Below are positions 1-57,547 of a stretch of 57,547 nucleotides of DNA, one piece after another. Source of the DNA: Pseudomonadota bacterium (GTDB taxonomy: Bacteria; Bdellovibrionota_C; UBA2361; OMII01); assembly GCA_027485595.1 (NCBI GenBank), contig JAIXQT010000132.1, positions 1-57,547 on the forward strand. Reading direction: 5' to 3'. Below the pieces are notes generated by a model. It was given only the letters and a program-made list of their open reading frames with translations. It searched no databases and had not been told where the DNA came from. The translations under genes and the position numbers were made by a program. Each line of letters opens with the position of its first letter. The stretch's first letter is position 1.

Positions 1-1254
1 GCAGGTGTCTACCGTTTCGACGGCTTTAACGCCCGCCGAAACAACACCGGTATGCCCTACCATGTCGCAGTTCGCGAAGTTTACCACGATGAGGTCGTAC
101 GTGCCGGAACGAATCCCCTCAACAACGAGCTCAGTGACACCAGCTGCACTCATCTCAGGCTTAAGATCGTAGGTCTTCACGTCCCGAGGAGATGGAACCA
201 TCTTCCGGTCCTCACCGTCGTACGGTGTTTCAATACCGCCATTTAGGAAGTAGGTAACATGAGGATACTTCTCCGTCTCCGCTACGCGAAGTTGTTTCTT
301 CCCCGCTGCGGCTACCGCCTCACCGAGGTGATTCTTGATATCCAACTGAGCGAACAGGAAGGGAAGATGAAGGGTATGGTCGTAGTCGGTGAAACACAGA
401 ATTCGCGACGTGGGCAACACGGGGGCTGTTCGAGCGAATCCATCGAACTTCTCGGCGCAGAGAGCCGCGACGATCTCCCTCATTCGATCCTCACGGAAGT
501 TGAAGAATACGAGCCCATCCGTCGCTTCTAATGAGAGAGCTGAGGTAACCGCGGGCTCGAGGAACTCATCCGTAGTGCCTTGAGCGTAGCTCTCCGCGAT
601 GTACGAAATCAGGTCCGAAGTTTCGGTTCCCTTGCCGAGGGCGATAGCGTCATACGCAACCTGGACTCGCTCCCAGCGCTTGTCACGATCCATCGCGAAG
701 AATCGCCCACACACCGATGCGACAGAGCAACGAGGATATCCCTGTAAGAAGGTGAGAAGGTCGGCGAGATCGCTCTTGAACGCTGTTGGAGATACATCCC
801 GACCGTCGCTGATAAGATGCAAAGCGATGTGAGAGCTCTTGTTGTCCTCAACAAGGCGTTTAACGAAGAGCTTCATGTGCTCAAGGTGAGAGTGAACACC
901 GCCGCTGCTGTAGAGTCCTACGACGTGGATCGTCTTGGCGGAATCGGTCGTCTTGATGAACGAGGTATACTCTCGAGACTCTTGTAGGAAGTTGCCCTGG
1001 AAGGCTCGACTAATCCTCAGGAGCCACTGCTCAACCACACGACCAGCGCCGATATTGAGATGTCCCACCTCGGAGTTCCCCATCTGTCCATCGGGAAGTC
1101 CAACCTGTTCTCCGAAGGTGGTCAGTGTCGCGTTGGGATAGCTGTGTAAGAGCCCATCAATGATCGGCTTTTTGGCTTGAGCGATGGCGTTTCCCTCTGT
1201 TACGGGGTTGAGGCCGAATCCATCGAGAATGCAGAGAAGGGTAGGGGCTTTCAT
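1..1254 (-). CDS. gpmI: 2,3-bisphosphoglycerate-independent phosphoglycerate mutase (partial; the C-terminus runs off the left window edge)
   Basis: It is absent from the ORF track because it is open at the window edge. My translation of the minus strand from the ATG at 1254-1252 gives MKAPTLLCILDGFGLNP...QMGNSEVGHLNIGAGRVV...GGVHSH...HLISDGRD...FREDRMREI...ETEKYPHVTYFLNGG...ANCDMVGHTG. The frame is uninterrupted to position 1. These are the conserved iPGM motifs. Confidence 0.9.
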   Translation of the reverse strand, partial: MKAPTLLCILDGFGLNPVTEGNAIAQAKKPIIDGLLHSYPNATLTTFGEQVGLPDGQMGNSEVGHLNIGAGRVVEQWLLRISRAFQGNFLQESREYTSFIKTTDSAKTIHVVGLYSSGGVHSHLEHMKLFVKRLVEDNKSSHIALHLISDGRDVSPTAFKSDLADLLTFLQGYPRCSVASVCGRFFAMDRDKRWERVQVAYDAIALGKGTETSDLISYIAESYAQGTTDEFLEPAVTSALSLEATDGLVFFNFREDRMREIVAALCAEKFDGFARTAPVLPTSRILCFTDYDHTLHLPFLFAQLDIKNHLGEAVAAAGKKQLRVAETEKYPHVTYFLNGGIETPYDGEDRKMVPSPRDVKTYDLKPEMSAAGVTELVVEGIRSGTYDLIVVNFANCDMVGHTGVVSAGVKAVETVDTC

Positions 1255-1278
1255 ACGTTTTTCTTCCTATTCGTTTGG

Positions 1279-2598
1279 CTACGGCGTCGAGAGTGCCGGG
1301 GAGGGCTCACCTCTATCAGATACTAGTGGTCTCTTTCCAGTCTGCGCGGCCGGAAGAGTTGGCTCTACGAGTGATTCCCATAGGCTAGCGGTATCTTTGG
1401 AGAGCCCGAGGCGAGCCAGGCAGAGCCCCATAAGGTGAGTTCTCGTTTGAGTTTGGCCTGCGGAAAGGGAGACCTTTTCTTTCTCCGCGAGTGTGGAGAG
1501 GTTCTCAAGGAGGTCGCGCGCGTCCCCGGCGCGATTCACCGCCAGGAGTGTTTTCGCCACAACGAACTCGGCGTCGATCCTCTTAGCGCCGTGAATCCCC
1601 TGGGTCGCGCTTCGGGCGGCGGCGAGGGCGCGCTCAGCGCGACGGCTCACATCTCCCGGAGCGGAGCGCAGCCATAGATCGATAATCGCATCCCACTTCG
1701 ATAGGTCTCCCTCACATAACTTCGCCCCTTTTACGAGCAGCTCGGCTCCCTCCTCCAGGCGTCCTCGTGCGATCTCAAGTTGAGCGAGTCGCTCGAGAGC
1801 GGGGATATAGGTGGGATGCTTCTTCACAAATAATGTGAGGGTTTCGCGAAGTGAGTTCTCGTTCTCAACAGATCTAACGAGTTGTTCGAAAGAGATGCGG
1901 GTCTTCGCCGCGATCATCTCTTCGGAAACGTGACCGATCTTCTCAAGCGCGCGTTGGTAATCCATAGCGTCGTCCATTCGACCGAGTTCCTCTGCAATGT
2001 TTCGCGCAAGCTCAAGGGCTCTTCTGGTGGGCGCCTCGTGGACAATCATCGCGAGGTTATCCTTCGCGGCGGTGTTGTTGCCGAGTTTGCGGTTGAGTTC
2101 GGCTGCTTTGAAGAGGACCGCAGCGTTCATGTGATTGCTCGCTCGCATAGCGTCGAGAACTTTAAGCGCCTCCCGACAATCTCCGAGCTTTTCAACGCAG
2201 GTCGCGAGCTCAACTCGAGCGATTGTGTTCTCCGGATCCTGGTGAAGGATCTGCTCCCAAATCGCTCGTGCTGCCCCCCATTCTTCGCTCGCCATGAAGC
2301 TTCGAGCCTTCAGGAAGAGCTCGAAGAAGAGTTGGTGGGAACGAGCGGCCGATCGAAGCTTTCGCTCTCGCAAATAGCTCTTGAATCCGAAGAAGAGCGC
2401 TACCACCGAAGCTACGAGGCACCCGATGAAGAACACGCCCAGGTAGATAACACCGGCATATGTTGTGAGGGTAACGTCTGGCCCGATTTTAATGGTGGCT
2501 GTCTCTGAGTTGGTGAGGGTGATGTAGAGGGTGACGGCGATAAGGAGGGCTAGAGCGATGAGTCGATTGAATTGACGCAGCATGCGGAGGGTCCTCAA
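1279..2598 (-). CDS. membrane-anchored tetratricopeptide-repeat protein (LapB/YciM-like architecture, without an obvious C-terminal zinc-ribbon)
   Basis: 439-aa ORF. It has two N-terminal hydrophobic helices (LIALALLIAVTLYITL, GVIYLGVFFIGCLVASVVALFFGF) followed by repeated TPR-like Ala/Leu-rich helical pairs. Confidence 0.6.
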   Translation of the reverse strand: MRTLRMLRQFNRLIALALLIAVTLYITLTNSETATIKIGPDVTLTTYAGVIYLGVFFIGCLVASVVALFFGFKSYLRERKLRSAARSHQLFFELFLKARSFMASEEWGAARAIWEQILHQDPENTIARVELATCVEKLGDCREALKVLDAMRASNHMNAAVLFKAAELNRKLGNNTAAKDNLAMIVHEAPTRRALELARNIAEELGRMDDAMDYQRALEKIGHVSEEMIAAKTRISFEQLVRSVENENSLRETLTLFVKKHPTYIPALERLAQLEIARGRLEEGAELLVKGAKLCEGDLSKWDAIIDLWLRSAPGDVSRRAERALAAARSATQGIHGAKRIDAEFVVAKTLLAVNRAGDARDLLENLSTLAEKEKVSLSAGQTQTRTHLMGLCLARLGLSKDTASLWESLVEPTLPAAQTGKRPLVSDRGEPSPALSTP

Positions 2599-2790
2599 AC
2601 ATTCGTTTCGCCCATCCTACCTTGCGCCTCTTTTCCATGTACATACACAGGTCGCATCAAATACCGAGTTTACCCGAAGTTCCTTTTATAAAGCCGTGCA
2701 CGTGAACGTAACCGTGCGCGTCCCCGAAATAAAAGTGAATAGTTGAGGTGCCATGCAAATTCCCGCGTACCTCCCAAGAGCCCCCCTCCC

Positions 2791-2830
2791 CAAAACAAAA
2801 CCCCACTACCGTATCTCTACAGTAGTGGGG
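2791..2830 (-). terminator. Rho-independent terminator downstream of minE
   Basis: On the minus strand, CCCCACTAC (12-nt loop) GTAGTGGGG is followed by TTTTGTTTTG. It lies 25 nt after the minE stop. Confidence 0.75.
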
Positions 2831-2854
2831 TCTCGTTGAGGCCTGAGCCTTGGC

Positions 2855-3208
2855 CTACACGTTGGAGGCTACCGCGGCTGTCTCTGTATCGGTCTCGTTC
2901 TCTGGCTCTGTCTCCGTGAGGCGAGAGCTCTTTGAGCTCGATCCTGACGTCGAGCGCCGAACGATAACCGGGGAGTTAATGAGCAGGGTCGTTGTATCAG
3001 CGAGGCGGTGGTACTTGATATCGAAGCCTTCCTTGTCGATCACGAAGTACTTCTCGATGACCTTAACCATCTCCTCTCGGAAACCTGCCATCTCCTCGTT
3101 TGTAAGCCCTGTTCGGTCCTGAACAAGAACGAAGTGAAGTCGGCTCTTTGCTGTTTCTTTGCTTTCGTTGCTCTCGCCAAAGAGCTTTTTCTTGAGCGCG
3201 TTAAACAC
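2855..3208 (-). CDS. minE: cell division topological specificity factor MinE
   Basis: The N-terminus MFNALKKKLFG...SKETAKSRLHFVLVQDR and the YFVIDKEGFDIKY segment match MinE. It lies immediately downstream of minD. Confidence 0.9.
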   Translation of the reverse strand: MFNALKKKLFGESNESKETAKSRLHFVLVQDRTGLTNEEMAGFREEMVKVIEKYFVIDKEGFDIKYHRLADTTTLLINSPVIVRRSTSGSSSKSSRLTETEPENETDTETAAVASNV

Positions 3209-3309
3209 GATTTGAAACTCCCTCAGTTGTCGGAAAAACTTCGTTTCCGTTTGAACTAACTGTTACGTAACTCTAACTGTAAATAAACAACCCGTACAGA
3301 TGAAAACCG

Positions 3310-4137
3310 CTATGCGTTCACACCAAGTTTACGGCCAATGCGGCTCCAGAGAGATCCAGAGTCAAAAGTTGGAACCGGAACCTGCTCGCCACACACTCGC
3401 GCAGCGATACGGGTAAACGCTTGCCCTGCCTTTGATTTCTGGTTGTATACGACCGGCTCTCCGCAGTTTGCGGCCGAGATTATCTGGTCGTCTCGCTCTA
3501 CGACGCCGATGATCTCAATACCCAAGATGTCCTGGACATCTCGAACTGAAAGCATGTCACCGCGGCGAACCATCTCGAAGTCGATGCGGTTGATGATGAG
3601 CTTAGCCTCGATCCCCTTCGACGAGAGGAGTCCGACCACGCGGTCAGCGTCACGGATAGCGGATACCTCTGGAGTTGTCACCACGATAGCTGACTCAGCA
3701 CCAGCGCACGCGTTGCGGAAGCCCTGCTCGATGCCGGCTGGGGAATCCACGAGGACGTAGTGAAACTCACGTCGGAACTGCTCAAGCACGTACCGAATCT
3801 CTGCCTCATCGACGACATCCTTATCGTCCGTTTGAGAAGCTGGTAAGAGGTAGAGATTGTTTGACTTCTTGGACTTGATGATAGCTTGGGCCGGTTTGCA
3901 GATCTTCTTCGCCACATCCACGACGTTGAAGACGATGCGGTTCTCAAGACCAAGCATCATGTCAAGGTTGCGGAGACCGATGTCGGCGTCGACAACAAGT
4001 ACCCGTTGACCACGGAGGGCAAGAGCCGCGCCGAGGCTAGCGGTAGTCGTTGTTTTTCCAACTCCACCTTTTCCGGAGGTAATTACGATTACCTCGCCGA
4101 GGTCCTTCTTTCCTGCGTTCTCTCTTCGCGTATTCAT
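3310..4137 (-). CDS. minD: septum site-determining ATPase MinD
   Basis: It has a deviant Walker A (ITSGKGGVGKTTTTASLG), the DADIGLRNLD motif and a C-terminal amphipathic helix. It sits between minC and minE. Confidence 0.95.
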   Translation of the reverse strand: MNTRRENAGKKDLGEVIVITSGKGGVGKTTTTASLGAALALRGQRVLVVDADIGLRNLDMMLGLENRIVFNVVDVAKKICKPAQAIIKSKKSNNLYLLPASQTDDKDVVDEAEIRYVLEQFRREFHYVLVDSPAGIEQGFRNACAGAESAIVVTTPEVSAIRDADRVVGLLSSKGIEAKLIINRIDFEMVRRGDMLSVRDVQDILGIEIIGVVERDDQIISAANCGEPVVYNQKSKAGQAFTRIAARVCGEQVPVPTFDSGSLWSRIGRKLGVNA

Positions 4138-4140
4138 CGA

Positions 4141-5073
4141 TTACTCCCTTCTACGTGCCCAAACAGTTCGTGATTGGTAAGGTTCTACAATAATAAGATT
4201 TCCCTCGACTCGGGCGATCTCTGGAATGCCACCGCGAGGGGTGCTCTCGTAATTCTCGGATCCCGCTCCGCGAGAGATGACGAGGCCGATACGAAGCTGC
4301 GTTGGCTGGAGATTGAGGCTGAAGATTACTCGACCTCCGCCGCTTTCATCATAAGCGCCAGCGTGGGCGATTCCACGTAGCGTGCCCAAGATAACGATAT
4401 CACCACCAGCGATTACCTCGGCTCCGGAATTCACATCTCCGAAGACGACGATAGAGTGTTCGGTTTCAACCTTCTGTCCAGAGCGAAGGGTGCCATAAAT
4501 AATGCGGGTATCTGGCTCGTCCCACAGCATAGAGTTAGCAGCGACACTTGAGCGGCTTTCGATGCTATCCATGCCATCGAAGAGGCTCACATTTCTCTCG
4601 GGGGCTGGTGCAGTAATTCGGGTTTGCGAGCTCGTTCGTTGACCAGCGAACATAGAGGTGCTGCTCTCACTTGTCGGCGTCTTAGCGGCGCCTCCCCTGA
4701 GTTTGGAGCTTCGAACGGATACCTTAAATTCGGAAGCCAGAAGAGCAGTAAGATCGTGGACGAGGTCATCGCTTGGCTTACGACCGACCCACTCAAAGGC
4801 CACGTCATTTCCTTGGAGAAATGAGCGGCGCGATTCAAGGAAGTCACGAACCGCAACGGTCAGGTCGTGCTCTTGTACTCGTCCGTCGACTCGAAGAACG
4901 AGTCCCTCAGCGGTGCCACGAGCGGTGATGACGCTACTGCGGGCTTCCCCCTCGTGGTCGTCAACTTTTAAGGGAGAGGTTGAGATTCCTAAACCCGCTA
5001 TCCCCACATTTTCAAGGGGGGAGGCTCCGGCCTCACATCCCACATTGTCGTCATCGTTGAACGAACCAGTCAT
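4141..5073 (-). CDS. minC: septum formation inhibitor MinC
   Basis: The C-terminal beta-helix repeat is GTLRSGQKVETEHSIVVFGDVNSGAEVIAGGDIVILGTLRGIAHAG. It is upstream of minD with a 3-nt gap. The ORF is open to 5250, but the ATG at 5073 has a GGAG 4-5 nt upstream, so the start is uncertain. Confidence 0.8.
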   Translation of the reverse strand: MTGSFNDDDNVGCEAGASPLENVGIAGLGISTSPLKVDDHEGEARSSVITARGTAEGLVLRVDGRVQEHDLTVAVRDFLESRRSFLQGNDVAFEWVGRKPSDDLVHDLTALLASEFKVSVRSSKLRGGAAKTPTSESSTSMFAGQRTSSQTRITAPAPERNVSLFDGMDSIESRSSVAANSMLWDEPDTRIIYGTLRSGQKVETEHSIVVFGDVNSGAEVIAGGDIVILGTLRGIAHAGAYDESGGGRVIFSLNLQPTQLRIGLVISRGAGSENYESTPRGGIPEIARVEGNLIIVEPYQSRTVWARRRE

Positions 5074-5494
5074 AATACTCCAAGAAGCAAGAGGGCGGCA
5101 TTCTAGTGCCGGGATATGAAAAAATCCAGGATAAAAACCGCGCTGAAAAATTCCGACGCGCCCTGAAATGTATTTCATAACGAGTCTCTCGTTGGCCGTG
5201 TGCCATGTATGAGATATTTCACGAATGCTCGCAAAAAACCCCGATGACACATTCCGTGAATCGAGTTACTTTAAGCGACTTATACCAAAGCGACGATCCT
5301 AACGTCAACAAACAAGTTTTGAAAAACCTTGCCGCCGTGAAAAAGAAATCGCGTGTTTTGTTCAAAAAACGCTCGACTTGCTCTTTACTTTTGCGCGCGC
5401 CTTGAGATGTGTTTCGGGCGAGGGAGAAACGGCGGTCGAACGACTGATCATTCGTCGTGTGTTCTCGTCACGTCCGTGGCATAGTTGAGACCGC

Positions 5495-5959
5495 ATGTCT
5501 TCACGATTGGCGTCATTTATTAGCAGTGGGTTCGGAAGTGGGTACGCGCCACAAGCGCCTGGAACGTGTGGCACAGTGGCCGCCGCCGTTGTGTGGATTG
5601 GAATGTCGTGGGCCGGTGCGCTCTCCTCTCCGCTGACGCACATCGCGTTCGCGGTCCTCATAATACTTCTGGGAATGGGCGCAATTCGATTGAGTTTAGC
5701 TGGACTCTCCGCCAAGGATCCCCAGTGGATCGTGATCGATGAGTGGGCGGGGTTGTTTGTCGCCCTTATTGGAGCGGATTCAACAGCTCTCTGGCAGGTT
5801 CTCCTCGCCGTGGTCCTCTTTCGGTTCTTCGATATCTCAAAAGTGGGCCCGATCCGTGTGGCTGAACGACTTCCGGGTGCCGTTGGAATTATGGCCGATG
5901 ATGTTGTGGCGGGGGCTTTCGCGCTGCTTGGAATGGTCGCCGCGAGGTATGTTCTGTGA
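5495..5959 (+). CDS. pgpA: phosphatidylglycerophosphatase A
   Basis: The motifs SGFGSGYAPQAPGTCGTVAA, IVIDEWAG and FRFFDISKVGPI are characteristic PgpA motifs. Confidence 0.85.
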   Translation: MSSRLASFISSGFGSGYAPQAPGTCGTVAAAVVWIGMSWAGALSSPLTHIAFAVLIILLGMGAIRLSLAGLSAKDPQWIVIDEWAGLFVALIGADSTALWQVLLAVVLFRFFDISKVGPIRVAERLPGAVGIMADDVVAGAFALLGMVAARYVL

Positions 5960-7056
5960 TGAATGCTATCGGTTTTGTGAGGCGAGTTCGTCGGTCGTTG
6001 CTCGCGTGCGCGGCTGTGCTCGTGACGGGCGCCGCAGCGTGCTCTCCTGGATATGTTCTTCGCGGTGCATATGAGCAGAGCAAGATACTCCTCGCTCGTC
6101 GGGATATCTCCAGTGTTATCGAGGACCCGTCTACCTCACCGGACAATCGGGAGAAGCTGCGTGTGGTCCTTGAAGCGCGCGAGTTCTCTGAGCGAATAGG
6201 GCTCAATCCCGGGGGGTCGTTTAAGAGCTTCGCCGAGGTTTCTCGTGATCCCCTTGCGTGGGTTGTAGTTGCTTCTCGGCGAGACGCCTTTGCGATGTAT
6301 ACGTGGTGGTTTCCGATAGTTGGTGCCGTGCCCTACAAGGGGTTCTTCGATAAAGGCGACGCTGAGGCGCAAGTAAAGGAGCTTCAAGGCCATGGATTCG
6401 AGGCGTCTATGCGAGGCACCGAGGCTTTTAGTACCCTCGGGTGGTTTGACGATCCAGTGGTTTCAACAACCCTCAAGAATGCCCCAAGCCGAATCGCGAA
6501 CACCGTGATTCACGAGAGTGTGCATACCACTGTATGGATACCGGGCAGCGTTCCCTTTAATGAAAGTCTGGCTAATTTTGTCGGGTCACAGGGGGCTGTC
6601 GCCCTCTTCTCGGAGAGAGTGAAGCGGTGCCGTGAGATGGGGCAGTCGTGTGGGGATGATGAGAAGCGGCTCGCAGCAGCGCAAAGGGAGTACGCGTTTC
6701 AATTTGAGCTTGCGGAGTTAGTGGAAACCCTCTTCGCGTCACTTGAGACACTCTACAATAATCCAGGCCTGACATCTGAGGAGAAGATCGCGCAACGAGG
6801 AAAGGTCTTCGACTCTATAATGCAACCGTTCCGTCAGCGGTTCCCAAACCTTCAGATCCTCAAAGAGGTGAATAACGCGGACATCATTCAATTGAAGCTC
6901 TATCTGTCGAATATCTGGTTGTTTCGAGAACTCTTCATTCGACGCGACCAAGATTGGGGAGCCTTTATGAACGCCATCCGGGAAGTTCAGAAAAAAATGG
7001 AAGATGAGAATTCCTCGGACCCTTTCGCGCTACTTCAAGACATTGTACGAAGGTAA
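5956..7056 (+). CDS. predicted zinc aminopeptidase (putative-aminopeptidase lipoprotein family, COG4324-like)
   Basis: It has a signal/lipobox-like N-terminus (LLACAAVLVTGAAAC). The segments WWFPIVGAVPYKGFFDKGDA...AFSTLGWFDDPV and the HExxH motif (VIHESVHTT) are typical of this family. It overlaps the pgpA stop by 4 nt. Confidence 0.7.
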   Translation: MMNAIGFVRRVRRSLLACAAVLVTGAAACSPGYVLRGAYEQSKILLARRDISSVIEDPSTSPDNREKLRVVLEAREFSERIGLNPGGSFKSFAEVSRDPLAWVVVASRRDAFAMYTWWFPIVGAVPYKGFFDKGDAEAQVKELQGHGFEASMRGTEAFSTLGWFDDPVVSTTLKNAPSRIANTVIHESVHTTVWIPGSVPFNESLANFVGSQGAVALFSERVKRCREMGQSCGDDEKRLAAAQREYAFQFELAELVETLFASLETLYNNPGLTSEEKIAQRGKVFDSIMQPFRQRFPNLQILKEVNNADIIQLKLYLSNIWLFRELFIRRDQDWGAFMNAIREVQKKMEDENSSDPFALLQDIVRR

Positions 7057-7075
7057 ACAAAATCGGAGGGTCAGC

Positions 7076-7999
7076 ATGACTTCATTCGCGGATCGACTTC
7101 AAGCATCAATTCTTTCCTCGCAGAGCGCGCTTGTCGCAGGATGCGACCCCGTACTTGAGAAGCTACCTGCCTTCTTGCTCGACGAGGCGCAACGAACGAC
7201 GAAGAGTGATAGTGAGTTCGTTGAAAGGGCGCTCTCTCGATTTGGCGAGATATTTCTCTCAGCGGTTACGGGAAAGGTCGCCGCCATCAAACCGAACATC
7301 GCCTTCTTCGAACAGTATGGATTGCCCGGATTACACGCGTTCAAACGTCTCTGTGATTCTATTCGAGTGGCGCGCGTGCCGCTTATTATTGACGCGAAGC
7401 GCGGGGATATCGGTTCAACGGCCGCTGCTTACAGCGCCGCGTTTATCAGCGGGGTAACGATTCGTGGTTCTCGACACGTCGCGTTTGAGTGTGATGCTCT
7501 CACGATCAATCCGTTCCTTGGCTTCGACACGCTAGAGCCCTTCGTCTCTGATTGTGAAGAGTACGGCAAAGGTCTTTTTATCCTCCTACAAACCTCAAAT
7601 CCTGGAGCGAAGGATATTCAGGGATTAGAGAGCGAAGGGAAAACGGTGAGTGGTCACGTGGCTGAGTGGCTCGCCGCAAACGCCTCCCGCCTCGAAGGGG
7701 AGTGTGGGTTCTCCGGTTTAGGAGCGGTTGTTGGCGCCTCATATCCTGAGGAAGCCCGAGCCCTCAGAGCGGCACTTCCCTCAACGTTCTTTTTGATGCC
7801 CGGTTTTGGTGCGCAAGGGGCTGGAGCGGATGACGCGACAGCGGGATTCGCAGAGCGTAACGGTTCTCGAGGTGGCGCGCTTGTAAACGTATCGCGTGGG
7901 TTGCTCGAAGGGAGCTCGGATAGTGAGATATCGCTTGAACAGCTTATCTGGTCCAACGTCGAAAAGTTCAACGGTCAGTTGCGACGCGCGCTGGCGTAA
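7076..7999 (+). CDS. pyrF: orotidine 5-prime-phosphate decarboxylase, type 2
   Basis: It has the DAKRGDIGSTAAAY signature and a C-terminal GxGAQG motif (PGFGAQGAG). The ATG at 7076 is preceded by GGAGGG. The ORF track frame opens at 7004. Confidence 0.9.
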   Translation: MTSFADRLQASILSSQSALVAGCDPVLEKLPAFLLDEAQRTTKSDSEFVERALSRFGEIFLSAVTGKVAAIKPNIAFFEQYGLPGLHAFKRLCDSIRVARVPLIIDAKRGDIGSTAAAYSAAFISGVTIRGSRHVAFECDALTINPFLGFDTLEPFVSDCEEYGKGLFILLQTSNPGAKDIQGLESEGKTVSGHVAEWLAANASRLEGECGFSGLGAVVGASYPEEARALRAALPSTFFLMPGFGAQGAGADDATAGFAERNGSRGGALVNVSRGLLEGSSDSEISLEQLIWSNVEKFNGQLRRALA

Positions 8000-8056
8000 C
8001 CTTCGCTACTCCCCACCATACTAGTGGCTCCGGTAGCATGAGGCCGTGAGGAACTC

Positions 8057-8243
8057 TATCAGGGTGGTGAAAAATGATTTCCTGTTGCGCATTTCGATGG
8101 TTTGGCTCCAACCTCGTTGGAGCCAACGAAAAAATCCTCAACGTATCTTCGTGGATACGCCTCCGGTTTTTTCGTCGTCTCCGCCCCGTTTCGCCGAAAC
8201 CCTCACAATGCTCACGACGGAACCATTTTTCACCACCCTGCTA
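8057..8243. mobile_element. MITE-like TA-flanked inverted-repeat element, copy A (long form, 187 bp)
   Basis: The ends read TA|TCAGGGTGGTGAAAAATGATTTCC ... GGAACCATTTTTCACCACCCTGC|TA. The same sequence recurs at 13836, 17557, 19669, 25556 and 28163. The short ORFs predicted inside it (8046..8279 and others) are artefacts of the repeat. Confidence 0.7.
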
Positions 8244-8349
8244 TACGTATCAGCGGGTTGCGCAGGATTTGGCCGGTAGTCGCGAGGCCGCGATGATCCA
8301 GTAGTGGTGAAGCAGGAATAAGAACCTCGAAAGGGGTACTATCTCCCCT

Positions 8350-9912
8350 ATGCTACCACTCTCCTCAGGAGGGCCGAACGCCCCACGAAAGCCAGGCGAA
8401 AACGCCGTACACCAGAAGCCCTCTCAGGGCGATCTCTTCGGCGATCTCTTTGGACCGAACGGGGGCGCTCTCTCTGCGGCGGAGGTTGAGGCCCTTGTTG
8501 TTCCGCCCGGATCGGATCGCTGGGAGCCAGTCCGTGGTGCCGTCTTGCCGGCAGGTGCGGATCCCCTCGTCGGGCGCGCGCGACAGAGCTTTCCCTCGCT
8601 CTCAGAGGATCAGGTTCTTGCGCTGCGAAGTGTATCTGCGTTTATCCGTTGCGCGGACCCGGGCGCTCCACGTGTGTTCGTGGTCGCTGGATACGCCGGA
8701 GTTGGAAAGACCACACTTATGGGTCCGATAGCGGAGTGGTGCAAAGAGAGCATCCTATCGTTTCACCTCCTAGCCTTCACTAACAGCGCGGTGGATACCG
8801 CTCGCGTGAGGAGCCCTCATGTATTCACAAAAGATAACGCTCGCACACTTCACTCTACCCTGTACGGAGCTCCTAAGAACGGGAGCTTCTCTATCGGCGC
8901 TCCACGGCGTGGAAGTCTTGAGGGGGCGCGGGTTGTGTTTGTGGATGAGGCATCGCTTGTGCCATCGGCGGTGATGAGGGATCTCATCGCGGTCGCGCAC
9001 CGCAAGGGGATCAAGGTTGTTATCTTTGGTGATCCCTTTCAGCTGGGCGCGGTTGAAGGGAGCGATTTGCGCCCTTTTGAGCCCCTCAAAACTCCCCACG
9101 TGGCGATGCGTAGGGTGGTGCGTCAGGGGGCGGACTCTGGAGTTTTGCGGCTTGCGACCACGATTCGTGAGGGAGGCAGGGCATGTGCCCCAACGGAGCG
9201 GCTTCCTGACGCTCTGCCAGGTCGAGCGGAGGAGGGGGCATGGCGATTTCCCCGAGCTGACGGTGGGGCACTCGATCTCTTAGTGGCGTTATGGAAGCGG
9301 AACCCCGGTGGGGTTGCCGCAATTGTTGGGGGCAATAAAGAGCGGGTCACGCTCAACGCGGCGGCACGGGAACGGCTGCGCCCAGATCGTGACGGTCCCC
9401 TCTCGGCTCACGAGCCTCTCATGGTGCTCGGAAACACTCACGAGCTCTCTAACGGTGCGCGGATTATGGCGCCGGAGTGGGTGCGACATTCTGAGGTGCA
9501 CAACATCACCTTCAAGCGTTTCGATGAGGGATTTCATCGCGAGGTTGAGGAGCAGGCGTTTGTGATCATCTCCCTCGAGCCTGACCCGGAGACGAATAGG
9601 CGCAGAAAGCTGGTGCTCTTCCCAGAAACCCTTGCGCCCTCGATTGCGCTTATGCCCCTTGTGCTCGCGCAAAAGCTTCCTGAGCTTGAGCGTAGAAAGC
9701 TAGAGGCCTGGTGTCGTGACGCAATTCCAGTGACTCCCTACTACGTTGGTACCTGTCACAAAGCCCAAGGGAAGGAGTGGGAGGAGGTCGTTGTCATCCC
9801 ACCGGGCGCAGACTCAATACTACGCAGAGACCCAACTGCCCTCGGCCGATGGGCGTACACCGCATTTACTCGCGCAAAGATGAGAGTGTACTGCGAAGTG
9901 TCCCCTCGGTGA
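8350..9912 (+). CDS. SF1 DNA helicase, RecD/Dda/TraA-like (AAA_30 plus UvrD_C_2-type architecture)
   Basis: It has Walker A VVAGYAGVGKTTLMG, Walker B VVFVDEASLV and motif III GDPFQLGAV. The C-terminal segment TCHKAQGKEWEEVVVIP...AYTAFTRAKMRVY is also helicase-like. The first ~100 aa look disordered. Confidence 0.8.
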   Translation: MLPLSSGGPNAPRKPGENAVHQKPSQGDLFGDLFGPNGGALSAAEVEALVVPPGSDRWEPVRGAVLPAGADPLVGRARQSFPSLSEDQVLALRSVSAFIRCADPGAPRVFVVAGYAGVGKTTLMGPIAEWCKESILSFHLLAFTNSAVDTARVRSPHVFTKDNARTLHSTLYGAPKNGSFSIGAPRRGSLEGARVVFVDEASLVPSAVMRDLIAVAHRKGIKVVIFGDPFQLGAVEGSDLRPFEPLKTPHVAMRRVVRQGADSGVLRLATTIREGGRACAPTERLPDALPGRAEEGAWRFPRADGGALDLLVALWKRNPGGVAAIVGGNKERVTLNAAARERLRPDRDGPLSAHEPLMVLGNTHELSNGARIMAPEWVRHSEVHNITFKRFDEGFHREVEEQAFVIISLEPDPETNRRRKLVLFPETLAPSIALMPLVLAQKLPELERRKLEAWCRDAIPVTPYYVGTCHKAQGKEWEEVVVIPPGADSILRRDPTALGRWAYTAFTRAKMRVYCEVSPR

Positions 9913-10050
9913 ACGCCATCCATTTTGTTACGCGAGATTCTGGACCGTGCCCCCACGTAGGTGTGTCGCTAGGCACGGTACGAGGGTGTTGTATCCGCTG
10001 GGACCCCAAGGTTTGACATTCCCTCTCCCGTCACGCACGATGGATATCCC

Positions 10051-12144
10051 ATGGGTATTCTTCCTCCTGGCTCCACAAAAGCCGCACCACCTTCATCTCT
10101 AGACGCACCGGTAGGCTCTCTCGTTCAGTACGATGACGACGGAGGCATCCTGCTCGGAGTTATAACCGGCGCGAAGCGGGATAAGTTCACCGTGCTCAAT
10201 GTGAGAGGTCGAGAGGTTGAGCTCGCTCGCCCACGTCTCTACCGATTGCCAAGTGGAACGAGCGTCTCCGGCGCAAGTGTGAGCGCGAAGACTGAAGCGC
10301 TCAACGGTATCTCCAAAAACATTGAGCGTGAAGCGTCGGACCTCAATGTTGAGGAGCTGTGGTCGTTCGTGCACGAGGAGTGCCGAATCTATACAGTGAC
10401 CGAGTTATGTCAAAACTATTTTGGCTCTGACACCCCCGAAAAACATGCTGGACTGCGCATCGCCCTGATCAAGGAGAGGGTGCACTTTAAGCGAGACAAG
10501 GATGGCTTTGAGCCACGTTCAGCCCACGTGGTAAGCGAACTTCGAATTGCCGAAGAGGCAAAAAAACGAAAGGTAACCGCGCGCGAGTCTACCGTTGCCT
10601 GTGTTGTTCAACGCTCCAAGGATCCCGCTGCTGTGATTCCTCACGAGTTAGAGGAGAATTTCGCTCTTATGGGTGAGGTCGCCGCTGGTGTTGCGCACAC
10701 CGACCAATCCCGCCAGAAGGAGGGGAAGGAGCTCACGCATCTTTGTGCTCAGGCGCTTAAACTTTCAGAGAACGCTCCGATCGAAAAGCAAGCCTTCGAC
10801 GTCCTGCTCAAGAGTGGATACTTCACGAAGGATTCAAATCTATCCTTTATTCGTCACGATATTCCAGCGCGCTACTCTCGGGAAGCTCTTGAGGAGGCCG
10901 AAACGTTCGTAGTTCCTTCGACGCTCGCCGACTTTCCTGAGGAGGAGCGGCGCTTGCGGGCAGATTTTACGAGGAAGCACACCTTCACCATCGATGATAT
11001 CTCAACCCAGGACATGGATGACGCCATCTCGATGGAGCGGACCCCTGATGGATACGAGTTGGGGATTCACATCACGGATGTGGCGTGGGCGCTTGCTCCG
11101 GAAAGCGCGCTCGATAGGGAGGCTCGTCGTCGCGCCACCTCGTTGTATTGTGCGGATCAGACTGTAAATATGTTGCCGCGTATCCTGTCGGATATGAAGT
11201 TAAGCCTCCGACAGGGGGAGGTGCGGCCGTCCATCTCAGTTGTTGCCCAGCTCTCGGAACACTTTGAGATCCGTGAATGGACGGTGACCCCCTCTTTTAT
11301 CCGTGTCGCGCAGCGGTACACCTATGATGATGTCGACCTCCTGTTAGAGCATGAGGACGAGACCCTCATGCGGGTCTACCACGCCGCGACCGCGTGCGAG
11401 GAGGAACGTATACGCAAGGGCGCGGTCAGGGTACATCGGCGCGAGGTCGTTCCTTTTGTGGAGGATGATGGATCTATTCGCCTCTTGGAGATAGATGAGG
11501 AGAGCCCCGCTCGTTCGCTTGTCGCCGAGTTGATGGTGCTCGCGAACTCGCTCATGGCGCAGTTTGCGGTACAGCATAACCTCCCCGTTATTTTTCGAGG
11601 CCAGGAGCGGCCCGATGAGAACGCTCGTCAGGCGTTAGTCGATGTCCCGGAGGGGCCAGCCAAGGATTTCACCGCCCGAACAAAACTCAAGAAATCAACT
11701 ATGTCGTTTGAGCCGCACTATCACGCTGGACTTGGACTCGACGCGTACATCCAAGCGACATCGCCGATTAGAAGGTACTTGGATCTGTGTCACCAGCGGC
11801 AGTTTCTCTCGTTTTTTAAGCGCCAACAGCCGTGGATGTCGAAGTCTGAGTTCGAGCCAGTAGCATCGGAGGTTGAGGTTCACCTCAACGCCGCTAATCT
11901 GGCAAGTCGGGAGACCAAACGGTATTGGCTGCTTCGGTACCTTGAGCAGCGCGGTCGGGGCTCTGTCATTACAGGAACCGTTGTGCGTCTCGACACAAAG
12001 TCCCCATTAGTCGAGCTTGATGAGATCTACATCACAGTATTTGTCAAAACGACCAGGCCTGTTCGCATGGGAGAGCAGATCTCGATGAAGGTGGTTACTG
12101 TCGATCCTCACGGGGACTACGTTCGATTAGAGGCTGTGGCGTAA
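10051..12144 (+). CDS. RNase II/RNase R-family 3-prime to 5-prime exoribonuclease (RNB domain)
   Basis: It has the RNB catalytic motifs FTIDDISTQDMDDAIS and ATSPIRRYLDLCHQRQ, plus a C-terminal S1-like segment. Length is 697 aa. Confidence 0.85.
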   Translation: MGILPPGSTKAAPPSSLDAPVGSLVQYDDDGGILLGVITGAKRDKFTVLNVRGREVELARPRLYRLPSGTSVSGASVSAKTEALNGISKNIEREASDLNVEELWSFVHEECRIYTVTELCQNYFGSDTPEKHAGLRIALIKERVHFKRDKDGFEPRSAHVVSELRIAEEAKKRKVTARESTVACVVQRSKDPAAVIPHELEENFALMGEVAAGVAHTDQSRQKEGKELTHLCAQALKLSENAPIEKQAFDVLLKSGYFTKDSNLSFIRHDIPARYSREALEEAETFVVPSTLADFPEEERRLRADFTRKHTFTIDDISTQDMDDAISMERTPDGYELGIHITDVAWALAPESALDREARRRATSLYCADQTVNMLPRILSDMKLSLRQGEVRPSISVVAQLSEHFEIREWTVTPSFIRVAQRYTYDDVDLLLEHEDETLMRVYHAATACEEERIRKGAVRVHRREVVPFVEDDGSIRLLEIDEESPARSLVAELMVLANSLMAQFAVQHNLPVIFRGQERPDENARQALVDVPEGPAKDFTARTKLKKSTMSFEPHYHAGLGLDAYIQATSPIRRYLDLCHQRQFLSFFKRQQPWMSKSEFEPVASEVEVHLNAANLASRETKRYWLLRYLEQRGRGSVITGTVVRLDTKSPLVELDEIYITVFVKTTRPVRMGEQISMKVVTVDPHGDYVRLEAVA

Positions 12145-12158
12145 CGATTGCCGACATC

Positions 12159-12896
12159 ATGAGCTGTCCGTCATACACGCCTCACCGGGTAGTGATATCC
12201 TTGCTCACTATGTATCATCACTATCCCTCACGAGAGGCCGCCGGCCAGGTCCTCGCGGATCTCCTCGCGCGGCATCCCTTCCTCTCACATCCAGTTGTCG
12301 TGGCGCTTCCTCGGGGAGGGGTACCTCTTGGTTTTGAGGTAGCCAGAAGACTTCATGCACCCCTTGATCTCCTCGTGGTGAGAAAGATAGGAGCCCCCGG
12401 TCACGCTGAGTTAGCGTGTGGCGCGTTCATACTGGGTGGAGAGGTCGTCTGGAATACCAGCGTTATGAAGGCCTTGAAGGTTACGCGCGAAGATCTTGAG
12501 GAAACCTATCAAGACGAGGTCGATGAGGCTAAGCAACGAGAGCAGGCGCTGAGGGCGCCGGATAGCCCACCTATCCCTCTCGCCGGCAGGTCCGTTGTCA
12601 TCGTGGATGACGGACTCGCGACGGGCGCGACTATGAAGGCCGCATTTCACGGCGTGCAACGCCAGAATCCACGCGAGGTCGTTGTCGCAATACCCGTTGG
12701 TCCACAGTCTACATGCCGAGAGCTGGAGAAGATGGGGGCATCGCTCGTATGTGACCAGCGTGTAGACGACGCGCATTTCTCAAGTGTGGGTCAATGGTAT
12801 TCCGAATTTCCTCAAGTGCCGACAGAGGAGTGTCGGGAGTTGCTTCTACGAAGTCGGCGAGACCAACGCAGCGAAGGTGCCTCTATCGCCTCATAG
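12159..12896 (+). CDS. phosphoribosyltransferase-domain protein (COG1926-like predicted PRTase)
   Basis: It has the PRPP-binding loop VVIVDDGLATGATMKAA and the N-terminal segment ALPRGGVPLGFEVA. It starts 15 nt after the RNB gene. An alternative start is at Met18 (about 12210). Confidence 0.75.
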   Translation: MSCPSYTPHRVVISLLTMYHHYPSREAAGQVLADLLARHPFLSHPVVVALPRGGVPLGFEVARRLHAPLDLLVVRKIGAPGHAELACGAFILGGEVVWNTSVMKALKVTREDLEETYQDEVDEAKQREQALRAPDSPPIPLAGRSVVIVDDGLATGATMKAAFHGVQRQNPREVVVAIPVGPQSTCRELEKMGASLVCDQRVDDAHFSSVGQWYSEFPQVPTEECRELLLRSRRDQRSEGASIAS

Positions 12897-12970
12897 GATG
12901 GAGCCGATTATGCGTGGATGAAGAGAGAGCAGTAGCGACAGTAATAACCATTCAAAAAAACCTTGGAACG

Positions 12971-13007
12971 AGGGAGCGCAGGATAGAGTTATATCACTGC
13001 GCTCCCT
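12971..13007. terminator. bidirectional terminator-like hairpin between convergent genes
   Basis: AGGGAGCGCAG (15-nt loop) CTGCGCTCCCT forms an 11-bp stem. It is preceded by CAAAAAAACC and followed by TCATTCTTGT. Confidence 0.6.
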
Positions 13008-13023
13008 TCATTCTTGTGGTGTA

Positions 13024-13509
13024 TCAAAGACCGAGGAAGTCTGGGCGCTCGATAGCGAGACGCACAGTTTTGATGATATCGGCTTGATAGTATCGTAGCA
13101 TGCAGTTCATGATCAGGGTCGAACTCAAGTAGGACATAGACAGCATACAGGCAAGAGCATCTCGTTTGAGGATGAATCTTGCGAGTATGGCTATCACGCC
13201 AATTGAGTAGTAACCCGGATGTGCTGTCAGCATGAGCTGCATCACGCCGGGGATCACACACAGCGCGACGGATATCAAAGCAATCCAAGCTAGCATAGCA
13301 AGCTTGACACGGTTGCTCAGTTCCGTAGGCATCGGTAGTAGCGAGACTACCGTGAGTGTTACTCCAAACGCGAAGAGCGCATACGACAACATTACGATTG
13401 CATAGGTCAGGTTAAGGGTCATGTTATATAGTGTTTGATCTCGGGGACCGCCGTGCTCGGATGACATTCGTGTCATCCGTGACGGTCTGGGCAAGATCGA
13501 ACAGCACAC
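13024..13509 (-). CDS. hypothetical integral membrane protein (about 4 TM helices)
   Basis: The ORF contains hydrophobic segments (AIVMLSYALFAFGVTLTVVSLL, LAMLAWIALISVALCVIPGV, YYSIGVIAILARFIL). I recognise no family, and the start is uncertain. Confidence 0.45.
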   Translation of the reverse strand: MCCSILPRPSRMTRMSSEHGGPRDQTLYNMTLNLTYAIVMLSYALFAFGVTLTVVSLLPMPTELSNRVKLAMLAWIALISVALCVIPGVMQLMLTAHPGYYSIGVIAILARFILKRDALACMLSMSYLSSTLIMNCMLRYYQADIIKTVRLAIERPDFLGL

Positions 13510-13835
13510 CGTGGTGTGCTCTACCGATCTTGCCCACTTCGGGATCGTTCACCGAACAAAAACGCTTTTTGTCGCTACCGCTCCTCGCTTGCTTCATCTG
13601 ACGCAACCAAGGAGCGGTATTGGATTCCTTCTACCCGTATAGAGCTGTGGTCTTATGTTATGACCAGCTCCTAACCATTTGTGTCTTTGAGCGATCGGTT
13701 TAGTTCAAAAAAGACGAGATGTTGGGTGGTTACTGGGCTTAAAGAGGTCTCATCTGTGAACCCGTGGAACCTCAGGGCGCAAAAAAGGAGAGCCCCGGGC
13801 CCTCCTCATATCAGCATTAATCAAGACGTTAGCCC

Positions 13836-14011
13836 TGCCAGGATGGTGAATAATGATTTCCTGTTACGCATTCCGGTAATGCGACTGCACCTTCGTTGAA
13901 GCCGCCACAATATCCTCAACGTATCTGGGTGGATACGCCCCGTCGTCTCCGCGTTGTTTCGTTAAAATACCCGAAATGCTCACGACAGAACCTTTGTTCA
14001 CCAGTGTGTTA
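13836..14011. mobile_element. MITE-like element, copy B (diverged long form)
   Basis: CCAGGATGGTGAATAATGATTTCCTGTTACGC ... ATCCTCAACGTATCTGGGTGGATACGCC ... AGAACCTTTGTTCACCAGTGTGT|TA aligns along its whole length with copy A. Confidence 0.65.
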
Positions 14012-14209
14012 GTGAATCGCCACTTCGCCAGGCAGTTCTTCCTCCGAATCGGTGCACTCGACCTCTTCGCCGTTAAGCTCTTTGCAAAGGTCCGATATCA
14101 TCTCGAAGGCTTTGGCGAGAGAGTTCATCTCGTCGCAGGTAATTTCAAGCATCTCGAAAGCTAACTCCTCGTCGGTCAGTTCTGGCACATCCTTTCTCTC
14201 TTTTGCCAT
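14009..14209 (-). CDS. small acidic hypothetical protein (66 aa)
   Basis: MAKERKDVPELTDEELAFEMLEITCDEMNSL...PGEVAIH. The ATG at 14209 is preceded by AGGAGAG. The TAA stop (14011-14009) is the terminal TA plus one base of MITE copy B. Confidence 0.45.
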   Translation of the reverse strand: MAKERKDVPELTDEELAFEMLEITCDEMNSLAKAFEMISDLCKELNGEEVECTDSEEELPGEVAIH

Positions 14210-14490
14210 GATCTCTCCTCGGCGAATTGTTTGGATGAGGTAATGCACAACCTGTTCCAAATGGTACGTCGGTCGGACGGTCAAGAAACTTGAGAGAAAG
14301 GTTTGAAAATAACGAATTCCTAGGGGGTTAGATCGGCGGTGTGGGGCGGGGCATGGCGGATCCGTGACGCCGGTAGGCAGAAATGACTAGCCCTTGGCAT
14401 GCATGAGGGAAAACGGTGACCGCGCCCCCCCTCTCAAGGGGCGGGCTTTGGGTATACAAGGTGTTGATTTCACGCCCTCGCCGGAGCGCT

Positions 14491-14670
14491 TCAGCTCGGG
14501 GACTGCCGCTCCTCGCTATCGGCTCGGCGAGTGACGACCGTTTGCCCCGGCTCCTCATGAATCATGGCGTACCCGCCGAGGTCCGACCTAAATGAAGGTT
14601 CAGCGACGGTGCACCCAGCTACCAGAGATAATCCCACCAGGCATGCAAGTAATCTTACTATACGTCTCAT
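14491..14670 (-). CDS. small putative lipoprotein (59 aa; below the ORF-track size cutoff)
   Basis: My translation is MRRIVRLLACLVGLSLVAGCTVAEPSF..., a signal peptide plus an L-V-A-G-C lipobox. Confidence 0.4.
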   Translation of the reverse strand: MRRIVRLLACLVGLSLVAGCTVAEPSFRSDLGGYAMIHEEPGQTVVTRRADSEERQSPS

Positions 14671-14852
14671 AAAGGCTCTCTATCTCTTTAGCCTGATCCT
14701 ACCTCTGTGAGTTATGCGGGTTGAATGAAAAAATGTTGCCTCTAAGGATTTCCGGTACGAGATTCCCGTTGTTTTTTAAACAAATCCGAGCGCGTAGGGA
14801 GTTCTCGTAAGGAGTATGTGCCTCGCTTCCTTAACTATCGAGTCTACCGATT

Positions 14853-15875
14853 GTGTGGTACCGTCTGCTCACCGTGAACACTTCAGTCATCTCCTGCCAA
14901 TCCTTGACCAAGGAGTATCTCTCCACCCGTAAAGAGCCTGGGCTCCTGGGAACTCTGCGCTCGTTTGTATCCCCACATCGGGTAACGGTAAGAGCCGTGC
15001 AGGATTTTAATCTTGAGGTTGGAACGGGTGAGATCGTTGGGCTCCTCGGGCCGAATGGAGCCGGCAAGACTACACTGATTAAGATGTTGACGGGGATCGT
15101 TGCTCCCAGTCATGGGATCGCGCGTGTGCTTGGCTACGAGCCCTTTCGGCGACCGAAAGATTTTCGCAGACGGATCTCGTTGGTCATGGGCCAGAAAACG
15201 CAGCTATGGTTGGACATCCCCGCCTACGACTCGTTTCAGCTCCTTCAGCGGTACTACGAGGTACCCGAGGATCAATTTACTCGGCGAGTGCATTCCCTCG
15301 GTGAGATGCTAGGGGTGAGACACCTCTTTCACACCCATATTCGAAGACTCTCGCTTGGTGAAAGGATGAAGATGGAGCTGATGGCTTGTCTCCTTCACAA
15401 TCCAGATCTCTGTATCCTCGATGAGCCGACCATTGGCTTGGATGTCGTGGCTCAAAAGCACATACGGGATTTTTTCAAGGCGTATCAACGGGAGAACAAG
15501 ACCACCATTATTCTCACCTCTCACTACATGGCTGACATCGAGGCGTTGTGTCCCCGCATCGTTCTCGTTCTTGGTGGACGCAAGAGGTTCGATGGAACTA
15601 TCGGTGACTTTGAGAGAGTGTTAGGCAGAGAAAAGTTTGTCTCTATGTCGTTCGGTGAGCCTGTCGATCGTACCCACCCTTTATGGGAAGGGCTCAACCC
15701 GCAATGGGGTGAAGAGGGGACTTCGGTCGAACTACAGATAGAGGAGGGAGCCCTCAGAGAGCGCTCGATAGCTATACTTTCAACGTTTCCGGTTGTTGAT
15801 TACTCAACTGAGAAGTTGCCGATTGAGCGAGTGCTCAAAACACTGCTCGCGAATCCACACCTTCTTCCGGGGTAG
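14853..15875 (+). CDS. ABC transporter ATP-binding protein (ABC-2 type, COG4586-like)
   Basis: It has Walker A GPNGAGKTT, signature LSLGERMK and Walker B LCILDEPTIGLD. The start may be the in-frame GTG at about 14874. Confidence 0.9.
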   Translation: MWYRLLTVNTSVISCQSLTKEYLSTRKEPGLLGTLRSFVSPHRVTVRAVQDFNLEVGTGEIVGLLGPNGAGKTTLIKMLTGIVAPSHGIARVLGYEPFRRPKDFRRRISLVMGQKTQLWLDIPAYDSFQLLQRYYEVPEDQFTRRVHSLGEMLGVRHLFHTHIRRLSLGERMKMELMACLLHNPDLCILDEPTIGLDVVAQKHIRDFFKAYQRENKTTIILTSHYMADIEALCPRIVLVLGGRKRFDGTIGDFERVLGREKFVSMSFGEPVDRTHPLWEGLNPQWGEEGTSVELQIEEGALRERSIAILSTFPVVDYSTEKLPIERVLKTLLANPHLLPG

Positions 15876-15878
15876 CGT

Positions 15879-16685
15879 ATGTCACGACGCGAGATAGGAA
15901 AATGGCGTAAAACGATAAGCGTATCGCTCTCTCGATACATGGCGTTTAAAGCCGATTTCTTTCTCATGTTGGTGGCTCCCTCATTTGTATTTATCGCAAT
16001 CAACTACAACATTTGGCGCACGATCTTCGAGTCTCGAGGAGGGGGAAGTATCTCCGGTTTTACAATGGAGCAGATGCTGCACTATCAGTGTTGGTCCTTC
16101 GTCGTGGCTTTACTCGTTCGGTCTCACCGTACCTGGAACCTCTCAGAGCATATTCGGCTCGGTCGGCTGACGGCGTTTTTGCTCTATCCGTTCGACGCGT
16201 GGAAGTTTTACGCCAGCGAGTTTATCGCGTTTCAGCTCCTGCAGCTCACGACAGTCGTTCTTGTTCTCGGGTCGCTCCGATATTTCGATTTTTTGCCCCC
16301 ACTGAACTCTGACGCGGTGCTCGTTGGCCTCGCATTCTCCCTCTTGGTTAGCGTCTTGTGGTTCGTGATCGACTTTACCTTCGGTCTTGCCGCGTTCTGG
16401 CTTGAGGAGGTGTGGATATTTCGAGTGATCTTTAGTTTTTTCGCTGTATTGTTCTCGGGTGCTTTTATTCCGATTGAGCTCTTCCCGCCGGCGCTCCAGC
16501 AGTTTCTGGCCTACACACCATTTCCTTTTATCACCTCCGTACCAGCCCACATCTTCATGGGGACGAGTGGGGTATCGTTATGGTCCGCTACCGTGACCCT
16601 TCTTGGATGGATAGGTGGGTTGGGTGTGTGCGCCTCGATACTATGGCGTCGGGGGCTTCGTCTGTATAGCGCGGCGGGTATCTAG
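15879..16685 (+). CDS. ABC-2 family transporter permease
   Basis: Multi-TM 268-aa ORF immediately after the ATPase, as in the three-gene uncharacterized ABC-2 system. Confidence 0.8.
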   Translation: MSRREIGKWRKTISVSLSRYMAFKADFFLMLVAPSFVFIAINYNIWRTIFESRGGGSISGFTMEQMLHYQCWSFVVALLVRSHRTWNLSEHIRLGRLTAFLLYPFDAWKFYASEFIAFQLLQLTTVVLVLGSLRYFDFLPPLNSDAVLVGLAFSLLVSVLWFVIDFTFGLAAFWLEEVWIFRVIFSFFAVLFSGAFIPIELFPPALQQFLAYTPFPFITSVPAHIFMGTSGVSLWSATVTLLGWIGGLGVCASILWRRGLRLYSAAGI

Positions 16686-17480
16686 ATGAGAGAGAGCGTC
16701 TCCCCATACCTACGGGTCCTTCACCAGCAGATGCTTAACTCCTTGGCGAAGTTGATGAGTTTTCGTCTCAACTTCGTGTTGAGTATGCTCTTTGACCTCG
16801 CCGCGTTCGTTACTTTTTACTACACCACCGATCTTCTTTTTTTACACATCTCCCACATCGGTACCTGGTCGCGAGAAAATTTCCTCTTCTACATATTCTG
16901 GATTCAATCAGTGAGTTGTATCCATGCGGCAGTAATCGCGCCAAACTTTTGGAACTTCGCCGCGGAGATACGGGACGGAAATCTAGACTTTCGCTTGTTA
17001 CGACCGCTCGGAAGCCTTTTTGACGTATTCACCGCCATGACTCGGCCGGTGACCTTGCTGACGTTCCCTTTTATTTTTGGATTTGTTGTCTACTACGGCA
17101 TTCTTCTCAAGGTCTCAATAACTGGATGGCTGATGATGCCCCTCTTATGGGTGCTATCGCTCGTGTGTGTCGTGCTCCTTGAGGTGATGATATCGATGGG
17201 ATTGTTGTGGACGAAAGGTGGTGACGGGATAAATTTTGTACGCATTCACTGTCAGCAGTTTCAACGATGGCCTGATTTTGTGTACCCATCCCCCATGCGA
17301 TGGATATGTACCCGTATTATCCCCTTCCTCGCCGCTACTACTTTTCCCGTTCGAGCGGTACTCGGTCAGGGGGAGTGGTGGGAGATTCCATTGCTATGTG
17401 GGTTGTTAATAGTAGTTTGGTTCGTGACTCGAAGTCTGTGGGTGCTTGGATTACGCCGTTACGAATCAGCGTCGTCGTAA
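16686..17480 (+). CDS. ABC-2 family transporter permease (second subunit)
   Basis: Multi-TM 264-aa ORF. Its start abuts the stop of the previous permease. Confidence 0.8.
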   Translation: MRESVSPYLRVLHQQMLNSLAKLMSFRLNFVLSMLFDLAAFVTFYYTTDLLFLHISHIGTWSRENFLFYIFWIQSVSCIHAAVIAPNFWNFAAEIRDGNLDFRLLRPLGSLFDVFTAMTRPVTLLTFPFIFGFVVYYGILLKVSITGWLMMPLLWVLSLVCVVLLEVMISMGLLWTKGGDGINFVRIHCQQFQRWPDFVYPSPMRWICTRIIPFLAATTFPVRAVLGQGEWWEIPLLCGLLIVVWFVTRSLWVLGLRRYESASS

Positions 17481-17556
17481 CGGCAAGGGGCTATGGCTCT
17501 GGGAGGATGAGGATCTCATCCCCCTCTCTCCATCGAAGGCACAGTCATGCCAGTGC

Positions 17557-17593
17557 GATGCTCGGTAGGGAAGCGTTTTTCACCACCCTGCTA
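17557..17593. repeat. solo right end of the MITE-like element (copy D)
   Basis: GATGCTCGGTAGGGAAGCGTTTTTCACCACCCTGC|TA matches the right arm of copy A. Confidence 0.7.
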
Positions 17594-18133
17594 GGGCTTC
17601 ACAGCGCGAATCGCTAGGATTCGTCCCTCATTGTCTTGGTAATCGGTGCCAGTAAGCACTGATTCGTCCGAATCGAAGTGGATGCGGGTGTTTAAGATAT
17701 CCGATCCATCGGTGTCTTTCCATGAGAGCCACATGCCAACGCGCTCTTTATCCATGTACATCGGTCGAAAGGTAAGAGTTTGGCCGTTTGGTAGTCTGAA
17801 GCTCTCCTTCTTCTTTAAAGAGATCTCCTCTTCTTTGCGTGATATCAAATGAAATGTTGAAAATGGGAGGAGGTTTAATTGAGGTTTGAGATCGGCGATG
17901 GCTTCTTCCACAGAGGTCGTCTGTGTCGTGTCGGTGGATGATTGCCGCGGTCCTGTCGCCTGAATGGTCCGAACGACCACCTTCACCTTTGAATGTTCAC
18001 ACGAATCGTCGGCACCGGCCGAGAGGGGGAAAAACCCAAGGACCCCGAGGCTACAAACAGCGACAAGTCGCTTCCAGAATTGAGCTCTCGGTGTGGTCCG
18101 GTACGTCATATCGTCTCTATTTGGCTGTTCCAA
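17591..18133 (-). CDS. secreted hypothetical protein, last gene of the ECF sigma operon
   Basis: 180 aa with a signal peptide (LVAVCSLGVLGFFPLSAGA). It overlaps the anti-sigma gene by 17 nt. Its TAG stop is the terminal CTA of repeat D. Confidence 0.5.
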   Translation of the reverse strand: MEQPNRDDMTYRTTPRAQFWKRLVAVCSLGVLGFFPLSAGADDSCEHSKVKVVVRTIQATGPRQSSTDTTQTTSVEEAIADLKPQLNLLPFSTFHLISRKEEEISLKKKESFRLPNGQTLTFRPMYMDKERVGMWLSWKDTDGSDILNTRIHFDSDESVLTGTDYQDNEGRILAIRAVKP

Positions 18134-18827
18134 GAGGTGTTACGTCAAGCCCTTCCTCCTGAAGGGATCGAATCGTTGGAGTCGCCCGTAGGCCCTGAGT
18201 TCTCAGAGATTCTACAGATGGACGCTTTCGAACCCAGAAGATGGCCGAGTTGTCGTGAGGATTTTGTATGATCTTAAGGGACCCGGTCGAGCGCATCCAA
18301 TCTACCTCCATCGAGGACCCGGAAGTTGGCGCCTGTCGCGCTGATTCGAGGGAAGCTTGGCGAAAAGCGGATGGATTATGTGCCGCGACGGGGCCTCCCG
18401 TATATACCGGGATAATTTCGCCCGGTTGAGTTGGCCGCGAGATAAACAGAAGAACGCACGCCGCGACCGCTGCTCCTGAAAGCCCTCCGAGAACTGCCTG
18501 CTTTGAGAGGAAGCGCGCCAGAGGCGAGCCATCATCTTGAGCTGTGGCTGGCTCTCGTTGGCCAAGGTAGAGGGCTGCGCGCTCCTCGCCTTCAATCCGT
18601 TGGGAGATCTTATCCCACAGGTCGGGTGATTTGTGCGTGTCGGAGAAGAGAGAGCGGTAGGTCTGAGAGGTTTGTTGAAGATTCCGCACGAAAAGTCTGG
18701 CGCTGTCGTTTCCTTTGATGAGGCGTTCCGCGCGGATGCGGGAGAAGAAAGAGCATTCATTATCAACGTACGAACTCAGCAGGAGTTCCTGGTGTTCGCT
18801 CAATCGTTTCGTTTCACTCTCTTTCAT
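18117..18827 (-). CDS. putative anti-sigma factor (single-pass membrane protein)
   Basis: It lies directly downstream of the ECF sigma gene. It has an N-terminal cytoplasmic anti-sigma-like helix region (LLSSYVDNECSFFSRIRAERLI), a central TM helix (VLGGLSGAAVAACVLLFI) and an extracytoplasmic tail. Confidence 0.6.
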   Translation of the reverse strand: MKESETKRLSEHQELLLSSYVDNECSFFSRIRAERLIKGNDSARLFVRNLQQTSQTYRSLFSDTHKSPDLWDKISQRIEGEERAALYLGQREPATAQDDGSPLARFLSKQAVLGGLSGAAVAACVLLFISRPTQPGEIIPVYTGGPVAAHNPSAFRQASLESARQAPTSGSSMEVDWMRSTGSLKIIQNPHDNSAIFWVRKRPSVESLRTQGLRATPTIRSLQEEGLDVTPLGTAK

Positions 18828-18836
18828 AGTCTCATC

Positions 18837-19553
18837 CTAACGCGCTGTCGCTGGACGCCCTGTTTTTTGAGCAACCGAAGTCCCCAGCTGCTCCTCCTCA
18901 ACACCATGCGCTTGAGCTGGCGCAAATTCCCCGAGAGCTTTCTGTAGAGCTTTCCGAGCGTAGAACAGTCGACTCATAACCGTTCCCTTTGGAGCCCCGA
19001 TCGCTTGAGCGATCTCCTCGTAGTCGAGACCATCAACCTCTCGCAACATGATCACCGCTCGATGCTCCTCGGAGAGTTCTCCAAGCACCTCTTGAATCTT
19101 GCGCCCCAGCTCCTTCCGCGCAAGAGCATCATGAGGACCTTCAACATTCTGGAGATGATCGGCGACACCTGCTCCTGGTGCCTCCCGTGTTCCATCGTGG
19201 CCTGCCGCTCTGTTGACGCTCGTGTGCTCCTTATATTCAAGGTGAGTGCCACCACGTCGTCCTGCCTTGCGCCGTATGTCGATCGCCATGTTGAAGCATA
19301 TGCGATAGAGCCACGTATAAAAGGAGCTTTGTCCTTTGAATTGTCCCAATGATAAGAATGCCTTAACAAAGGTTTCTTGAACAACGTCCTCCGCATCCTC
19401 TCGAGTTTTGACAATGTCCAGGGCGGTCGTGAGGAGGCGCCCCTGATATCGCTCCACGAGGGCGCGGTAGGCCTCCTTGTCGCCAGCAAGCGTCATTCGA
19501 ACCAGGTCGTTGTCGTCACGGGCCGTTAGATCGGCCTTTACGGGGGTGCTCAT
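18837..19553 (-). CDS. RNA polymerase ECF-type sigma-70 factor
   Basis: Region 2 is DAEDVVQETFVKAFLSLGQFKG...FYTWLYRICFNMAIDIRR. Region 4 is HRAVIMLREVDGLDYEEIAQAIGAPKGTVMSRLFYARKAL. The ORF is open to a TTG at 19640, and the ATG at 19553 is more plausible. Confidence 0.85.
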   Translation of the reverse strand: MSTPVKADLTARDDNDLVRMTLAGDKEAYRALVERYQGRLLTTALDIVKTREDAEDVVQETFVKAFLSLGQFKGQSSFYTWLYRICFNMAIDIRRKAGRRGGTHLEYKEHTSVNRAAGHDGTREAPGAGVADHLQNVEGPHDALARKELGRKIQEVLGELSEEHRAVIMLREVDGLDYEEIAQAIGAPKGTVMSRLFYARKALQKALGEFAPAQAHGVEEEQLGTSVAQKTGRPATAR

Positions 19554-19668
19554 AGGGTTAACGGTGAGGTCTGTCACAAGGGCTCTCGTGTAGGATACCC
19601 GCCTGGACGACCGTCGACCCAGGACACTACCTTGAATCAAGACAGAATCATAGGAACTTGCCTTGGTC

Positions 19669-19902
19669 TGGCACTGTGGTGAACAAAGATCTCCGGTTGC
19701 GCATCGCGCCGGCTTGGGAGGGTTTTGGTTGGGACTTTGAGAAAATCCTTAATGTATCTAGAAGGATATGCAAACCCGTTGAACACGTGCCGAGGTATTC
19801 ACTCGTCTCGGCCCCGCCGCAGCCTTGGCCACATCGGGGCCGTTTTTTCGTGAGCGCAGCCTCGTTTCGCCGCACCTCTCAACCATCTGACCACCCCTAC
19901 TG
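19669..19902. mobile_element. MITE-like element, copy C (diverged, with extra internal sequence)
   Basis: GCACTGTGGTGAACAAAGATCTCCGGTTGCGCATCGCGCC ... AAAATCCTTAATGTATCTAGAAGGATATGC ... CCTCGTTTCGCCGCACCTCTCAACCATCTGACCACCCCTAC aligns with copy A. It sits in the divergent region between the sigma operon and a small ORF. Confidence 0.55.
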
Positions 19903-20109
19903 CAGCACCGTGCGAGAGGACGAAATTACATAATGCCTCGCTTGTAGGTAGTGGCAATTGACCGCCCAAGGTTGTGCTGTGCGTGAGTCTTGTTACCAAA
20001 GTTTTACAAACCTCTCACCTACCCGTGACAACTCTCGTGTTGGGCCGTGCCATACATACACCTATGTCCGAGAAAACGGACGACTTAATGTAGGAATAGA
20101 GGGGATGTT

Positions 20110-20286
20110 ATGAACCGTAGCGATGTTGAGAAGAAGATCACTGAAGAGACCACAACTGAAGTTCTTGAGGTTGAGGCAACCAACTCGTACCTTCACAACC
20201 TCCTGGAGGAGATCTGCGCTGGGGAGGAGTTCTCAATCCTTCGCGAGACCCTTCGACTTTACTGTGAGGAGATCACTATTCACTAA
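20110..20286 (+). CDS. small acidic hypothetical protein (58 aa; below the ORF-track cutoff)
   Basis: My translation is MNRSDVEKKITEETTTEVLEVEATNSYLHNLLEEICAGEEFSILRETLRLYCEEITIH. The ATG is preceded by GAGGGG. Confidence 0.35.
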   Translation: MNRSDVEKKITEETTTEVLEVEATNSYLHNLLEEICAGEEFSILRETLRLYCEEITIH

Positions 20287-20456
20287 TATCTCCAGTCTAC
20301 CTCCCTGACTTTTCAATTTATGGATCTGATCAGTCTATTTAATAGATGAACGATAGACCCCGCTCGGCATCTTGGCTCGTCGCGTTTTCGAGTAGGTGAT
20401 GGCGAGCATGGAGAGGGCGTACGTCCTTGTTTTGAGGCATGAATCGCGCCTTTCCA

Positions 20457-20618
20457 CGTGAGCGTGCTCGTGCACGTAAACGTGAACGTACCCGAAAAAG
20501 CAGCTTTTTCCGCTCCCGCCCGAAATAGAGCAGTATTCTCGATTATGGCTCTTCGCAGAATCGAGTGGGTAAGACTGGTGTCTCCGGACGTGAACATGCT
20601 CGTGAACGTCGGCATAAT
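20457..20618 (+). repeat. two arrays of phased CGTG hexamers
   Basis: 20457-20492 reads CGTGag CGTGct CGTGca CGTAaa CGTGaa CGTAcc. 20589-20618 reads CGTGaa CATGct CGTGaa CGTCgg CATAat. Related arrays occur at 2695-2724 and, on the minus strand, at 24367-24384. Confidence 0.7.
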
Positions 20619-21107
20619 ACCGAGTCCTACCCACTCGATTCCGCGATGACCCTGCATCTTTTTGATGAAACAGAGACGATGGTTTGAGAAAATATGCAGC
20701 CGACCTCAAGCATACTTCCATGTGTTGCAAGCGGGCTCGTCAGGAAGTAACACCGCCATATGACCACGATCACACCTTTTCCCTGTTATGACGAAGAGTG
20801 GGTCCTCACCTATATCAAAAAAAAAAGTTTCTCATTCCCTAGTCAGCACCCCTGAGCCGCTTTAGCTTGGTTTCTAAGGCACGCCGTTCAATTCGCCTCG
20901 TACGGATAGTATTCCGCGGAGGTGAATGAAACGGTCTCAAGGTTCCAACAGGTAATGCTCTCGCCGTGAGAGCTGGTTTTTAGTTGGGACTGCTGGCGGA
21001 CGATGTAGCTAAGGTTTTGTGGGCGAATTTCCGATTGGATGGAAGTTCGCCCACTCCCCCGACCTTTCGTGCACGCCCCAGCCAACGGTTAGTAGGGGGA
21101 GCGAAGG

Positions 21108-24062
21108 GTGTTGGATATGCAACGAAGGTTTTATCGAAGTGGAGGTCGCCCCCTGAATATCTCTGGGGCGGTGTCCTATCCGCGCGAGAGAGCTCGAGTG
21201 TGGGCTGTGTCTCGCGTGATTCAAGGATTGATCGCACTCTCGGCCATGGGCTTGAGCGCTCAATCGCACGCGCAAACCTCATCCCTACCGGTTTTTCCAG
21301 GGGCGGTGGGGTTCGGGACCACGACTGTGGCGGGGTCAGGGCGAGGCACGGTGCCCGCGAAGACAACGGTGATAAAGGTTACTAACCTTAACGATTCGGG
21401 AACGGGATCTCTTCGAGCGTGCTTAACAGCAAGTGGGCCACGTACCTGCGTATTTGAAGTTGGGGGATATATCAATCTCCTTACGAAGATCACGATTAAA
21501 ACTCCGAACGTCTCGGTATTTGGGCAAACGGCGCCATATCCGGGAATTCAGGTTCGGGATGGGAGCATCGTCGTCCAAGCTGACGATGTATTGATACAAC
21601 ACATCAGCTCTCGACCAGGCGATAGAAACCTCCCGACAGATGGAGGCACCGGTCTTAAGGCGAGTGAACGAGACGCGTTTGGAGTCTGGGGTACTTCTTC
21701 CTCTGATCCCGTTGAGCGTGTGGTGTTCGATCACGTGTCCGCAACGTGGGGTATGGATGAGTCCATCTCAACCTATACGGGTGTGAATGGGACGGCTGAT
21801 GGCACAACGCCCGTCCGAAACATCACTATCTCCAATTCGATTATCGCTGAGGGGCTCAACAATTCGAATCACGGGGATACGGAAGGGAAGCACTCTATGT
21901 TCTCCCTGCTCGGTTCGAACACGAAAAACATAACGTACTATCGAAACCTCGTATCGAGCTCGAACGGACGTCACATTCGAATGAAGATGAACTCTGATGT
22001 CGAGTTCCTCAACAACTATGTCTACAATTTTGCGAACTCCGCGACCAATGGCTACAACCAGTGGAACATGGACTACAGTTCCGGAGCTACCGGTAACCGT
22101 ATTAATTTCATGAGTAACTACTACCAGCGAGGACCGACGACGGCGGATACAACATCGCCGGTGTTCTTCTATAGTAGCTCCACGCCGCTGGCATCTCGTG
22201 TCTATGTGTCGCGCAATATCTCAACGAATACGCGGCCCAGTGATTCGGGAAGTGAATGGCTCATAGCGAACGCGAACGGAAAAGGACTGCCATCTTCAAT
22301 GCAGGCTACCTCGCCAGCGTTTCCGTTATCGAACGCAGCCGCAAGCCTGGTTTCGCCCACGGCTCTGCTGAGTACCGTGACCCCTCAAGTGGGGGCACGC
22401 TTCTGGAACAGGTATCCGCACGACAGTCGTATTATTAACGAGGTCGTTACTAACACCGGAAAGCATAAGGACTGTACTACCACGAGAACGTGTTGCGTCA
22501 CGGGTACTGGAGGGAGTGGATATTGTCCGTCTCCAGGGAGAATCCTTATCGATGGTTCGACCAAGGACACTACAAAACCTATCGACGCGTGGTCGACGCT
22601 AACGGCGACGACACGCTCGTTTGTCATACCGGCTAATCCAACGGCGATAGCCGCCAACGGATACACCAATCTGGAGAACTATATATTCTCCTTCACCTCT
22701 GACACTGGAGCGGGAGGCGCTACCCCAACGCCAACGCAGGTGCCGGTGACATCGACGCCGACGTCGACGTCGACGCATACGCCCACTCCAACGTGGACGC
22801 CGACCTGGACACCCACGGGGACTCCCACGTGGACAGCAACGTCGACTTTCACCCCTGCGCCCACAGCAACGTGGACTCCTGTGCCTGCGACGGCCACACC
22901 TACCGCGACCTTCACCGCGGTGCCGACTGTCCCGACGGCAACAGCTGTTCCTACGCAAACGACACAAAAGCTCTTCAAGGTGCTTAAGGTTACCTCCTTG
23001 GCGGATAGTGGGGCGGGCACCTTGCGAGATTGCGTTGTGCAATCGTACCCACGAGTGTGTGTCTTTGAGGTATCTGGGCGGATCTCGTTGGCATCCGATC
23101 TTTTGGTGACGCAACCCGACCTGATTGTCGCGGGACAAACAGCTCCGTCTCCGGGAGTCATGATCACGAACGGGGGCTTTAACATTCAGAGCCACGACGT
23201 CCGGATTGAGCATCTCGCGTTACGGAGTGGTGACGAGAGCGCTGGAAGCGACCCCGCCGTACGCCGATCGGTGACGGTGCAGGGGCTTGTGGCCTACAAC
23301 GTCAAACTCAGGAACCTCTCGATGTCGTGGGGTGTTGATTCGAACATGACAACGATCGGTCCTGTTGAGAACGTGACGGTCCAAGACAGCATCATAGCGG
23401 AGGCTCTATGGCGCTCGATTCATCCACTGGGGGCGCGTTCGAACGGCGTGCTCGTAGGGGAAAAGGGTCGGGGCGTTGTATTTGTGGGAAATCTCCTCGC
23501 TGCGAACGTCGACCGAAATATTCGGTGGAAGTACGATACCCGAGGTGAAATGATCAATAACGTCATCTACGGATGGGGAGGAACCACCAATTGGAACACA
23601 ACCAACATCTCTGACCTTGAGAATAAGGACCTTGGGGTGTACCTCGATGTGATCGGAAACGTCTACCAACCAGGCCCGGCTGGATTGAAGGACGCCTACG
23701 CGGTCTACACTGAGAATACGCCATCAGGGACGCGACTCTTCGTCTTGGATAACATCGCTCCTAAGATATCGAACGTGGAGTCCCAGTATCGGTGGGGGAG
23801 TCGTTTGTTCTCTGGTCCGACACCTATCTCTGCAGCCACCACCCTCAGTTCGGTGGCCGCGAAGGCGGGGACTCGCCCATGGGATCGAAACGTCGACGAC
23901 CTGCGTATTATCTCGGGGGTCAAGGATAAGACGTTGGGCCTCAGAGACAAAGTTGGAACGTGGCCATCATATGCTCGGAACTATCGTGCGGTGAGTGTTG
24001 CTACGGATCCTATGACCGAGAGTGAACTCAACGCGGCGTTAGCGCTGTTCGAGACGAAGTAA
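21108..24062 (+). CDS. secreted protein with two pectate-lyase-like (COG3866-type, right-handed beta-helix) domains joined by a Thr/Pro linker
   Basis: It has a signal peptide (LIALSAMGLSAQSHAQ). Domain 1 is FPGAVGFGTTTVAGSGRG...VTNLNDSGTGSLRACL...PRTCVFEVGGYINL...VFGQTAPYPGIQV. Domain 2 repeats this pattern as KVTSLADSGAGTLRDCV...PRVCVFEVSGRISL...VAGQTAPSPGVMI. The start may be Met4 (21117). Confidence 0.8.
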   Translation: MLDMQRRFYRSGGRPLNISGAVSYPRERARVWAVSRVIQGLIALSAMGLSAQSHAQTSSLPVFPGAVGFGTTTVAGSGRGTVPAKTTVIKVTNLNDSGTGSLRACLTASGPRTCVFEVGGYINLLTKITIKTPNVSVFGQTAPYPGIQVRDGSIVVQADDVLIQHISSRPGDRNLPTDGGTGLKASERDAFGVWGTSSSDPVERVVFDHVSATWGMDESISTYTGVNGTADGTTPVRNITISNSIIAEGLNNSNHGDTEGKHSMFSLLGSNTKNITYYRNLVSSSNGRHIRMKMNSDVEFLNNYVYNFANSATNGYNQWNMDYSSGATGNRINFMSNYYQRGPTTADTTSPVFFYSSSTPLASRVYVSRNISTNTRPSDSGSEWLIANANGKGLPSSMQATSPAFPLSNAAASLVSPTALLSTVTPQVGARFWNRYPHDSRIINEVVTNTGKHKDCTTTRTCCVTGTGGSGYCPSPGRILIDGSTKDTTKPIDAWSTLTATTRSFVIPANPTAIAANGYTNLENYIFSFTSDTGAGGATPTPTQVPVTSTPTSTSTHTPTPTWTPTWTPTGTPTWTATSTFTPAPTATWTPVPATATPTATFTAVPTVPTATAVPTQTTQKLFKVLKVTSLADSGAGTLRDCVVQSYPRVCVFEVSGRISLASDLLVTQPDLIVAGQTAPSPGVMITNGGFNIQSHDVRIEHLALRSGDESAGSDPAVRRSVTVQGLVAYNVKLRNLSMSWGVDSNMTTIGPVENVTVQDSIIAEALWRSIHPLGARSNGVLVGEKGRGVVFVGNLLAANVDRNIRWKYDTRGEMINNVIYGWGGTTNWNTTNISDLENKDLGVYLDVIGNVYQPGPAGLKDAYAVYTENTPSGTRLFVLDNIAPKISNVESQYRWGSRLFSGPTPISAATTLSSVAAKAGTRPWDRNVDDLRIISGVKDKTLGLRDKVGTWPSYARNYRAVSVATDPMTESELNAALALFETK
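22719..22965 (+). repeat. low-complexity Thr/Pro-rich coding linker (imperfect ACN-CCN repeats)
   Basis: It encodes ATPTPTQVPVTSTPTSTSTHTPTPTWTPTWTPTGTPTWTATSTFTPAPTATWTPVPATATPTATFTAVPTVPTATAVPTQT between the two lyase-like domains. Confidence 0.85.
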
Positions 24063-24134
24063 GAAATGGAGGGGACGGTGGCCACTCTTTCGAGCCCACG
24101 GCCGAGAGAATGGCTCCGTCCTCTCAACGTTCGC

Positions 24135-24347
24135 CTAGCGGGGTGATGAAAAAATACTCATTCGTGGAAGTTTTGATGAAGGCGCACATAAACTATCGAC
24201 ATGAACGACGATAAATCCTGTAGCACCGCGCTGGGTAGACCCTTGCGGTGCTCTTCCCCCATCGCAACCTGTAAGCGATGCGACAAAGATATAGACAACG
24301 ACCATCGTCACGAACATGGTGAATAAAAATCTGAACATAGGTTTCAC
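24135..24347 (-). CDS. small hydrophobic hypothetical protein
   Basis: 70-aa ORF with a GTG start, one TM/signal segment (FLFTMFVTMVVVYIFVASLTGC) and a lipobox-like LTGC. Support is weak. Confidence 0.3.
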   Translation of the reverse strand: MKPMFRFLFTMFVTMVVVYIFVASLTGCDGGRAPQGSTQRGATGFIVVHVDSLCAPSSKLPRMSIFSSPR

Positions 24348-24392
24348 CGCAGGAGCATGTTGTTCATATCGGTTACGTTCACGTGATTGATG

Positions 24393-24425
24393 CCACCCTC
24401 AGAGGGCTCGCGCCCTCTGAGGTGG
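24393..24425 (-). terminator. terminator-like hairpin downstream of the DUF892 gene
   Basis: CCACCCTCAGAGGGC tcgc GCCCTCTGAGGTGG forms a 14-bp stem with one bulge. There is no clear U-tract. Confidence 0.5.
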
Positions 24426-24441
24426 TAGGAAGTAACGACAC

Positions 24442-24978
24442 TCAAGCTGGGCCCGCGTGACTGGCTTGGGTATTAATACCACTTGAGAAAAGCCCTCCCT
24501 CGGCGAGCGTGGTAAGCCTGCGGTCAATAGCACTCTCATCGTCGAGGGACTCCTGAAGGAGATCCGCCACATCATCCATGTCCAATTGCTCCGCGAACGC
24601 GCGAGCGGTTCCGTACCCTGCTATCTCGTAGTGCTCAACCCGTTGAAGCGCTCCAATAAGCACGGCGTCTTTTACCTGTCGATCCCCGGAGGCGCCGATC
24701 ACCTCATCCGCTTCATCGAGTAATCCTTGCATCGCCTCACACTCGTCACGCCCAGGCTTGCGGCCAACCATCTCAAAGATCCGCTCCAGACGAGCCACGT
24801 GAGTGCGAGTTTCCTCAATGTGTTCCTCAATCGCGCTCCGTAGCGCAGGGTTATCAACCGACTCAGCTACCCGTGGTAGCTTGCTGATGAGCTGGTGTTC
24901 CGCGTCGTACAGATCGGCTAGTTCGCTGTAAAGCGCCTCCGTGAGTGTTGTTAATTGTAATGGTACGCCCTTGGTCAT
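24442..24978 (-). CDS. ferritin-like DUF892 protein (YciE/YciF stress-protein family)
   Basis: LYSELADLYDAEHQLISKLPRVAE...EEHIEETRTHVARLERIFE...QRVEHYEIAGYGTARAFA is the typical YciE/YciF four-helix-bundle pattern. Confidence 0.85.
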   Translation of the reverse strand: MTKGVPLQLTTLTEALYSELADLYDAEHQLISKLPRVAESVDNPALRSAIEEHIEETRTHVARLERIFEMVGRKPGRDECEAMQGLLDEADEVIGASGDRQVKDAVLIGALQRVEHYEIAGYGTARAFAEQLDMDDVADLLQESLDDESAIDRRLTTLAEGGLFSSGINTQASHAGPA

Positions 24979-25252
24979 GATGAGCCTCTCCTATGTTTTG
25001 CACTCGTCTTTGGTATCTCGGGTAGATACCGCGGGGCACCCTATACCTAACGCAGGATGCGGGGGATGAGAGAGATTAGCCATGTCGACACATTTGCTTC
25101 TGGGATGTGGCGGCTTGTTGTGAAAGAGACCCCGGCAACCACTGTCGGATCTCATAGATCATTCGCTGGATGCTGGTACATTTGGGTGAGCGCGGTTTCG
25201 ATCGGGGTTAGAAGCAAAAAAGTTCTGCAATCCCCATGTGGGAGGAGAAGAT

Positions 25253-25558
25253 ATGGAGAATCAACAGGTGTCATCATCACAATCTGAAAGCATTCAAAAC
25301 ATACAATGGGCGGGTCGATCGATCTCATCGAAAGTAGAAGGCCTGTCCCCCGATCTTTTTTTGACCGGGGCCGCCGTATCTATAGGGCTGTCGCTGCTCC
25401 TACGCGGTACCGGGCGACACCACGATGCGCAGTTCGTGGGGCAGTGGGCCCCGACACTGTTGTTGCTCGGGCTCTACACTCGAGAAGGACGTGGTCTTCG
25501 AACGGTGGCAGCACGACTACAGTCGGGTGCATCGAGCGAAGAGCGAGGGATGCATTAG
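25253..25558 (+). CDS. small hypothetical membrane protein (101 aa)
   Basis: The ATG at 25253 is preceded by GGAGGAG. It has two hydrophobic segments (LFLTGAAVSIGLSLLL, WAPTLLLLGLY). Its TAG stop (25556-25558) is the TA flank plus the first base of MITE fragment E. Confidence 0.45.
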   Translation: MENQQVSSSQSESIQNIQWAGRSISSKVEGLSPDLFLTGAAVSIGLSLLLRGTGRHHDAQFVGQWAPTLLLLGLYTREGRGLRTVAARLQSGASSEERGMH

Positions 25559-25602
25559 CAGGGTGGTGAAAAATGATCTCCTGTTGCGCCTTTCGATGGT
25601 TT
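25556..25602. repeat. solo left end of the MITE-like element (copy E)
   Basis: TA|GCAGGGTGGTGAAAAATGATCTCCTGTTGCGCCTTTCGATGGTTT matches the left arm of copies A and F. Similarity is lost after about 25602. Confidence 0.7.
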
Positions 25603-25657
25603 GAGGGCACTCGAACCCATTCTTGACGACACGTGACGCCAGTTCTAGTGAAATCCC

Positions 25658-26806
25658 TCAGGTCATCGACGAGGAACTTGGTCGCGCAAGCTCTAACCAA
25701 AAGAGCTGCGCTATAGCTATGAGAGCGGGGCCGATGAAGACCCCGAGTAATCCAAACGAGGCCACTCCGCCGAGCACGCCGACGAACACAAGGATAGGCG
25801 AGAGCTTTGTAGTTTGGCTGATAAAGACGGGACGTAAGATGTTATCCACCGTGCTCACAACTAGTGTGCCCCAAACCGCTAATCCCACCCCGTGATACCA
25901 TGGAAGGTCGGTGGCGAAGAGAAGATATGCGGTTACCGGGGCATAGATCACCGGAGGTCCAAATGGCACGAAGGATAGTATCAGTGTTAATGCTCCGAGG
26001 AGGAGAGGGGTCGGTGCTCCCGAAACATAGTAGCCAACCCCAGCCAGTACGCCTTGAGCGACCGCGGTCGCGAGAACGCTGTATGCTGCTCCTCGGACGG
26101 TGACGTGAGCAGTATCGAGCAGCTTCGCAATTCCGTCTCCGCCAAGACGTACCAGGATATTTCGGAGTTGCGTGATGAGGACCTCTCCATGTCGATAAAG
26201 GATAAAGCACCCAACAAGGGAGGCGAAGATCGTCACTGTTGTCGTGAAGATGCCCCTAGCGGCCGAGGTTGCAAAGGAGAATATAACACTTTGGTGCTCC
26301 TCAATGAGCGCCGCGAGCGACCCTGGGTCGCTCAGAAAAGCGAGCACTCCGGCCGCTAAAAGCTCTCCAACGAAGGGGATAGAGGTAAATGCATTCGCGA
26401 TCTGTTGAGGATCCGTCTCTCGGATACTCCTCGCCAATGCTTTCACCTCAGAGGTGATGTGGATCGGGAGCGACACCACGACGAAAACAAGAATGATGCC
26501 GAGAATCAACGTGCTTATGAGCGGCGCCACGAATGGCGGGTGCGGGGCTCTATGTCGGAGACGTTCGAAGGTGGGCCACGTTGTTGTCGTTAAAACGATA
26601 GCCCAGAGTAGCGGGAGCCAGAAAGGTCGAACGATGACCCACAAAGAGACCATGAATCCGATACTAAGAGCTCCTGTCAGTATTCGCAGAGCAATTCGAT
26701 AACGTTCACGCTGGTCTGATTCATTCATGGGGAACATGTCCGGGCATTGGCTTGCGACGTGCGGCTTGTCACGTGCAGCTTGCTGTTCGTTGTGCCCCTC
26801 CTGCAA
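25658..26806 (-). CDS. AI-2E family transporter (PerM/UPF0118)
   Basis: The protein is multi-TM, with the family-typical C-terminal half (GLLGALTLILSFVPFGPPVIYAPV...ILRPVFISQTTKLSPILVFVGVLGG). The start is uncertain; later Met codons are at about 26737 and 26728. Confidence 0.85.
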   Translation of the reverse strand: MQEGHNEQQAARDKPHVASQCPDMFPMNESDQRERYRIALRILTGALSIGFMVSLWVIVRPFWLPLLWAIVLTTTTWPTFERLRHRAPHPPFVAPLISTLILGIILVFVVVSLPIHITSEVKALARSIRETDPQQIANAFTSIPFVGELLAAGVLAFLSDPGSLAALIEEHQSVIFSFATSAARGIFTTTVTIFASLVGCFILYRHGEVLITQLRNILVRLGGDGIAKLLDTAHVTVRGAAYSVLATAVAQGVLAGVGYYVSGAPTPLLLGALTLILSFVPFGPPVIYAPVTAYLLFATDLPWYHGVGLAVWGTLVVSTVDNILRPVFISQTTKLSPILVFVGVLGGVASFGLLGVFIGPALIAIAQLFWLELARPSSSSMT

Positions 26807-26814
26807 TGAACCTT

Positions 26815-26871
26815 GGGAAGCGAGGCAAAACCTACCCGAAGCGAGAAAGGGTAGGTTTTGCCTCGCTTCCC
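26815..26871. repeat. perfect 23-bp-stem hairpin/palindrome
   Basis: GGGAAGCGAGGCAAAACCTACCC gaagcgagaaa GGGTAGGTTTTGCCTCGCTTCCC. It has no flanking U-tract. It lies 9-80 nt upstream of the AI-2E gene, depending on the true start. A 17-nt arm copy is at 46668-46684. Confidence 0.85.
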
Positions 26872-27148
26872 TGGAGGTCGACGCGGAGTCTCACGTGCAA
26901 CGAGAGAGTCCAGAAGGCAGGGGCGAAGGGAGGACTCTCACTGTTGTCAGATGTTTCGTCTGCCTCGGCCAACGAGACGGCGCGTTACCCCGTCAGGGCT
27001 TCCCGAAAAAAAGTAACGCGTCAGGGCGTGCATGATTCTGTTTTTTCACTCCCCTCGCGCTCTATCTCGTTGCCCCTGCTATGAGGCTACTTTTGAGACC
27101 CGCTCCCCCAAGAACTCGCCGTCAGGCATACCGAAAATGTCCTCGACC

Positions 27149-27412
27149 TTATGGTCGGCTGGTCGAAGTTGTTGGTGATAGGTATCGGTACCCAACCAGC
27201 AACAAAACAGCCCCAATGACAGACATAATGAGACCAGCAGCCTCTCCCTCGCCATAGAACCCAAGCACCCTTCCTATCACGGAACCGATAAGCGCCCCGG
27301 CGATACCGAGTATAGTGGTAATGATGAAACCGGCAGGATCACGCCCAGGAATGACCGCACGAGCGATAAGTCCGACCACGAATCCGATGATAATTGTCCA
27401 GAGAATAGTCAT
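27149..27412 (-). CDS. GlsB/YeaQ/YmgE family stress-response membrane protein
   Basis: MTILWTIIIGFVVGLIARAVIPGRDPAGFIITTILGIAGALIGSVIG is the family signature. The ORF frame is open to 27436. Confidence 0.85.
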   Translation of the reverse strand: MTILWTIIIGFVVGLIARAVIPGRDPAGFIITTILGIAGALIGSVIGRVLGFYGEGEAAGLIMSVIGAVLLLVGYRYLSPTTSTSRP

Positions 27413-27455
27413 ACGCTGCCTCCTCGCAAGACACACCTTGCTACTGGGGCTATTC

Positions 27456-27707
27456 TCACCCCATCGGGGTACAGCTCACCATGGCGGGGCTCATCATGCG
27501 CAAGGATAGCTCGGTCTTTACTCGGGCGAGTGCAAAGCCCATCGCTGGCACCGCCATCACCCAGGGGCCGGAGGCCCCATACAGCGACTCACTGGAAAGG
27601 ACACGACTCGCGATATCGAGTGCGACCGATCCAGTGAGGAACGCTCCTGGGAACGGAATGACCATACGGTGTATGGTGCGATTCCCAAGAGCGTTGCCGC
27701 TTTTCAT
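27456..27707 (-). CDS. hypothetical small protein (weak DUF2231-like N-terminal pattern)
   Basis: 83-aa ORF whose ATG directly follows the stop of the upstream basic-protein ORF. The segment HRMVIPFPGAFLTGSVALDI resembles the DUF2231 motif. A competing plus-strand ORF (27481..27858) looks less protein-like. Confidence 0.35.
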   Translation of the reverse strand: MKSGNALGNRTIHRMVIPFPGAFLTGSVALDIASRVLSSESLYGASGPWVMAVPAMGFALARVKTELSLRMMSPAMVSCTPMG

Positions 27708-27709
27708 AG

Positions 27710-28021
27710 TTACCTACGCGCCCGAGCTGCTCGTGATGGAGCGGCACGTTTGCTCGCAGGTTTTCGAGGAGCAGAACGGGAGCTCGTTACCGATCCTAAC
27801 GCACCTGTTACCTTACGCGGCGAGGATGCCTTCCGGGTGGCTAATGTGCCTCGTGTAGGGTTGCCAGGTCGCTTAGTGCCACCGGCCTTCTCGATTATCG
27901 TGTCCCGCGATCGGTTTGAGGCTCCCTTGCGAGCAACGGATCTTACCTTTGAGCTCTCTTTGGGGCTTTGAGCGTCTCGCTTCTGTTTCGGTGTCAGTTT
28001 AGATGTCTTGAGTGTTGGCAT
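27710..28021 (-). CDS. highly basic Lys/Arg/Ser/Pro-rich protein (histone H1-like low-complexity)
   Basis: 103 aa: MPTLKTSKLTPKQKRDAQSPKESSKVRSVARKG...APRKPASKRAAPSRAARARR. It is the first gene of a three-gene minus-strand set. Confidence 0.5.
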   Translation of the reverse strand: MPTLKTSKLTPKQKRDAQSPKESSKVRSVARKGASNRSRDTIIEKAGGTKRPGNPTRGTLATRKASSPRKVTGALGSVTSSRSAPRKPASKRAAPSRAARARR

Positions 28022-28162
28022 AGTGCCCTCCTTAGTCGGTACGGGCCTTACCTCACCACTCTTGTCATAAATACGAAGTGATCGAGGTCATCGTGCGGCA
28101 GGGGCTCGCGTGTCGACTTTTCAGAGCGGCGCAGTATGCACACACACTTTCTGAAGGGGCAG

Positions 28163-28272
28163 TAGCAGGGTGGTGAGAAATGGTTCCGTCTTGAGCATTT
28201 TGAGGGTTTCGGCGAAACGAGGCGGAGACCATCGAAAGGCGCAACAGGAAATCATTTTTCACCACCCTGCTA
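28163..28272. mobile_element. MITE-like element, copy F (110-bp short form, inverted relative to copy A)
   Basis: TA|GCAGGGTGGTGAGAAATGGTTCC...GGAAATCATTTTTCACCACCCTGC|TA. It equals copy A minus an internal segment of about 76 bp. The terminal CTA is the czcA stop codon on the minus strand. Confidence 0.75.
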
Positions 28273-31200
28273 GCGCAACTCTCCCGACGTGGGCAATCGA
28301 CCCCTACGAGCCAACGACGCCATAACCACCGGAAGAACCAGAAGGGTCAGCGCAGTCGCCGAGATGATTCCTCCGATAACCACCGTTGCGAGGGGGCGTT
28401 GCACCTCGCTCCCAGTGCCATGAGAGATCGCCATAGGAACAAAGCCGAGCGAGGCGACGAGCGCAGTCATGAGTACCGGTCGTAATCGTGTAACAGCCCC
28501 CTCGGTGATCGCTTTGAGAGGTGACTCCCCCTGCATCAGGAGCTGCCGAGTAAAGGAAACAAGAACTAATCCGTTGAGCACAGCGACACCTGAGAGCGCG
28601 ATGAACCCAACTGCGGCTGAAATGGAGAACGGAATGCCTCGAGCCCATAAGGCTATGGCGCCACCCGAGAGCGCGAAAGGGATACCAGAGAATACGAGGA
28701 GGGAGTACGTGAGAGATCGAAAGGTGATGACGATAAGTCCAAAGACGCTCACTAAAACGATCGGTACTACTATGAGGAGTCGATGTTTAGCGTTGATCAG
28801 GTTCTCATATTGGCCACCCCACCCGAGCCAGTACCCAGGGGGAAGTTGAATTGAGGTCGCGATTTTAGCCTGCGCCTCCTCGACAAAGGAGCCGAGGTCT
28901 CGATTGCGCACGTTGGCAGTGATAACGATCCGTCGCTTGCCGTTCTCGCGACTGATCTGATTGGGGCCCTGGGTAACGGTGATATCAGCCACTGTTCCAA
29001 GGGGAATAAATGACATCGTTGGCCCCTCAGGCTTGAGCTCAGTTCGAGCGTACTCCATCGAGTGGTAGTGTGGTGCGATATCTGTAGGGATCGGAATAGG
29101 GAGGCTTGAGAGCGCGAGGATGTCGTTTCGCACATTCTCTCCGAGCCGCACCACAATCGGAAAGTTCCGATCGCCCTGGTAGAATCTACTTACCTCTCGC
29201 CCCGCGTATGCGGTTTCCACCACCTCTTGTACATCTTGGCTACTCAAGCCGAGGCGGGCAAGCTTCTCCCGATGTGGCTTCACCTCGACAAGTGGGAGCC
29301 CGGTCACTTGCTCTACCTTCACATCGGAGCTTCCTGGAATCGACGAAAGGATGCTCTCAACTTTCTCTCCGTTGGCGAGGAGCACATCGGTATCATCCCC
29401 GAAAAGCTTAACGGCGACGTCACTACGAACTCCCGCGAGCAGTTCGTTAAACCGCATCTGAATCGGCTGTGTAAACTCATAATTATTGCCGGGAACCTGA
29501 AGCGCGATCTTTTCGAACCTTTCAACGATATCTTGTTTGCTCAAAGAGGGATTCGGCCATTCTGAGCGTGGCTTTAAAACTATATAGCCGTCAGCCACAC
29601 TGGGGGGCATCGGATCGGTGGCTATCTCTGCTGTTCCGATCTTAGCGAATACGTGGTGTACCTCCGGCTCTTTTCGTAGCGCGTCTTCAAGCTGGTACTG
29701 CATCTGAATAGATTGAGTGAGAGATGTTCCGGGAATGCGAAGAGCATGCATCGTGATATCCCCCTCATCGAGTGAGGGAATAAACTCTGAGCCGAGGCGA
29801 AGGAAGACACCGAGCGAGAGAAGAAGGACCGCCGCTGCGCTTACGAACACCGCACGCGGAATCTCAACGAGTCGAGCCAGAAGGGAACGATACCAATTTT
29901 GAATGCGTTCGGTGCGGGATTCGTGCACCGAGGTAGCGTCTCCTCTCACAAATATGGCAACGGCGGCCGGCACAAAAGTAAGTGAGAGGATGAACGCTCC
30001 AACGAGCGCCAGGAGGACTGTGAGCGCCATGGGATGGTACATCTTTCCCTCAATGCCACTGAGGGCCAGAATCGGAACGTACACAACCATAATGATCAGC
30101 TCGCCGAACATCGTCGCTTGGCGCACCTCTGAGGATGCCTTGAATACGACATCCAGACGCTCCTCAGTGGAGAGCGCTCTTTGAAGGCCGCGGCGAGCCT
30201 CCCCGAGCCTCTTAATGCAATTTTCAACGAGGATGACGGCTCCGTCGACGATAAGTCCAAAGTCCAGGGCTCCCAAACTCATGAGATTTGCGCTCAACTT
30301 GCTCTGCACCATGCCGGTAATCGTAAAGAGCATCGTCAGGGGAATAACGAGAGCGGTGACGAGCGCCGCCCGGATGTTTCCGAGCGCGAAGAAGAGGACC
30401 GCTACGACAAGGATCGCTCCCTCGGTGAGGTTTCGCTCAACTGTGGCGATGGTTGCTTGCACAAGATCAGCGCGATTATACACGGTACGCAGCCGAATCC
30501 CCTGAGGAAGGGATCTCTGAACCTCCTCGATCTTTGCGGTTACCTTCTGAGATACCGCCAGGCCGTTCTCACCGATGAGCATGAATACCGTTCCAAGGAC
30601 CACCTCCCGACCGTCTTGGGTCGCGGCGCCTGCTCGAAGCTCAGAGCCCTCAGTGACCATAGCTACCTGTCCGATTCGGACCGGGGTGCCCTCGTGAACA
30701 CTCACGACAAGCTCATCGAGCTCGTGTATGTGGTGCACCTGAGCGGGAACGCGCACGAGAAACTGCTCGCCATTCTTCTCGAAAAATCCAGCGCCAACAT
30801 TCGCGTTGTTCCGTGCTAGGGCAATCTGTATGTCATTCAGCGTCAGCCCATAGGCGCGAAGTTTCTCCAGATCCGGCGTGACAACGATCTGCTTTGACTC
30901 CCCGCCGATCGCGTTCACCTCGACGACCCCGGGGATAGTCATGAGTTGAGGTCGAACGACCCAATCCTGAATCTCCCGCAGCTCTTGAAGATTATGATGG
31001 ACAGGGGCGTTGGGCTCCTCCTCGACGACAAACATGTAGATCTCGCCGAGGCCGGTCGCGATCGGACCCATGGTCGGACTGATTCCGGCGGGCAATCGAT
31101 CCTTGGACTCTTGTAGTCGCTGCGCGATGAGCTGACGGGCGAAGTAAATGTCGGTGCCATCCTTGAAAACTACCGTGACCTGCGAGAGCCCATATCGAGA

Positions 31201-31455
31201 GAGTGACCGCGTGTATTCCAGTGCTGGTAAGCCAGCGAGAAGGAGCTCGATAGGATTGGTGACCTGCCGCTCAACTTCAAATGGGGAGTACCCACTTGCC
31301 GCTGTGTTGATTTGCACCTGAACATTCGTGATATCTGGTACCGCGTCGATAACCAGGTGTCTGGCAGACGCTAGTCCAAGGATCGCGATAGCGAGTGTTG
31401 CGCCAAGGACCCAGAAGCGGTGCTTGATAGAGGTCTTCAGGATAAAATTGAACAT
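28270..31455 (-). CDS. czcA: heavy-metal efflux RND transporter, CzcA/CusA family
   Basis: 1061 aa with 12-TM RND topology. The TM4 motif ALDFGLIVDGAVILVENC is typical of HME-RND pumps. It is the last gene of a CBA operon. Confidence 0.93.
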   Translation of the reverse strand: MFNFILKTSIKHRFWVLGATLAIAILGLASARHLVIDAVPDITNVQVQINTAASGYSPFEVERQVTNPIELLLAGLPALEYTRSLSRYGLSQVTVVFKDGTDIYFARQLIAQRLQESKDRLPAGISPTMGPIATGLGEIYMFVVEEEPNAPVHHNLQELREIQDWVVRPQLMTIPGVVEVNAIGGESKQIVVTPDLEKLRAYGLTLNDIQIALARNNANVGAGFFEKNGEQFLVRVPAQVHHIHELDELVVSVHEGTPVRIGQVAMVTEGSELRAGAATQDGREVVLGTVFMLIGENGLAVSQKVTAKIEEVQRSLPQGIRLRTVYNRADLVQATIATVERNLTEGAILVVAVLFFALGNIRAALVTALVIPLTMLFTITGMVQSKLSANLMSLGALDFGLIVDGAVILVENCIKRLGEARRGLQRALSTEERLDVVFKASSEVRQATMFGELIIMVVYVPILALSGIEGKMYHPMALTVLLALVGAFILSLTFVPAAVAIFVRGDATSVHESRTERIQNWYRSLLARLVEIPRAVFVSAAAVLLLSLGVFLRLGSEFIPSLDEGDITMHALRIPGTSLTQSIQMQYQLEDALRKEPEVHHVFAKIGTAEIATDPMPPSVADGYIVLKPRSEWPNPSLSKQDIVERFEKIALQVPGNNYEFTQPIQMRFNELLAGVRSDVAVKLFGDDTDVLLANGEKVESILSSIPGSSDVKVEQVTGLPLVEVKPHREKLARLGLSSQDVQEVVETAYAGREVSRFYQGDRNFPIVVRLGENVRNDILALSSLPIPIPTDIAPHYHSMEYARTELKPEGPTMSFIPLGTVADITVTQGPNQISRENGKRRIVITANVRNRDLGSFVEEAQAKIATSIQLPPGYWLGWGGQYENLINAKHRLLIVVPIVLVSVFGLIVITFRSLTYSLLVFSGIPFALSGGAIALWARGIPFSISAAVGFIALSGVAVLNGLVLVSFTRQLLMQGESPLKAITEGAVTRLRPVLMTALVASLGFVPMAISHGTGSEVQRPLATVVIGGIISATALTLLVLPVVMASLARRGRLPTSGELR

Positions 31456-31464
31456 CGCACGCTC

Positions 31465-32712
31465 CTAGTGGTCGTGGGTGGCACCATGCTTGAGGATGTC
31501 AGCCTTGATAGTAAACGAGTTCTTGGTGACATACTCGGTGCCAGCGGTGAGGCCTGACGTAACCTCGGTCCATTCTCCATTTGAGATGCCGAGTTCAAGC
31601 GGGCGAGCCTCATAGATCTCCCCATACTTCGCGAAGACTACATTCCAGCGGCCGAGCGTCTGCAGTCCTGACGGGCGTATCGAAACAGGAACCTCCCTCT
31701 GTCCCACAACGAGGTCTCCGGTGACAAACATCCCCGGAACAAGGAGTTTTTTTTCGTTCGGGAGGACGACCCGCACTAACTGGGCCTGCGCCTTCTCATC
31801 GGCGTACGGCGCGACATAATCGACGGTACCCTTGAAGGTCTCTTCACCCGACGCTCCCTTGACGAGCACCTCCTGCCCTACCTTCACCGAAGATCGCTCC
31901 TCGAGCGGGATGAAGAAGTCCGCCCATACCTCGGAGAGATCCGCTACGATATAGACCCACTGATTCTCAGGGACAAACTCCCCGACGATCAGATGCCCGT
32001 TGATAACAGAGCCCGCTATCTGTGAGCGTACCTCGAACGGCTGCAAGCTTTGATTACTCTCAATGACCGCCAAAACCTCTCCCTTGGCGACGGGATCTCC
32101 TATGTGCTTGCGGCCCTCTTTAACGATACCGGCGAATCGGGGAATAACGTGCGCAATGCGGTGTTCGCTTGGCGTAATCTTTCCACGCATGCGAATAGTT
32201 TGTTGAATAACCTGAGCCTTTGCAGCCTCAGTTTCAATTCCAGACTCACGGGCGACCTCCGGAGAGAGCGTCGTGCGGCCCTCATACGATGGATACATCC
32301 AGCGCGCCTCCTTGTTGTTGTAGGTTGCTTCTACGGTGACATCGAACGAGTGTGGCTCCGAAATCTCTTGAACGCTGAGGAGAAGGTCACCTTTGGGCAC
32401 GAACGTAATCTCGTTCTCCAATCCACCCAAACGCCTCAATGTGACGCGAAGGGAGACGGCGTCAGGTGACACCGGTTTGCCGTTGTCGGAGAGGTAGGCG
32501 CGAAAGCGGGGAGGTCCTCCCGCCTCGTGAATGCCGAGCTCGAGTTCGATGTCACCCTCTTTAAGCAGCATGCCGCCATGCGGGCCATGCTCCTCTTGGA
32601 TGTGGTCATGGTGATGCGCTTCCTCACCCCCCTGACGATTGCATCCAGGCGTTGAGAGTCCGATTACGGATGCCAAAAGCACCGGAATGAGACGTGGTAG
32701 GCTACTTCCCAT
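31465..32712 (-). CDS. czcB: efflux RND periplasmic adaptor subunit (CzcB-like) with His-rich termini
   Basis: It has a lipoprotein-like N-terminus (SVIGLSTPGC), an HHHDHIQEEHGPHGG stretch, a membrane-fusion-protein barrel/hairpin region, and a C-terminal KHGATHDH. Confidence 0.85.
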   Translation of the reverse strand: MGSSLPRLIPVLLASVIGLSTPGCNRQGGEEAHHHDHIQEEHGPHGGMLLKEGDIELELGIHEAGGPPRFRAYLSDNGKPVSPDAVSLRVTLRRLGGLENEITFVPKGDLLLSVQEISEPHSFDVTVEATYNNKEARWMYPSYEGRTTLSPEVARESGIETEAAKAQVIQQTIRMRGKITPSEHRIAHVIPRFAGIVKEGRKHIGDPVAKGEVLAVIESNQSLQPFEVRSQIAGSVINGHLIVGEFVPENQWVYIVADLSEVWADFFIPLEERSSVKVGQEVLVKGASGEETFKGTVDYVAPYADEKAQAQLVRVVLPNEKKLLVPGMFVTGDLVVGQREVPVSIRPSGLQTLGRWNVVFAKYGEIYEARPLELGISNGEWTEVTSGLTAGTEYVTKNSFTIKADILKHGATHDH

Positions 32713-34020
32713 TTAAACCTCCTCACCGACGAGAATAGAAAGACGAGCGCGGATAGTCGCCGCATGTTGTCGTAAACTAAGACCTGTGAGCTGAGCTTCA
32801 TTGAGCGCGCGAAAGGTCTGCCACACATCGAGAACGCCCCCCCTTCCACTCGTATACGCGCGCTCCTCCGCGTTGAGAGCGGTCTTGAACGCGGCCTCAA
32901 CGTGCGATGTGTATATCTCCACCTGGCGCTCAGAGCTCACCGCGGCGGCGTGTGTGGAGGTGATTTGAAGCTCAAGACCACCTCTGTTGATCAGATCTGA
33001 CGTGCGGTCGGCGACCACACGCTCAGCGGCGGCACGAGTTCTTTCAGCTTGGTTTCTGTTCCAGAGCGGCAGCGGAATCGTGATGCCGGCTCCAACGAAA
33101 TCACCTCCATCGTTGGTATGCTGATACACAACGCGAGGGGCCACAGCCGGAAATGCGTCGAGCTCGGCGAGACGCAGTTGTTCCGTCGCCAACGCTTGAG
33201 TGATGTCGATTCGCGCCTTCTCACTGATGCTGCTAGCGCGCGCCTTGTCGAGGAGGGATGCCGCCGCTGGTATCTTGGAGAATTGAGGGGCTCGACTGGC
33301 GACGACGGAGCATGGTGTGCCGAGAGACATCGCGAGCTCAGCCCGTAACGCTGCAAGTGATGCCTCGGCTCCGGTACGCTGCGCCTCTAATCGGTACTTC
33401 TCTCCCTCAAAGAGCGACTCTGATCCCTGCGAGAGAAGACCCTCTTTGACGTGTTGCTTCACGGTCGCGACCTTTCGTGCGGCGTCATTCTCAGCGAGTT
33501 TCAGGATGCGCGCTGTTTCCTGAAGAGCGAAGAGTCGGACGAAGTTGATGGTGGTCTCCTGTGCGAACTGAAGGAGCTTGATGTTCTTTTCTGTTTCTCC
33601 CGCCTTCCGCAGGAGCTCTGCTACCTTATCTCGCTTGCCGAAGTTCGAGAGCTTCACCGGCTGACTGAGGGTAACCGAACTTTGAGGGTCGTTCGCTCCA
33701 CCTACATACATCCGGGTCCACGTCTCCTCGGCTGAAAGCTCAGGATTCGCCCACAGTTCGGTATCAATCGCTTTGGCTAGTTGCGTCGCGTACTCTCGAT
33801 CAATATCCGCAACAAGCGGGCTGTTCGCGAGCGCATGCGCGCGAAACTCCTCAAGCGTGGTCTTCAGTTCACAGTGAGCCGAGTGCCCGAGGGCTGGGCT
33901 GGCCGAGGCATCCCGAGGCGACAGGGAGAGCGCGGGGAGGGGATGGAAGAAGAGAGCCCCGAAGAAGAGAGCGCCGAAGAGGTGAGCAAAGAAGGGAGTG
34001 AAAGCGCGGGGGGTTCTCAT
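32713..34020 (-). CDS. czcC: TolC-family outer membrane efflux protein (CzcC-like)
   Basis: It has two OEP-type repeat halves and abuts the czcB start. The ORF is open to 34101, but Met28 (34020) precedes the signal-like segment FFAHLFGALFFGALFF. Confidence 0.8.
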   Translation of the reverse strand: MRTPRAFTPFFAHLFGALFFGALFFHPLPALSLSPRDASASPALGHSAHCELKTTLEEFRAHALANSPLVADIDREYATQLAKAIDTELWANPELSAEETWTRMYVGGANDPQSSVTLSQPVKLSNFGKRDKVAELLRKAGETEKNIKLLQFAQETTINFVRLFALQETARILKLAENDAARKVATVKQHVKEGLLSQGSESLFEGEKYRLEAQRTGAEASLAALRAELAMSLGTPCSVVASRAPQFSKIPAAASLLDKARASSISEKARIDITQALATEQLRLAELDAFPAVAPRVVYQHTNDGGDFVGAGITIPLPLWNRNQAERTRAAAERVVADRTSDLINRGGLELQITSTHAAAVSSERQVEIYTSHVEAAFKTALNAEERAYTSGRGGVLDVWQTFRALNEAQLTGLSLRQHAATIRARLSILVGEEV

Positions 34021-34383
34021 GAGATCTCTGATTCTACCTGACCGTGGCCCGTGTGAAGCGTGGTATGTGGCAAACGACCAATTCGCTCGAGAGCATAGCA
34101 ATAGCCGCTCATTTCGGCGAGTATTAGTGATAAAATGTTGAGCCTCTGGTGTACTCCCAGGCGACGCCGGAAGTGCATAAAAGTGTTATGTTTTCCAGCT
34201 TGTCTTGGTCGCTCCACGAAGAGGGGGCTCTGTGAAGAGTGCGGGGTGTCCTCGATCCGTCTTTGCGAACGTCTGTAAAACAATTGTAAAAGTTCCACAT
34301 GTTCCGTAGTCAGGGATGCCGCGTTGACGTAAGAAGGTACTGGCAAGCAAAGTTCGTAGATTCCCCGGCAGGTTGAAAGGTTT

Positions 34384-36291
34384 ATGCATATGAAGGTTTA
34401 TCGGGCTCTTGGCGTACCTCTCCTGGCGCTTTTGTGTTCATGCGCCGCCGTGAAAGTGAAGAGCGTTGATCCAACGGATACACTTCGCGAGTTTAGGCAG
34501 GACATCCTCTCCTCTGAAACTCTGAGCCCGTTTTCCCTCCAAGCGTTACGTATGGCGGGAATCACTCAACAGCAGGCACTTGAGGATGGAATTGATGAAG
34601 CCGACCGAATTCAATTTGAGAAATTCGCTACCCCAATTGATCGGGCGTATGTTGAGAGTGAGCTGGCTATAGGGCGCGCTCAAATTCTTGAGCGCTCACA
34701 GCCTGAAAAAGCGGTGGGACTCTATCTGCACGCAGCGGACCTCGCCTCTCAAGGTGTGTTTTTGAAAGAGTGTCGGGCGCCCGTCGACATCCGGTGCGAC
34801 AGCTTTAAGGTGTTCTACGATCGCGCGGTACGGGGGGTGGTTTCCTACCTTACACAGAAAGAGTGGAAGCTGGATGCGCCGCTCCAGTTTCCATCAGGCG
34901 CAGGCCGAACGTTTTCTCTCAATGTGACTCGAAAGGGGCCTGTTGAGAATCCATCCGAGTACGCTTCTATCACTCCGGCGTCCTCAATCGGTCTTGAGGG
35001 ATTAACGAATCGGCACCGTCAAAACGGGATTGGTGTTAGTTTGGTGGCGTGCCGTCCGCGCCGCGATACGAGTAAGGAGGAGATGTATCTTCCAAGAGTC
35101 GGTGTGTGTTTGCCATTGACAGCGGTTGTTCGTTTCCCTCAAAAGAGCTGTCATGAGGCACGGTGTGAGGCGTGGCTTGACCTTGTGAATTCAGTGACAG
35201 GAGAGACTGAATACAAGTTCAACGGCGCGACGTTACCACTCGCCGCGGATTATACAGCGCCCCTTGCCGCGCTCGTTGAGCGGACCGGTATGGGTGGTTG
35301 GGATGGTCTTTTCGACGCCATTCAAGGTAACGAGGAGCTACTCAAGAATACTGGATTTTACACGACAGAGCCTTACAACGCGGGAAAGATTCCTCTCATC
35401 ACCGTGCATGGGCTCTTTTCGAATCCGATTACGTGGCTCGATGTCCATAACGATCTGATGGGAGATCCCGTGATTCGAGAGAACTTTCAGATCTGGCACT
35501 ATCTCTATCCGACATCTTTACCGATCGTGGAGAACGCGAAGACCTTTCGCGAGAAGCTTGATGAGCTGCACGACTACCTCCTAGCTACTTCCCCCAAGGG
35601 AACAACTCCGCCTCACATGGTTGTTATCTCGCACAGTATGGGTGGCTTGTTGACGCGCACGGCAGTTGTCAAAGATAGTAACGCGCTGCAGGAGTTCTTC
35701 TTCGAGGACCCTAAGAGGGTTCGGGAATTGGATAAGGAGGTTCAAGCGCAGATCAACGCATACCTCAACTTCAGTCGAAAACCGTATATTGACCGAGTCG
35801 TATTCGTGGCAGTTCCTCACCGAGGCAGCGAGATAGCGGATAACTGGATAGGCCGGATCGGCCGAGCGCTTCTCTCCCTGCCTAAGACAATCGTTCAAAA
35901 GTCAGTGGCGGTTGCTCGAGGGGCTCGAAACATCCTTCGCCCGGATCTCCGCACAGAGTTTGATGGTGGGGAGCCGTCAAGTATTCGGGGACTTTCGGCG
36001 AAGAATCCAACGTTAATCGCCCTGTCCCGGTTGGAGATCGATTCTAACGTGCCATATCACTCCATCATCGGGGACCGGGGATTAGGAGATTCTCCTCTCA
36101 GTTCCGATGGCGTGGTCGCGTACTCCAGTTCCCACGTCGACGGCGCAGATTCGGAATTGATCGTCCCCGCCGATCATACCGCGCATGCACATCCGAAGGC
36201 GGTGAGCGAGATTCGACGGATCTTGAGATATCACATCGAGCAGGTCGCGAAGGAAACCAACTCAGTTAAGAGCTCTAAGGCAGTACGGTAA
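34384..36291 (+). CDS. lipoprotein with a C-terminal alpha/beta-hydrolase (lipase/esterase-like) domain
   Basis: It has a lipobox (LLALLCSCAA), a nucleophile elbow VVISHSMGGLLTR and a downstream PHRGSE motif. The C-terminal H is in the ADHTAH context. Confidence 0.65.
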   Translation: MHMKVYRALGVPLLALLCSCAAVKVKSVDPTDTLREFRQDILSSETLSPFSLQALRMAGITQQQALEDGIDEADRIQFEKFATPIDRAYVESELAIGRAQILERSQPEKAVGLYLHAADLASQGVFLKECRAPVDIRCDSFKVFYDRAVRGVVSYLTQKEWKLDAPLQFPSGAGRTFSLNVTRKGPVENPSEYASITPASSIGLEGLTNRHRQNGIGVSLVACRPRRDTSKEEMYLPRVGVCLPLTAVVRFPQKSCHEARCEAWLDLVNSVTGETEYKFNGATLPLAADYTAPLAALVERTGMGGWDGLFDAIQGNEELLKNTGFYTTEPYNAGKIPLITVHGLFSNPITWLDVHNDLMGDPVIRENFQIWHYLYPTSLPIVENAKTFREKLDELHDYLLATSPKGTTPPHMVVISHSMGGLLTRTAVVKDSNALQEFFFEDPKRVRELDKEVQAQINAYLNFSRKPYIDRVVFVAVPHRGSEIADNWIGRIGRALLSLPKTIVQKSVAVARGARNILRPDLRTEFDGGEPSSIRGLSAKNPTLIALSRLEIDSNVPYHSIIGDRGLGDSPLSSDGVVAYSSSHVDGADSELIVPADHTAHAHPKAVSEIRRILRYHIEQVAKETNSVKSSKAVR

Positions 36292-36305
36292 AGGGTCGAC
36301 GCTCG

Positions 36306-37316
36306 ATGAAGAGCTTCTTGTCCAAACTTGCGTGGTCAACGGTGGTAGTGGCCCTCGGTGGCTGGAGCATTCTCGTACTGCTCTACTCACCAGCCCTTCC
36401 AGTGGTGATGAGAGTTCCGGCCACGCTGTTTGTTGCGGGCCTCCTTCTCATCTCGTTCTTCCGCTGGAGATATCGCCGCTGGCTAAGAATTACGACACTT
36501 GTGATCTTCGCTTGTGTGGGAGCTTTGTGGACCTCCCTGAGACCCTCGCATGACAGGACATGGACACAGGATGTGGCACGGGTGCCCTGGGGAGAGGTTC
36601 GTGGTGACGAGGTCGTCGTTCATAACGTGCGTAACTTCCTCTATCGAACCGACGAGGACTTCGATGCTCGATATGAAGACCGAACGGTACGGCTCAGCGA
36701 CCTCTCTGAGGTCGATATTCTTGTGACGTATTGGGGAAGTAAGCCGATCGCGCACATCATGGTGAGTTTCGGTTTCGGGGATAACCAGTTTCTTGCGATC
36801 TCGATCGAGACCAGGAAGGAGCTAGGCGAGTCGTATTCCGCCGTTAACGGGTTTTTCCGCAACTATGAGCTGGCGTATGTCGTGGCAGATGAGCGTGACG
36901 TGGTCACTCTTCGAACCAACTACCGAGATCCCCAGGAGCAGGTGTACGTACTTCGGACACAGATCGCGATTGAGAACGGAAGAAAGCTCTTTCTTGACTA
37001 CATTAGGAGCATGAATAAGCTCCGGGATCGTCCGCAATTCTACAATACTCTTACGACGAACTGCACCACACAGGTCTTGCGCCATGTGTGGGCATTCGGC
37101 AGTGACGCCCGATACAATTGGCAGATCTTGTTGAGTGGCTACGTGCCCGAGTATCTCTATGACAACGATACCCTGATGCCCGGGATGACTCTCGACGAAA
37201 TCATGAGGAGTTCACTCGTAAACGAAAAGGCCCACGCGGTTCCGCTCGACGATACCTTCTCAAAAGCGATTCGCGTAGGGGTCCCTCGTCCCCCGGCGCG
37301 TGGAAGGGGGGAGTAG
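36306..37316 (+). CDS. DUF4105 domain-containing membrane protein
   Basis: It has three N-terminal TM helices followed by FRNYELAYVVADERDV...YNTLTTNCTTQV, which is typical of DUF4105. Confidence 0.75.
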   Translation: MKSFLSKLAWSTVVVALGGWSILVLLYSPALPVVMRVPATLFVAGLLLISFFRWRYRRWLRITTLVIFACVGALWTSLRPSHDRTWTQDVARVPWGEVRGDEVVVHNVRNFLYRTDEDFDARYEDRTVRLSDLSEVDILVTYWGSKPIAHIMVSFGFGDNQFLAISIETRKELGESYSAVNGFFRNYELAYVVADERDVVTLRTNYRDPQEQVYVLRTQIAIENGRKLFLDYIRSMNKLRDRPQFYNTLTTNCTTQVLRHVWAFGSDARYNWQILLSGYVPEYLYDNDTLMPGMTLDEIMRSSLVNEKAHAVPLDDTFSKAIRVGVPRPPARGRGE

Positions 37317-37320
37317 TGAA

Positions 37321-38742
37321 ATGAGTTACACTCTTATATTTTCGCTCCTCCTGACGGTCTGTCACACGATTGGTGTCGGCACGGCATTGCACGCTCTCTA
37401 CTATTCAAGAAGTTCTCAGGGAGCGATAGCGTGGGTCCTCTTCCTGATGATCTTTCCGATTATCGGCGTGCCAGCTTACTTCGTGTTCGGGCGAACTCGA
37501 TTCTTTGGGTACAGGGAGCGGATCAAGCGGATGTTGGACACGCATCGCGCGGTCTTCGCTGAATATAGAGCGAGATTAGCAGAGCACCGACTAGCGAATC
37601 GGTCGGGCAGAAAGGTCGATCCGTTGGAGCACATCGGTGGAAATGACATCCTGTTGGGTAATCGCGTCGAACTGTTGATTGATGGAGAGAGAACATTCGC
37701 CGCGCTCTTCGACGCCCTCGAAAAAGCTCGTTCTTACATCCTCGTTGAGTTCTTCATTATCAAAGACGATACGTTGGGGCGGGCGCTTCAAGAGCGACTC
37801 ATTCGCAAGGCTCAAGAGGGTGTGTCCGTGTTCGTTTTATTCGATGAGGTTGGCAGCAGCAAGTTGCCATCCTCCTACATCACAGAATTAGAGCAGGCAG
37901 GGGTCCGAATTAATCGGTTCCACACCCGACAGGGGGTAGGTAATTTCTTTCAGGTTAACTTTCGAAACCATCGAAAGATCGTGGTCGTAGATGGAGTAGC
38001 CGCATTTGTTGGTGGGCACAACGTAGGTGATGAGTATCTCGGAAAAGGAAAGAAATTCTCATCCTGGCGGGATACCCATATAAAGATTGAGGGGCCCGCG
38101 GCGCTTCCGTTGCAAGGTATCTTCTGCGCCGATTGGGCGTGGGCAACGGGTACTCTTCCATCAATCTCAATTCCTGAGATTGAGCCTGTTGGCGAGAGCG
38201 ATGTTTTGGTGGTGGCTTCGGGACCGGCGGACCCAAATGAGCGATGCACCTTGCTCTTCTTAGAGGCGATCACCCGAGCAAAAGATCGAGTGTGGATCGC
38301 GAGCCCTTACTTCGTGCCGGATGAGTCCATTCTGCGAGCGCTCCAATTAGCCGCGATGAGAGGTGTCGATGTTCGCGTTTTGTTGCCTGAGAAAGCGGAC
38401 CACCTCATGGTGTGGCTCGCTTCCTTCTCATATGTGCCGGAGGTTACCGCGGTAGGCGTTAAGGTATTCCGATATACAGAGGGGTTCCTGCATCAGAAGG
38501 TATTTCTTGTTGATGATTACCTCAGCGCGGTTGGTACCGCGAACCTTGATAACCGATCCTTACGCCTCAATTTTGAGGTGACGGCGCTGGTGTACGACAG
38601 CTCATTTTGTTCCCGAGTCGGTGAGATGCTGACAGCTGATTTTGCGAGGAGTCGAGATGTAAGCTCGATGACATTTAGCGAGCTCTCACTTTTTAAAAAG
38701 TTGGGCTCTAAAGCGGCGCGACTCTTCTCTCCGGTTCTGTAG
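37321..38742 (+). CDS. cls: cardiolipin synthase (PLD superfamily, two HKD motifs)
   Basis: It has two N-terminal TM helices and HKD motifs NHRKIVVVDGVAAFVGGHNVGDEY and LHQKVFLVDDYLSAVGTANLDNRS. The ATG at 37321 is preceded by GGGGGAG. Confidence 0.9.
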   Translation: MSYTLIFSLLLTVCHTIGVGTALHALYYSRSSQGAIAWVLFLMIFPIIGVPAYFVFGRTRFFGYRERIKRMLDTHRAVFAEYRARLAEHRLANRSGRKVDPLEHIGGNDILLGNRVELLIDGERTFAALFDALEKARSYILVEFFIIKDDTLGRALQERLIRKAQEGVSVFVLFDEVGSSKLPSSYITELEQAGVRINRFHTRQGVGNFFQVNFRNHRKIVVVDGVAAFVGGHNVGDEYLGKGKKFSSWRDTHIKIEGPAALPLQGIFCADWAWATGTLPSISIPEIEPVGESDVLVVASGPADPNERCTLLFLEAITRAKDRVWIASPYFVPDESILRALQLAAMRGVDVRVLLPEKADHLMVWLASFSYVPEVTAVGVKVFRYTEGFLHQKVFLVDDYLSAVGTANLDNRSLRLNFEVTALVYDSSFCSRVGEMLTADFARSRDVSSMTFSELSLFKKLGSKAARLFSPVL

Positions 38743-38759
38743 TCGCGACGGTCGCTTCG

Positions 38760-39839
38760 TTATTTCGGCCTGTCGCGCAAGGTGATGTAGAGGTCGGAGA
38801 CGGTCGCGCCTGGAGTCAAGTTCCTCAGGCCATACGTTGAGCTCGCAGGGCTTGATTCAGTGTATTGGTAGATATAGATGCGAGCGATACCCGGCATTGT
38901 CCTCTTGAGAAACGCGAAGATTCGCTCCGCGTAGTCGAGCTGCTTGTTCACCCCCTGGGCTCCCGTTTCAGTAACCCAAATGGGCTTCTGGATTGTGTTG
39001 ACGAAGTCAGCAACCCCACCTGGAAGGATGACTCGCTCAACGCTCTTGCCATAAAAATGAATGGCGTACACATCGGTGAAGTTAAGCGCGCCAGCCTCCA
39101 CCATGGACCTATTATAGTTCAACGTGTCCGGGAAATTTTGGGCTATAGCTGTTGTGGCGCCGTTGACGACCCGTTTGCGGGGAGAAATGCCCTTGATTGC
39201 CCCATGGCTGAGCGCGAGGAGTTCAACATAGTTCGCCGGTTTCGTGAGCACGTCTAATGTCTCATTCTCCGAGAAGCTGGGATTATTCGGCTCATTCCAG
39301 ATTTGGTAGGCACCGATGCGTGATCGCCTCTTGTATCGATGTGCCACCTTCTTGACCCACAATTCTACAAATGTAGATCGGGGACTTCCCCCCACCCAAT
39401 TTCGGGGGTCTTTTACCCAGGATGGGGCCCCAGTAAGAATAACGAGAGCCTCCGTTCGCGCTGGAAGGGAGGAGATGATCTGATCGTACAGTCCGAAGTT
39501 CGGGGTGGCTGATGGAGAGGGTTGTACTTGGTCGTTCCAGGCGACAAGGACGCGAACTTTTCTTATCCCAAGATTGGATGTGACATCTCGTAGCTGTGAT
39601 CGAATGGGGCCGAAGCGTGAGTCGTTAAGAAATGAATTGAGACCGAGCAGAGAATAGGGGATAGCTTTTCGAGGGGTAAGAAAATCCTCGAAAAAAGCTT
39701 TAGGAGAGACCTCTGGAGCCGGAGGTTGTCCAAACGCGACCGTCGCGGAGATGGCGCTGGCGGTAAGGCTGAGGACCACGAAGGTGGCCCAGGTTCGTAA
39801 CCGTGTTGAGTGCGATCTCATGAGGTGTAAGCGGCCCAT
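38760..39839 (-). CDS. secreted glycoside hydrolase, clan GH-A (GH5/cellulase-like TIM barrel)
   Basis: It has a signal peptide, the acid/base motif YQIWNEPN and the nucleophile motif IWVTETG. Confidence 0.7.
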   Translation of the reverse strand: MGRLHLMRSHSTRLRTWATFVVLSLTASAISATVAFGQPPAPEVSPKAFFEDFLTPRKAIPYSLLGLNSFLNDSRFGPIRSQLRDVTSNLGIRKVRVLVAWNDQVQPSPSATPNFGLYDQIISSLPARTEALVILTGAPSWVKDPRNWVGGSPRSTFVELWVKKVAHRYKRRSRIGAYQIWNEPNNPSFSENETLDVLTKPANYVELLALSHGAIKGISPRKRVVNGATTAIAQNFPDTLNYNRSMVEAGALNFTDVYAIHFYGKSVERVILPGGVADFVNTIQKPIWVTETGAQGVNKQLDYAERIFAFLKRTMPGIARIYIYQYTESSPASSTYGLRNLTPGATVSDLYITLRDRPK

Positions 39840-40031
39840 TGCTCCTCAGTATATGCTCGTTTCTCTTTAGACGCATGTTCATAACCGGCGGATCGGGTTA
39901 TTTTTCAAGCCCTCGATTCACGCACGATGCGAGCCATGCAAGGAGGGAGCTGACATACAAAGCTATTGTGGTCCGTGAGGTGCAGGCCTACCATAAGCGT
40001 ATAAAGTAGTTAAGGTTTTTTGGTGCGCCTT

Positions 40032-41312
40032 ATGGGTCGAATCTCTCTCGTTGCGCTTGCGTTCCTGGTACTCGTTGTGGGGGCGAACGGTTCCGCTGCT
40101 GAGGGGCTCCTAGACTATGTTATGTCGAAGGGGGCTCCAACCGAGGTTTCTGTTCTCGAAAAGGGGGAGCACGGTCCGATTCGAGTCTCCTTTCAAAGTC
40201 AGGTGTGGCGGGAGATCCCCTGGCGTCATGAGCTTTTGATCAAGTATCCGCAAAAGATCGATCGAGATGATGTCGTTGTTGTCCTTCTTACCGGTGGTAG
40301 TGGCGGTGACACCCACCAGGCGAGTGCGCAAAAACTAGCCGATGCTCTGGGGATACGAGCGGTCCTTTTGACAAAGGTGCCCAATCAACCGCTCTTCGAT
40401 GGAAAGACAGAGGATGTTCTTCTTTCTCATACCCTCGATCAATATCGACGGAGTGGTGACGCAACGTGGCCCCTTCTTTTCCCGATGGTCACAAGCGTTG
40501 TTAAAGGCATAGACACCTTACAGATAACCTTGGGGAACCCTCATCTCAAGGTTATCGTCGTGGGGGCCTCGAAACGTGGGTGGACTACCTATCTCACTGG
40601 CGCGGTTGATAAGCGCGTCGTTGGGATCGTGCCAGCGGTGTATGAGATGATATCCATACCCCGACAGGTGGCGCTCGCGCGGGAGCGGTACGGCCGTGAC
40701 TCAGAAAAGATCCGTCCGTATACGGCGCTCGGATTAACTGACGATCTGCTCGAGCCTCGAGTATCCACGATGATAACGTGGATAGATCCTGTGGCCTACT
40801 TCTCTCGCCTCACCATGCCCAAATTGCTCCTATTGGGGGCTAACGACCCGTACTGGGTTGTTGACTCAGTTCGTGAGTACTGGAACAAGCTGCCTGGGCC
40901 CAAGATGCTTCGCATTCTACCAAACGTAGGGCATGGGGTACTGAGTGAGGCTGCAGCTTCCGAAGCTATCGTCTCTTTCGTGCGGCTTGTCATGGATAAG
41001 GTTTCATTGCCGGTCGCTGAATGGAAGTTCTCAGGAGTGGCGAACGGTAGGGCATTAGTTTCAGGACGTGGTAATGAGCCTGTTGTTCGGTGCACCGCGT
41101 GGCGCGCTCTTTCTGAGGACACCGACTTTCGAGACGCAGAGTTTCGCGCAAGTCCTTGCGAGGTGACGAGGGATGGTAAGGGATTTCAATCGGTAGTTTC
41201 CGTGCCGTCGACGGAGAATGCCGCCGTCTTCGTTGATGTAGAAACCGTGGGCGGAGGTGGGCAGAAGCTCCTCCTCTCCACTGAGTCTCAGGTTTATCTC
41301 CGACAGCAGTAG
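40032..41312 (+). CDS. PhoPQ-activated pathogenicity-related (PqaA-type) family protein, secreted
   Basis: It has a signal peptide. The segments WRHELLIKYP...VVVLLTGG and GASKRGWTTYLTGAVDKRVVGIVPAVYEM resemble this family. The ORF frame opens at a TTG at 40020. Confidence 0.65.
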   Translation: MGRISLVALAFLVLVVGANGSAAEGLLDYVMSKGAPTEVSVLEKGEHGPIRVSFQSQVWREIPWRHELLIKYPQKIDRDDVVVVLLTGGSGGDTHQASAQKLADALGIRAVLLTKVPNQPLFDGKTEDVLLSHTLDQYRRSGDATWPLLFPMVTSVVKGIDTLQITLGNPHLKVIVVGASKRGWTTYLTGAVDKRVVGIVPAVYEMISIPRQVALARERYGRDSEKIRPYTALGLTDDLLEPRVSTMITWIDPVAYFSRLTMPKLLLLGANDPYWVVDSVREYWNKLPGPKMLRILPNVGHGVLSEAAASEAIVSFVRLVMDKVSLPVAEWKFSGVANGRALVSGRGNEPVVRCTAWRALSEDTDFRDAEFRASPCEVTRDGKGFQSVVSVPSTENAAVFVDVETVGGGGQKLLLSTESQVYLRQQ

Positions 41313-41558
41313 TTACTCAGCCAGGGGCCAGAGCGGACTTTGGCTGGTACCGCTCTGATAATCTACGCTCCTCGGGATACATAGCGAACTGGCTAAAAAC
41401 GGAACGTAGCTGCTCTAATGAACTGAATTCGTGACACCTTCTTTTTGATTGAGGGCGTGGCGGCCGCTGCGATACGATGAAGGTCAAAGAAAACGTGTTA
41501 GATCACGGGATCTGCACAGAGCCTTTGTTACTCGGCCGATTGTTCATCACCAACCCTT

Positions 41559-42188
41559 ATGTACACGCTACTCTTGATAGATTTGGACGGAGTCATAAGG
41601 CTCTGGCCGGAGCACATAGACCGACAAATCGAAGTTGCAGCTGGTCTTCCGGCTGGTGCGATCAAACGCGCAGCATTCTCAGTCGACATCCTGGAGCCAG
41701 CCATCACAGGGCGGTGTACTGATGACGAGTGGCGTCGTGCTATTGAACTGAAACTCGCGACAACGACTGGTCTCGCTATCGCAACAGAAACCATTCGTCG
41801 ATGGTCGATGTCATCGGGGGCAGTCAATGCGCCTTGCTTGCAGCTCCTTGAAGAGTTGTCCGAGAGTGTTCGGATAGCGCTGGTGACTAACGCGACGTCT
41901 CGTCTTAACGATGACCTAAGGGCACTGGGCATTCAGGAGCGGTTTGGGTCGGTTTTCAACTCATCACAAATGGGCGTCGCTAAGCCGGAGCGTGCCTTTT
42001 TTGAGCAGGTCCTGGATGTTACAGGCACCGATCCGAGCGCAACTCTCTATGTCGATGACTCCGGTTCGAATGTGAATGCCGCGCGTGAGTTGGGGATCCA
42101 GAGCCACCTCTTCGAAGATGCTCAAAATCTGCGAAGATTTTTGGAGGCCGCAGATGTCTTGCAACGGGCCAAGATGTATAGCCAATAG
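41559..42188 (+). CDS. HAD-superfamily hydrolase
   Basis: Motif I is LLLIDLDGVI, motif II is LVTNAT, and motifs III/IV are KPE...YVDDSGSNVNAARELGI. Confidence 0.8.
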   Translation: MYTLLLIDLDGVIRLWPEHIDRQIEVAAGLPAGAIKRAAFSVDILEPAITGRCTDDEWRRAIELKLATTTGLAIATETIRRWSMSSGAVNAPCLQLLEELSESVRIALVTNATSRLNDDLRALGIQERFGSVFNSSQMGVAKPERAFFEQVLDVTGTDPSATLYVDDSGSNVNAARELGIQSHLFEDAQNLRRFLEAADVLQRAKMYSQ

Positions 42189-42704
42189 CTGCAGCGGACC
42201 CTCGATAAACAGGCGCCGCTGAGTGCTATGTGATGGACTGTGGTACGAATTACTCGAGAGCAAGAATGACTTGTAAAACTTTTGACAACGGGACACCTTA
42301 GCGTTCCTGAGCGCAGCGAGTTACATGGAGGAACAGTTCGTGCGTCAGTGACCAGAGAACTCATAACAGAAAGGCTCAGGCAGGGCTGATTCCCTGGGAC
42401 AAGCAATTCACGCTCGGGAATGTAGGTGGCGAATACCTACAACTTGAGCTCACGAAATCTGGCCAACGAATTCTGAATTGTAATACCGAATCAGGTCTTT
42501 AACGGTATGTTCATCAAACCAAAGAGTTGGTGTCGACGGCATCTGCGGTGGAAGAATTCCTAAGGGATTGTGAGCAGCGCGACTTGGACGGATTGAAGAT
42601 TGAGTGGGGCTCCTAAAGCGTCCCAAAGATACATTCGATTAAGGGCGGCAGCTCCAGTCCTTCGGATCCTTGAACCTTTAAGACGCCCCCCGTAGCCCTA
42701 AACG

Positions 42705-43229
42705 TCAGGTATCCCCACTTCCTCCGAAGCCAATTCGCCTCTTTTTGGGCGGTTCCGCCGGCGACATGAGCTCGCGAATAGCATCGAACACTACCTTGAA
42801 TTGCCGATCGTAGCGTTGTTCGAGTTCAGCAAGTTTACGAGCGAGCTCCTGATTTGACGAAATGAATGACCGAAGTTTTACGAAGGCGCGCATGATTTCG
42901 ATGTTTACCCGTACCGCTTTCTTGCTTCGTAAAACGGTGGATAGCATGGCAATCCCCTGTTCGGTGAAAACCAGAGGACGGTAACGGCGCCCACCATAAG
43001 AGGAACTTGAGATCCCAATTTGGGATCTCAAGTTCATAACCTCCTGATCTGATAATTGAAACATGAAGTCAGCTGGAAAGCGATCTGCGTTACGCCTCAC
43101 GGCCCGGGTTAGAATTCTCGTCTCAACGTCGTACAGCCGAGCTAGGTCTTCGTCCAACATCACTTTGTGACCGCGGACCAGGTAGATCAGATTTTCAACA
43201 TTCATCGGTAGAAGGGAATTGTCAGTCAT
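42705..43229 (-). CDS. ORF6N (KilA-N-like) domain DNA-binding protein, phage/mobile-element associated
   Basis: IYLVRGHKVMLDEDLARLYDVETRILTRAVRRNADRFPADFMFQLSDQE is the ORF6N signature. Confidence 0.8.
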   Translation of the reverse strand: MTDNSLLPMNVENLIYLVRGHKVMLDEDLARLYDVETRILTRAVRRNADRFPADFMFQLSDQEVMNLRSQIGISSSSYGGRRYRPLVFTEQGIAMLSTVLRSKKAVRVNIEIMRAFVKLRSFISSNQELARKLAELEQRYDRQFKVVFDAIRELMSPAEPPKKRRIGFGGSGDT

Positions 43230-43378
43230 AGCACCTCCAACTAATCTATCGCCAAAAATGACAGTAAGTTGCCTCGAGCCATAACCAAGACGAGGACAGG
43301 ACGGACCAAAGGTCTTTCGTGGTCGGGAAATGAATAGTCTGTTGTGAGACTGGTGAGCCGCCTGTCTCGCGTAACGTT

Positions 43379-43819
43379 ATGCACCAATCCTCGCCCTACA
43401 ACTCAACATCAGTGCGCGCCATCATCCTCCACGCCGACAAGATTCTTGTTGAATGGCTTGAATCCAAGGGGATTGCGTTTTTACCCGGTGGAACTGTCGA
43501 GCCCGGAGAGGATCTTTTAGAGGCGTTGAACCGGGAGTTGCATGAGGAAATCGAGGGTGCTGATTTCACGGTCGGTCGATATCGTGGCACTATTGGGCAT
43601 AGCTGGCTTGCATCAAACGGAAGCAACAGTTGCCTGAATCACTTCTATGAGGTTGAGCTATCACCGCAGAGCAACCCCACTGCAAGAGAATCGGGTCGGT
43701 GCCTCACGTGGATATCTCTCTCGGATCCAGTAGTGCAGCACCTTCAGCCCCCCAGTTTAAGGGCGCGGCTAAGTGAATCTAGCGAGGGGCTGTGGGATGA
43801 GTTCGATAGTGAGGACTAA
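43379..43819 (+). CDS. NUDIX hydrolase
   Basis: It has the Nudix box GGTVEPGEDLLEALNRELHEEIEG. Confidence 0.8.
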   Translation: MHQSSPYNSTSVRAIILHADKILVEWLESKGIAFLPGGTVEPGEDLLEALNRELHEEIEGADFTVGRYRGTIGHSWLASNGSNSCLNHFYEVELSPQSNPTARESGRCLTWISLSDPVVQHLQPPSLRARLSESSEGLWDEFDSED

Positions 43820-43874
43820 GCATCCGACCACTCATGACGTGGGTAGAAATCCCCTCGACGGTTCTCCTACGTAA

Positions 43875-44129
43875 ATGTATCACTTCGGATGCGAATCCAA
43901 CTATTTAATCCGAAGGTCGTCACCGTTTTTCCTCTTTTCAAGATAGGACCTCAGACCTCATGTACATGTGATATCATCGAACGGAGAGGCGAAATTTTGG
44001 CTTGAGCCCGTCGTCGCTCTGGCTGACTCAGATGGACTGAAGCCTCTTGAACTTCGGCGAATTCAAAAGATTGTGGAGCGTCAATGTGAAAAGTTCCGGA
44101 AAGCTTGGAAAGATTTTTTTGGGGTGTGA
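43875..44129 (+). pseudogene. DUF4160-family gene interrupted by an in-frame TAG
   Basis: My translation is MYHFGCESNYLIRRSSPFFLFSR * DLRPHVHVISSNGEAKFWLEPVVALADSDGLKPLELRRIQKIVERQCEKFRKAWKDFFGV. The in-frame amber codon is at 43944-43946. The FF.FS....PHVHV...EAKFWL pattern is typical of DUF4160. Confidence 0.6.
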
Positions 44130-44403
44130 GGTAGCGAATATCTCGCCGTTCGGAGTGTGGGTGCTCGTAAGTGGTCACGAGTATTTCCTCGACCACAAGA
44201 AATTCCCTTGGTTTAAAGGGGCAGCGGTTGAGGATGTCCTGAATGTAGAGAGCCCTAGGACAGGACATCTTAGGTGGCCAGCTCTTGATGTCGATTTGCA
44301 CCTAGAATCTATAAGTTCGCCGGAGCAGTTTCCTTTAGTGGCTCGTACCAAGGGGCATAACAAAAAGACGGTGCGGAGGATTAAACGTCCCCGCACGCAC
44401 TGA
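44119..44403 (+). CDS. DUF2442 domain-containing protein
   Basis: VWVLVSGHEYFLDHKKFPWFKGAAVEDVLNVESPRTGHLRWPALDVDLHLESI matches the DUF2442 pattern. It overlaps the end of the DUF4160 frame, as in the usual gene pair. The start is uncertain (TTG at 44119, or ATG at 44047 within the upstream frame). Confidence 0.65.
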   Translation: MGCEVANISPFGVWVLVSGHEYFLDHKKFPWFKGAAVEDVLNVESPRTGHLRWPALDVDLHLESISSPEQFPLVARTKGHNKKTVRRIKRPRTH

Positions 44404-44419
44404 CGTTACCGGAGTATCT

Positions 44420-44872
44420 ATGGAAAGCTGTACATCACAGCCGAGAAGCTTTCTAGCAAGGTGGAGAAAACGCCGACTCATTAAAAAGCAGGTCCGCAGC
44501 ATAGGGTTCGATCTGGTGCGTGCACACGGGAAGAAGCGTAGCTATAGTGCAAAAGAAGTTAAGACCGCTTGGGATCGTAGGGCCTATTCGCCCGATTTCA
44601 TGTGTTACGCTGTGGCGGCGTACACTTCACCCAGCGATTTCAACGACTACCACCTTGAACGCGGAGAGACTTGCGACTACGGCGAGATGCGCCGCGAAGT
44701 TGGAGATATTTGCTTTGGCGGTAATCATAGTTTCAACGTTCTTGATCTTGTAGGCACCGGCGCAGTTCTCGGTGCATCGGAATCGTCAGGCTGGTTCTCA
44801 GACCTATTCTCTTCAGGTGAATCGAGTTCAAGCGATGGCGATGGCGGTGGGGATTCTGGCGGGGATGATTGA
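44420..44872 (+). CDS. hypothetical protein with a Ser/Gly/Asp-rich acidic tail
   Basis: 150-aa ORF with a basic N-terminus (RWRKRRLIKKQVR) and a C-terminal SSGESSSSDGDGGGDSGGDD. I recognise no family. Confidence 0.4.
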   Translation: MESCTSQPRSFLARWRKRRLIKKQVRSIGFDLVRAHGKKRSYSAKEVKTAWDRRAYSPDFMCYAVAAYTSPSDFNDYHLERGETCDYGEMRREVGDICFGGNHSFNVLDLVGTGAVLGASESSGWFSDLFSSGESSSSDGDGGGDSGGDD

Positions 44873-45060
44873 GGTAGTGACTACAACAGGTAACAAGCAG
44901 CTCGTGCGGCGCGCTAATGCTCCCGAACATTTAAACCGTTGTGACTGACGAAACCGACGGGCGTCATCAGCAGGAAACTTTGTAGGTAAGTAGCCCCTTT
45001 TGGCTGGTACCATCTACCAAACCAAGGGGGCGCGGGCTTGTAAGGCTAAAAACAGCCGCG

Positions 45061-45504
45061 TTAGTAATTCGGATGGCTCTTCGAGCTCCACCCGATTACC
45101 TCGTAGCCCTGCTTTTGCAAACAGTGCTCGACGAAGCGTTGGTAGGAAGGAGTGCGCTCATTCATCTTGCTCGCAGCGTGAAGGACACCAAGTACTCCGC
45201 CAACCGCGGCTCCGGCTCCTGTCGCTCGTCCCGCGTTGCTGCCGGTGATTACGCCTGCAAGTGCTCCAGTTCCAGCGCCCACAGCGCCACCAACGAGACC
45301 CTCTTTGGCCATTTCACCGTATTGGTTTGGCTGCTTAATGTATTCGTCCGCCAGCGAGAGGCAGTGATTGACATCGGCGTTTACCTGACCGCGAGCTGTT
45401 TTATTAAGCTTGTCGTTGGGAAAGAGGTCGGGAGTTTGTGGCGTCGTCATCGACGCGCAGCCAACCGAGCTGATCAATGTGAGTGCTACAAGTACTTTTC
45501 GCAT
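45061..45504 (-). CDS. glycine-zipper lipoprotein
   Basis: It has a lipobox (LISSVGC) and a Gly-zipper segment GGAVGAGTGALAGVITGSNAGRATGAGAAVGGVLG. Confidence 0.7.
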   Translation of the reverse strand: MRKVLVALTLISSVGCASMTTPQTPDLFPNDKLNKTARGQVNADVNHCLSLADEYIKQPNQYGEMAKEGLVGGAVGAGTGALAGVITGSNAGRATGAGAAVGGVLGVLHAASKMNERTPSYQRFVEHCLQKQGYEVIGWSSKSHPNY

Positions 45505-45651
45505 ACTTCCTCTACACGGGTTAAGTTCGACTTAGGAAACTCTTGAGTGTTCCACCTCAAACATCGCCTCCTGGGTGCTTCCCTGGTAAGGCTGGGTCCG
45601 GTATGGCTCACCAGATAAATTCTTAGCGTAACTTATCAAAGGCCACAATAA

Positions 45652-46020
45652 TTATACGTTGCCGAGGTACGCGACACACTTTCGCTTAATTGCCGCTATC
45701 TTGGCATCGATTCGGTCATTGTAAACGCCTGTCGCCACCTCGGCTCTATCCTGCTCATCACCGGTAATGACGCCAGCCACGGCTGAGAATGGAATGACGG
45801 CCCGAGCTCCCGAGAGTATCTGTTTTGCCACGGAGGCCCTTTCCTCTTCAAGGATAGCTATATCGTGCTTTGCCGTTGAGCAATTAATGGGGGCGTTAAG
45901 CTTCTCCTTCACCGCTGGATCGATGGTTGGCATCGGTGAGTGGTTGGTCCGGGCGCAGCCCATACACAACGTTCCACAAAGGAGCGCTGAAGCGGTAACC
46001 TGAAGCAGTTTTGTTTTCAT
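45652..46020 (-). CDS. hypothetical lipoprotein
   Basis: It has a signal peptide with a lipobox (LCMGC). Length is 122 aa. Confidence 0.55.
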   Translation of the reverse strand: MKTKLLQVTASALLCGTLCMGCARTNHSPMPTIDPAVKEKLNAPINCSTAKHDIAILEEERASVAKQILSGARAVIPFSAVAGVITGDEQDRAEVATGVYNDRIDAKIAAIKRKCVAYLGNV

Positions 46021-46122
46021 TCGATGTTCTTATGTATGAAAGAATACGTCAGGGATCTGATAGCCTGGGATAAGGGAAACCTCAAGTGAAACTGTGGGTC
46101 AGGGTAGGGAGCGCTTCAGTTT

Positions 46123-46620
46123 TCATGGTGATTCCGAGAGCAGAAGATTGAGATCCAGGGGCTCGGTGGTCATCGCAAGCTCTCCGTGCGCGTCTCGCGG
46201 CCAGCTCTCGTGGGGCTTATCCCAGTAAAGCTCAAGACCGTTCCCATCTGGGTCGCTGAGGTATATCGCTTCGCTTACTCCGTGGTCGGCTGCCCCCTGC
46301 AGTCGAATGCCGGCGCGCATGAGCCGTTTGAGCGCGTCGGCTAAGTCTCCTCGCGTGGGATAGAGGATCGCGACGTGGTACAGGCCGGTGCATGAGGGGG
46401 GAGGGGGTGCACCGTCCTTACTCTCCCACGTATTGAGACCGATGTGGTGGTGATATCCTCCGGCAGAGAGGAATACCGCGTTTTTTCCGTATCGCTGGGT
46501 TACTTCAAAGCCGAGCACCCCCTGGTAAAAAGCCAACGAGCGATCAAGGTCGGCGACTTTGAGGTGAACGTGCCCGATCCGCGCGCCGGGAGAGATAGGA
46601 GATGCGGGATGTGCTGACAT
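46123..46620 (-). CDS. VOC-family (glyoxalase/bleomycin-resistance/extradiol dioxygenase fold) protein
   Basis: IGHVHLKVADLDRSLAFYQGVLGFEV...HHIGLN...HVAILY...GVSEAIYLSDPDGNGLEL is the typical pattern of paired beta-alpha-beta-beta-beta modules. Confidence 0.85.
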   Translation of the reverse strand: MSAHPASPISPGARIGHVHLKVADLDRSLAFYQGVLGFEVTQRYGKNAVFLSAGGYHHHIGLNTWESKDGAPPPPSCTGLYHVAILYPTRGDLADALKRLMRAGIRLQGAADHGVSEAIYLSDPDGNGLELYWDKPHESWPRDAHGELAMTTEPLDLNLLLSESP

Positions 46621-46722
46621 AGGGGACGACCTTACGTTGTCTCAGCCCTGCCCACAATGACCCCTAAGGAAGCGAGGCAAAACCCCTCCCTGCTGCGAAA
46701 GCGTATCTTGGGTCGCTCTTCA

Positions 46723-46794
46723 ATTTTCAGCACGTGAAAAAATCCTCATTGTATCTTGGCGGATACACCAGAGGTTTTTTCACGCACTGAAAAT
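46723..46794. repeat. stand-alone copy (G) of the inner palindromic module of the MITE long form
   Basis: ATTTTCAGCACGTGAAAAAATCCTCATTGTATCttggcgGATACACCAGAGGTTTTTTCACGCACTGAAAAT is a long imperfect hairpin. Its core is homologous to 8126-8175 of copy A. Confidence 0.65.
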
Positions 46795-46999
46795 CGAATA
46801 TCAACCCAATCTCCACTTTCTCGCTACGGGTTGGTTTTGTCTCGATTTCCTAAACTTCTGTTTGAGCGGTCGAGACTCCACCACATCATCCGGAACCAGC
46901 GTATGGCCCCAGTCGCCTCCTATGGGGTGCTGCACTGCAACCTTTAACGCCTCAACATCATCAATAGTAGTACACAATGACCTATGCCAAAGGCTCAAT

Positions 47000-47224
47000 A
47001 TGACTGAGGAGTGGGATATCGCGGATGCCCTTTTCGAGTTGCGACAACGGTATGTTGAGCGATGTGGGCCTCTGCATCCGATCGTCGCGGACCTCGACCC
47101 GGAGCTGCTCTACGTCATCTTGGAGATGGCGTTGGAAGATGGGGTGGAGATCGATGTCGCGTCTATTGAGCGTGCGTTGAGTGAGGTAGATGACCGAGTC
47201 TCTCTATTCAAGGAGCTTTGTTGA
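47000..47224 (+). CDS. small acidic hypothetical protein (74 aa)
   Basis: MTEEWDIADALFELRQRYVERCGPLHPIVADLDPELLYVILEMALEDG... It overlaps the next ORF start by a few nt, which suggests a two-gene unit. Confidence 0.4.
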   Translation: MTEEWDIADALFELRQRYVERCGPLHPIVADLDPELLYVILEMALEDGVEIDVASIERALSEVDDRVSLFKELC

Positions 47225-48084
47225 GCATGGCGCGCCAGGAAACGCTCTCCCGCACCCCAACGCAAGGCTCCAGTCCAGGTGGTGAGGGGCTCTCACTTCC
47301 ACTTACAGCGCGAAGTTACTCGACGAGTACGCAGTCTCTCGAGGCCCTCGCTGAGATATCCCGTAGCGTTGAGAAAAAGACTGGATGGCATGTAGACCTG
47401 TCAGAGGTCGCGGTCAGGGTCGTGTCCTCCCCAGAGCTGCAACGTCGATCTCGTGAGGACGTTGCTCGACGAACGGGTATTCCCGTTGGTGTGCCGCAAC
47501 CTTCAGAGACTTCTTCGCTCGCAAGCGCTCTCGTGAGCGCGCGTCATAGTGGTGTTGTGGCTGTGTACCTCCCCTCCGAGAAAGCTCTGATCGTCAACGA
47601 AGAGAGCGTGGGACGAATCTCACATGATGCCCTCAAGAGTACGCTCCACTATGAGCTCACGCGAGCCGCTCAACATCAGCGCTATCCTGAATTTATAGCG
47701 AGCGTCGATAATCTTGCGAGGGAGCGCCGACTTCTAGGGAAGCACGGAGCGGATGTGCCAGCTGAAGAACGGGAGCGTCGACTCGCCGTTCTGACCGACA
47801 AGGCGCAGGCGCGAATGGCTCTCATCGAGGGGCAAGCTCTGGAGCTTCGGCGAATGTACGAAATTGAGGCCGGACTTCATTCAGAGATACGGATGGGGCC
47901 GGTCGAGGTGGCGTTGGGATTGCCAGCGAGACTCGTCGACATTGAGAGAGAGACGATCGTGAGCTACTGCCGTGGTCAAGCGATCTTCGCGAAGATCCAC
48001 GCCATAGGGGCTCACGAGGTCGATCGTCTCTTCAAAGCCCCCCACATTGTTGATCAGGTGTTTGGAGCGCGTCGCCCTGAGTAA
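47218..48084 (+). CDS. hypothetical protein
   Basis: 288-aa ORF that looks soluble. The segment LHYELTRAAQHQ is not a canonical HExxH. I recognise no family. Confidence 0.5.
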   Translation: MLSMARQETLSRTPTQGSSPGGEGLSLPLTARSYSTSTQSLEALAEISRSVEKKTGWHVDLSEVAVRVVSSPELQRRSREDVARRTGIPVGVPQPSETSSLASALVSARHSGVVAVYLPSEKALIVNEESVGRISHDALKSTLHYELTRAAQHQRYPEFIASVDNLARERRLLGKHGADVPAEERERRLAVLTDKAQARMALIEGQALELRRMYEIEAGLHSEIRMGPVEVALGLPARLVDIERETIVSYCRGQAIFAKIHAIGAHEVDRLFKAPHIVDQVFGARRPE

Positions 48085-48102
48085 GGCCTTACGGCCGATT
48101 CG

Positions 48103-48858
48103 TCACGGTCTCGCTGATCGATCGTCTCGTCCGAAGTAGATCTCTTGTAATCGTTCGTCACTGCGAACACGTTCTGGTGTGTCATCCAGCACTACTCTCC
48201 CTTCTTCAAGAACCACGATACGGTCGCAGAACTTTTGAATGAAGGTGATGTCGTGTTCGATAATGAGCACGGTTTTACCCATCGATTGGAGGTTTCTGAT
48301 GCTCTGCGCGATATCCTCCTTCATGCGGGGAGAGACACCGGCGGTAGGCTCATCAAGTAGAAAGAGATCCGACCCAAGCGCGAGGGTTCGAACAATTTCA
48401 AGAAGTCGCATCTGTCCTCCTGACAGGGAGCTTGCTTTTTCGCGCGCTTTTCCATCAAGTCCAACATCCTTGAGGAATGTCATCGATCTCTCGATTGTCT
48501 CCCGTGTTCTCTTCGACCACGGGAGAAAGCCTGCGGACGTGTCCCGGCGAGACTCAAGCGCAAGCTGAATATTTTCGAGTAGGGACATCTCTCGGAATAT
48601 CCCGAAGTTTTGAAAGACCCGACCGAGGCCGCGTTGCGCGCGCAGGTACGGCTCCAGATGATCGATTCGCTCGCCACGAAGGGTAATAGTACCTTTGCGG
48701 CAGGGCGCGAAGCCTGAGATGCAATTAAAGAGGGTAGTCTTTCCGCTACCGTTTGGCCCGATGACACCAACTGTCTCCCCGCCTCGCACTGAGCAGGAAA
48801 TTCCGTTGAGCACGTGCGCACTTCGAAATGAAACGAAGATGTCAGATAGTTCAAGCAT
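48103..48858 (-). CDS. livG: branched-chain amino acid-type ABC transporter ATP-binding protein (LivG-like)
   Basis: It has Walker A GPNGSGKTT, signature LSGGQMRLLEI and Walker B LFLLDEPTAGV. The ATG at 48858 follows the livM stop. The ORF frame is open to 48903. Confidence 0.85.
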   Translation of the reverse strand: MLELSDIFVSFRSAHVLNGISCSVRGGETVGVIGPNGSGKTTLFNCISGFAPCRKGTITLRGERIDHLEPYLRAQRGLGRVFQNFGIFREMSLLENIQLALESRRDTSAGFLPWSKRTRETIERSMTFLKDVGLDGKAREKASSLSGGQMRLLEIVRTLALGSDLFLLDEPTAGVSPRMKEDIAQSIRNLQSMGKTVLIIEHDITFIQKFCDRIVVLEEGRVVLDDTPERVRSDERLQEIYFGRDDRSARP

Positions 48859-48860
48859 GG

Positions 48861-49757
48861 CTACACCGTACGTCGTTGAGGAAAAAGTTTGTCTCGTTTC
48901 CACCAGACAACTCCGAAGAGAATAAGCGCATGAAGGAGTTGCCTCATCGGGCCGAGATAGGTTGAGCTGATATCGAGAAATCGAAGGGGCTCAGGGAGGA
49001 GAACGAGAAAGAGAGTGGCGCCGATAACGCCTCCGAACGAGCCCGGACTACCAACGATGACGATCGTCAGAATAAACACCATCTCCCCGAGTCCGAAGGA
49101 AGATGGGTCGATATAATTGAGGTAATACGAGAAGAAGCTCCCCGCTAATCCCGCGAACGCCGAAGAGACGCAAAATGCGATGTTTCGAGTCCGACGGGTG
49201 TTTTTACCAAGAGAGGCAGCAGCTCGTTCGAACTCCGCGAGCGCTCTGAGCGACCGACCACATGGGCTATTATAGAGGCAGTAGAGTATAGCTTGGGTGA
49301 TGACAGCGAAGATTCCAATCAAGGCCAAAAAGTTACCGTTGTCGTAGAAGTCGATCCCCAAAAGCTCCGGTCGAGGGATCCCCGGTATCCCGAGCACTCC
49401 GTGGGTCACGCTCTTCCAGTTAATCAGAAGCGCTGATACGACGGCGCTGAAGGCGAGCGTACCGATCGCGAAGTAGTCGGTCGTGAGGCGCAGGGATATG
49501 GCGCCCAAGAGGGTCGCGAACGCAGCGCAGAGCGAGATGCTCACCGCCACGCAGACGGTGAAGGAAGCGGAGTGCTCGGTTGATAAGAGTGCTGTTGCGT
49601 AGGCGCCGACGGCGTACGACGCGACGTGGGCCAGATTGAAGAGCTGACCGAGTCCGACGGTGAGGTTCAAGCTTTGCGCTAGTATCAGATAGAGAGATAC
49701 CAGTATCGCCAAGTGAACACCGTAGTCGGAGGTAAGTATCTCAATCATGTTCGTCAT
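48861..49757 (-). CDS. livM: branched-chain amino acid-type ABC transporter permease (LivM-like)
   Basis: It is a multi-TM permease. Met38 (about 49757) overlaps the livH stop (ATGA-type coupling). The ORF frame is open to 49868. Confidence 0.85.
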   Translation of the reverse strand: MTNMIEILTSDYGVHLAILVSLYLILAQSLNLTVGLGQLFNLAHVASYAVGAYATALLSTEHSASFTVCVAVSISLCAAFATLLGAISLRLTTDYFAIGTLAFSAVVSALLINWKSVTHGVLGIPGIPRPELLGIDFYDNGNFLALIGIFAVITQAILYCLYNSPCGRSLRALAEFERAAASLGKNTRRTRNIAFCVSSAFAGLAGSFFSYYLNYIDPSSFGLGEMVFILTIVIVGSPGSFGGVIGATLFLVLLPEPLRFLDISSTYLGPMRQLLHALILFGVVWWKRDKLFPQRRTV

Positions 49758-50647
49758 GTTGCTCTCGACCGCGTTCCAAAGAGTCCGTGTGGTCTGAGGA
49801 GGAGCACCCCGAGAATAACTAAGAAAGCGAACGCGTCTTTGTAGCCCGCCGGAAGTGAGTATCCCCAAAAGTCTAATCCAATAGAGAGGTTCTCGATCAA
49901 TCCAAGGATGTAGGCTCCCAAAACCGTGCCCCAGATATTGCCAAGCCCCCCCAGTACCATCGCGGCGAAGGCCTTAATAGAATACGAGCTTCCCATCGTT
50001 GGTTGAATGTTAGTCTCGTATCCAACGAGAATGCCGGCGTATGCTCCGAGGAGCGTCCCAAGTATACATACCCCGTAGGTGATGAGCGTGACCGAGATAC
50101 CGAGACTCTCAGCCGCGGAGCGGTTTTCAGCGATGGCTCTTACTTTTCTACCGAGGCTCGTTTGATGAACGAGGAATGCTAAGGTTCCAAGGATAAGAAG
50201 AGCCGACACGACGATCGCGCATTGAAAGGGAGTAATGTACACGCCGCGCACCTCCATGCTGTTCGAACTAGCGGAGGATGGAAATGAGCGGACATTGACG
50301 CCGAAGATCATCGATACCGCACACTCCAGGATGGTGCCGAGCGCGATAGTGGTAATGAAGGGGAGTAGGGTGCTGGATTGAACGAACGGTAGTATGAAGA
50401 TTCGTAACATCACAAAACCGACCGCCATCATGCAGAGGGTCGAGTAGAGGACCGCGGTCGGGAATGAGAGTTCGAGCTGACCGTAGAAAAGCAGGAAGCA
50501 ATACGCTCCCAGCATCATGATATGGCCGTGCGCAAAGTTTAAAATTCTCAGCAAGCTGTAGGTAAGCGCGAGACCGGCGCTCGCCAACGCATATATGCTC
50601 CCGGTAATCAGTGAATTAACTAAGAGTTGCGGAAGGATCGAGAGCAT
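49754..50647 (-). CDS. livH: branched-chain amino acid-type ABC transporter permease (LivH-like)
   Basis: MLSILPQLLVNSLITGSIYALASAGLALTYSLLRILNFAHGHIMMLGAY is the typical LivH N-terminus. Confidence 0.9.
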   Translation of the reverse strand: MLSILPQLLVNSLITGSIYALASAGLALTYSLLRILNFAHGHIMMLGAYCFLLFYGQLELSFPTAVLYSTLCMMAVGFVMLRIFILPFVQSSTLLPFITTIALGTILECAVSMIFGVNVRSFPSSASSNSMEVRGVYITPFQCAIVVSALLILGTLAFLVHQTSLGRKVRAIAENRSAAESLGISVTLITYGVCILGTLLGAYAGILVGYETNIQPTMGSSYSIKAFAAMVLGGLGNIWGTVLGAYILGLIENLSIGLDFWGYSLPAGYKDAFAFLVILGVLLLRPHGLFGTRSRAT

Positions 50648-50963
50648 GGCGAAAGTATATAGAGTGAACCGAGATGTGTCATCGATGAAGTGGGTATGAG
50701 AGTCGAAGTACGGCTCGAGCTTTTGTCAGTTCGGAGCGCGCACCGGGCTTTTCGCGCGGGTGATATCTCAGGATAGAAGCATCATAGATGTGCGCCTCCT
50801 ACCCCGTTGTTTCGCTCGATGACACCCAAAGAGATTTCGCGGAATGGCTGCAAATCGCGAGGTCTACAATCTCTTGCTTTTCGTGGCGCCGCTAAGAAGG
50901 ATCGGTATCGTTCGAGTTGAATGAAGCATGCACGGCCAGGCGTCGCCTAAAGGAGCTTGAAGG

Positions 50964-52481
50964 CTACCTCTGCTTGCAGACGTTTGTCTTGGTACACTGG
51001 CGTATGAGGTTGTTCAGTCCTGTTCGGACGGATGCTATGGTGCGTGCTGTTTCTCCGGGGCGATTCGAGGGGTCTTTGTTAATTCCCCGCTCCTTGTAAC
51101 AACTCTGCACCTGTTGAGCGGCGAACGTCGCCTCCGCCTCAAGCGCCGCAAACTGGGGCGAGAGAGCCTTGACATCATTGGCGTATGAAACAGTTATGCA
51201 ACTTCCCTTACATACCTCTATTCCCTGGCGGAATATGGTCTGAGCGCTCTTTGTAATGATCGAATAGGCTTTGGAAGCCCTCTTGCTCGAGGACTTGAGG
51301 CTTATCGGACATTTCTTGGCCTTTGCGCGTCGAACGTCAGCTGTATGCCGGGCACGGAGAAGGCTCGCTTTCTCTATGAGGCTTTTTTCAAAGCTCAAGA
51401 TCTTTTGGGTTGGTTTGACGAGGGGGCAGCCGTTTATGCCGACCGTGCAATCGTCGATCTTTTTGGTTGTGCCACCGCAGACGCCGCATATATCCCGCTG
51501 GTCAACGTAGGTGTAGGGGGCCGGAGCGTTCAGACACGTGCCGCATTTATCAAGGGAACCCCCAGGAAATCGATACGATGCCTCGCCTGGGCACAAACCG
51601 CATCCATCTTGAATCGAATTTGACTCGTATGAATATCCTGTAGGGCCGGCAAGACAGATGCCGCATCTATCAGTTCCTTTTTTGGCGTTCGCGCTCTCAT
51701 GACATACCGAGCACTCATCGATAGCGCGCCCACTCGCGTCTGGCACAGCGGAACAATTTCCGTTGGTGATGAGTGGAGCCAAGATGATATCAGGGGCCCT
51801 GGCATTCACGTCACCTCGGAAGCTGAGGGATATCGCGCCCACATGAGTAACGTCGGCGGGTCCGTTTGGACCGATCGTTGTCGCTGTTGTGAACGTCAAT
51901 CCAAGGGGTGCTGGCACCGTGGCGGCACCTGCGCTTGCGAACAACGAGTAGGGGAGCGTCATGTAAAACGGCTCGGGCTCCGCGTAGAACTGATCTAGCG
52001 TGATAGAGACCTCAGAAAAGCGTGAGCCGTCCGGGTTTCTTGAATCGTATAAGCGAAGTTTGAGTTGGATTGTTTGGTTCGATGGATAGTCGAAGAACAT
52101 TAACCCAATCTTAAAGGCTGTTCCGCCGTCTTGGGTAAGGTCGACCTGCCCCAACCCGTTTGGTTTCACAGTGGAGGGGTCGGTGTCACCATCCCAGACA
52201 ACCGAAGCGAACCCTGTGTGGGCCCCCTGAGTATATCCGATCGAGGAATCTACCACCTCAAGGCGTGAGATGCCTGTACCTGAACCGGACTTCGTCGCCG
52301 AGAGCGAACGTCCGCCGCCAATCGCGTGTGATGACGGAAGGTAGACTGTTTTAGTTGCGCCGACCGTTGATGTGGAAGAGACAGTCCCGTCGTCTGTGAA
52401 TCCGTCAAGCGTCAACGCCATGCCCGGTGTGGCTAAGAGCAGAGTGGCCGCTATGGAGAGAGCAAGTCGGAAGACGTACAT
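50964..52481 (-). CDS. secreted protein with an N-terminal beta-rich domain, five D-x-C-G/S-x-C repeats and a basic Cys-containing C-terminal domain
   Basis: It has a signal peptide (LLLATPGMA). The repeats are IDECSVC, TDRCGIC, QDGCGLC, LDKCGTC and RDICGVCGG, at residues about 255-337. Confidence 0.6.
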   Translation of the reverse strand: MYVFRLALSIAATLLLATPGMALTLDGFTDDGTVSSTSTVGATKTVYLPSSHAIGGGRSLSATKSGSGTGISRLEVVDSSIGYTQGAHTGFASVVWDGDTDPSTVKPNGLGQVDLTQDGGTAFKIGLMFFDYPSNQTIQLKLRLYDSRNPDGSRFSEVSITLDQFYAEPEPFYMTLPYSLFASAGAATVPAPLGLTFTTATTIGPNGPADVTHVGAISLSFRGDVNARAPDIILAPLITNGNCSAVPDASGRAIDECSVCHESANAKKGTDRCGICLAGPTGYSYESNSIQDGCGLCPGEASYRFPGGSLDKCGTCLNAPAPYTYVDQRDICGVCGGTTKKIDDCTVGINGCPLVKPTQKILSFEKSLIEKASLLRARHTADVRRAKAKKCPISLKSSSKRASKAYSIITKSAQTIFRQGIEVCKGSCITVSYANDVKALSPQFAALEAEATFAAQQVQSCYKERGINKDPSNRPGETARTIASVRTGLNNLIRQCTKTNVCKQR

Positions 52482-52614
52482 GGAAGTGATAACCTCAGCT
52501 TCGAGATGCTATCACCCACGGTATGGCCTCACAATCGGGATTGCGTTTGTGACACCTTCCTCCACTGGAAGGGCGGAGCCCTGTTTTGCATGTGCGGATG
52601 GGCCCTTGTCCCCC

Positions 52615-54036
52615 TCAATGAGACGTGTGGTGCCTAAACAGATCCTGCGGAATCGCGATGAAACCGTCCGCTGGCAACTCCTCAAGCTTCGCGAGCGCCG
52701 CCATGAATGAGCTGTGCTGTTCGAGAGGTACCACGCTACCATCTCTTCGCAGCACATGAATTGCGGACGTTAGATCCTTTTTGAGGTTCACTGGGGCAGG
52801 CCGCACCTCACAATAGAAGTAGTTCGGATCGAGTGATGATGTTTCGACCATCTTTCTGAGAATGGCTCGATTCTCATCATGTAGCTCGAAGTGTCGAAAG
52901 GGCTGCCTCCGAAGTACGCGCTGAGAGAGCTCTCGAAGGGTTGTGTCTTCACTGCGAGCCCATTGCATCAGGTGGTATTCCCACCACGGCTCAATCATTT
53001 CAAGGATAGTTTCTCCTGAGAGCTCACATCCGTGCCTCGCGCCCAAAACCTTGCCCATCACCTGATCGCAAAACTCGAGGTCTCCAGCTTGATAGAGGTC
53101 CCGCGCGCGCTGTCCGATCTTCTCCTGCATGTACTCGCCAATTCGGCAGGTCGGGTGACGATAGACGTTGCGGTAGAGATTCGCTCGTGAGGTGAAGAAT
53201 GGCTCAAGCGCGGGGACCCCGTTTTCCTTTATGACGAACTCTCCATCGTCCGAGATGGTGAGGTATTTCCTTATGATGGCAAGGTCGTAGTGACCATATT
53301 GAACCCCCGTGAAGAACCCGTCCCGTCGAACCCAATCACCCCGGTCCGTATTCCAACCACCTGACGTAATAATTTGCCATGTCCATCTTGGAACGGAGGG
53401 GTCTTCCGCGACGACCTTGTCGAGCTTTTCAGCGCCATCGGTGCCGAGGCATCGCTCAAGAGCCGAGCGAAAGCCTGGGTCTTTCTTGATGAGTTGATGA
53501 GACATCGCCTCATGGGCGTCCGGTTGTCCTGGAAACCACACCCGATGTGCGACATGTGAGCCTGGCGCGATGTGTCCGATATCGTGAGTCATCGCGAACG
53601 CCACGACAGCTGGGCCCCATTCTGCAATCTCCGCGCGAATTTTCGGGCTTACGTTATAGCTGATGTTCTCCAAGATATCGGCGGTAATGCAGGCGCAGCC
53701 GATAACGTGACCGAATCGCGGCTGCATCGCGTCCGGGTAGACCCAATACGCGGTTGAGAGCTGCCCGATCTTCTTCATCCTCTGGAGAGCAGGAGTGTCC
53801 ATGAGATCCATGATCGGTCGGTGAAGGGGGTTGGCGCGATTGAGGTCAATGCCGTGAAGTGGATCCGTAGCGGAACGAATGAGGCGTGCCTGATCCTGCT
53901 TTCCGGCAAATTCAAGGTAGCGTTGTCTCGCCTGAAATTGCTCGCGTTCTAGTTCGGCCGAGATACCGAAAACCGGGCTGGTAGTTCGTTGGGGGTGTTG
54001 ACCCGGTAAGTGTCCCTGGGTTGCGGCTGGCTTCAT
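52615..54036 (-). CDS. HD-domain phosphohydrolase, SAMHD1/EF1143-like (COG1078-type putative dNTP triphosphohydrolase)
   Basis: The motifs are LQRMKKIGQLSTAYWVYPDAMQPRFGHVIG, AFAMTHDIGHIAPGSH, NTDRGDWVRRDGFFTGV and ANLYRNVYRHPT. They follow the order of the COG1078 HD motifs but with variant residues. Confidence 0.7.
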   Translation of the reverse strand: MKPAATQGHLPGQHPQRTTSPVFGISAELEREQFQARQRYLEFAGKQDQARLIRSATDPLHGIDLNRANPLHRPIMDLMDTPALQRMKKIGQLSTAYWVYPDAMQPRFGHVIGCACITADILENISYNVSPKIRAEIAEWGPAVVAFAMTHDIGHIAPGSHVAHRVWFPGQPDAHEAMSHQLIKKDPGFRSALERCLGTDGAEKLDKVVAEDPSVPRWTWQIITSGGWNTDRGDWVRRDGFFTGVQYGHYDLAIIRKYLTISDDGEFVIKENGVPALEPFFTSRANLYRNVYRHPTCRIGEYMQEKIGQRARDLYQAGDLEFCDQVMGKVLGARHGCELSGETILEMIEPWWEYHLMQWARSEDTTLRELSQRVLRRQPFRHFELHDENRAILRKMVETSSLDPNYFYCEVRPAPVNLKKDLTSAIHVLRRDGSVVPLEQHSSFMAALAKLEELPADGFIAIPQDLFRHHTSH

Positions 54037-54284
54037 GATTATCTTTACAACGTCATTGTTCGCGGTTCAAAGCGCCTGGAGGTGGAACGCGGAGTCGTAA
54101 AGTAGACGAGCAAAAGGTGTTTGTGAAGGGGGATGCGAGGGCTTCAGCGCGAGAGGTGCGAGGATAACTTAGATGTAAGAGCTTATTGTGTGGGATTCTC
54201 AGGGATTTGCGCCCTTGCGGTCCAATCAAGGGGGCATGGTATAATCAGGACGTCGGTTTCGACCATTTTACGTCAGAGGTACCT

Positions 54285-54512
54285 ATGATTACTCGAACTC
54301 TCCTTGCTCTCGTGTGCGCGGCTAGCTTTGCGGCGTGCTCGCTTGGCGCTCAACCTTCCCCTGAAAAAGCTGCCTGTGGACATGAGTGCACCTGTCCATC
54401 GTCAAGCTGTTCCTGTGAAGGATGTAACAGCCATAAGGGTGGCGAAGGTTGTACCTGTGGGGACGCCCACGGAGCTTCAGCAGCGGCCAAGGGCGGGCAC
54501 TCCTGTCATTAA
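54285..54512 (+). CDS. small Cys/His-rich lipoprotein (metallothionein-like, 75 aa)
   Basis: MITRTLLALVCAASFAACSLG (lipobox FAAC) is followed by ACGHECTCPSSSCSCEGCNSHKGGEGCTCGDAHG...GGHSCH. The ATG at 54285 is preceded by AGAGG. The ORF-track frame opens at 54186. Confidence 0.55.
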   Translation: MITRTLLALVCAASFAACSLGAQPSPEKAACGHECTCPSSSCSCEGCNSHKGGEGCTCGDAHGASAAAKGGHSCH

Positions 54513-54526
54513 GATGATGATCGCGC

Positions 54527-54555
54527 GGGGCCGAGGGGTTGTATCCCTCGGCCCC
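54527..54555. terminator. hairpin between the convergent metallothionein-like gene and polA
   Basis: GGGGCCGAGGG gttgtat CCCTCGGCCCC forms an 11-bp GC-rich stem. The flanking U-tracts are weak. Confidence 0.55.
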
Positions 54556-54566
54556 GAGAACTTGAT

Positions 54567-57305
54567 TTATGCCTGCGCCTCTGTCCAGGTCCTTCCACTT
54601 CCCGCGTCAACTTTGAGAGGCACTGAGAGCTCCATTACGCTCTCCATCGCCTCTTGCACGGATCTCATCAGCTTCTCGTTCTCGGCTGCGCCTCTGTCGG
54701 CTGCTTCAATGAGCAGTTCGTCGTGAATCTGGAGGATGAGCTTCGCGTCGATGCCCGATGAGCGAAGCATTGAATCAACCTTGATCATCGCAATCTTGAT
54801 GATATCGGCCGCGGATCCTTGGAGCGGGGCATTAATCGCCGCTCGCATAGCGAATCCTGAATCACGGCCGCTCGTATCGATGGCGCTGATAACACGCTTT
54901 CGTCCGAAGATCGTCTGCACCTCTCCATTCGACATCGCGGCGTCCTCAAGCTTCGCGAAGTATTCCTTCACGCGAGGGTACCGAGCGAAGTAGTTGTTAA
55001 TGTAAGTGGTCGCTTGGTGAACCGGGATGCCGAGCTCTCGACTGAGTCGAAAGGCTCCCATGCCGTAGACAATGCCGAAGTTAATGGTCTTTCCGATCCG
55101 CCGAATCTCGTCCGACACCTCATCGAAAGCCCCCAGCCCCATGATCTCTCGGGCGGTGTTAGCGTGAATGTCGGTTCCCTCGTTGAATGCCGCTATCATG
55201 TTCTTATCGCCGCTGAGGTGCGCGAGGAGTCGGAGCTCGATCTGAGAGTAATCGGCCGCGATGAAGAACTTTCCTGACTCAGGAATAAACGCTGAGCGGA
55301 TACGTCGTCCTGCCTCACTCTGAACGGGAATGTTCTGCAAGTTCGGATCGGAGCTTGAGAGACGTCCGGTGCTCGTGACCGTTTGATTGAGGCGCGTGTG
55401 AACTCGACCCGTCTTAGGATTGATGACCTGCGCGAGCGCATCGGTGTAGGTAGACTTCAATTTGTGCAACGACCGGTACTCGAGGATCAGGGCCGGAAGT
55501 GGATGGACTTCCGCCAACTTCTCAAGCACGGAGGAATCGGTGGAGAGTCCGGTCTTTGTCTTCTTGACCCCCTTAGTGGAGATGCCTAGCTTGTCGAAGA
55601 AGATCTCCGCGAGCTGCTTTGGCGAGTTGATGTTGAATTGCTGCCCAGCGTGGGAGTAGATCTGCTTTTCAAGTTCACTCAGCTGACCCGCGAATTCCGC
55701 GGACATAGACTCAAGAGTTTTCGCGTCTACTTTTACGCCCTCTCGTTCCATTCGGGCGAGAACAGGGACAAGGGGCACCTCGAGCTTCTCAAATACCTTG
55801 GTGAGACCTTCCTCCTCGAGGCGGGGGCCAAGGATCCCCTTCAAGAGCCACGCGTAGTGCGCGTCTTGGCACGCGTACTGAGTCGCCGCCTCAATCGTAA
55901 CGCCAGAGAAGTTCTCCGCTCCATCCGTTACCTCATCGTACTCAATCACCGGGAGGTGTAAGAACTCTTCGGCGAGAGCGGTGAGGTTAAAGCTTCGGCT
56001 GTCAGGATTGAGCAGATAGGCCGCGACCATCGTGTCGAAGGCGATCCCCTCGACGGAAATACCGTTCAGCTCAAGGATGCTGATATCGTACTTGATGTTT
56101 TGCCCGCTCTTCTTCACCTCGGGATTGGCGAAGTGACGCGTTGTATGTTCGACGAAGGAGCTCCACGTAACCTGCCCTTCGGCGCCCTTATGTCCAACAG
56201 GAATGTAGTACGCGACCTTGTCATCCCAGCATACGGAGATACCCACGATCTCAGCGTTGTGAATCTCAAGGGCCGTGGTTTCTAGATCGAAGGCGAAATC
56301 TTTTTGTTGGAGAAACTCTTCGCACCACGCTGGAAAATCCGCGGCGAGGATCGTTTTGTACGTGTAGTGCTCGCTGGTCTTCTGTCGCGCCGCCGCGCCG
56401 AGTACGTTTTTGAACTCCTTAAAGAGGGTGGTGAATTCAAACCGATTAAAGAGGTCCCCGAGGTGCTCCGCGTCGACGTCGCGCTTTGAGAGAAGCTCGT
56501 CAATGTTCTCCCCGTCTCCTGAGATCTCTTGCAGGGGGACCTTGCTATCGACCTCAACGAGCTTTCGCGCAAGACGAAGTTGGTCGAGGTTTGCCTCGAT
56601 GGTCTCCGCGATCTTCTTTCGATTTCGGATCTCTGCGTCGCTCTTGATCGCCTCAATGTTTGAGATGACTCCCTCGACATCGTTGTATTTCACGATTAGT
56701 TGCGCCGCTGTTTTTGGTCCGACGCCATCGACGCCAGGAACGTTGTCAGAGGTATCTCCGGTGAGCGCGAGAACCTCCGTCACCTGTGTCGGTCCAACAC
56801 CAAACTTTTCTACCACCTCAGGTGCTTTGTAGCGTGTGTCCTTCATGGTGTCCCAGATGGTGACGTGATCGCTCACGAGCTGCATGAGATCTTTATCACC
56901 TGACACGATCACCACATCCTTTTTTTGCGCGACGAGCTTAGCGGTGAGTGTCGCGATGATGTCATCAGCCTCATATCCGGGAGCCTCAAGCACCGGGAGT
57001 CCGATGGCCTTCGAGAGCTCTCGGAAGTAGGGCATCTGTTGCACGAGCTCTGGTGGACACTCGTCGCGATTCGCTTTGTATTCCGGGTAGAGATCGTTTC
57101 GGAAGGTCTTCCTACCGGCGTCAAAGATGATCGCGACCTTCGACGAATTCGCTGTGTCGATCGTTTTTAAAACCATCTTCAGGAAACCGAAGAGGGCGTT
57201 TGTTGGGAACCCGTCCTTAGTGCTTAACCGTTGTATCGCGTAGAAGGCGCGGAAGATGTAGCCAGATCCATCGATGAGGTAGGTGGTTTCGTGCGGTTGG
57301 GTCAT
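54567..57305 (-). CDS. polA: DNA polymerase I
   Basis: 912 aa with a 5-prime nuclease N-terminus (YLIDGSGYIFRAFYA), a 3-prime to 5-prime exonuclease domain (FAFDLETTAL), and polymerase motifs A (ADYSQIELRLLAH), B (RRIGKTINFGIVYGM) and C (LQIHDELL). Confidence 0.97.
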   Translation of the reverse strand: MTQPHETTYLIDGSGYIFRAFYAIQRLSTKDGFPTNALFGFLKMVLKTIDTANSSKVAIIFDAGRKTFRNDLYPEYKANRDECPPELVQQMPYFRELSKAIGLPVLEAPGYEADDIIATLTAKLVAQKKDVVIVSGDKDLMQLVSDHVTIWDTMKDTRYKAPEVVEKFGVGPTQVTEVLALTGDTSDNVPGVDGVGPKTAAQLIVKYNDVEGVISNIEAIKSDAEIRNRKKIAETIEANLDQLRLARKLVEVDSKVPLQEISGDGENIDELLSKRDVDAEHLGDLFNRFEFTTLFKEFKNVLGAAARQKTSEHYTYKTILAADFPAWCEEFLQQKDFAFDLETTALEIHNAEIVGISVCWDDKVAYYIPVGHKGAEGQVTWSSFVEHTTRHFANPEVKKSGQNIKYDISILELNGISVEGIAFDTMVAAYLLNPDSRSFNLTALAEEFLHLPVIEYDEVTDGAENFSGVTIEAATQYACQDAHYAWLLKGILGPRLEEEGLTKVFEKLEVPLVPVLARMEREGVKVDAKTLESMSAEFAGQLSELEKQIYSHAGQQFNINSPKQLAEIFFDKLGISTKGVKKTKTGLSTDSSVLEKLAEVHPLPALILEYRSLHKLKSTYTDALAQVINPKTGRVHTRLNQTVTSTGRLSSSDPNLQNIPVQSEAGRRIRSAFIPESGKFFIAADYSQIELRLLAHLSGDKNMIAAFNEGTDIHANTAREIMGLGAFDEVSDEIRRIGKTINFGIVYGMGAFRLSRELGIPVHQATTYINNYFARYPRVKEYFAKLEDAAMSNGEVQTIFGRKRVISAIDTSGRDSGFAMRAAINAPLQGSAADIIKIAMIKVDSMLRSSGIDAKLILQIHDELLIEAADRGAAENEKLMRSVQEAMESVMELSVPLKVDAGSGRTWTEAQA

Positions 57306-57379
57306 GCACGGAGGTTACGAGGCGAGCGCCGGGGGGTCAACTGTTTGGAGTAGGGTTGGAAGAGGATGTTTTTCCGGAG

Positions 57380-57450
57380 GGCCCGTCTCCTGACGGGCCG
57401 GGTATGTGCGAATGTTTCGGTGCGAGCTCCGGCCCGTAAGGATACGGGCC
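57380..57450. repeat. two hairpins with an identical 7-bp stem upstream of polA
   Basis: GGCCCGT ctcctg ACGGGCC is at 57380-57399 and GGCCCGT aaggat ACGGGCC is at 57431-57450. A third ACGGGCC half-site is near 57532. Confidence 0.5.
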
Positions 57451-57547
57451 CTTGTATGTTCACAGAACCTTCTTTTTGTAGTTTGAAAGGAGCACGGCAG
57501 GGAGAAGGTGCCCGCCGGGGAGACAGTTCGTACGGGCCCTAGCATTA

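What the first reader, a model, noticed from the sequence alone, without database searches (positions are those of the whole stretch)
8057..8243. TA-flanked inverted-repeat (MITE-like) element family present 6 times in 57 kb, with no transposase in the window
Six loci share long stretches of near-identical sequence.
- A 8057-8243 is a 187-bp long form.
- B 13836-14011 and C 19669-19902 are diverged long forms.
- F 28163-28272 is a 110-bp short form in the opposite orientation.
- D 17557-17593 is a solo right end and E 25556-25602 is a solo left end.

Intact ends read TA|GCAGGGTGGTGAAAAATGATTTCC ... GGAACCATTTTTCACCACCCTGC|TA. That is roughly 24-bp terminal inverted repeats bracketed by TA. All copies are intergenic and differ by indels and substitutions, as expected for decaying non-autonomous elements.

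TA-flanked TIR elements are the hallmark of MITEs derived from IS630/Tc1-mariner. I do not recognise this TIR as a named family. This copy density in a mostly housekeeping region is unusual.
Basis: seen in the sequence. Interest (0 to 1): 0.75.

Follow-up and report, generated by a model that had tools for sequence, protein, structure and literature searches.

The report
IS5-derived miniature transposon (MITE) family
The repeated 181-bp sequence is a small non-coding transposon derived from IS5-type insertion sequences, not from IS630/mariner; it inserts at YTAR sites, often exactly on gene stop codons, and is an ordinary though unnamed member of a known class.

Summary
The repeats are real. 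The terminal 18-mer occurs 7 times in the window against 0.02 expected, and all six listed loci hold up. A seventh partial locus lies at 46729-46781.

The element runs CAGGG...CCCTG (181 bp) and is flanked by a 4-bp direct duplication, YTAR (CTAG > TTAG/CTAA), not by TA. Empty alleles in relatives carry a single copy of the 4-mer at sites A, B, E and F.

The terminal 15-16 nt (CAGGGTGGTGAAAAA) and the YTAR duplication match 1.3-1.4-kb IS5-family insertion sequences found in other genomes and metagenomes. These encode a DUF772 + DDE_Tnp_1 transposase that passes NCBIfam transpos_IS5_4. The named relative ISPst12 has ends CAGGCCGTTGAAAAA and a TTAG duplication. The element is therefore an IS5-derived MITE, not an IS630/Tc1-mariner derivative.

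- The 110-bp "short form" is a 77-bp deletion in place; the sister strain has a full copy at that site.
- Four of six window copies sit on the stop codon of a gene, and the duplication preserves the stop.
- No transposase is present in the window or in related loci, so the autonomous partner in this lineage was not found.
- Rfam and the literature search gave no name for the family.

Verdict: a new member of a known kind, of modest interest.

The parts
8056..8059 (.). Left target-site duplication of copy A (CTAT)
   Evidence: Read directly. It is identical to 8241-8244. The sister strain (L105) has a single TTAT at the empty site.
8060..8240 (+). Copy A: full-length 181-bp MITE, used as the reference orientation. 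It comprises the left inverted repeat (~8060-8107), hairpin GGCTCCAAC/GTTGGAGCC (8103-8125), the central module (8127-8174) and the right inverted repeat (~8193-8240).
   Evidence: nhmmer covers model positions 1-181 with E = 1e-62. It is 91-92% identical to copies in other MAGs. The site is empty in L105. Predicted fold energy is -78.5 / -89.8 kcal/mol, z = -8.6 / -10.
8241..8244 (.). Right target-site duplication of copy A (CTAT)
   Evidence: Read directly.
13829..14012 (+). Copy B with its TTAG duplications (13829-13832 and 14009-14012). It is an old, diverged copy (element about 13833-14008) with 6 extra bases, CCCTGC, before the left terminus. The right TTAG contains the TAA stop of a 67-aa minus-strand gene.
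   Evidence: L106 and L107 have a single TTAG with no element. The orthologous copy in L123 is 79.2% identical, the same as the flanking DNA at 79.7%.
17557..17594 (+). Copy D: truncated right-end fragment (17557-17590) plus CTAG (17591-17594). That CTAG supplies the TAG stop of the minus-strand ORF 17591-18133.
   Evidence: The site is empty in L123 (TTAC), L106 (CTAA) and L125.
19672..19900 (+). Copy C: diverged copy with an internal insertion and deletion, 30 bp upstream of the ECF sigma-factor gene (18837-19640, minus strand).
   Evidence: nhmmer covers model positions 5-129 with E = 1e-10. It is present in the sister strain L123. The corresponding interval in L125 is about 240 bp shorter, but the L125 alignment is too diverged to read a duplication.
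25555..25609 (+). Copy E: TTAG (25555-25558) plus the left-end fragment (25559-25609). The TAG within TTAG is the stop of a small conserved protein (ORF 25238-25558).
   Evidence: Orthologous proteins in L125 and L126 end at the same residue with CTAG or CTAA and no element.
28162..28273 (-). Copy F: element 28166-28269 carrying a 77-bp internal deletion, flanked by GTAG (28162-28165; CTAG in the sister strain) and CTAG (28270-28273). The latter contains the TAG stop of the CusA/CzcA gene (28270-31455, minus strand).
   Evidence: L123 has the full 181-bp copy with CTAG/CTAG. L126 has a single CTAG with no element.
46729..46781 (+). A lone copy of the central module (83% identical to 8128-8173), embedded in a 78-bp palindrome (ATTTTCAG...CTGAAAAT) without the MITE termini.
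   Evidence: (family D3), and (E = 3e-6).

Best explanation
The repeats belong to a 181-bp non-autonomous DNA transposon (MITE) derived from an IS5-family (IS5-group) insertion sequence.

**Anatomy (shown).**
- Both termini read CAGGGTGGTGAAAAATG. The inverted repeat continues imperfectly to about 48 nt.
- The interior is a set of small palindromes, including a 48-nt central module.
- There is no coding capacity.

**Mechanism (inferred).**
- An IS5-type DDE transposase encoded elsewhere binds the CAGGGTGGTGAAAAA ends.
- It inserts the element at a YTAR tetranucleotide, with CTAG preferred, and that tetranucleotide is duplicated.
- YTAR contains TAG or TAA. The duplication leaves an intact copy next to the gene, so an insertion exactly on a stop codon does not change the protein. 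Such insertions are tolerated and accumulate.

**After insertion (shown).** Copies decay in place. Copy F lost 77 bp internally, D and E are truncated, and B and C have drifted by substitution.
For: **The duplication is 4 bp.**
- Of 41 element ends in the window and related loci, 29 are preceded by YTAR: CTAG 19, TTAG 6, CTAA 4.
- All elements with a non-palindromic flank show perfect 4-bp direct repeats: CTAT/CTAT, TTAG/TTAG three times, CTAA/CTAA.

**Empty alleles hold one copy of the 4-mer.**
- Site A in L105.
- Site B in L106 and L107.
- Site F in L126.
- Site E in L125 and L126.
- Site D is empty in L123, L106 and L125.

**Full-length IS elements share the ends.**
- L079 is 1301 bp. Its 373-aa ORF matches Pfam DUF772 + DDE_Tnp_1 and NCBIfam NF033581 transpos_IS5_4 at 266 bits against a cut-off of 140.
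- L076 is a decayed 1376-bp copy in a Bdellovibrionota MAG.
- Twelve metagenomic elements of 1313-1374 bp have intact transposase homologues and YTAR flanks.
- Named relative ISPst12 has ends CAGGCCGTTGAAAAA with a TTAG duplication. A Methylomonas IS5 has CAGGCTGGTGAAAAAC.

**Literature.** IS5 duplicates 5'-YTAR-3' (PMC5009759). A probable IS5-derived bacterial MITE that is actively mobilised (MITEPsy1) is already described (PMC3189936).

**Distribution and conservation.**
- Copies in the MAGs JBDLRS01 and CAIVDM01 are 95-98% identical to each other and 91-92% identical to window A. Orthologous coding DNA between the window and CAIVDM01 is 68-72% identical.
- No copy was found in about 98 kb from relatives at 74-78% nucleotide identity.

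**Stop codons.** B, D, E and F have their duplication on a gene stop, and the protein C-termini are unchanged. Four of six insertions fall on the 15 stop-containing sites among the window's 301 YTAR sites, P about 9e-5.
Against: - No IS5 transposase gene was found in the window or in about 300 kb of related loci.
- None of the 14 full-length IS elements recovered shares the MITE's sequence beyond the terminal 15-16 nt. The autonomous partner in this lineage is unidentified, and trans-mobilisation is inferred, not shown.
- Some duplications are imperfect by one base (L048 TTAG/CTAG, L002 CGAG/CTAG, window F GTAG/CTAG).
- The empty alleles at A and D lie at boundaries between DNA segments of different divergence. 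These polymorphisms may therefore have arrived by recombination rather than by recent transposition.
- The stop-codon enrichment is only modest against non-coding sites (P about 0.02), and the gene calls behind it are rough.
Confidence: 0.88

Rival explanations
1. One reading: a MITE derived from IS630/Tc1-mariner. It would have roughly 24-bp inverted repeats starting GCAGGG and would duplicate a TA target.
For: - TA is always present next to the ends, because it is the core of YTAR.
- IS630 itself prefers CTAG (from my own knowledge, not tested here).
- The terminus loosely resembles Tc1 ends, CAGTGCTGGCCAAAAAGAT (from memory, not tested).
Against: - Under this model the base after the left TA and the base before the right TA would be complementary element bases. 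They are instead identical in direct orientation wherever they vary: CTAT/CTAT, TTAG/TTAG, CTAA/CTAA.
- Empty sites contain the whole 4-mer once.
- The IS elements that carry the same termini encode IS5-family transposases, not IS630 ones.
Confidence: 0.03
2. A conserved structured RNA or gene-end signal, such as a terminator or an mRNA-stabilising hairpin. Its copies would be maintained by selection rather than by transposition, or the MITE would have been taken over for that role.
For: - The element has a very stable predicted fold on both strands, z = -8.6 and -10.
- Four of six window copies lie immediately after stop codons.
- One weak terminator-like hairpin with a T-run lies in the central module on the minus strand.
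- The whole 181 bp, not only the ends, is conserved between genomes.
Against: - There is no Rfam match at gathering thresholds, and nothing below E = 1.
- The RNAalifold covariation term is unfavourable at +3.65.
- A strong fold is expected of any inverted-repeat element.
- Copies occur in both orientations relative to the adjacent gene.
- Orthologous B copies have diverged as much as the flanking DNA, 79.2% against 79.7%.
- Copies are truncated or internally deleted without replacement.
- Relatives do without the element at the same gene ends.
Confidence: 0.07
3. A REP/BIME-type palindromic repeat spread by a RAYT (IS200/IS605-like) enzyme, or another repeat that does not move as a transposon.
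For: The repeat is intergenic, palindromic and multi-copy.
Against: - It has defined termini with a 4-bp target duplication and clean empty sites.
- At 181 bp it is far longer than REP units of about 20-40 bp (REP size from my own knowledge).
- Its termini match IS5-family elements.
- No RAYT-like gene was seen in the window.
Confidence: 0.02

Closest known systems
IS5-group insertion sequences of the IS5 family: ISPst12, ISDisp1, and the unnamed elements L079, L076 and L130-L141
   Same: - The terminal inverted repeat is CAGGGTGGTGAAAAA, identical for 15-16 nt in L079, L076 and the metagenomic elements. Fourteen of 15 positions match a Methylomonas IS5 and 11 of 15 match ISPst12.
- The target duplication is 4 bp, YTAR (PMC5009759).
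   Different: - The window element is 181 bp and has no transposase gene.
- Its interior, with palindromes and a central module, is unrelated to the interiors of those IS elements.
- Similarity stops after the terminal 15-17 nt.
MITEPsy1 of Pseudomonas syringae, a 100-nt MITE listed as probably IS5-derived (PMC3189936)
   Same: It is a bacterial non-autonomous element with short inverted repeats, attributed to IS5-family transposases and shown there to be mobilised.
   Different: - The host, length (100 against 181 nt) and sequence are different.
- No sequence comparison was run here.
Correia elements (CREE/NEMIS) of Neisseria
   Same: They are 100-160-bp inverted-repeat elements, abundant, intergenic and often at gene ends, with no transposase known in the host.
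   Different: - Correia elements duplicate TA, whereas this family duplicates 4 bp (YTAR).
- The termini differ in sequence (from memory, not tested here).
- Correia elements have documented promoter, IHF-binding and RNase III functions. None was shown here.
Tourist-like MITEs / PIF-Harbinger of eukaryotes
   Same: They are MITEs mobilised by transposases of the IS5-related superfamily, with TA-centred target duplications (from my own knowledge).
   Different: They are eukaryotic, have a 3-bp TAA/TTA duplication, and have unrelated sequence.

Membership tests
MITE (non-autonomous inverted-repeat transposon) | Small size (under about 300 bp) with no coding capacity | tested here: met
   The full copy is 181 bp, which leaves no room for a transposase. 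The ORFs overlapping copies are flanking genes that end in the duplication.
MITE (non-autonomous inverted-repeat transposon) | Terminal inverted repeats | tested here: met
   The 17-nt ends CAGGGTGGTGAAAAATG are perfect, and the repeat extends imperfectly to about 48 nt.
MITE (non-autonomous inverted-repeat transposon) | Target-site duplication, with empty sites holding one copy | tested here: met
   4-bp YTAR duplications flank the copies. Empty alleles were found at A, B, E and F, and D is absent in three relatives.
MITE (non-autonomous inverted-repeat transposon) | Many copies, at different sites in different genomes | tested here: met
   There are 7 loci in the 57-kb window. Copies occur in at least 6 MAG assemblies at unrelated flanks, and many lie at contig ends.
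MITE (non-autonomous inverted-repeat transposon) | An autonomous element with the same ends in the same genome or lineage | tested here: inconclusive
   IS5-family elements with the same terminal 15-16 nt exist in other organisms, including a Bdellovibrionota MAG. None was found in the window or in related loci. The complete genome was not available.
IS5 family, IS5 group (as the source of the MITE) | 4-bp duplication of a YTAR target | tested here: met
   The defining motif is taken from PMC5009759.
IS5 family, IS5 group (as the source of the MITE) | Termini shared with elements that encode an IS5-family DDE transposase | tested here: met
   The L079 transposase matches NF033581 at 266 bits (cut-off 140) and Pfam DUF772 + DDE_Tnp_1. 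The same termini occur in L076 and L130-L141. ISPst12 and a Methylomonas IS5 have close variants of these termini.
IS5 family, IS5 group (as the source of the MITE) | Mobilisation by an IS5-family transposase | not testable with these tools
   This needs a transposition assay or a complete genome containing the partner element.
IS630/Tc1-mariner-derived MITE | 2-bp TA target duplication | tested here: not met
   The duplication is 4 bp. Non-palindromic cases (CTAT, TTAG, CTAA) are repeated in full, and empty sites hold the 4-mer once.
IS630/Tc1-mariner-derived MITE | Termini shared with an IS630-family element | not tested
   No IS630 element was compared. All full-length elements recovered with these termini encode IS5-family transposases.
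Described RNA family (Rfam) | Match to a covariance model at its gathering score | tested here: not met
   There were 0 matches in the whole window. The best sub-threshold E-value on copy A is 1.2.
REP/BIME | Short (about 20-40 nt) imperfect palindromes without target duplication, linked to a RAYT gene | tested here: not met
   The unit is 181 bp with a 4-bp duplication. No RAYT-like ORF was found in the window.

The most novel reading that the evidence does not exclude
The element may be more than a selfish transposon. Its precise placement on stop codons and the conservation of all 181 bp across genomes whose genes are only about 70% identical could mean it has been taken over as a portable gene-end module, such as a bidirectional terminator or an RNA-stabilising hairpin.

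The 48-nt central module (an A-run, a hairpin and a T-run) would be the functional unit. It also occurs in a second MITE backbone with different termini (L123:12357-12546) and alone at window 46729-46781.
Probability: 0.08. Interest if true: 0.5.

Novelty: new member of a known kind. Interest (0 to 1): 0.3.

Why it matters
- **Annotation.** The family marks many gene ends and breaks assemblies in this uncultured freshwater lineage, whose MAGs are labelled delta proteobacterium, Pseudomonadota or Bdellovibrionales. Several copies lie at contig ends. Recognising it prevents it from being mistaken for an RNA gene or an IS630 relic.
- **Neutral insertion sites.** It gives a clean example of how a YTAR-targeting transposon finds neutral landing sites. 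The duplicated tetranucleotide contains the stop codon, so insertion exactly at a gene's end leaves the protein unchanged.
- **Strain markers.** Filled, empty and deleted alleles between strains about 98% identical are useful markers, and they point to recent genome flux.
- None of this changes the current understanding of transposons.

Tried and rejected
- **Rfam.** The whole window at gathering thresholds gave nothing. Lax scans of copy A and of 19900-21110 gave only chance-level matches or none.
- **Plasmid collection.** blastn of copy A found only a 22-nt chance match.
- **IMG/VR.** A scan for the terminus gave 14 single hits; none was detected as a family copy by the nhmmer profile.
- **L082 and L044.** In both, the terminus is followed by unrelated sequence, so I examined them as possible full-length IS ends. 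Both are truncated solo ends next to ordinary genes.
- **A tblastx match** extending 60 nt beyond copy A into L090 proved spurious on alignment.
- **Inverted terminus pairs 0.3-3.5 kb apart.** This search found IS elements only in unrelated organisms.
- **Gapped metagenome scan** (terminus, 320-350 nt, then the FRWF motif). It returned 12 IS5 elements, but none shares the MITE's subterminal sequence.
- **tblastn with an IS5 transposase** against the window and all related loci gave no hit.
- **Literature.** Searches for the terminus sequence and for MITEs in Bdellovibrionota found nothing relevant.
- **RNA covariation.** The test on 12 copies gave no support for a selected structure.
- **The TA/IS630 model** was considered first and rejected on the 4-bp duplications.
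- **First look-up of the pyrF product** failed, probably because the start codon I chose was wrong.

Full report
**Observation**

The 18-mer GCAGGGTGGTGAAAAATG (up to 3 mismatches) occurs 7 times in the window, against 0.02 expected from shuffles. The repeat finder groups the listed loci into families. An nhmmer profile built from nine full-length copies recovers all of them:
- A at 8060-8240, full length, E = 1e-62.
- B at 13839-14003.
- C at 19676-19816.
- D, ending at 17590.
- E at 25559-25609.
- F at 28166-28269, on the minus strand.

Forty ORFs scanned against NCBIfam and Pfam are housekeeping or transport genes, and none is a transposase.

**Copies elsewhere**

A scan of one genome per species for the terminus returned mostly chance hits, such as a conserved coding stretch shared by about a dozen gammaproteobacterial genomes. 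It also returned true family members in several uncultured MAGs:
- JBDLRS01, labelled "Pseudomonadota bacterium", with at least 11 loci.
- CAIXKI01 and CAIVDM01, labelled "uncultured delta proteobacterium", from lakes Loclat and Erken.
- JAIXPR01 and JALRCK01.
- CAZZLV01, labelled "Bdellovibrionales".

In these MAGs the element is a very uniform 181-bp unit, and many copies sit at contig ends.

Copies in JBDLRS01 and CAIVDM01 are 95-98% identical to one another and 91-92% identical to window copy A. The one orthologous gene shared by the window and CAIVDM01 is only 68-72% identical at the DNA level. By contrast, about 98 kb of syntenic DNA from closer relatives (74-78% nucleotide identity; L106-L108, L125-L127) contains no copy. 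A patchy distribution combined with high sequence identity is the pattern of a mobile element.

**Boundaries and target duplication**

Aligning copies with their flanks shows that conservation starts at CAGGG and ends at CCCTG. The four bases outside each end form a direct repeat.

| Copy | Left / right 4-mer |
|---|---|
| window A | CTAT / CTAT |
| window B | TTAG / TTAG |
| L017 | TTAG / TTAG |
| L050 | TTAG / TTAG |
| L052 | CTAA / CTAA |
| L031 | CTAG / CTAG |
| L090 | CTAG / CTAG |
| L123 copy F | CTAG / CTAG |

A few copies differ by one base.

The non-palindromic cases settle the question. Under a TA-duplication model, the bases next to TA would be element bases and would be complementary between the two ends. 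They are instead identical in direct orientation. Of 41 ends, 29 are preceded by YTAR: CTAG 19, TTAG 6, CTAA 4.

**Empty sites**

I fetched orthologous loci through homologues of two window proteins.

| Site | Filled allele | Empty allele |
|---|---|---|
| A | window AACT-CTAT-[element]-CTAT-ACGTATC | sister strain L105 (98% identical) AACT-TTAT-AGGTATC |
| B | window ...gacg-TTAG-[element]-TTAG-tgaatcg | L106 and L107, a single TTAG before tgaa |
| F | window and L123 | L126, a single CTAG that contains the CusA stop |
| E | window TTAG | L125 (CTAG) and L126 (CTAA); protein ends ...EMH* in all |
| D | window | absent from L123, L106 (CTAA) and L125 |

The element therefore inserts with a 4-bp duplication of YTAR.

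**Source family**

IS5 is known to duplicate 5'-YTAR-3' (PMC5009759). I looked among the fetched loci for inverted pairs of the terminus 0.3-3.5 kb apart and found two full-length insertion sequences:
- L079 (Oceanococcus) is 1301 bp with ends CAGGGTGGTGAAAAAC. Its 373-aa ORF matches Pfam DUF772 + DDE_Tnp_1 and NCBIfam NF033581 "IS5 family transposase" at 266 bits against a cut-off of 140.
- L076 (a Bdellovibrionota MAG) is 1376 bp with the same ends. It carries a decayed homologue of the same transposase.

A tblastn search of the plasmid collection found named relatives:
- ISPst12 has ends CAGGCCGTTGAAAAA and a TTAG duplication.
- A Methylomonas IS5 has ends CAGGCTGGTGAAAAAC flanked by ATAG on both sides.

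A gapped metagenome scan (terminus, then 320-350 nt, then the conserved FRWF motif) returned 12 more elements. They are 1313-1374 bp, have uninterrupted transposase homologues, and are flanked by CTAG, TTAA or TTAG.

Both the terminus and the duplication therefore place the 181-bp element with the IS5 group, not with IS630/Tc1-mariner. A probable IS5-derived bacterial MITE that moves, MITEPsy1, has already been described (PMC3189936).

**What was not found**

None of these IS elements shares sequence with the MITE beyond the terminal 15-17 nt. No IS5 transposase is encoded in the window or in the related loci held. The autonomous partner in this lineage, and trans-mobilisation itself, are therefore inferred.

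**Decay and turnover**

- The sister strain (L123) carries a full 181-bp copy at site F. The window's 110-bp "short form" is that copy with a 77-bp internal deletion between short AC repeats.
- E is a 51-nt left end in both strains. L123 has an additional 192-bp insert there. That insert is a second MITE type with ends AACTGGTCTCAAAAGTA and a CTAG duplication, and it carries the same central module.
- The orthologous B copies in the two strains are 79.2% identical. This matches the surrounding divergent segment at 79.7%, so old copies drift like neutral DNA.
- One caveat applies. Divergence between the two strains is mosaic: 98.2%, then 93.2%, then 79.7%, then 98.6%, with breakpoints at sites A and D. 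Those presence/absence differences may have come in with recombined segments rather than from very recent jumps.

**Stop codons**

The duplications of B, D, E and F each contain the TAG or TAA stop of a gene:
- B: a 67-aa gene.
- D: ORF 17591-18133.
- E: a conserved protein of about 101 aa.
- F: CusA/CzcA.

The protein ends are the same in filled and empty alleles. In the related MAG loci, several more ends close ORFs of 60-440 codons.

In the window, 15 of 301 YTAR sites contain a called stop, yet 4 of 6 insertions do. This gives P about 9e-5 against all sites and about 0.02 against sites not buried in coding sequence, using rough gene calls. Target choice plus selection is sufficient to explain this: the copy of the duplication next to the gene keeps the stop intact.

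**RNA alternative**

The element folds strongly on either strand, z = -8.6 and -10, as any inverted-repeat element must. Several results argue against a selected RNA:
- Rfam gives nothing.
- The covariation term across 12 copies is unfavourable.
- Copies lie in both orientations and are freely truncated.

One weak terminator-like hairpin with a T-run lies in the central module. A secondary gene-end role therefore cannot be excluded, but nothing here requires it.

**Verdict**

- The family appears to be unnamed. Rfam has no match, and the literature held has no hit for the terminus sequence or for MITEs in this phylum. ISfinder could not be queried.
- It is a new member of a well-known kind, of modest interest.

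Noticed in passing
window 20373-20652: A conserved non-coding stretch between copy C and the 984-aa gene. It matches L052:3104-3251 (MAG JBDLRS01) at 75-88%, higher than the 68-72% coding-DNA identity measured for another MITE-bearing MAG (CAIVDM01). It contains a 30-nt inverted repeat (20547-20576 / 20623-20652) and repeated CGTGAACGT-like motifs, which also occur at 2695-2714. Rfam gives no match even at E <= 1.
   Followed up: partly
window 1-20609 compared with L105 and L123: Divergence from the sister strain is mosaic: 98.2% (1-8017), 93.2% (8242-13401), 79.7% (13400-17480) and 98.6% (17592-20609). The breakpoints fall at MITE sites A and D. This suggests recombination tracts that end at, or were delimited by, the elements.
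   Followed up: partly
L123:12357-12546 (window equivalent about 25642): A second MITE type of 192 bp, with 17-nt ends AACTGGTCTCAAAAGTA and a CTAG duplication. It carries the same 48-nt central module in reverse orientation. It is absent from the window, apparently through a deletion between CCAG repeats.
   Followed up: partly
window 46720-46800: A copy of the central module alone, inside a 78-bp palindrome (ATTTTCAGCACGTGAAAAAA...TTTTTTCACGCACTGAAAAT). It has no MITE termini and no obvious target duplication.
   Followed up: no
window 26815-26871 and 46659-46684: A perfect 23-nt inverted repeat, GGGAAGCGAGGCAAAACCTACCC / GGGTAGGTTTTGCCTCGCTTCCC, with a related arm 20 kb away. It may be another small repeat family or a shared terminator.
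   Followed up: no
L005, L047, L065, L072, L074, L095 (MAG CALOBG01, Gammaproteobacteria): A separate multi-copy repeat with the same terminal head (GCAGGGTGGTGAAAAACGTAGCGAGGAA...) in an unrelated MAG. It is probably another non-autonomous derivative of the same IS5 clade.
   Followed up: no
L062:153-400 (MAG JAIXPR01): A MITE copy carrying a 67-bp nested insertion in its centre, which makes it 248 bp long.
   Followed up: no
window 13833-13838: Copy B has six extra bases, CCCTGC, between its left TTAG duplication and the CAGG terminus. The L123 copy reads CCCTCG at the same place. They may be the last bases of an earlier element that was otherwise deleted.
   Followed up: no
window 12862-14054 compared with L106:12831-13162: Apart from copy B, the window has about 680 bp here that the 77%-identity relative lacks, including ORF 13024-13509 (161 aa, no family match). 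Conversely, L106 and L107 have a gene of about 970 aa between the phosphoribosyltransferase gene and the ABC transporter that the window lacks.
   Followed up: no
window 42000-46100: The lowest-GC part of the window (0.507). It holds an ORF6N-domain protein (42705-43229), a DUF6559 protein (44420-44872) and several ORFs with no family match. It may be a small accessory island.
   Followed up: no

Follow-up and report, generated by a model that had tools for sequence, protein, structure and literature searches.

A short repeat recurs in the window, by which we mean the whole 57,547-nt stretch of DNA that was analysed, and at four places its end coincides with the stop codon of a gene unrelated to the other three. 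What brings a repeat flush against stop codons: a stop that it carries itself, the truncation of longer genes, a use for the repeat at mRNA 3′ ends, or a target sequence that contains a stop triplet?

A small mobile element at four gene ends

The repeat is a MITE, a small non-coding mobile element, of an uncultured bacterium. Its full length is 181 bp, with variants of 104–182 bp, and its ends read CAGGGTGGTG...CACCACCCTG. The terminal inverted repeats are imperfect (arms of 47–51 nt, 78–79% complementary), with the first 10 nt perfect, and the composition is about 50% G+C. There is no conserved ORF inside, and only short spurious ORFs cross the element. A metagenome scan matched dispersed copies at no fewer than 76 loci, mostly in one MAG, a count that includes some chance matches in unrelated genomes. 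Identity to the family consensus is 97–99% for the copies in MAG JBDLRS01, which suggests recent mobility. An Rfam search of the whole window matched no family, the MITE having no similarity to any, and a tRNA search of the window found none. The relevant features of the window are as follows.

8060–8240, plus strand: full-length MITE copy, 181 bp, 92.8% identity to consensus, with direct CTAT at 8056–8059 and 8241–8244
13839–14008, plus strand: diverged MITE copy, 83% to consensus
14009–14209, minus strand: conserved gene for a 66-aa acidic protein (75 homologues), TAA stop abutting the element
17558–17590, strand not assigned: right-end MITE remnant; CTAG at 17591–17594 carries the TAG stop of the next gene
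17591–18109, minus strand: conserved gene for a 172-aa protein (58 homologues), TAG stop abutting the remnant, last gene of the ECF-sigma cluster
18837–19640: sigma-70 ECF gene
19672–19900, plus strand: degenerate copy of the MITE, upstream of the sigma gene; right boundary uncertain, no stop codon involved
25253–25558, plus strand: gene for a small membrane protein of 101 aa (orthologue in locus L077), TAG stop abutting a remnant
25559–25605, plus strand: left-end MITE remnant; TTAG at 25555–25558 carries the TAG stop of the preceding gene
28162–28165: distal target duplicate, now GTAG, one substitution from CTAG
28166–28269, reverse orientation relative to copy 8060–8240: short MITE copy, 104 bp, with exact CAGGGTGGTG ends, derived from the 181-bp element by internal deletion
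28270–28273: czcA-proximal target duplicate CTAG, of which 28270–28272 is the czcA TAG stop on the minus strand
28270–31455, minus strand: czcA, a CusA/CzcA heavy-metal RND efflux pump (Pfam ACR_tran; TIGR00914 at 1425.6 bits) whose stop is the insertion target

The initial annotation had reported that element ends abut the stops of czcA and of the ORFs at 17591–18133, 14009–14209 and 25253–25558, and we confirmed each junction in the sequence. With a slash marking the element end, they read ...GAG TTG CGC TAG/CAGGGTGGTG for czcA (stop at 28270–28272, element end at 28269), ...AAG CCC TAG/CAGGGTGGTG for the 172-aa gene (180 aa when taken as ORF 17591–18133), ...ATT CAC TAA/CACACTGGTG for the acidic ORF and ...ATG CAT TAG/CAGGGTGGTG for the small membrane ORF. 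All four ORFs are real genes, as the TIGR00914 match, the homologues and the L077 orthologue listed above attest. The pyrF gene was likewise correctly described as pointing at an element without touching it: its stop at 7999 lies 60 bp before copy 8060–8240, which touches no stop codon.

The copies differ in preservation. The short copy beside czcA matches 8170–8243 at 92% and 8056–8101 at 96% over its arms and folds into one long hairpin (−49.3 kcal/mol, z = −7.9); the full-length copy folds at −81.6 kcal/mol (z = −10). On the right flank of the diverged copy, TTAG at 14009–14012 includes the stop (TAA) of the acidic ORF, and on the left a second TTAG (13829–13832) is followed by six extra bases (CCCTGC) before the left end. 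The whole 110-bp gap at 17481–17590 is probably a decayed short copy.

The target of the MITE is the 4-bp sequence YTAR (C/T-T-A-A/G), duplicated on insertion, with CTAG commoner than CTAA and TTAG. Among the matches listed, identical direct 4-mers (CTAG, CTAA or TTAG) flank 17 of the 20 complete copies in related MAGs, and YTAR is found at 75 of 105 pattern-matched termini (CTAG 48, CTAA 14, TTAG 13), the remainder being mostly chance matches in unrelated genomes. Two window copies have imperfect or non-canonical duplications (CTAT/CTAT and GTAG/CTAG), and at locus L001 the distal duplicate alone has decayed (CGAG/CTAG). Outside YTAR, extended target motif analysis showed positions −7 to −5 to be only weakly biased, towards G/C/C. 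YTAR is its own reverse-complement class and is read as TAR on both strands, so that a stop triplet (TAG or TAA) precedes every MITE end. This triplet, initially taken for the terminus of the element itself, is part of the duplicated YTAR outside CAGGGTGGTG...CACCACCCTG.

Excess of insertions at stop codons

When termini at the scanned loci were compared with a null of random sites, as had been suggested at the outset, stops were found in excess. Eleven of 21 complete insertions, from related MAGs and the window among the matches listed, coincide with the stop of an ORF no shorter than 90 codons (9 by automatic scoring plus two copies with a mutated distal duplicate), against a null, built on crude gene calls (greedy longest ORFs, 60–120 codons), in which such stops make up 12–24% of non-coding YTAR sites and 5–7% of all YTAR sites. 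The excess over the non-coding null has p = 6e-5 to ~1e-3. For non-disruptive complete insertions the count is 11 of 20 (p = 6e-5 against a 15.7% null), and per terminus it is 18 of 74 among the matches listed, compared to 8.2% expected (p = 2e-5). In the window alone, 4 of 6 copies are on stops (p = 0.007–0.03 against a null of 16–24% per insertion). At locus L038, both MITE ends are the stops of convergent genes that had one CTAG in common.

The coincidence of stops with MITE ends is more than chance. Avoidance of coding sequence does not by itself account for its size, 2- to 4-fold over non-coding YTAR sites; extra selection against insertions in 5′ regions, an extended target preference, or exaptation is needed as well. 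It is unlikely, in our estimate, that stop codons are the main safe harbour of this MITE family, whether by a transposase that homes to them before selection or by wide co-option of the hairpins as 3′-UTR structures that set mRNA ends.

Exaptation at individual genes would mean that the inverted-repeat hairpin, with its central A6-hairpin-T6, is kept at gene 3′ ends for a function in ending transcription or in protecting the 3′ end of the mRNA; selection for that function, and not neutrality, would then explain the stop excess. Besides that excess, the proposal can draw on reviews in which such roles for MITEs are called possible (PMC10969869; PMC2229807) and on the very stable folding of the element RNA (z = −8 and −10), although any MITE with long inverted repeats folds in this way. 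At 8128–8173 the full-length copy also has a hairpin that resembles a terminator, T-runs being present on both strands. This core was the one terminator-like site returned by the intrinsic-terminator search, but it is missing from the czcA copy, which is a deletion form, and two of the four stop-abutting window copies are decayed remnants. Stop-abutting ends show no clear orientation bias (13 are L-type and 6 R-type, compared with 38 and 29 in the background). Moreover, at least three stop-abutting copies (L006, L027 and L056) lie 31–48 bp upstream of the next co-directional gene and are probably operon-internal, where a terminator would be polar. We therefore consider exaptation improbable: given the lack of a clear orientation bias, the apparently operon-internal copies and the coreless czcA copy, there is neither need nor support for a hairpin selected for termination or stabilisation, which the initial annotation had offered as an alternative. 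That the elements occupy 3′ UTRs is true by position only.

Native stop codons and empty sites in relatives

If insertion at a stop leaves the protein unchanged and thereby survives, as had been proposed, orthologues lacking the element should end at the same codon. An exact-protein look-up of czcA returned no record, probably since the called start differs, and orthologous DNA was obtained through the metagenome scan. Locus L077 encodes a czcA with 90% amino-acid identity, is syntenic over window positions 33873–22791 and lacks the element; its czcA has the same stop codon position (...TCC TAG). The orthologue of the small membrane ORF in L077 (10511–10816, minus strand) ends ...EMH-stop (CAC TAA) at the same codon, again with no element. 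In L097, L098 and L100, the 172-aa protein ends in CCT TAG or CCT TAA and no element follows, the gap to the convergent gene being 7–17 bp (17 bp in L097, 7 bp in L098). For the acidic ORF, 49 of the first 50 listed of its 75 homologues end in ...(I/L/V)H-stop. Judged from these sequences, all four window stops are native, and the proposal that insertion there leaves the protein unchanged holds in each case.

This comparison also bears on the possibility that insertions truncated longer ORFs, creating new stops and altering the proteins. Because TAR precedes every element end, any in-frame ORF would indeed be cut, and some homologues of the 172-aa protein extend 1–7 residues past ...KP. However, in three cases the stop of orthologues without the element falls on the same codon, and the fourth family, that of the acidic protein, ends in ...H-stop. 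Many element-free homologues of the 172-aa protein likewise end ...KP-stop, and the extended variants carry Q or E at the stop position, which corresponds to a point change from TAG to CAG or GAG and not to an insertion. We give truncation almost no credence.

Already refuted is the mechanism first suggested for these junctions, in which a TA-duplicating transposon of IS630/mariner type contributes its own terminal G (TA+G = TAG): most window ends, reading TAG/CAGGG...CCCTG/CTA, are compatible with TA plus an element-borne G or C, but CTAA...CTAA and TTAG...TTAG elsewhere are direct, not inverted, repeats that cannot arise with an element-borne third base, and copy 8060–8240 has CTAT on both sides. 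In complete copies, positions 1 and 4 of the duplication vary from copy to copy and the element ends are constant; at these two positions the flanking 4-mers agree on both sides. The duplication thus comprises four bases and lies wholly outside the element.

Proposed mechanism and relation to known elements

The reading we prefer, with a probability of roughly 0.85, is that of a MITE with a YTAR duplication whose insertions at stop codons are protein-neutral and persist. We hypothesize that a DDE-type transposase acting in trans would cut Y-T-A-R with a 4-nt stagger and that repair of the staggered cut would duplicate the four target bases. Where the target is a stop that follows a sense codon ending in a pyrimidine, the gene-proximal duplicate would keep the stop in place. 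Such insertions would be approximately neutral and persist, and those at YTAR within genes or promoters would be removed. Because CTAG is rare in the genome (observed/expected 0.28) and insertions in coding sequence and promoters would be lost, stop codons would form a large share of the tolerated targets. The enrichment would then reflect survivorship, not active homing, and the mover, judged from the target alone, would be a DDE transposase of IS5-like specificity. That copies land on stop codons and leave the protein intact follows in the ordinary way from a target preference of a kind already known.

We looked for an autonomous element with MITE ends in the window, the 76 or more listed loci, plasmid records and viral contigs and found none. 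No plasmid record matched the element in a BLAST search, the viral contig scan yielded no partner, and a loose end-pair search across all loci returned chance pairs only, such as one in L029 beside dnaA. Ends that stand alone in L009, L049, L054 and L057 belong to truncated copies adjoining ordinary genes. One candidate parent, L068:5121-6641 (1,521 bp), combines MITE ends with a CTAG duplication and encodes a transposase of 405 aa. In its relatives (ISPosp4, ISGme2 and a Magnetococcus IS) the ends take the form CACTAGTGTCCGG, and L068 contains such ends internally, together with a 9-bp duplication, GTTAAAACT. We therefore rejected it as the parent and regard it as an unrelated IS of the IS4 family nested in a MITE copy.

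Tourist MITEs, mobilized in eukaryotes by PIF/Harbinger transposases that are relatives of IS5, also duplicate a short target, rich in T and A, which doubles as a stop triplet (TAA/TTA); their duplication is 3 bp and their hosts are eukaryotic. They are not known for occupying stop codons. The ends of the MITE described here read CAGGGTGGTGAAAAATG, which may resemble the IS5 end (GGTG..GAA.AA in common). IS5 itself, a member of the IS5 group in the IS5 family, targets the 4-bp Py-T-A-Pu, with CTAG at 15, CTAA at 3 and TTAG at 3 of 24 insertions (PMC5493358), the same order as the 48, 14 and 13 counted for the MITE. Unlike IS5, the MITE is non-coding at 181 bp, with no transposase gene or autonomous partner found in it or for it, and the IS5 insertions in that study lie mostly in upstream regulatory regions, not at stop codons (PMC5493358).

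In being small, non-coding and multi-copy, with inverted repeats and target duplications, the MITE is like Correia/NEMIS, RUP and ERIC, which are under 200–300 bp and mostly intergenic, have transcripts that fold as hairpins and in some cases affect mRNA 3′ ends (PMC2229807; PMC10969869). It differs from those families, which for the most part carry TA or duplicate it and have A+T-rich sequences (PMC2229807), and the 2-bp TA duplication of IS630/Tc1-mariner-type MITEs such as RUP is not seen here. The IS701 family shares a target duplication of exactly 4 bp, but its end signature as given in PMC2266710, ---YACT-Y--YR, does not resemble CAGGGTGGTG. In the literature searched, we found no account in which the target duplication of a MITE or an IS also serves as a stop codon. 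The family is new, but its kind is already known, and it reveals no new mechanism.

The MITE offers a natural example of how the target sequence of a transposon can render insertions harmless. A palindromic-class target with a stop triplet on both strands places the element flush against genes with their proteins unchanged, even between convergent genes that have one common CTAG. For annotation, it carries the warning that where a repeat directly adjoins a stop codon, the codon belongs to a target duplication and is not borne by the element. In this poorly known freshwater lineage, copies of the MITE are common 3′-flank sequences.

A MITE family with a four-base target

One repeat, with ends CAGGGTGGTG...CACCACCCTG, is present six times in the window (57.5 kb, 54% G+C), as copies or remnants that are 83-93% identical to a family consensus built from 20 complete copies elsewhere:

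E1, 8060-8240, full length, 181 bp
E2, 13839-14008, diverged
E3, 19672 to about 19900, degenerate
E4, 17558-17590, right-end remnant
E5, 25559 to about 25605, left-end remnant
E6, 28166-28269, short form, 104 bp; E1 in reverse orientation minus its central part

An end-sequence scan of one genome per species matched at least 76 loci, most of them in one MAG labelled Pseudomonadota (JBDLRS01). Further matches lie in MAGs that carry the label delta proteobacterium or Proteobacteria, and some, in unrelated genomes, are due to chance. Among the matches listed, the 20 complete copies are nearly all 181 bp and are 97-99% identical to their own consensus, which shows recent activity of the family. 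In 17/20 of these copies the same 4-mer (CTAG, CTAA or TTAG) flanks both sides as a direct repeat, and the flanks at all pattern-matched termini among the matches listed were CTAG (48), CTAA (14) and TTAG (13), with TTAA at none. The repeat, which has the defining structure of a MITE, is therefore one that duplicates a 4-bp Y-T-A-R target. We reject the proposal in the initial annotation of a TA duplication completed by an element-borne G, as this cannot yield CTAA...CTAA or TTAG...TTAG direct repeats.

At E2, six extra bases (CCCTGC) that resemble an element end separate the left TTAG from the first element base (window 13829-13838); an indel, or a footprint left by an earlier event, may account for them. 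This MITE also has a 184-bp copy in a distantly related czc locus (L080 7506-7689; czcA 64% identity), where the left flank TTAG forms the stop of an upstream ORF (...GAA GAG ATT TAG) and the right flank is CTAG.

A second MITE-like family with IS5-like ends (GGAAGCGAGGCAAAACC...) occurs at 46668-46850 and 26815-26871, and at about 10400-10470 of comparison locus L077. The copy at 46668-46850 has (C)TAA on both sides (46664-46667 and 46851-46853), and the central A6-hairpin-T6 module of the first family (8128-8173) recurs at its centre (46736-46781) with 83% identity, so that two families with different ends have one internal module in common. A 57-bp version, directly upstream of an AI-2E transporter gene, consists of the two arms only and forms a 23-nt perfect hairpin. 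Elsewhere in the window, ORF 21108-24062 (984 aa) carries 12-nt periodic direct repeats (GACGTCGACGCC-like) at 22731-22879, implying a short peptide repeat, and an inverted repeat with 30-nt arms (87% complementary) and 46-nt spacing at 20547-20652 is unrelated to the MITE family.

Stop codons at the element junctions

The four junctions at which the initial annotation placed a stop codon on an element terminus are exact in the window sequence, and all four abutting ORFs are real genes:

28270-31455, minus strand, czcA; TIGR00914 (CusA/CzcA) match, 1425 bits, within a CzcCBA-like cluster
17591-18109, minus strand, 172-aa protein closing an ECF-sigma cluster; 58 homologues
14009-14209, minus strand, 66-aa acidic protein; 75 homologues
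25253-25558, plus strand, small membrane ORF; orthologue in a syntenic metagenome contig

Because YTAR is its own reverse complement, the triplet beside either end, read into the element, is always TAG or TAA. Where insertion hits a stop codon that follows a pyrimidine, the duplicate on the gene side holds the stop in place, and element-free relatives would be expected to stop at the same codon. They do so for all four genes, which answers the concern that the original stops lay elsewhere. In L077, an element-free locus syntenic with window 33873-22791, czcA (90% amino-acid identity) ends ...GCC TCC TAG at the same codon position as ...TTG CGC TAG in the window, and the downstream intergenic length equals that of the window minus the element. 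The small membrane ORF ends ...ATG CAC TAA in L077 and ...ATG CAT TAG in the window. The 172-aa protein gene ends ...AAG CCT TAG in L097 and ...AAA CCT TAA in L098 and L100, with 17 bp (L097) and 7 bp (L098) to the convergent ABC-2 gene compared to 110 bp in the window. Among the first 50 of the 75 acidic-protein homologues, 49 end in (I/L/V)H. Where the two duplicates differ, at E6 (CTAG proximal, GTAG distal) and in comparison locus L001 (CTAG proximal, CGAG distal), the intact one is the copy serving as stop.

Across the 172-aa family (P0001-P0058; window 17591-18109), members end either at ...KP or 1-7 residues later, the first added residue being Q or E in place of the stop. Point changes from TAG to CAG/GAG would account for this variation, which is independent of the MITE.

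Enrichment of termini at stop codons

Gene calling was crude, taking the longest ORFs greedily at minimum lengths of 60, 90 or 120 codons. Empty sites were rebuilt, and every CTAG, CTAA or TTAG site in the same loci was classified. In 11/21 complete insertions the site coincides exactly with the stop of an ORF at least 90 codons long, 9/21 are intergenic and 1/21 is within a called ORF. The automated stop count was 9/21; E6 and L001 were added because their rebuilt sites had taken the mutated distal duplicate. Stops make up 5-7% of other YTAR sites and 12-24% of those outside called genes, and the excess over this non-coding null gives p = 6e-5 to 7e-4 (comparison loci and window). Per terminus, 18/74 are at stops compared to 8.2% expected (p = 2e-5), as are 4/6 copies in the window alone (p = 0.007-0.03). 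In comparison locus L038 (6518-6698), each end of one copy abuts the stop of a long ORF; the two ORFs (487 and at least 433 codons) are convergent, and before insertion one CTAG would have been the site of their overlap.

These genomes are strongly depleted in CTAG (observed/expected = 0.28), so stop codons form a sizeable share of tolerated targets, and only 1 of the classifiable insertions lies between divergent genes. We infer that the enrichment reflects target specificity together with the removal of gene and promoter insertions by purifying selection. The extended target preference is small (G/C/C at -7 to -5); this, or some exaptation, could contribute.

Selection of the hairpin at gene 3′ ends as a terminator or stabiliser, the other proposal in the initial annotation, is a less probable alternative and is not needed to explain the pattern. 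The MITE RNA is predicted to fold into a hairpin of very high stability (short copy, z = -8; full copy, z = -10), and the central A6-hairpin-T6 module of the full copy looks like a bidirectional terminator. However, the czcA copy (E6) does not have this module, the element is a decayed remnant at two of the four window junctions, and stop-abutting ends have no clear bias in orientation (13 L-type to 6 R-type, left and right ends, against a background of 38:29). Furthermore, three copies on stops (L006, L027 and L056) have the next co-directional gene only 31-48 bp downstream and are probably inside operons.

Of the 36 ORFs in the window that reach 200 codons, 17 stop at TAG, 11 at TAA and 8 at TGA. 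This is unusual, as TAG, the commonest here, is usually the rarest stop in bacteria.

Relation to known transposons

Searches of the window, the comparison loci, viral contigs and plasmid records revealed no autonomous partner. One candidate parent, the 1,521-bp unit at 5121-6641 of comparison locus L068, has MITE ends, is flanked by a CTAG duplication and encodes a 405-aa DDE transposase, but was rejected. The transposase (NF033592, IS4 family; DUF4372 and DDE_Tnp_1) is 55-62% identical to those of ISGme2, ISPosp4 and a Magnetococcus IS, and the ends of ISPosp4 and ISGme2 take the form CACTAGTGTCCGG. The same ends (CACTAGTGTCCCG) bound a 1,331-bp IS4-family element inside the unit, which carries this transposase and has a 9-bp duplication, GTTAAAACT, a length typical of this family (PMC2266710). 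The unit is therefore a MITE copy into which an unrelated IS has inserted.

The family differs from classic bacterial MITEs, which are TA-flanked and A+T-rich (PMC2229807), and neither Rfam nor plasmid records contained a match. IS5 inserts at Py-T-A-Pu (CTAG 15, CTAA 3 and TTAG 3 of 24 sites), the same target with the same ranking (PMC5493358). This shared target suggests that the element works like an IS5-type, YTAR-duplicating transposon and that its mobilising transposase may be IS5-like. In the literature searched, we found no account of duplicated target bases that also serve as stop codons; the coincidence follows directly from the known target preference.
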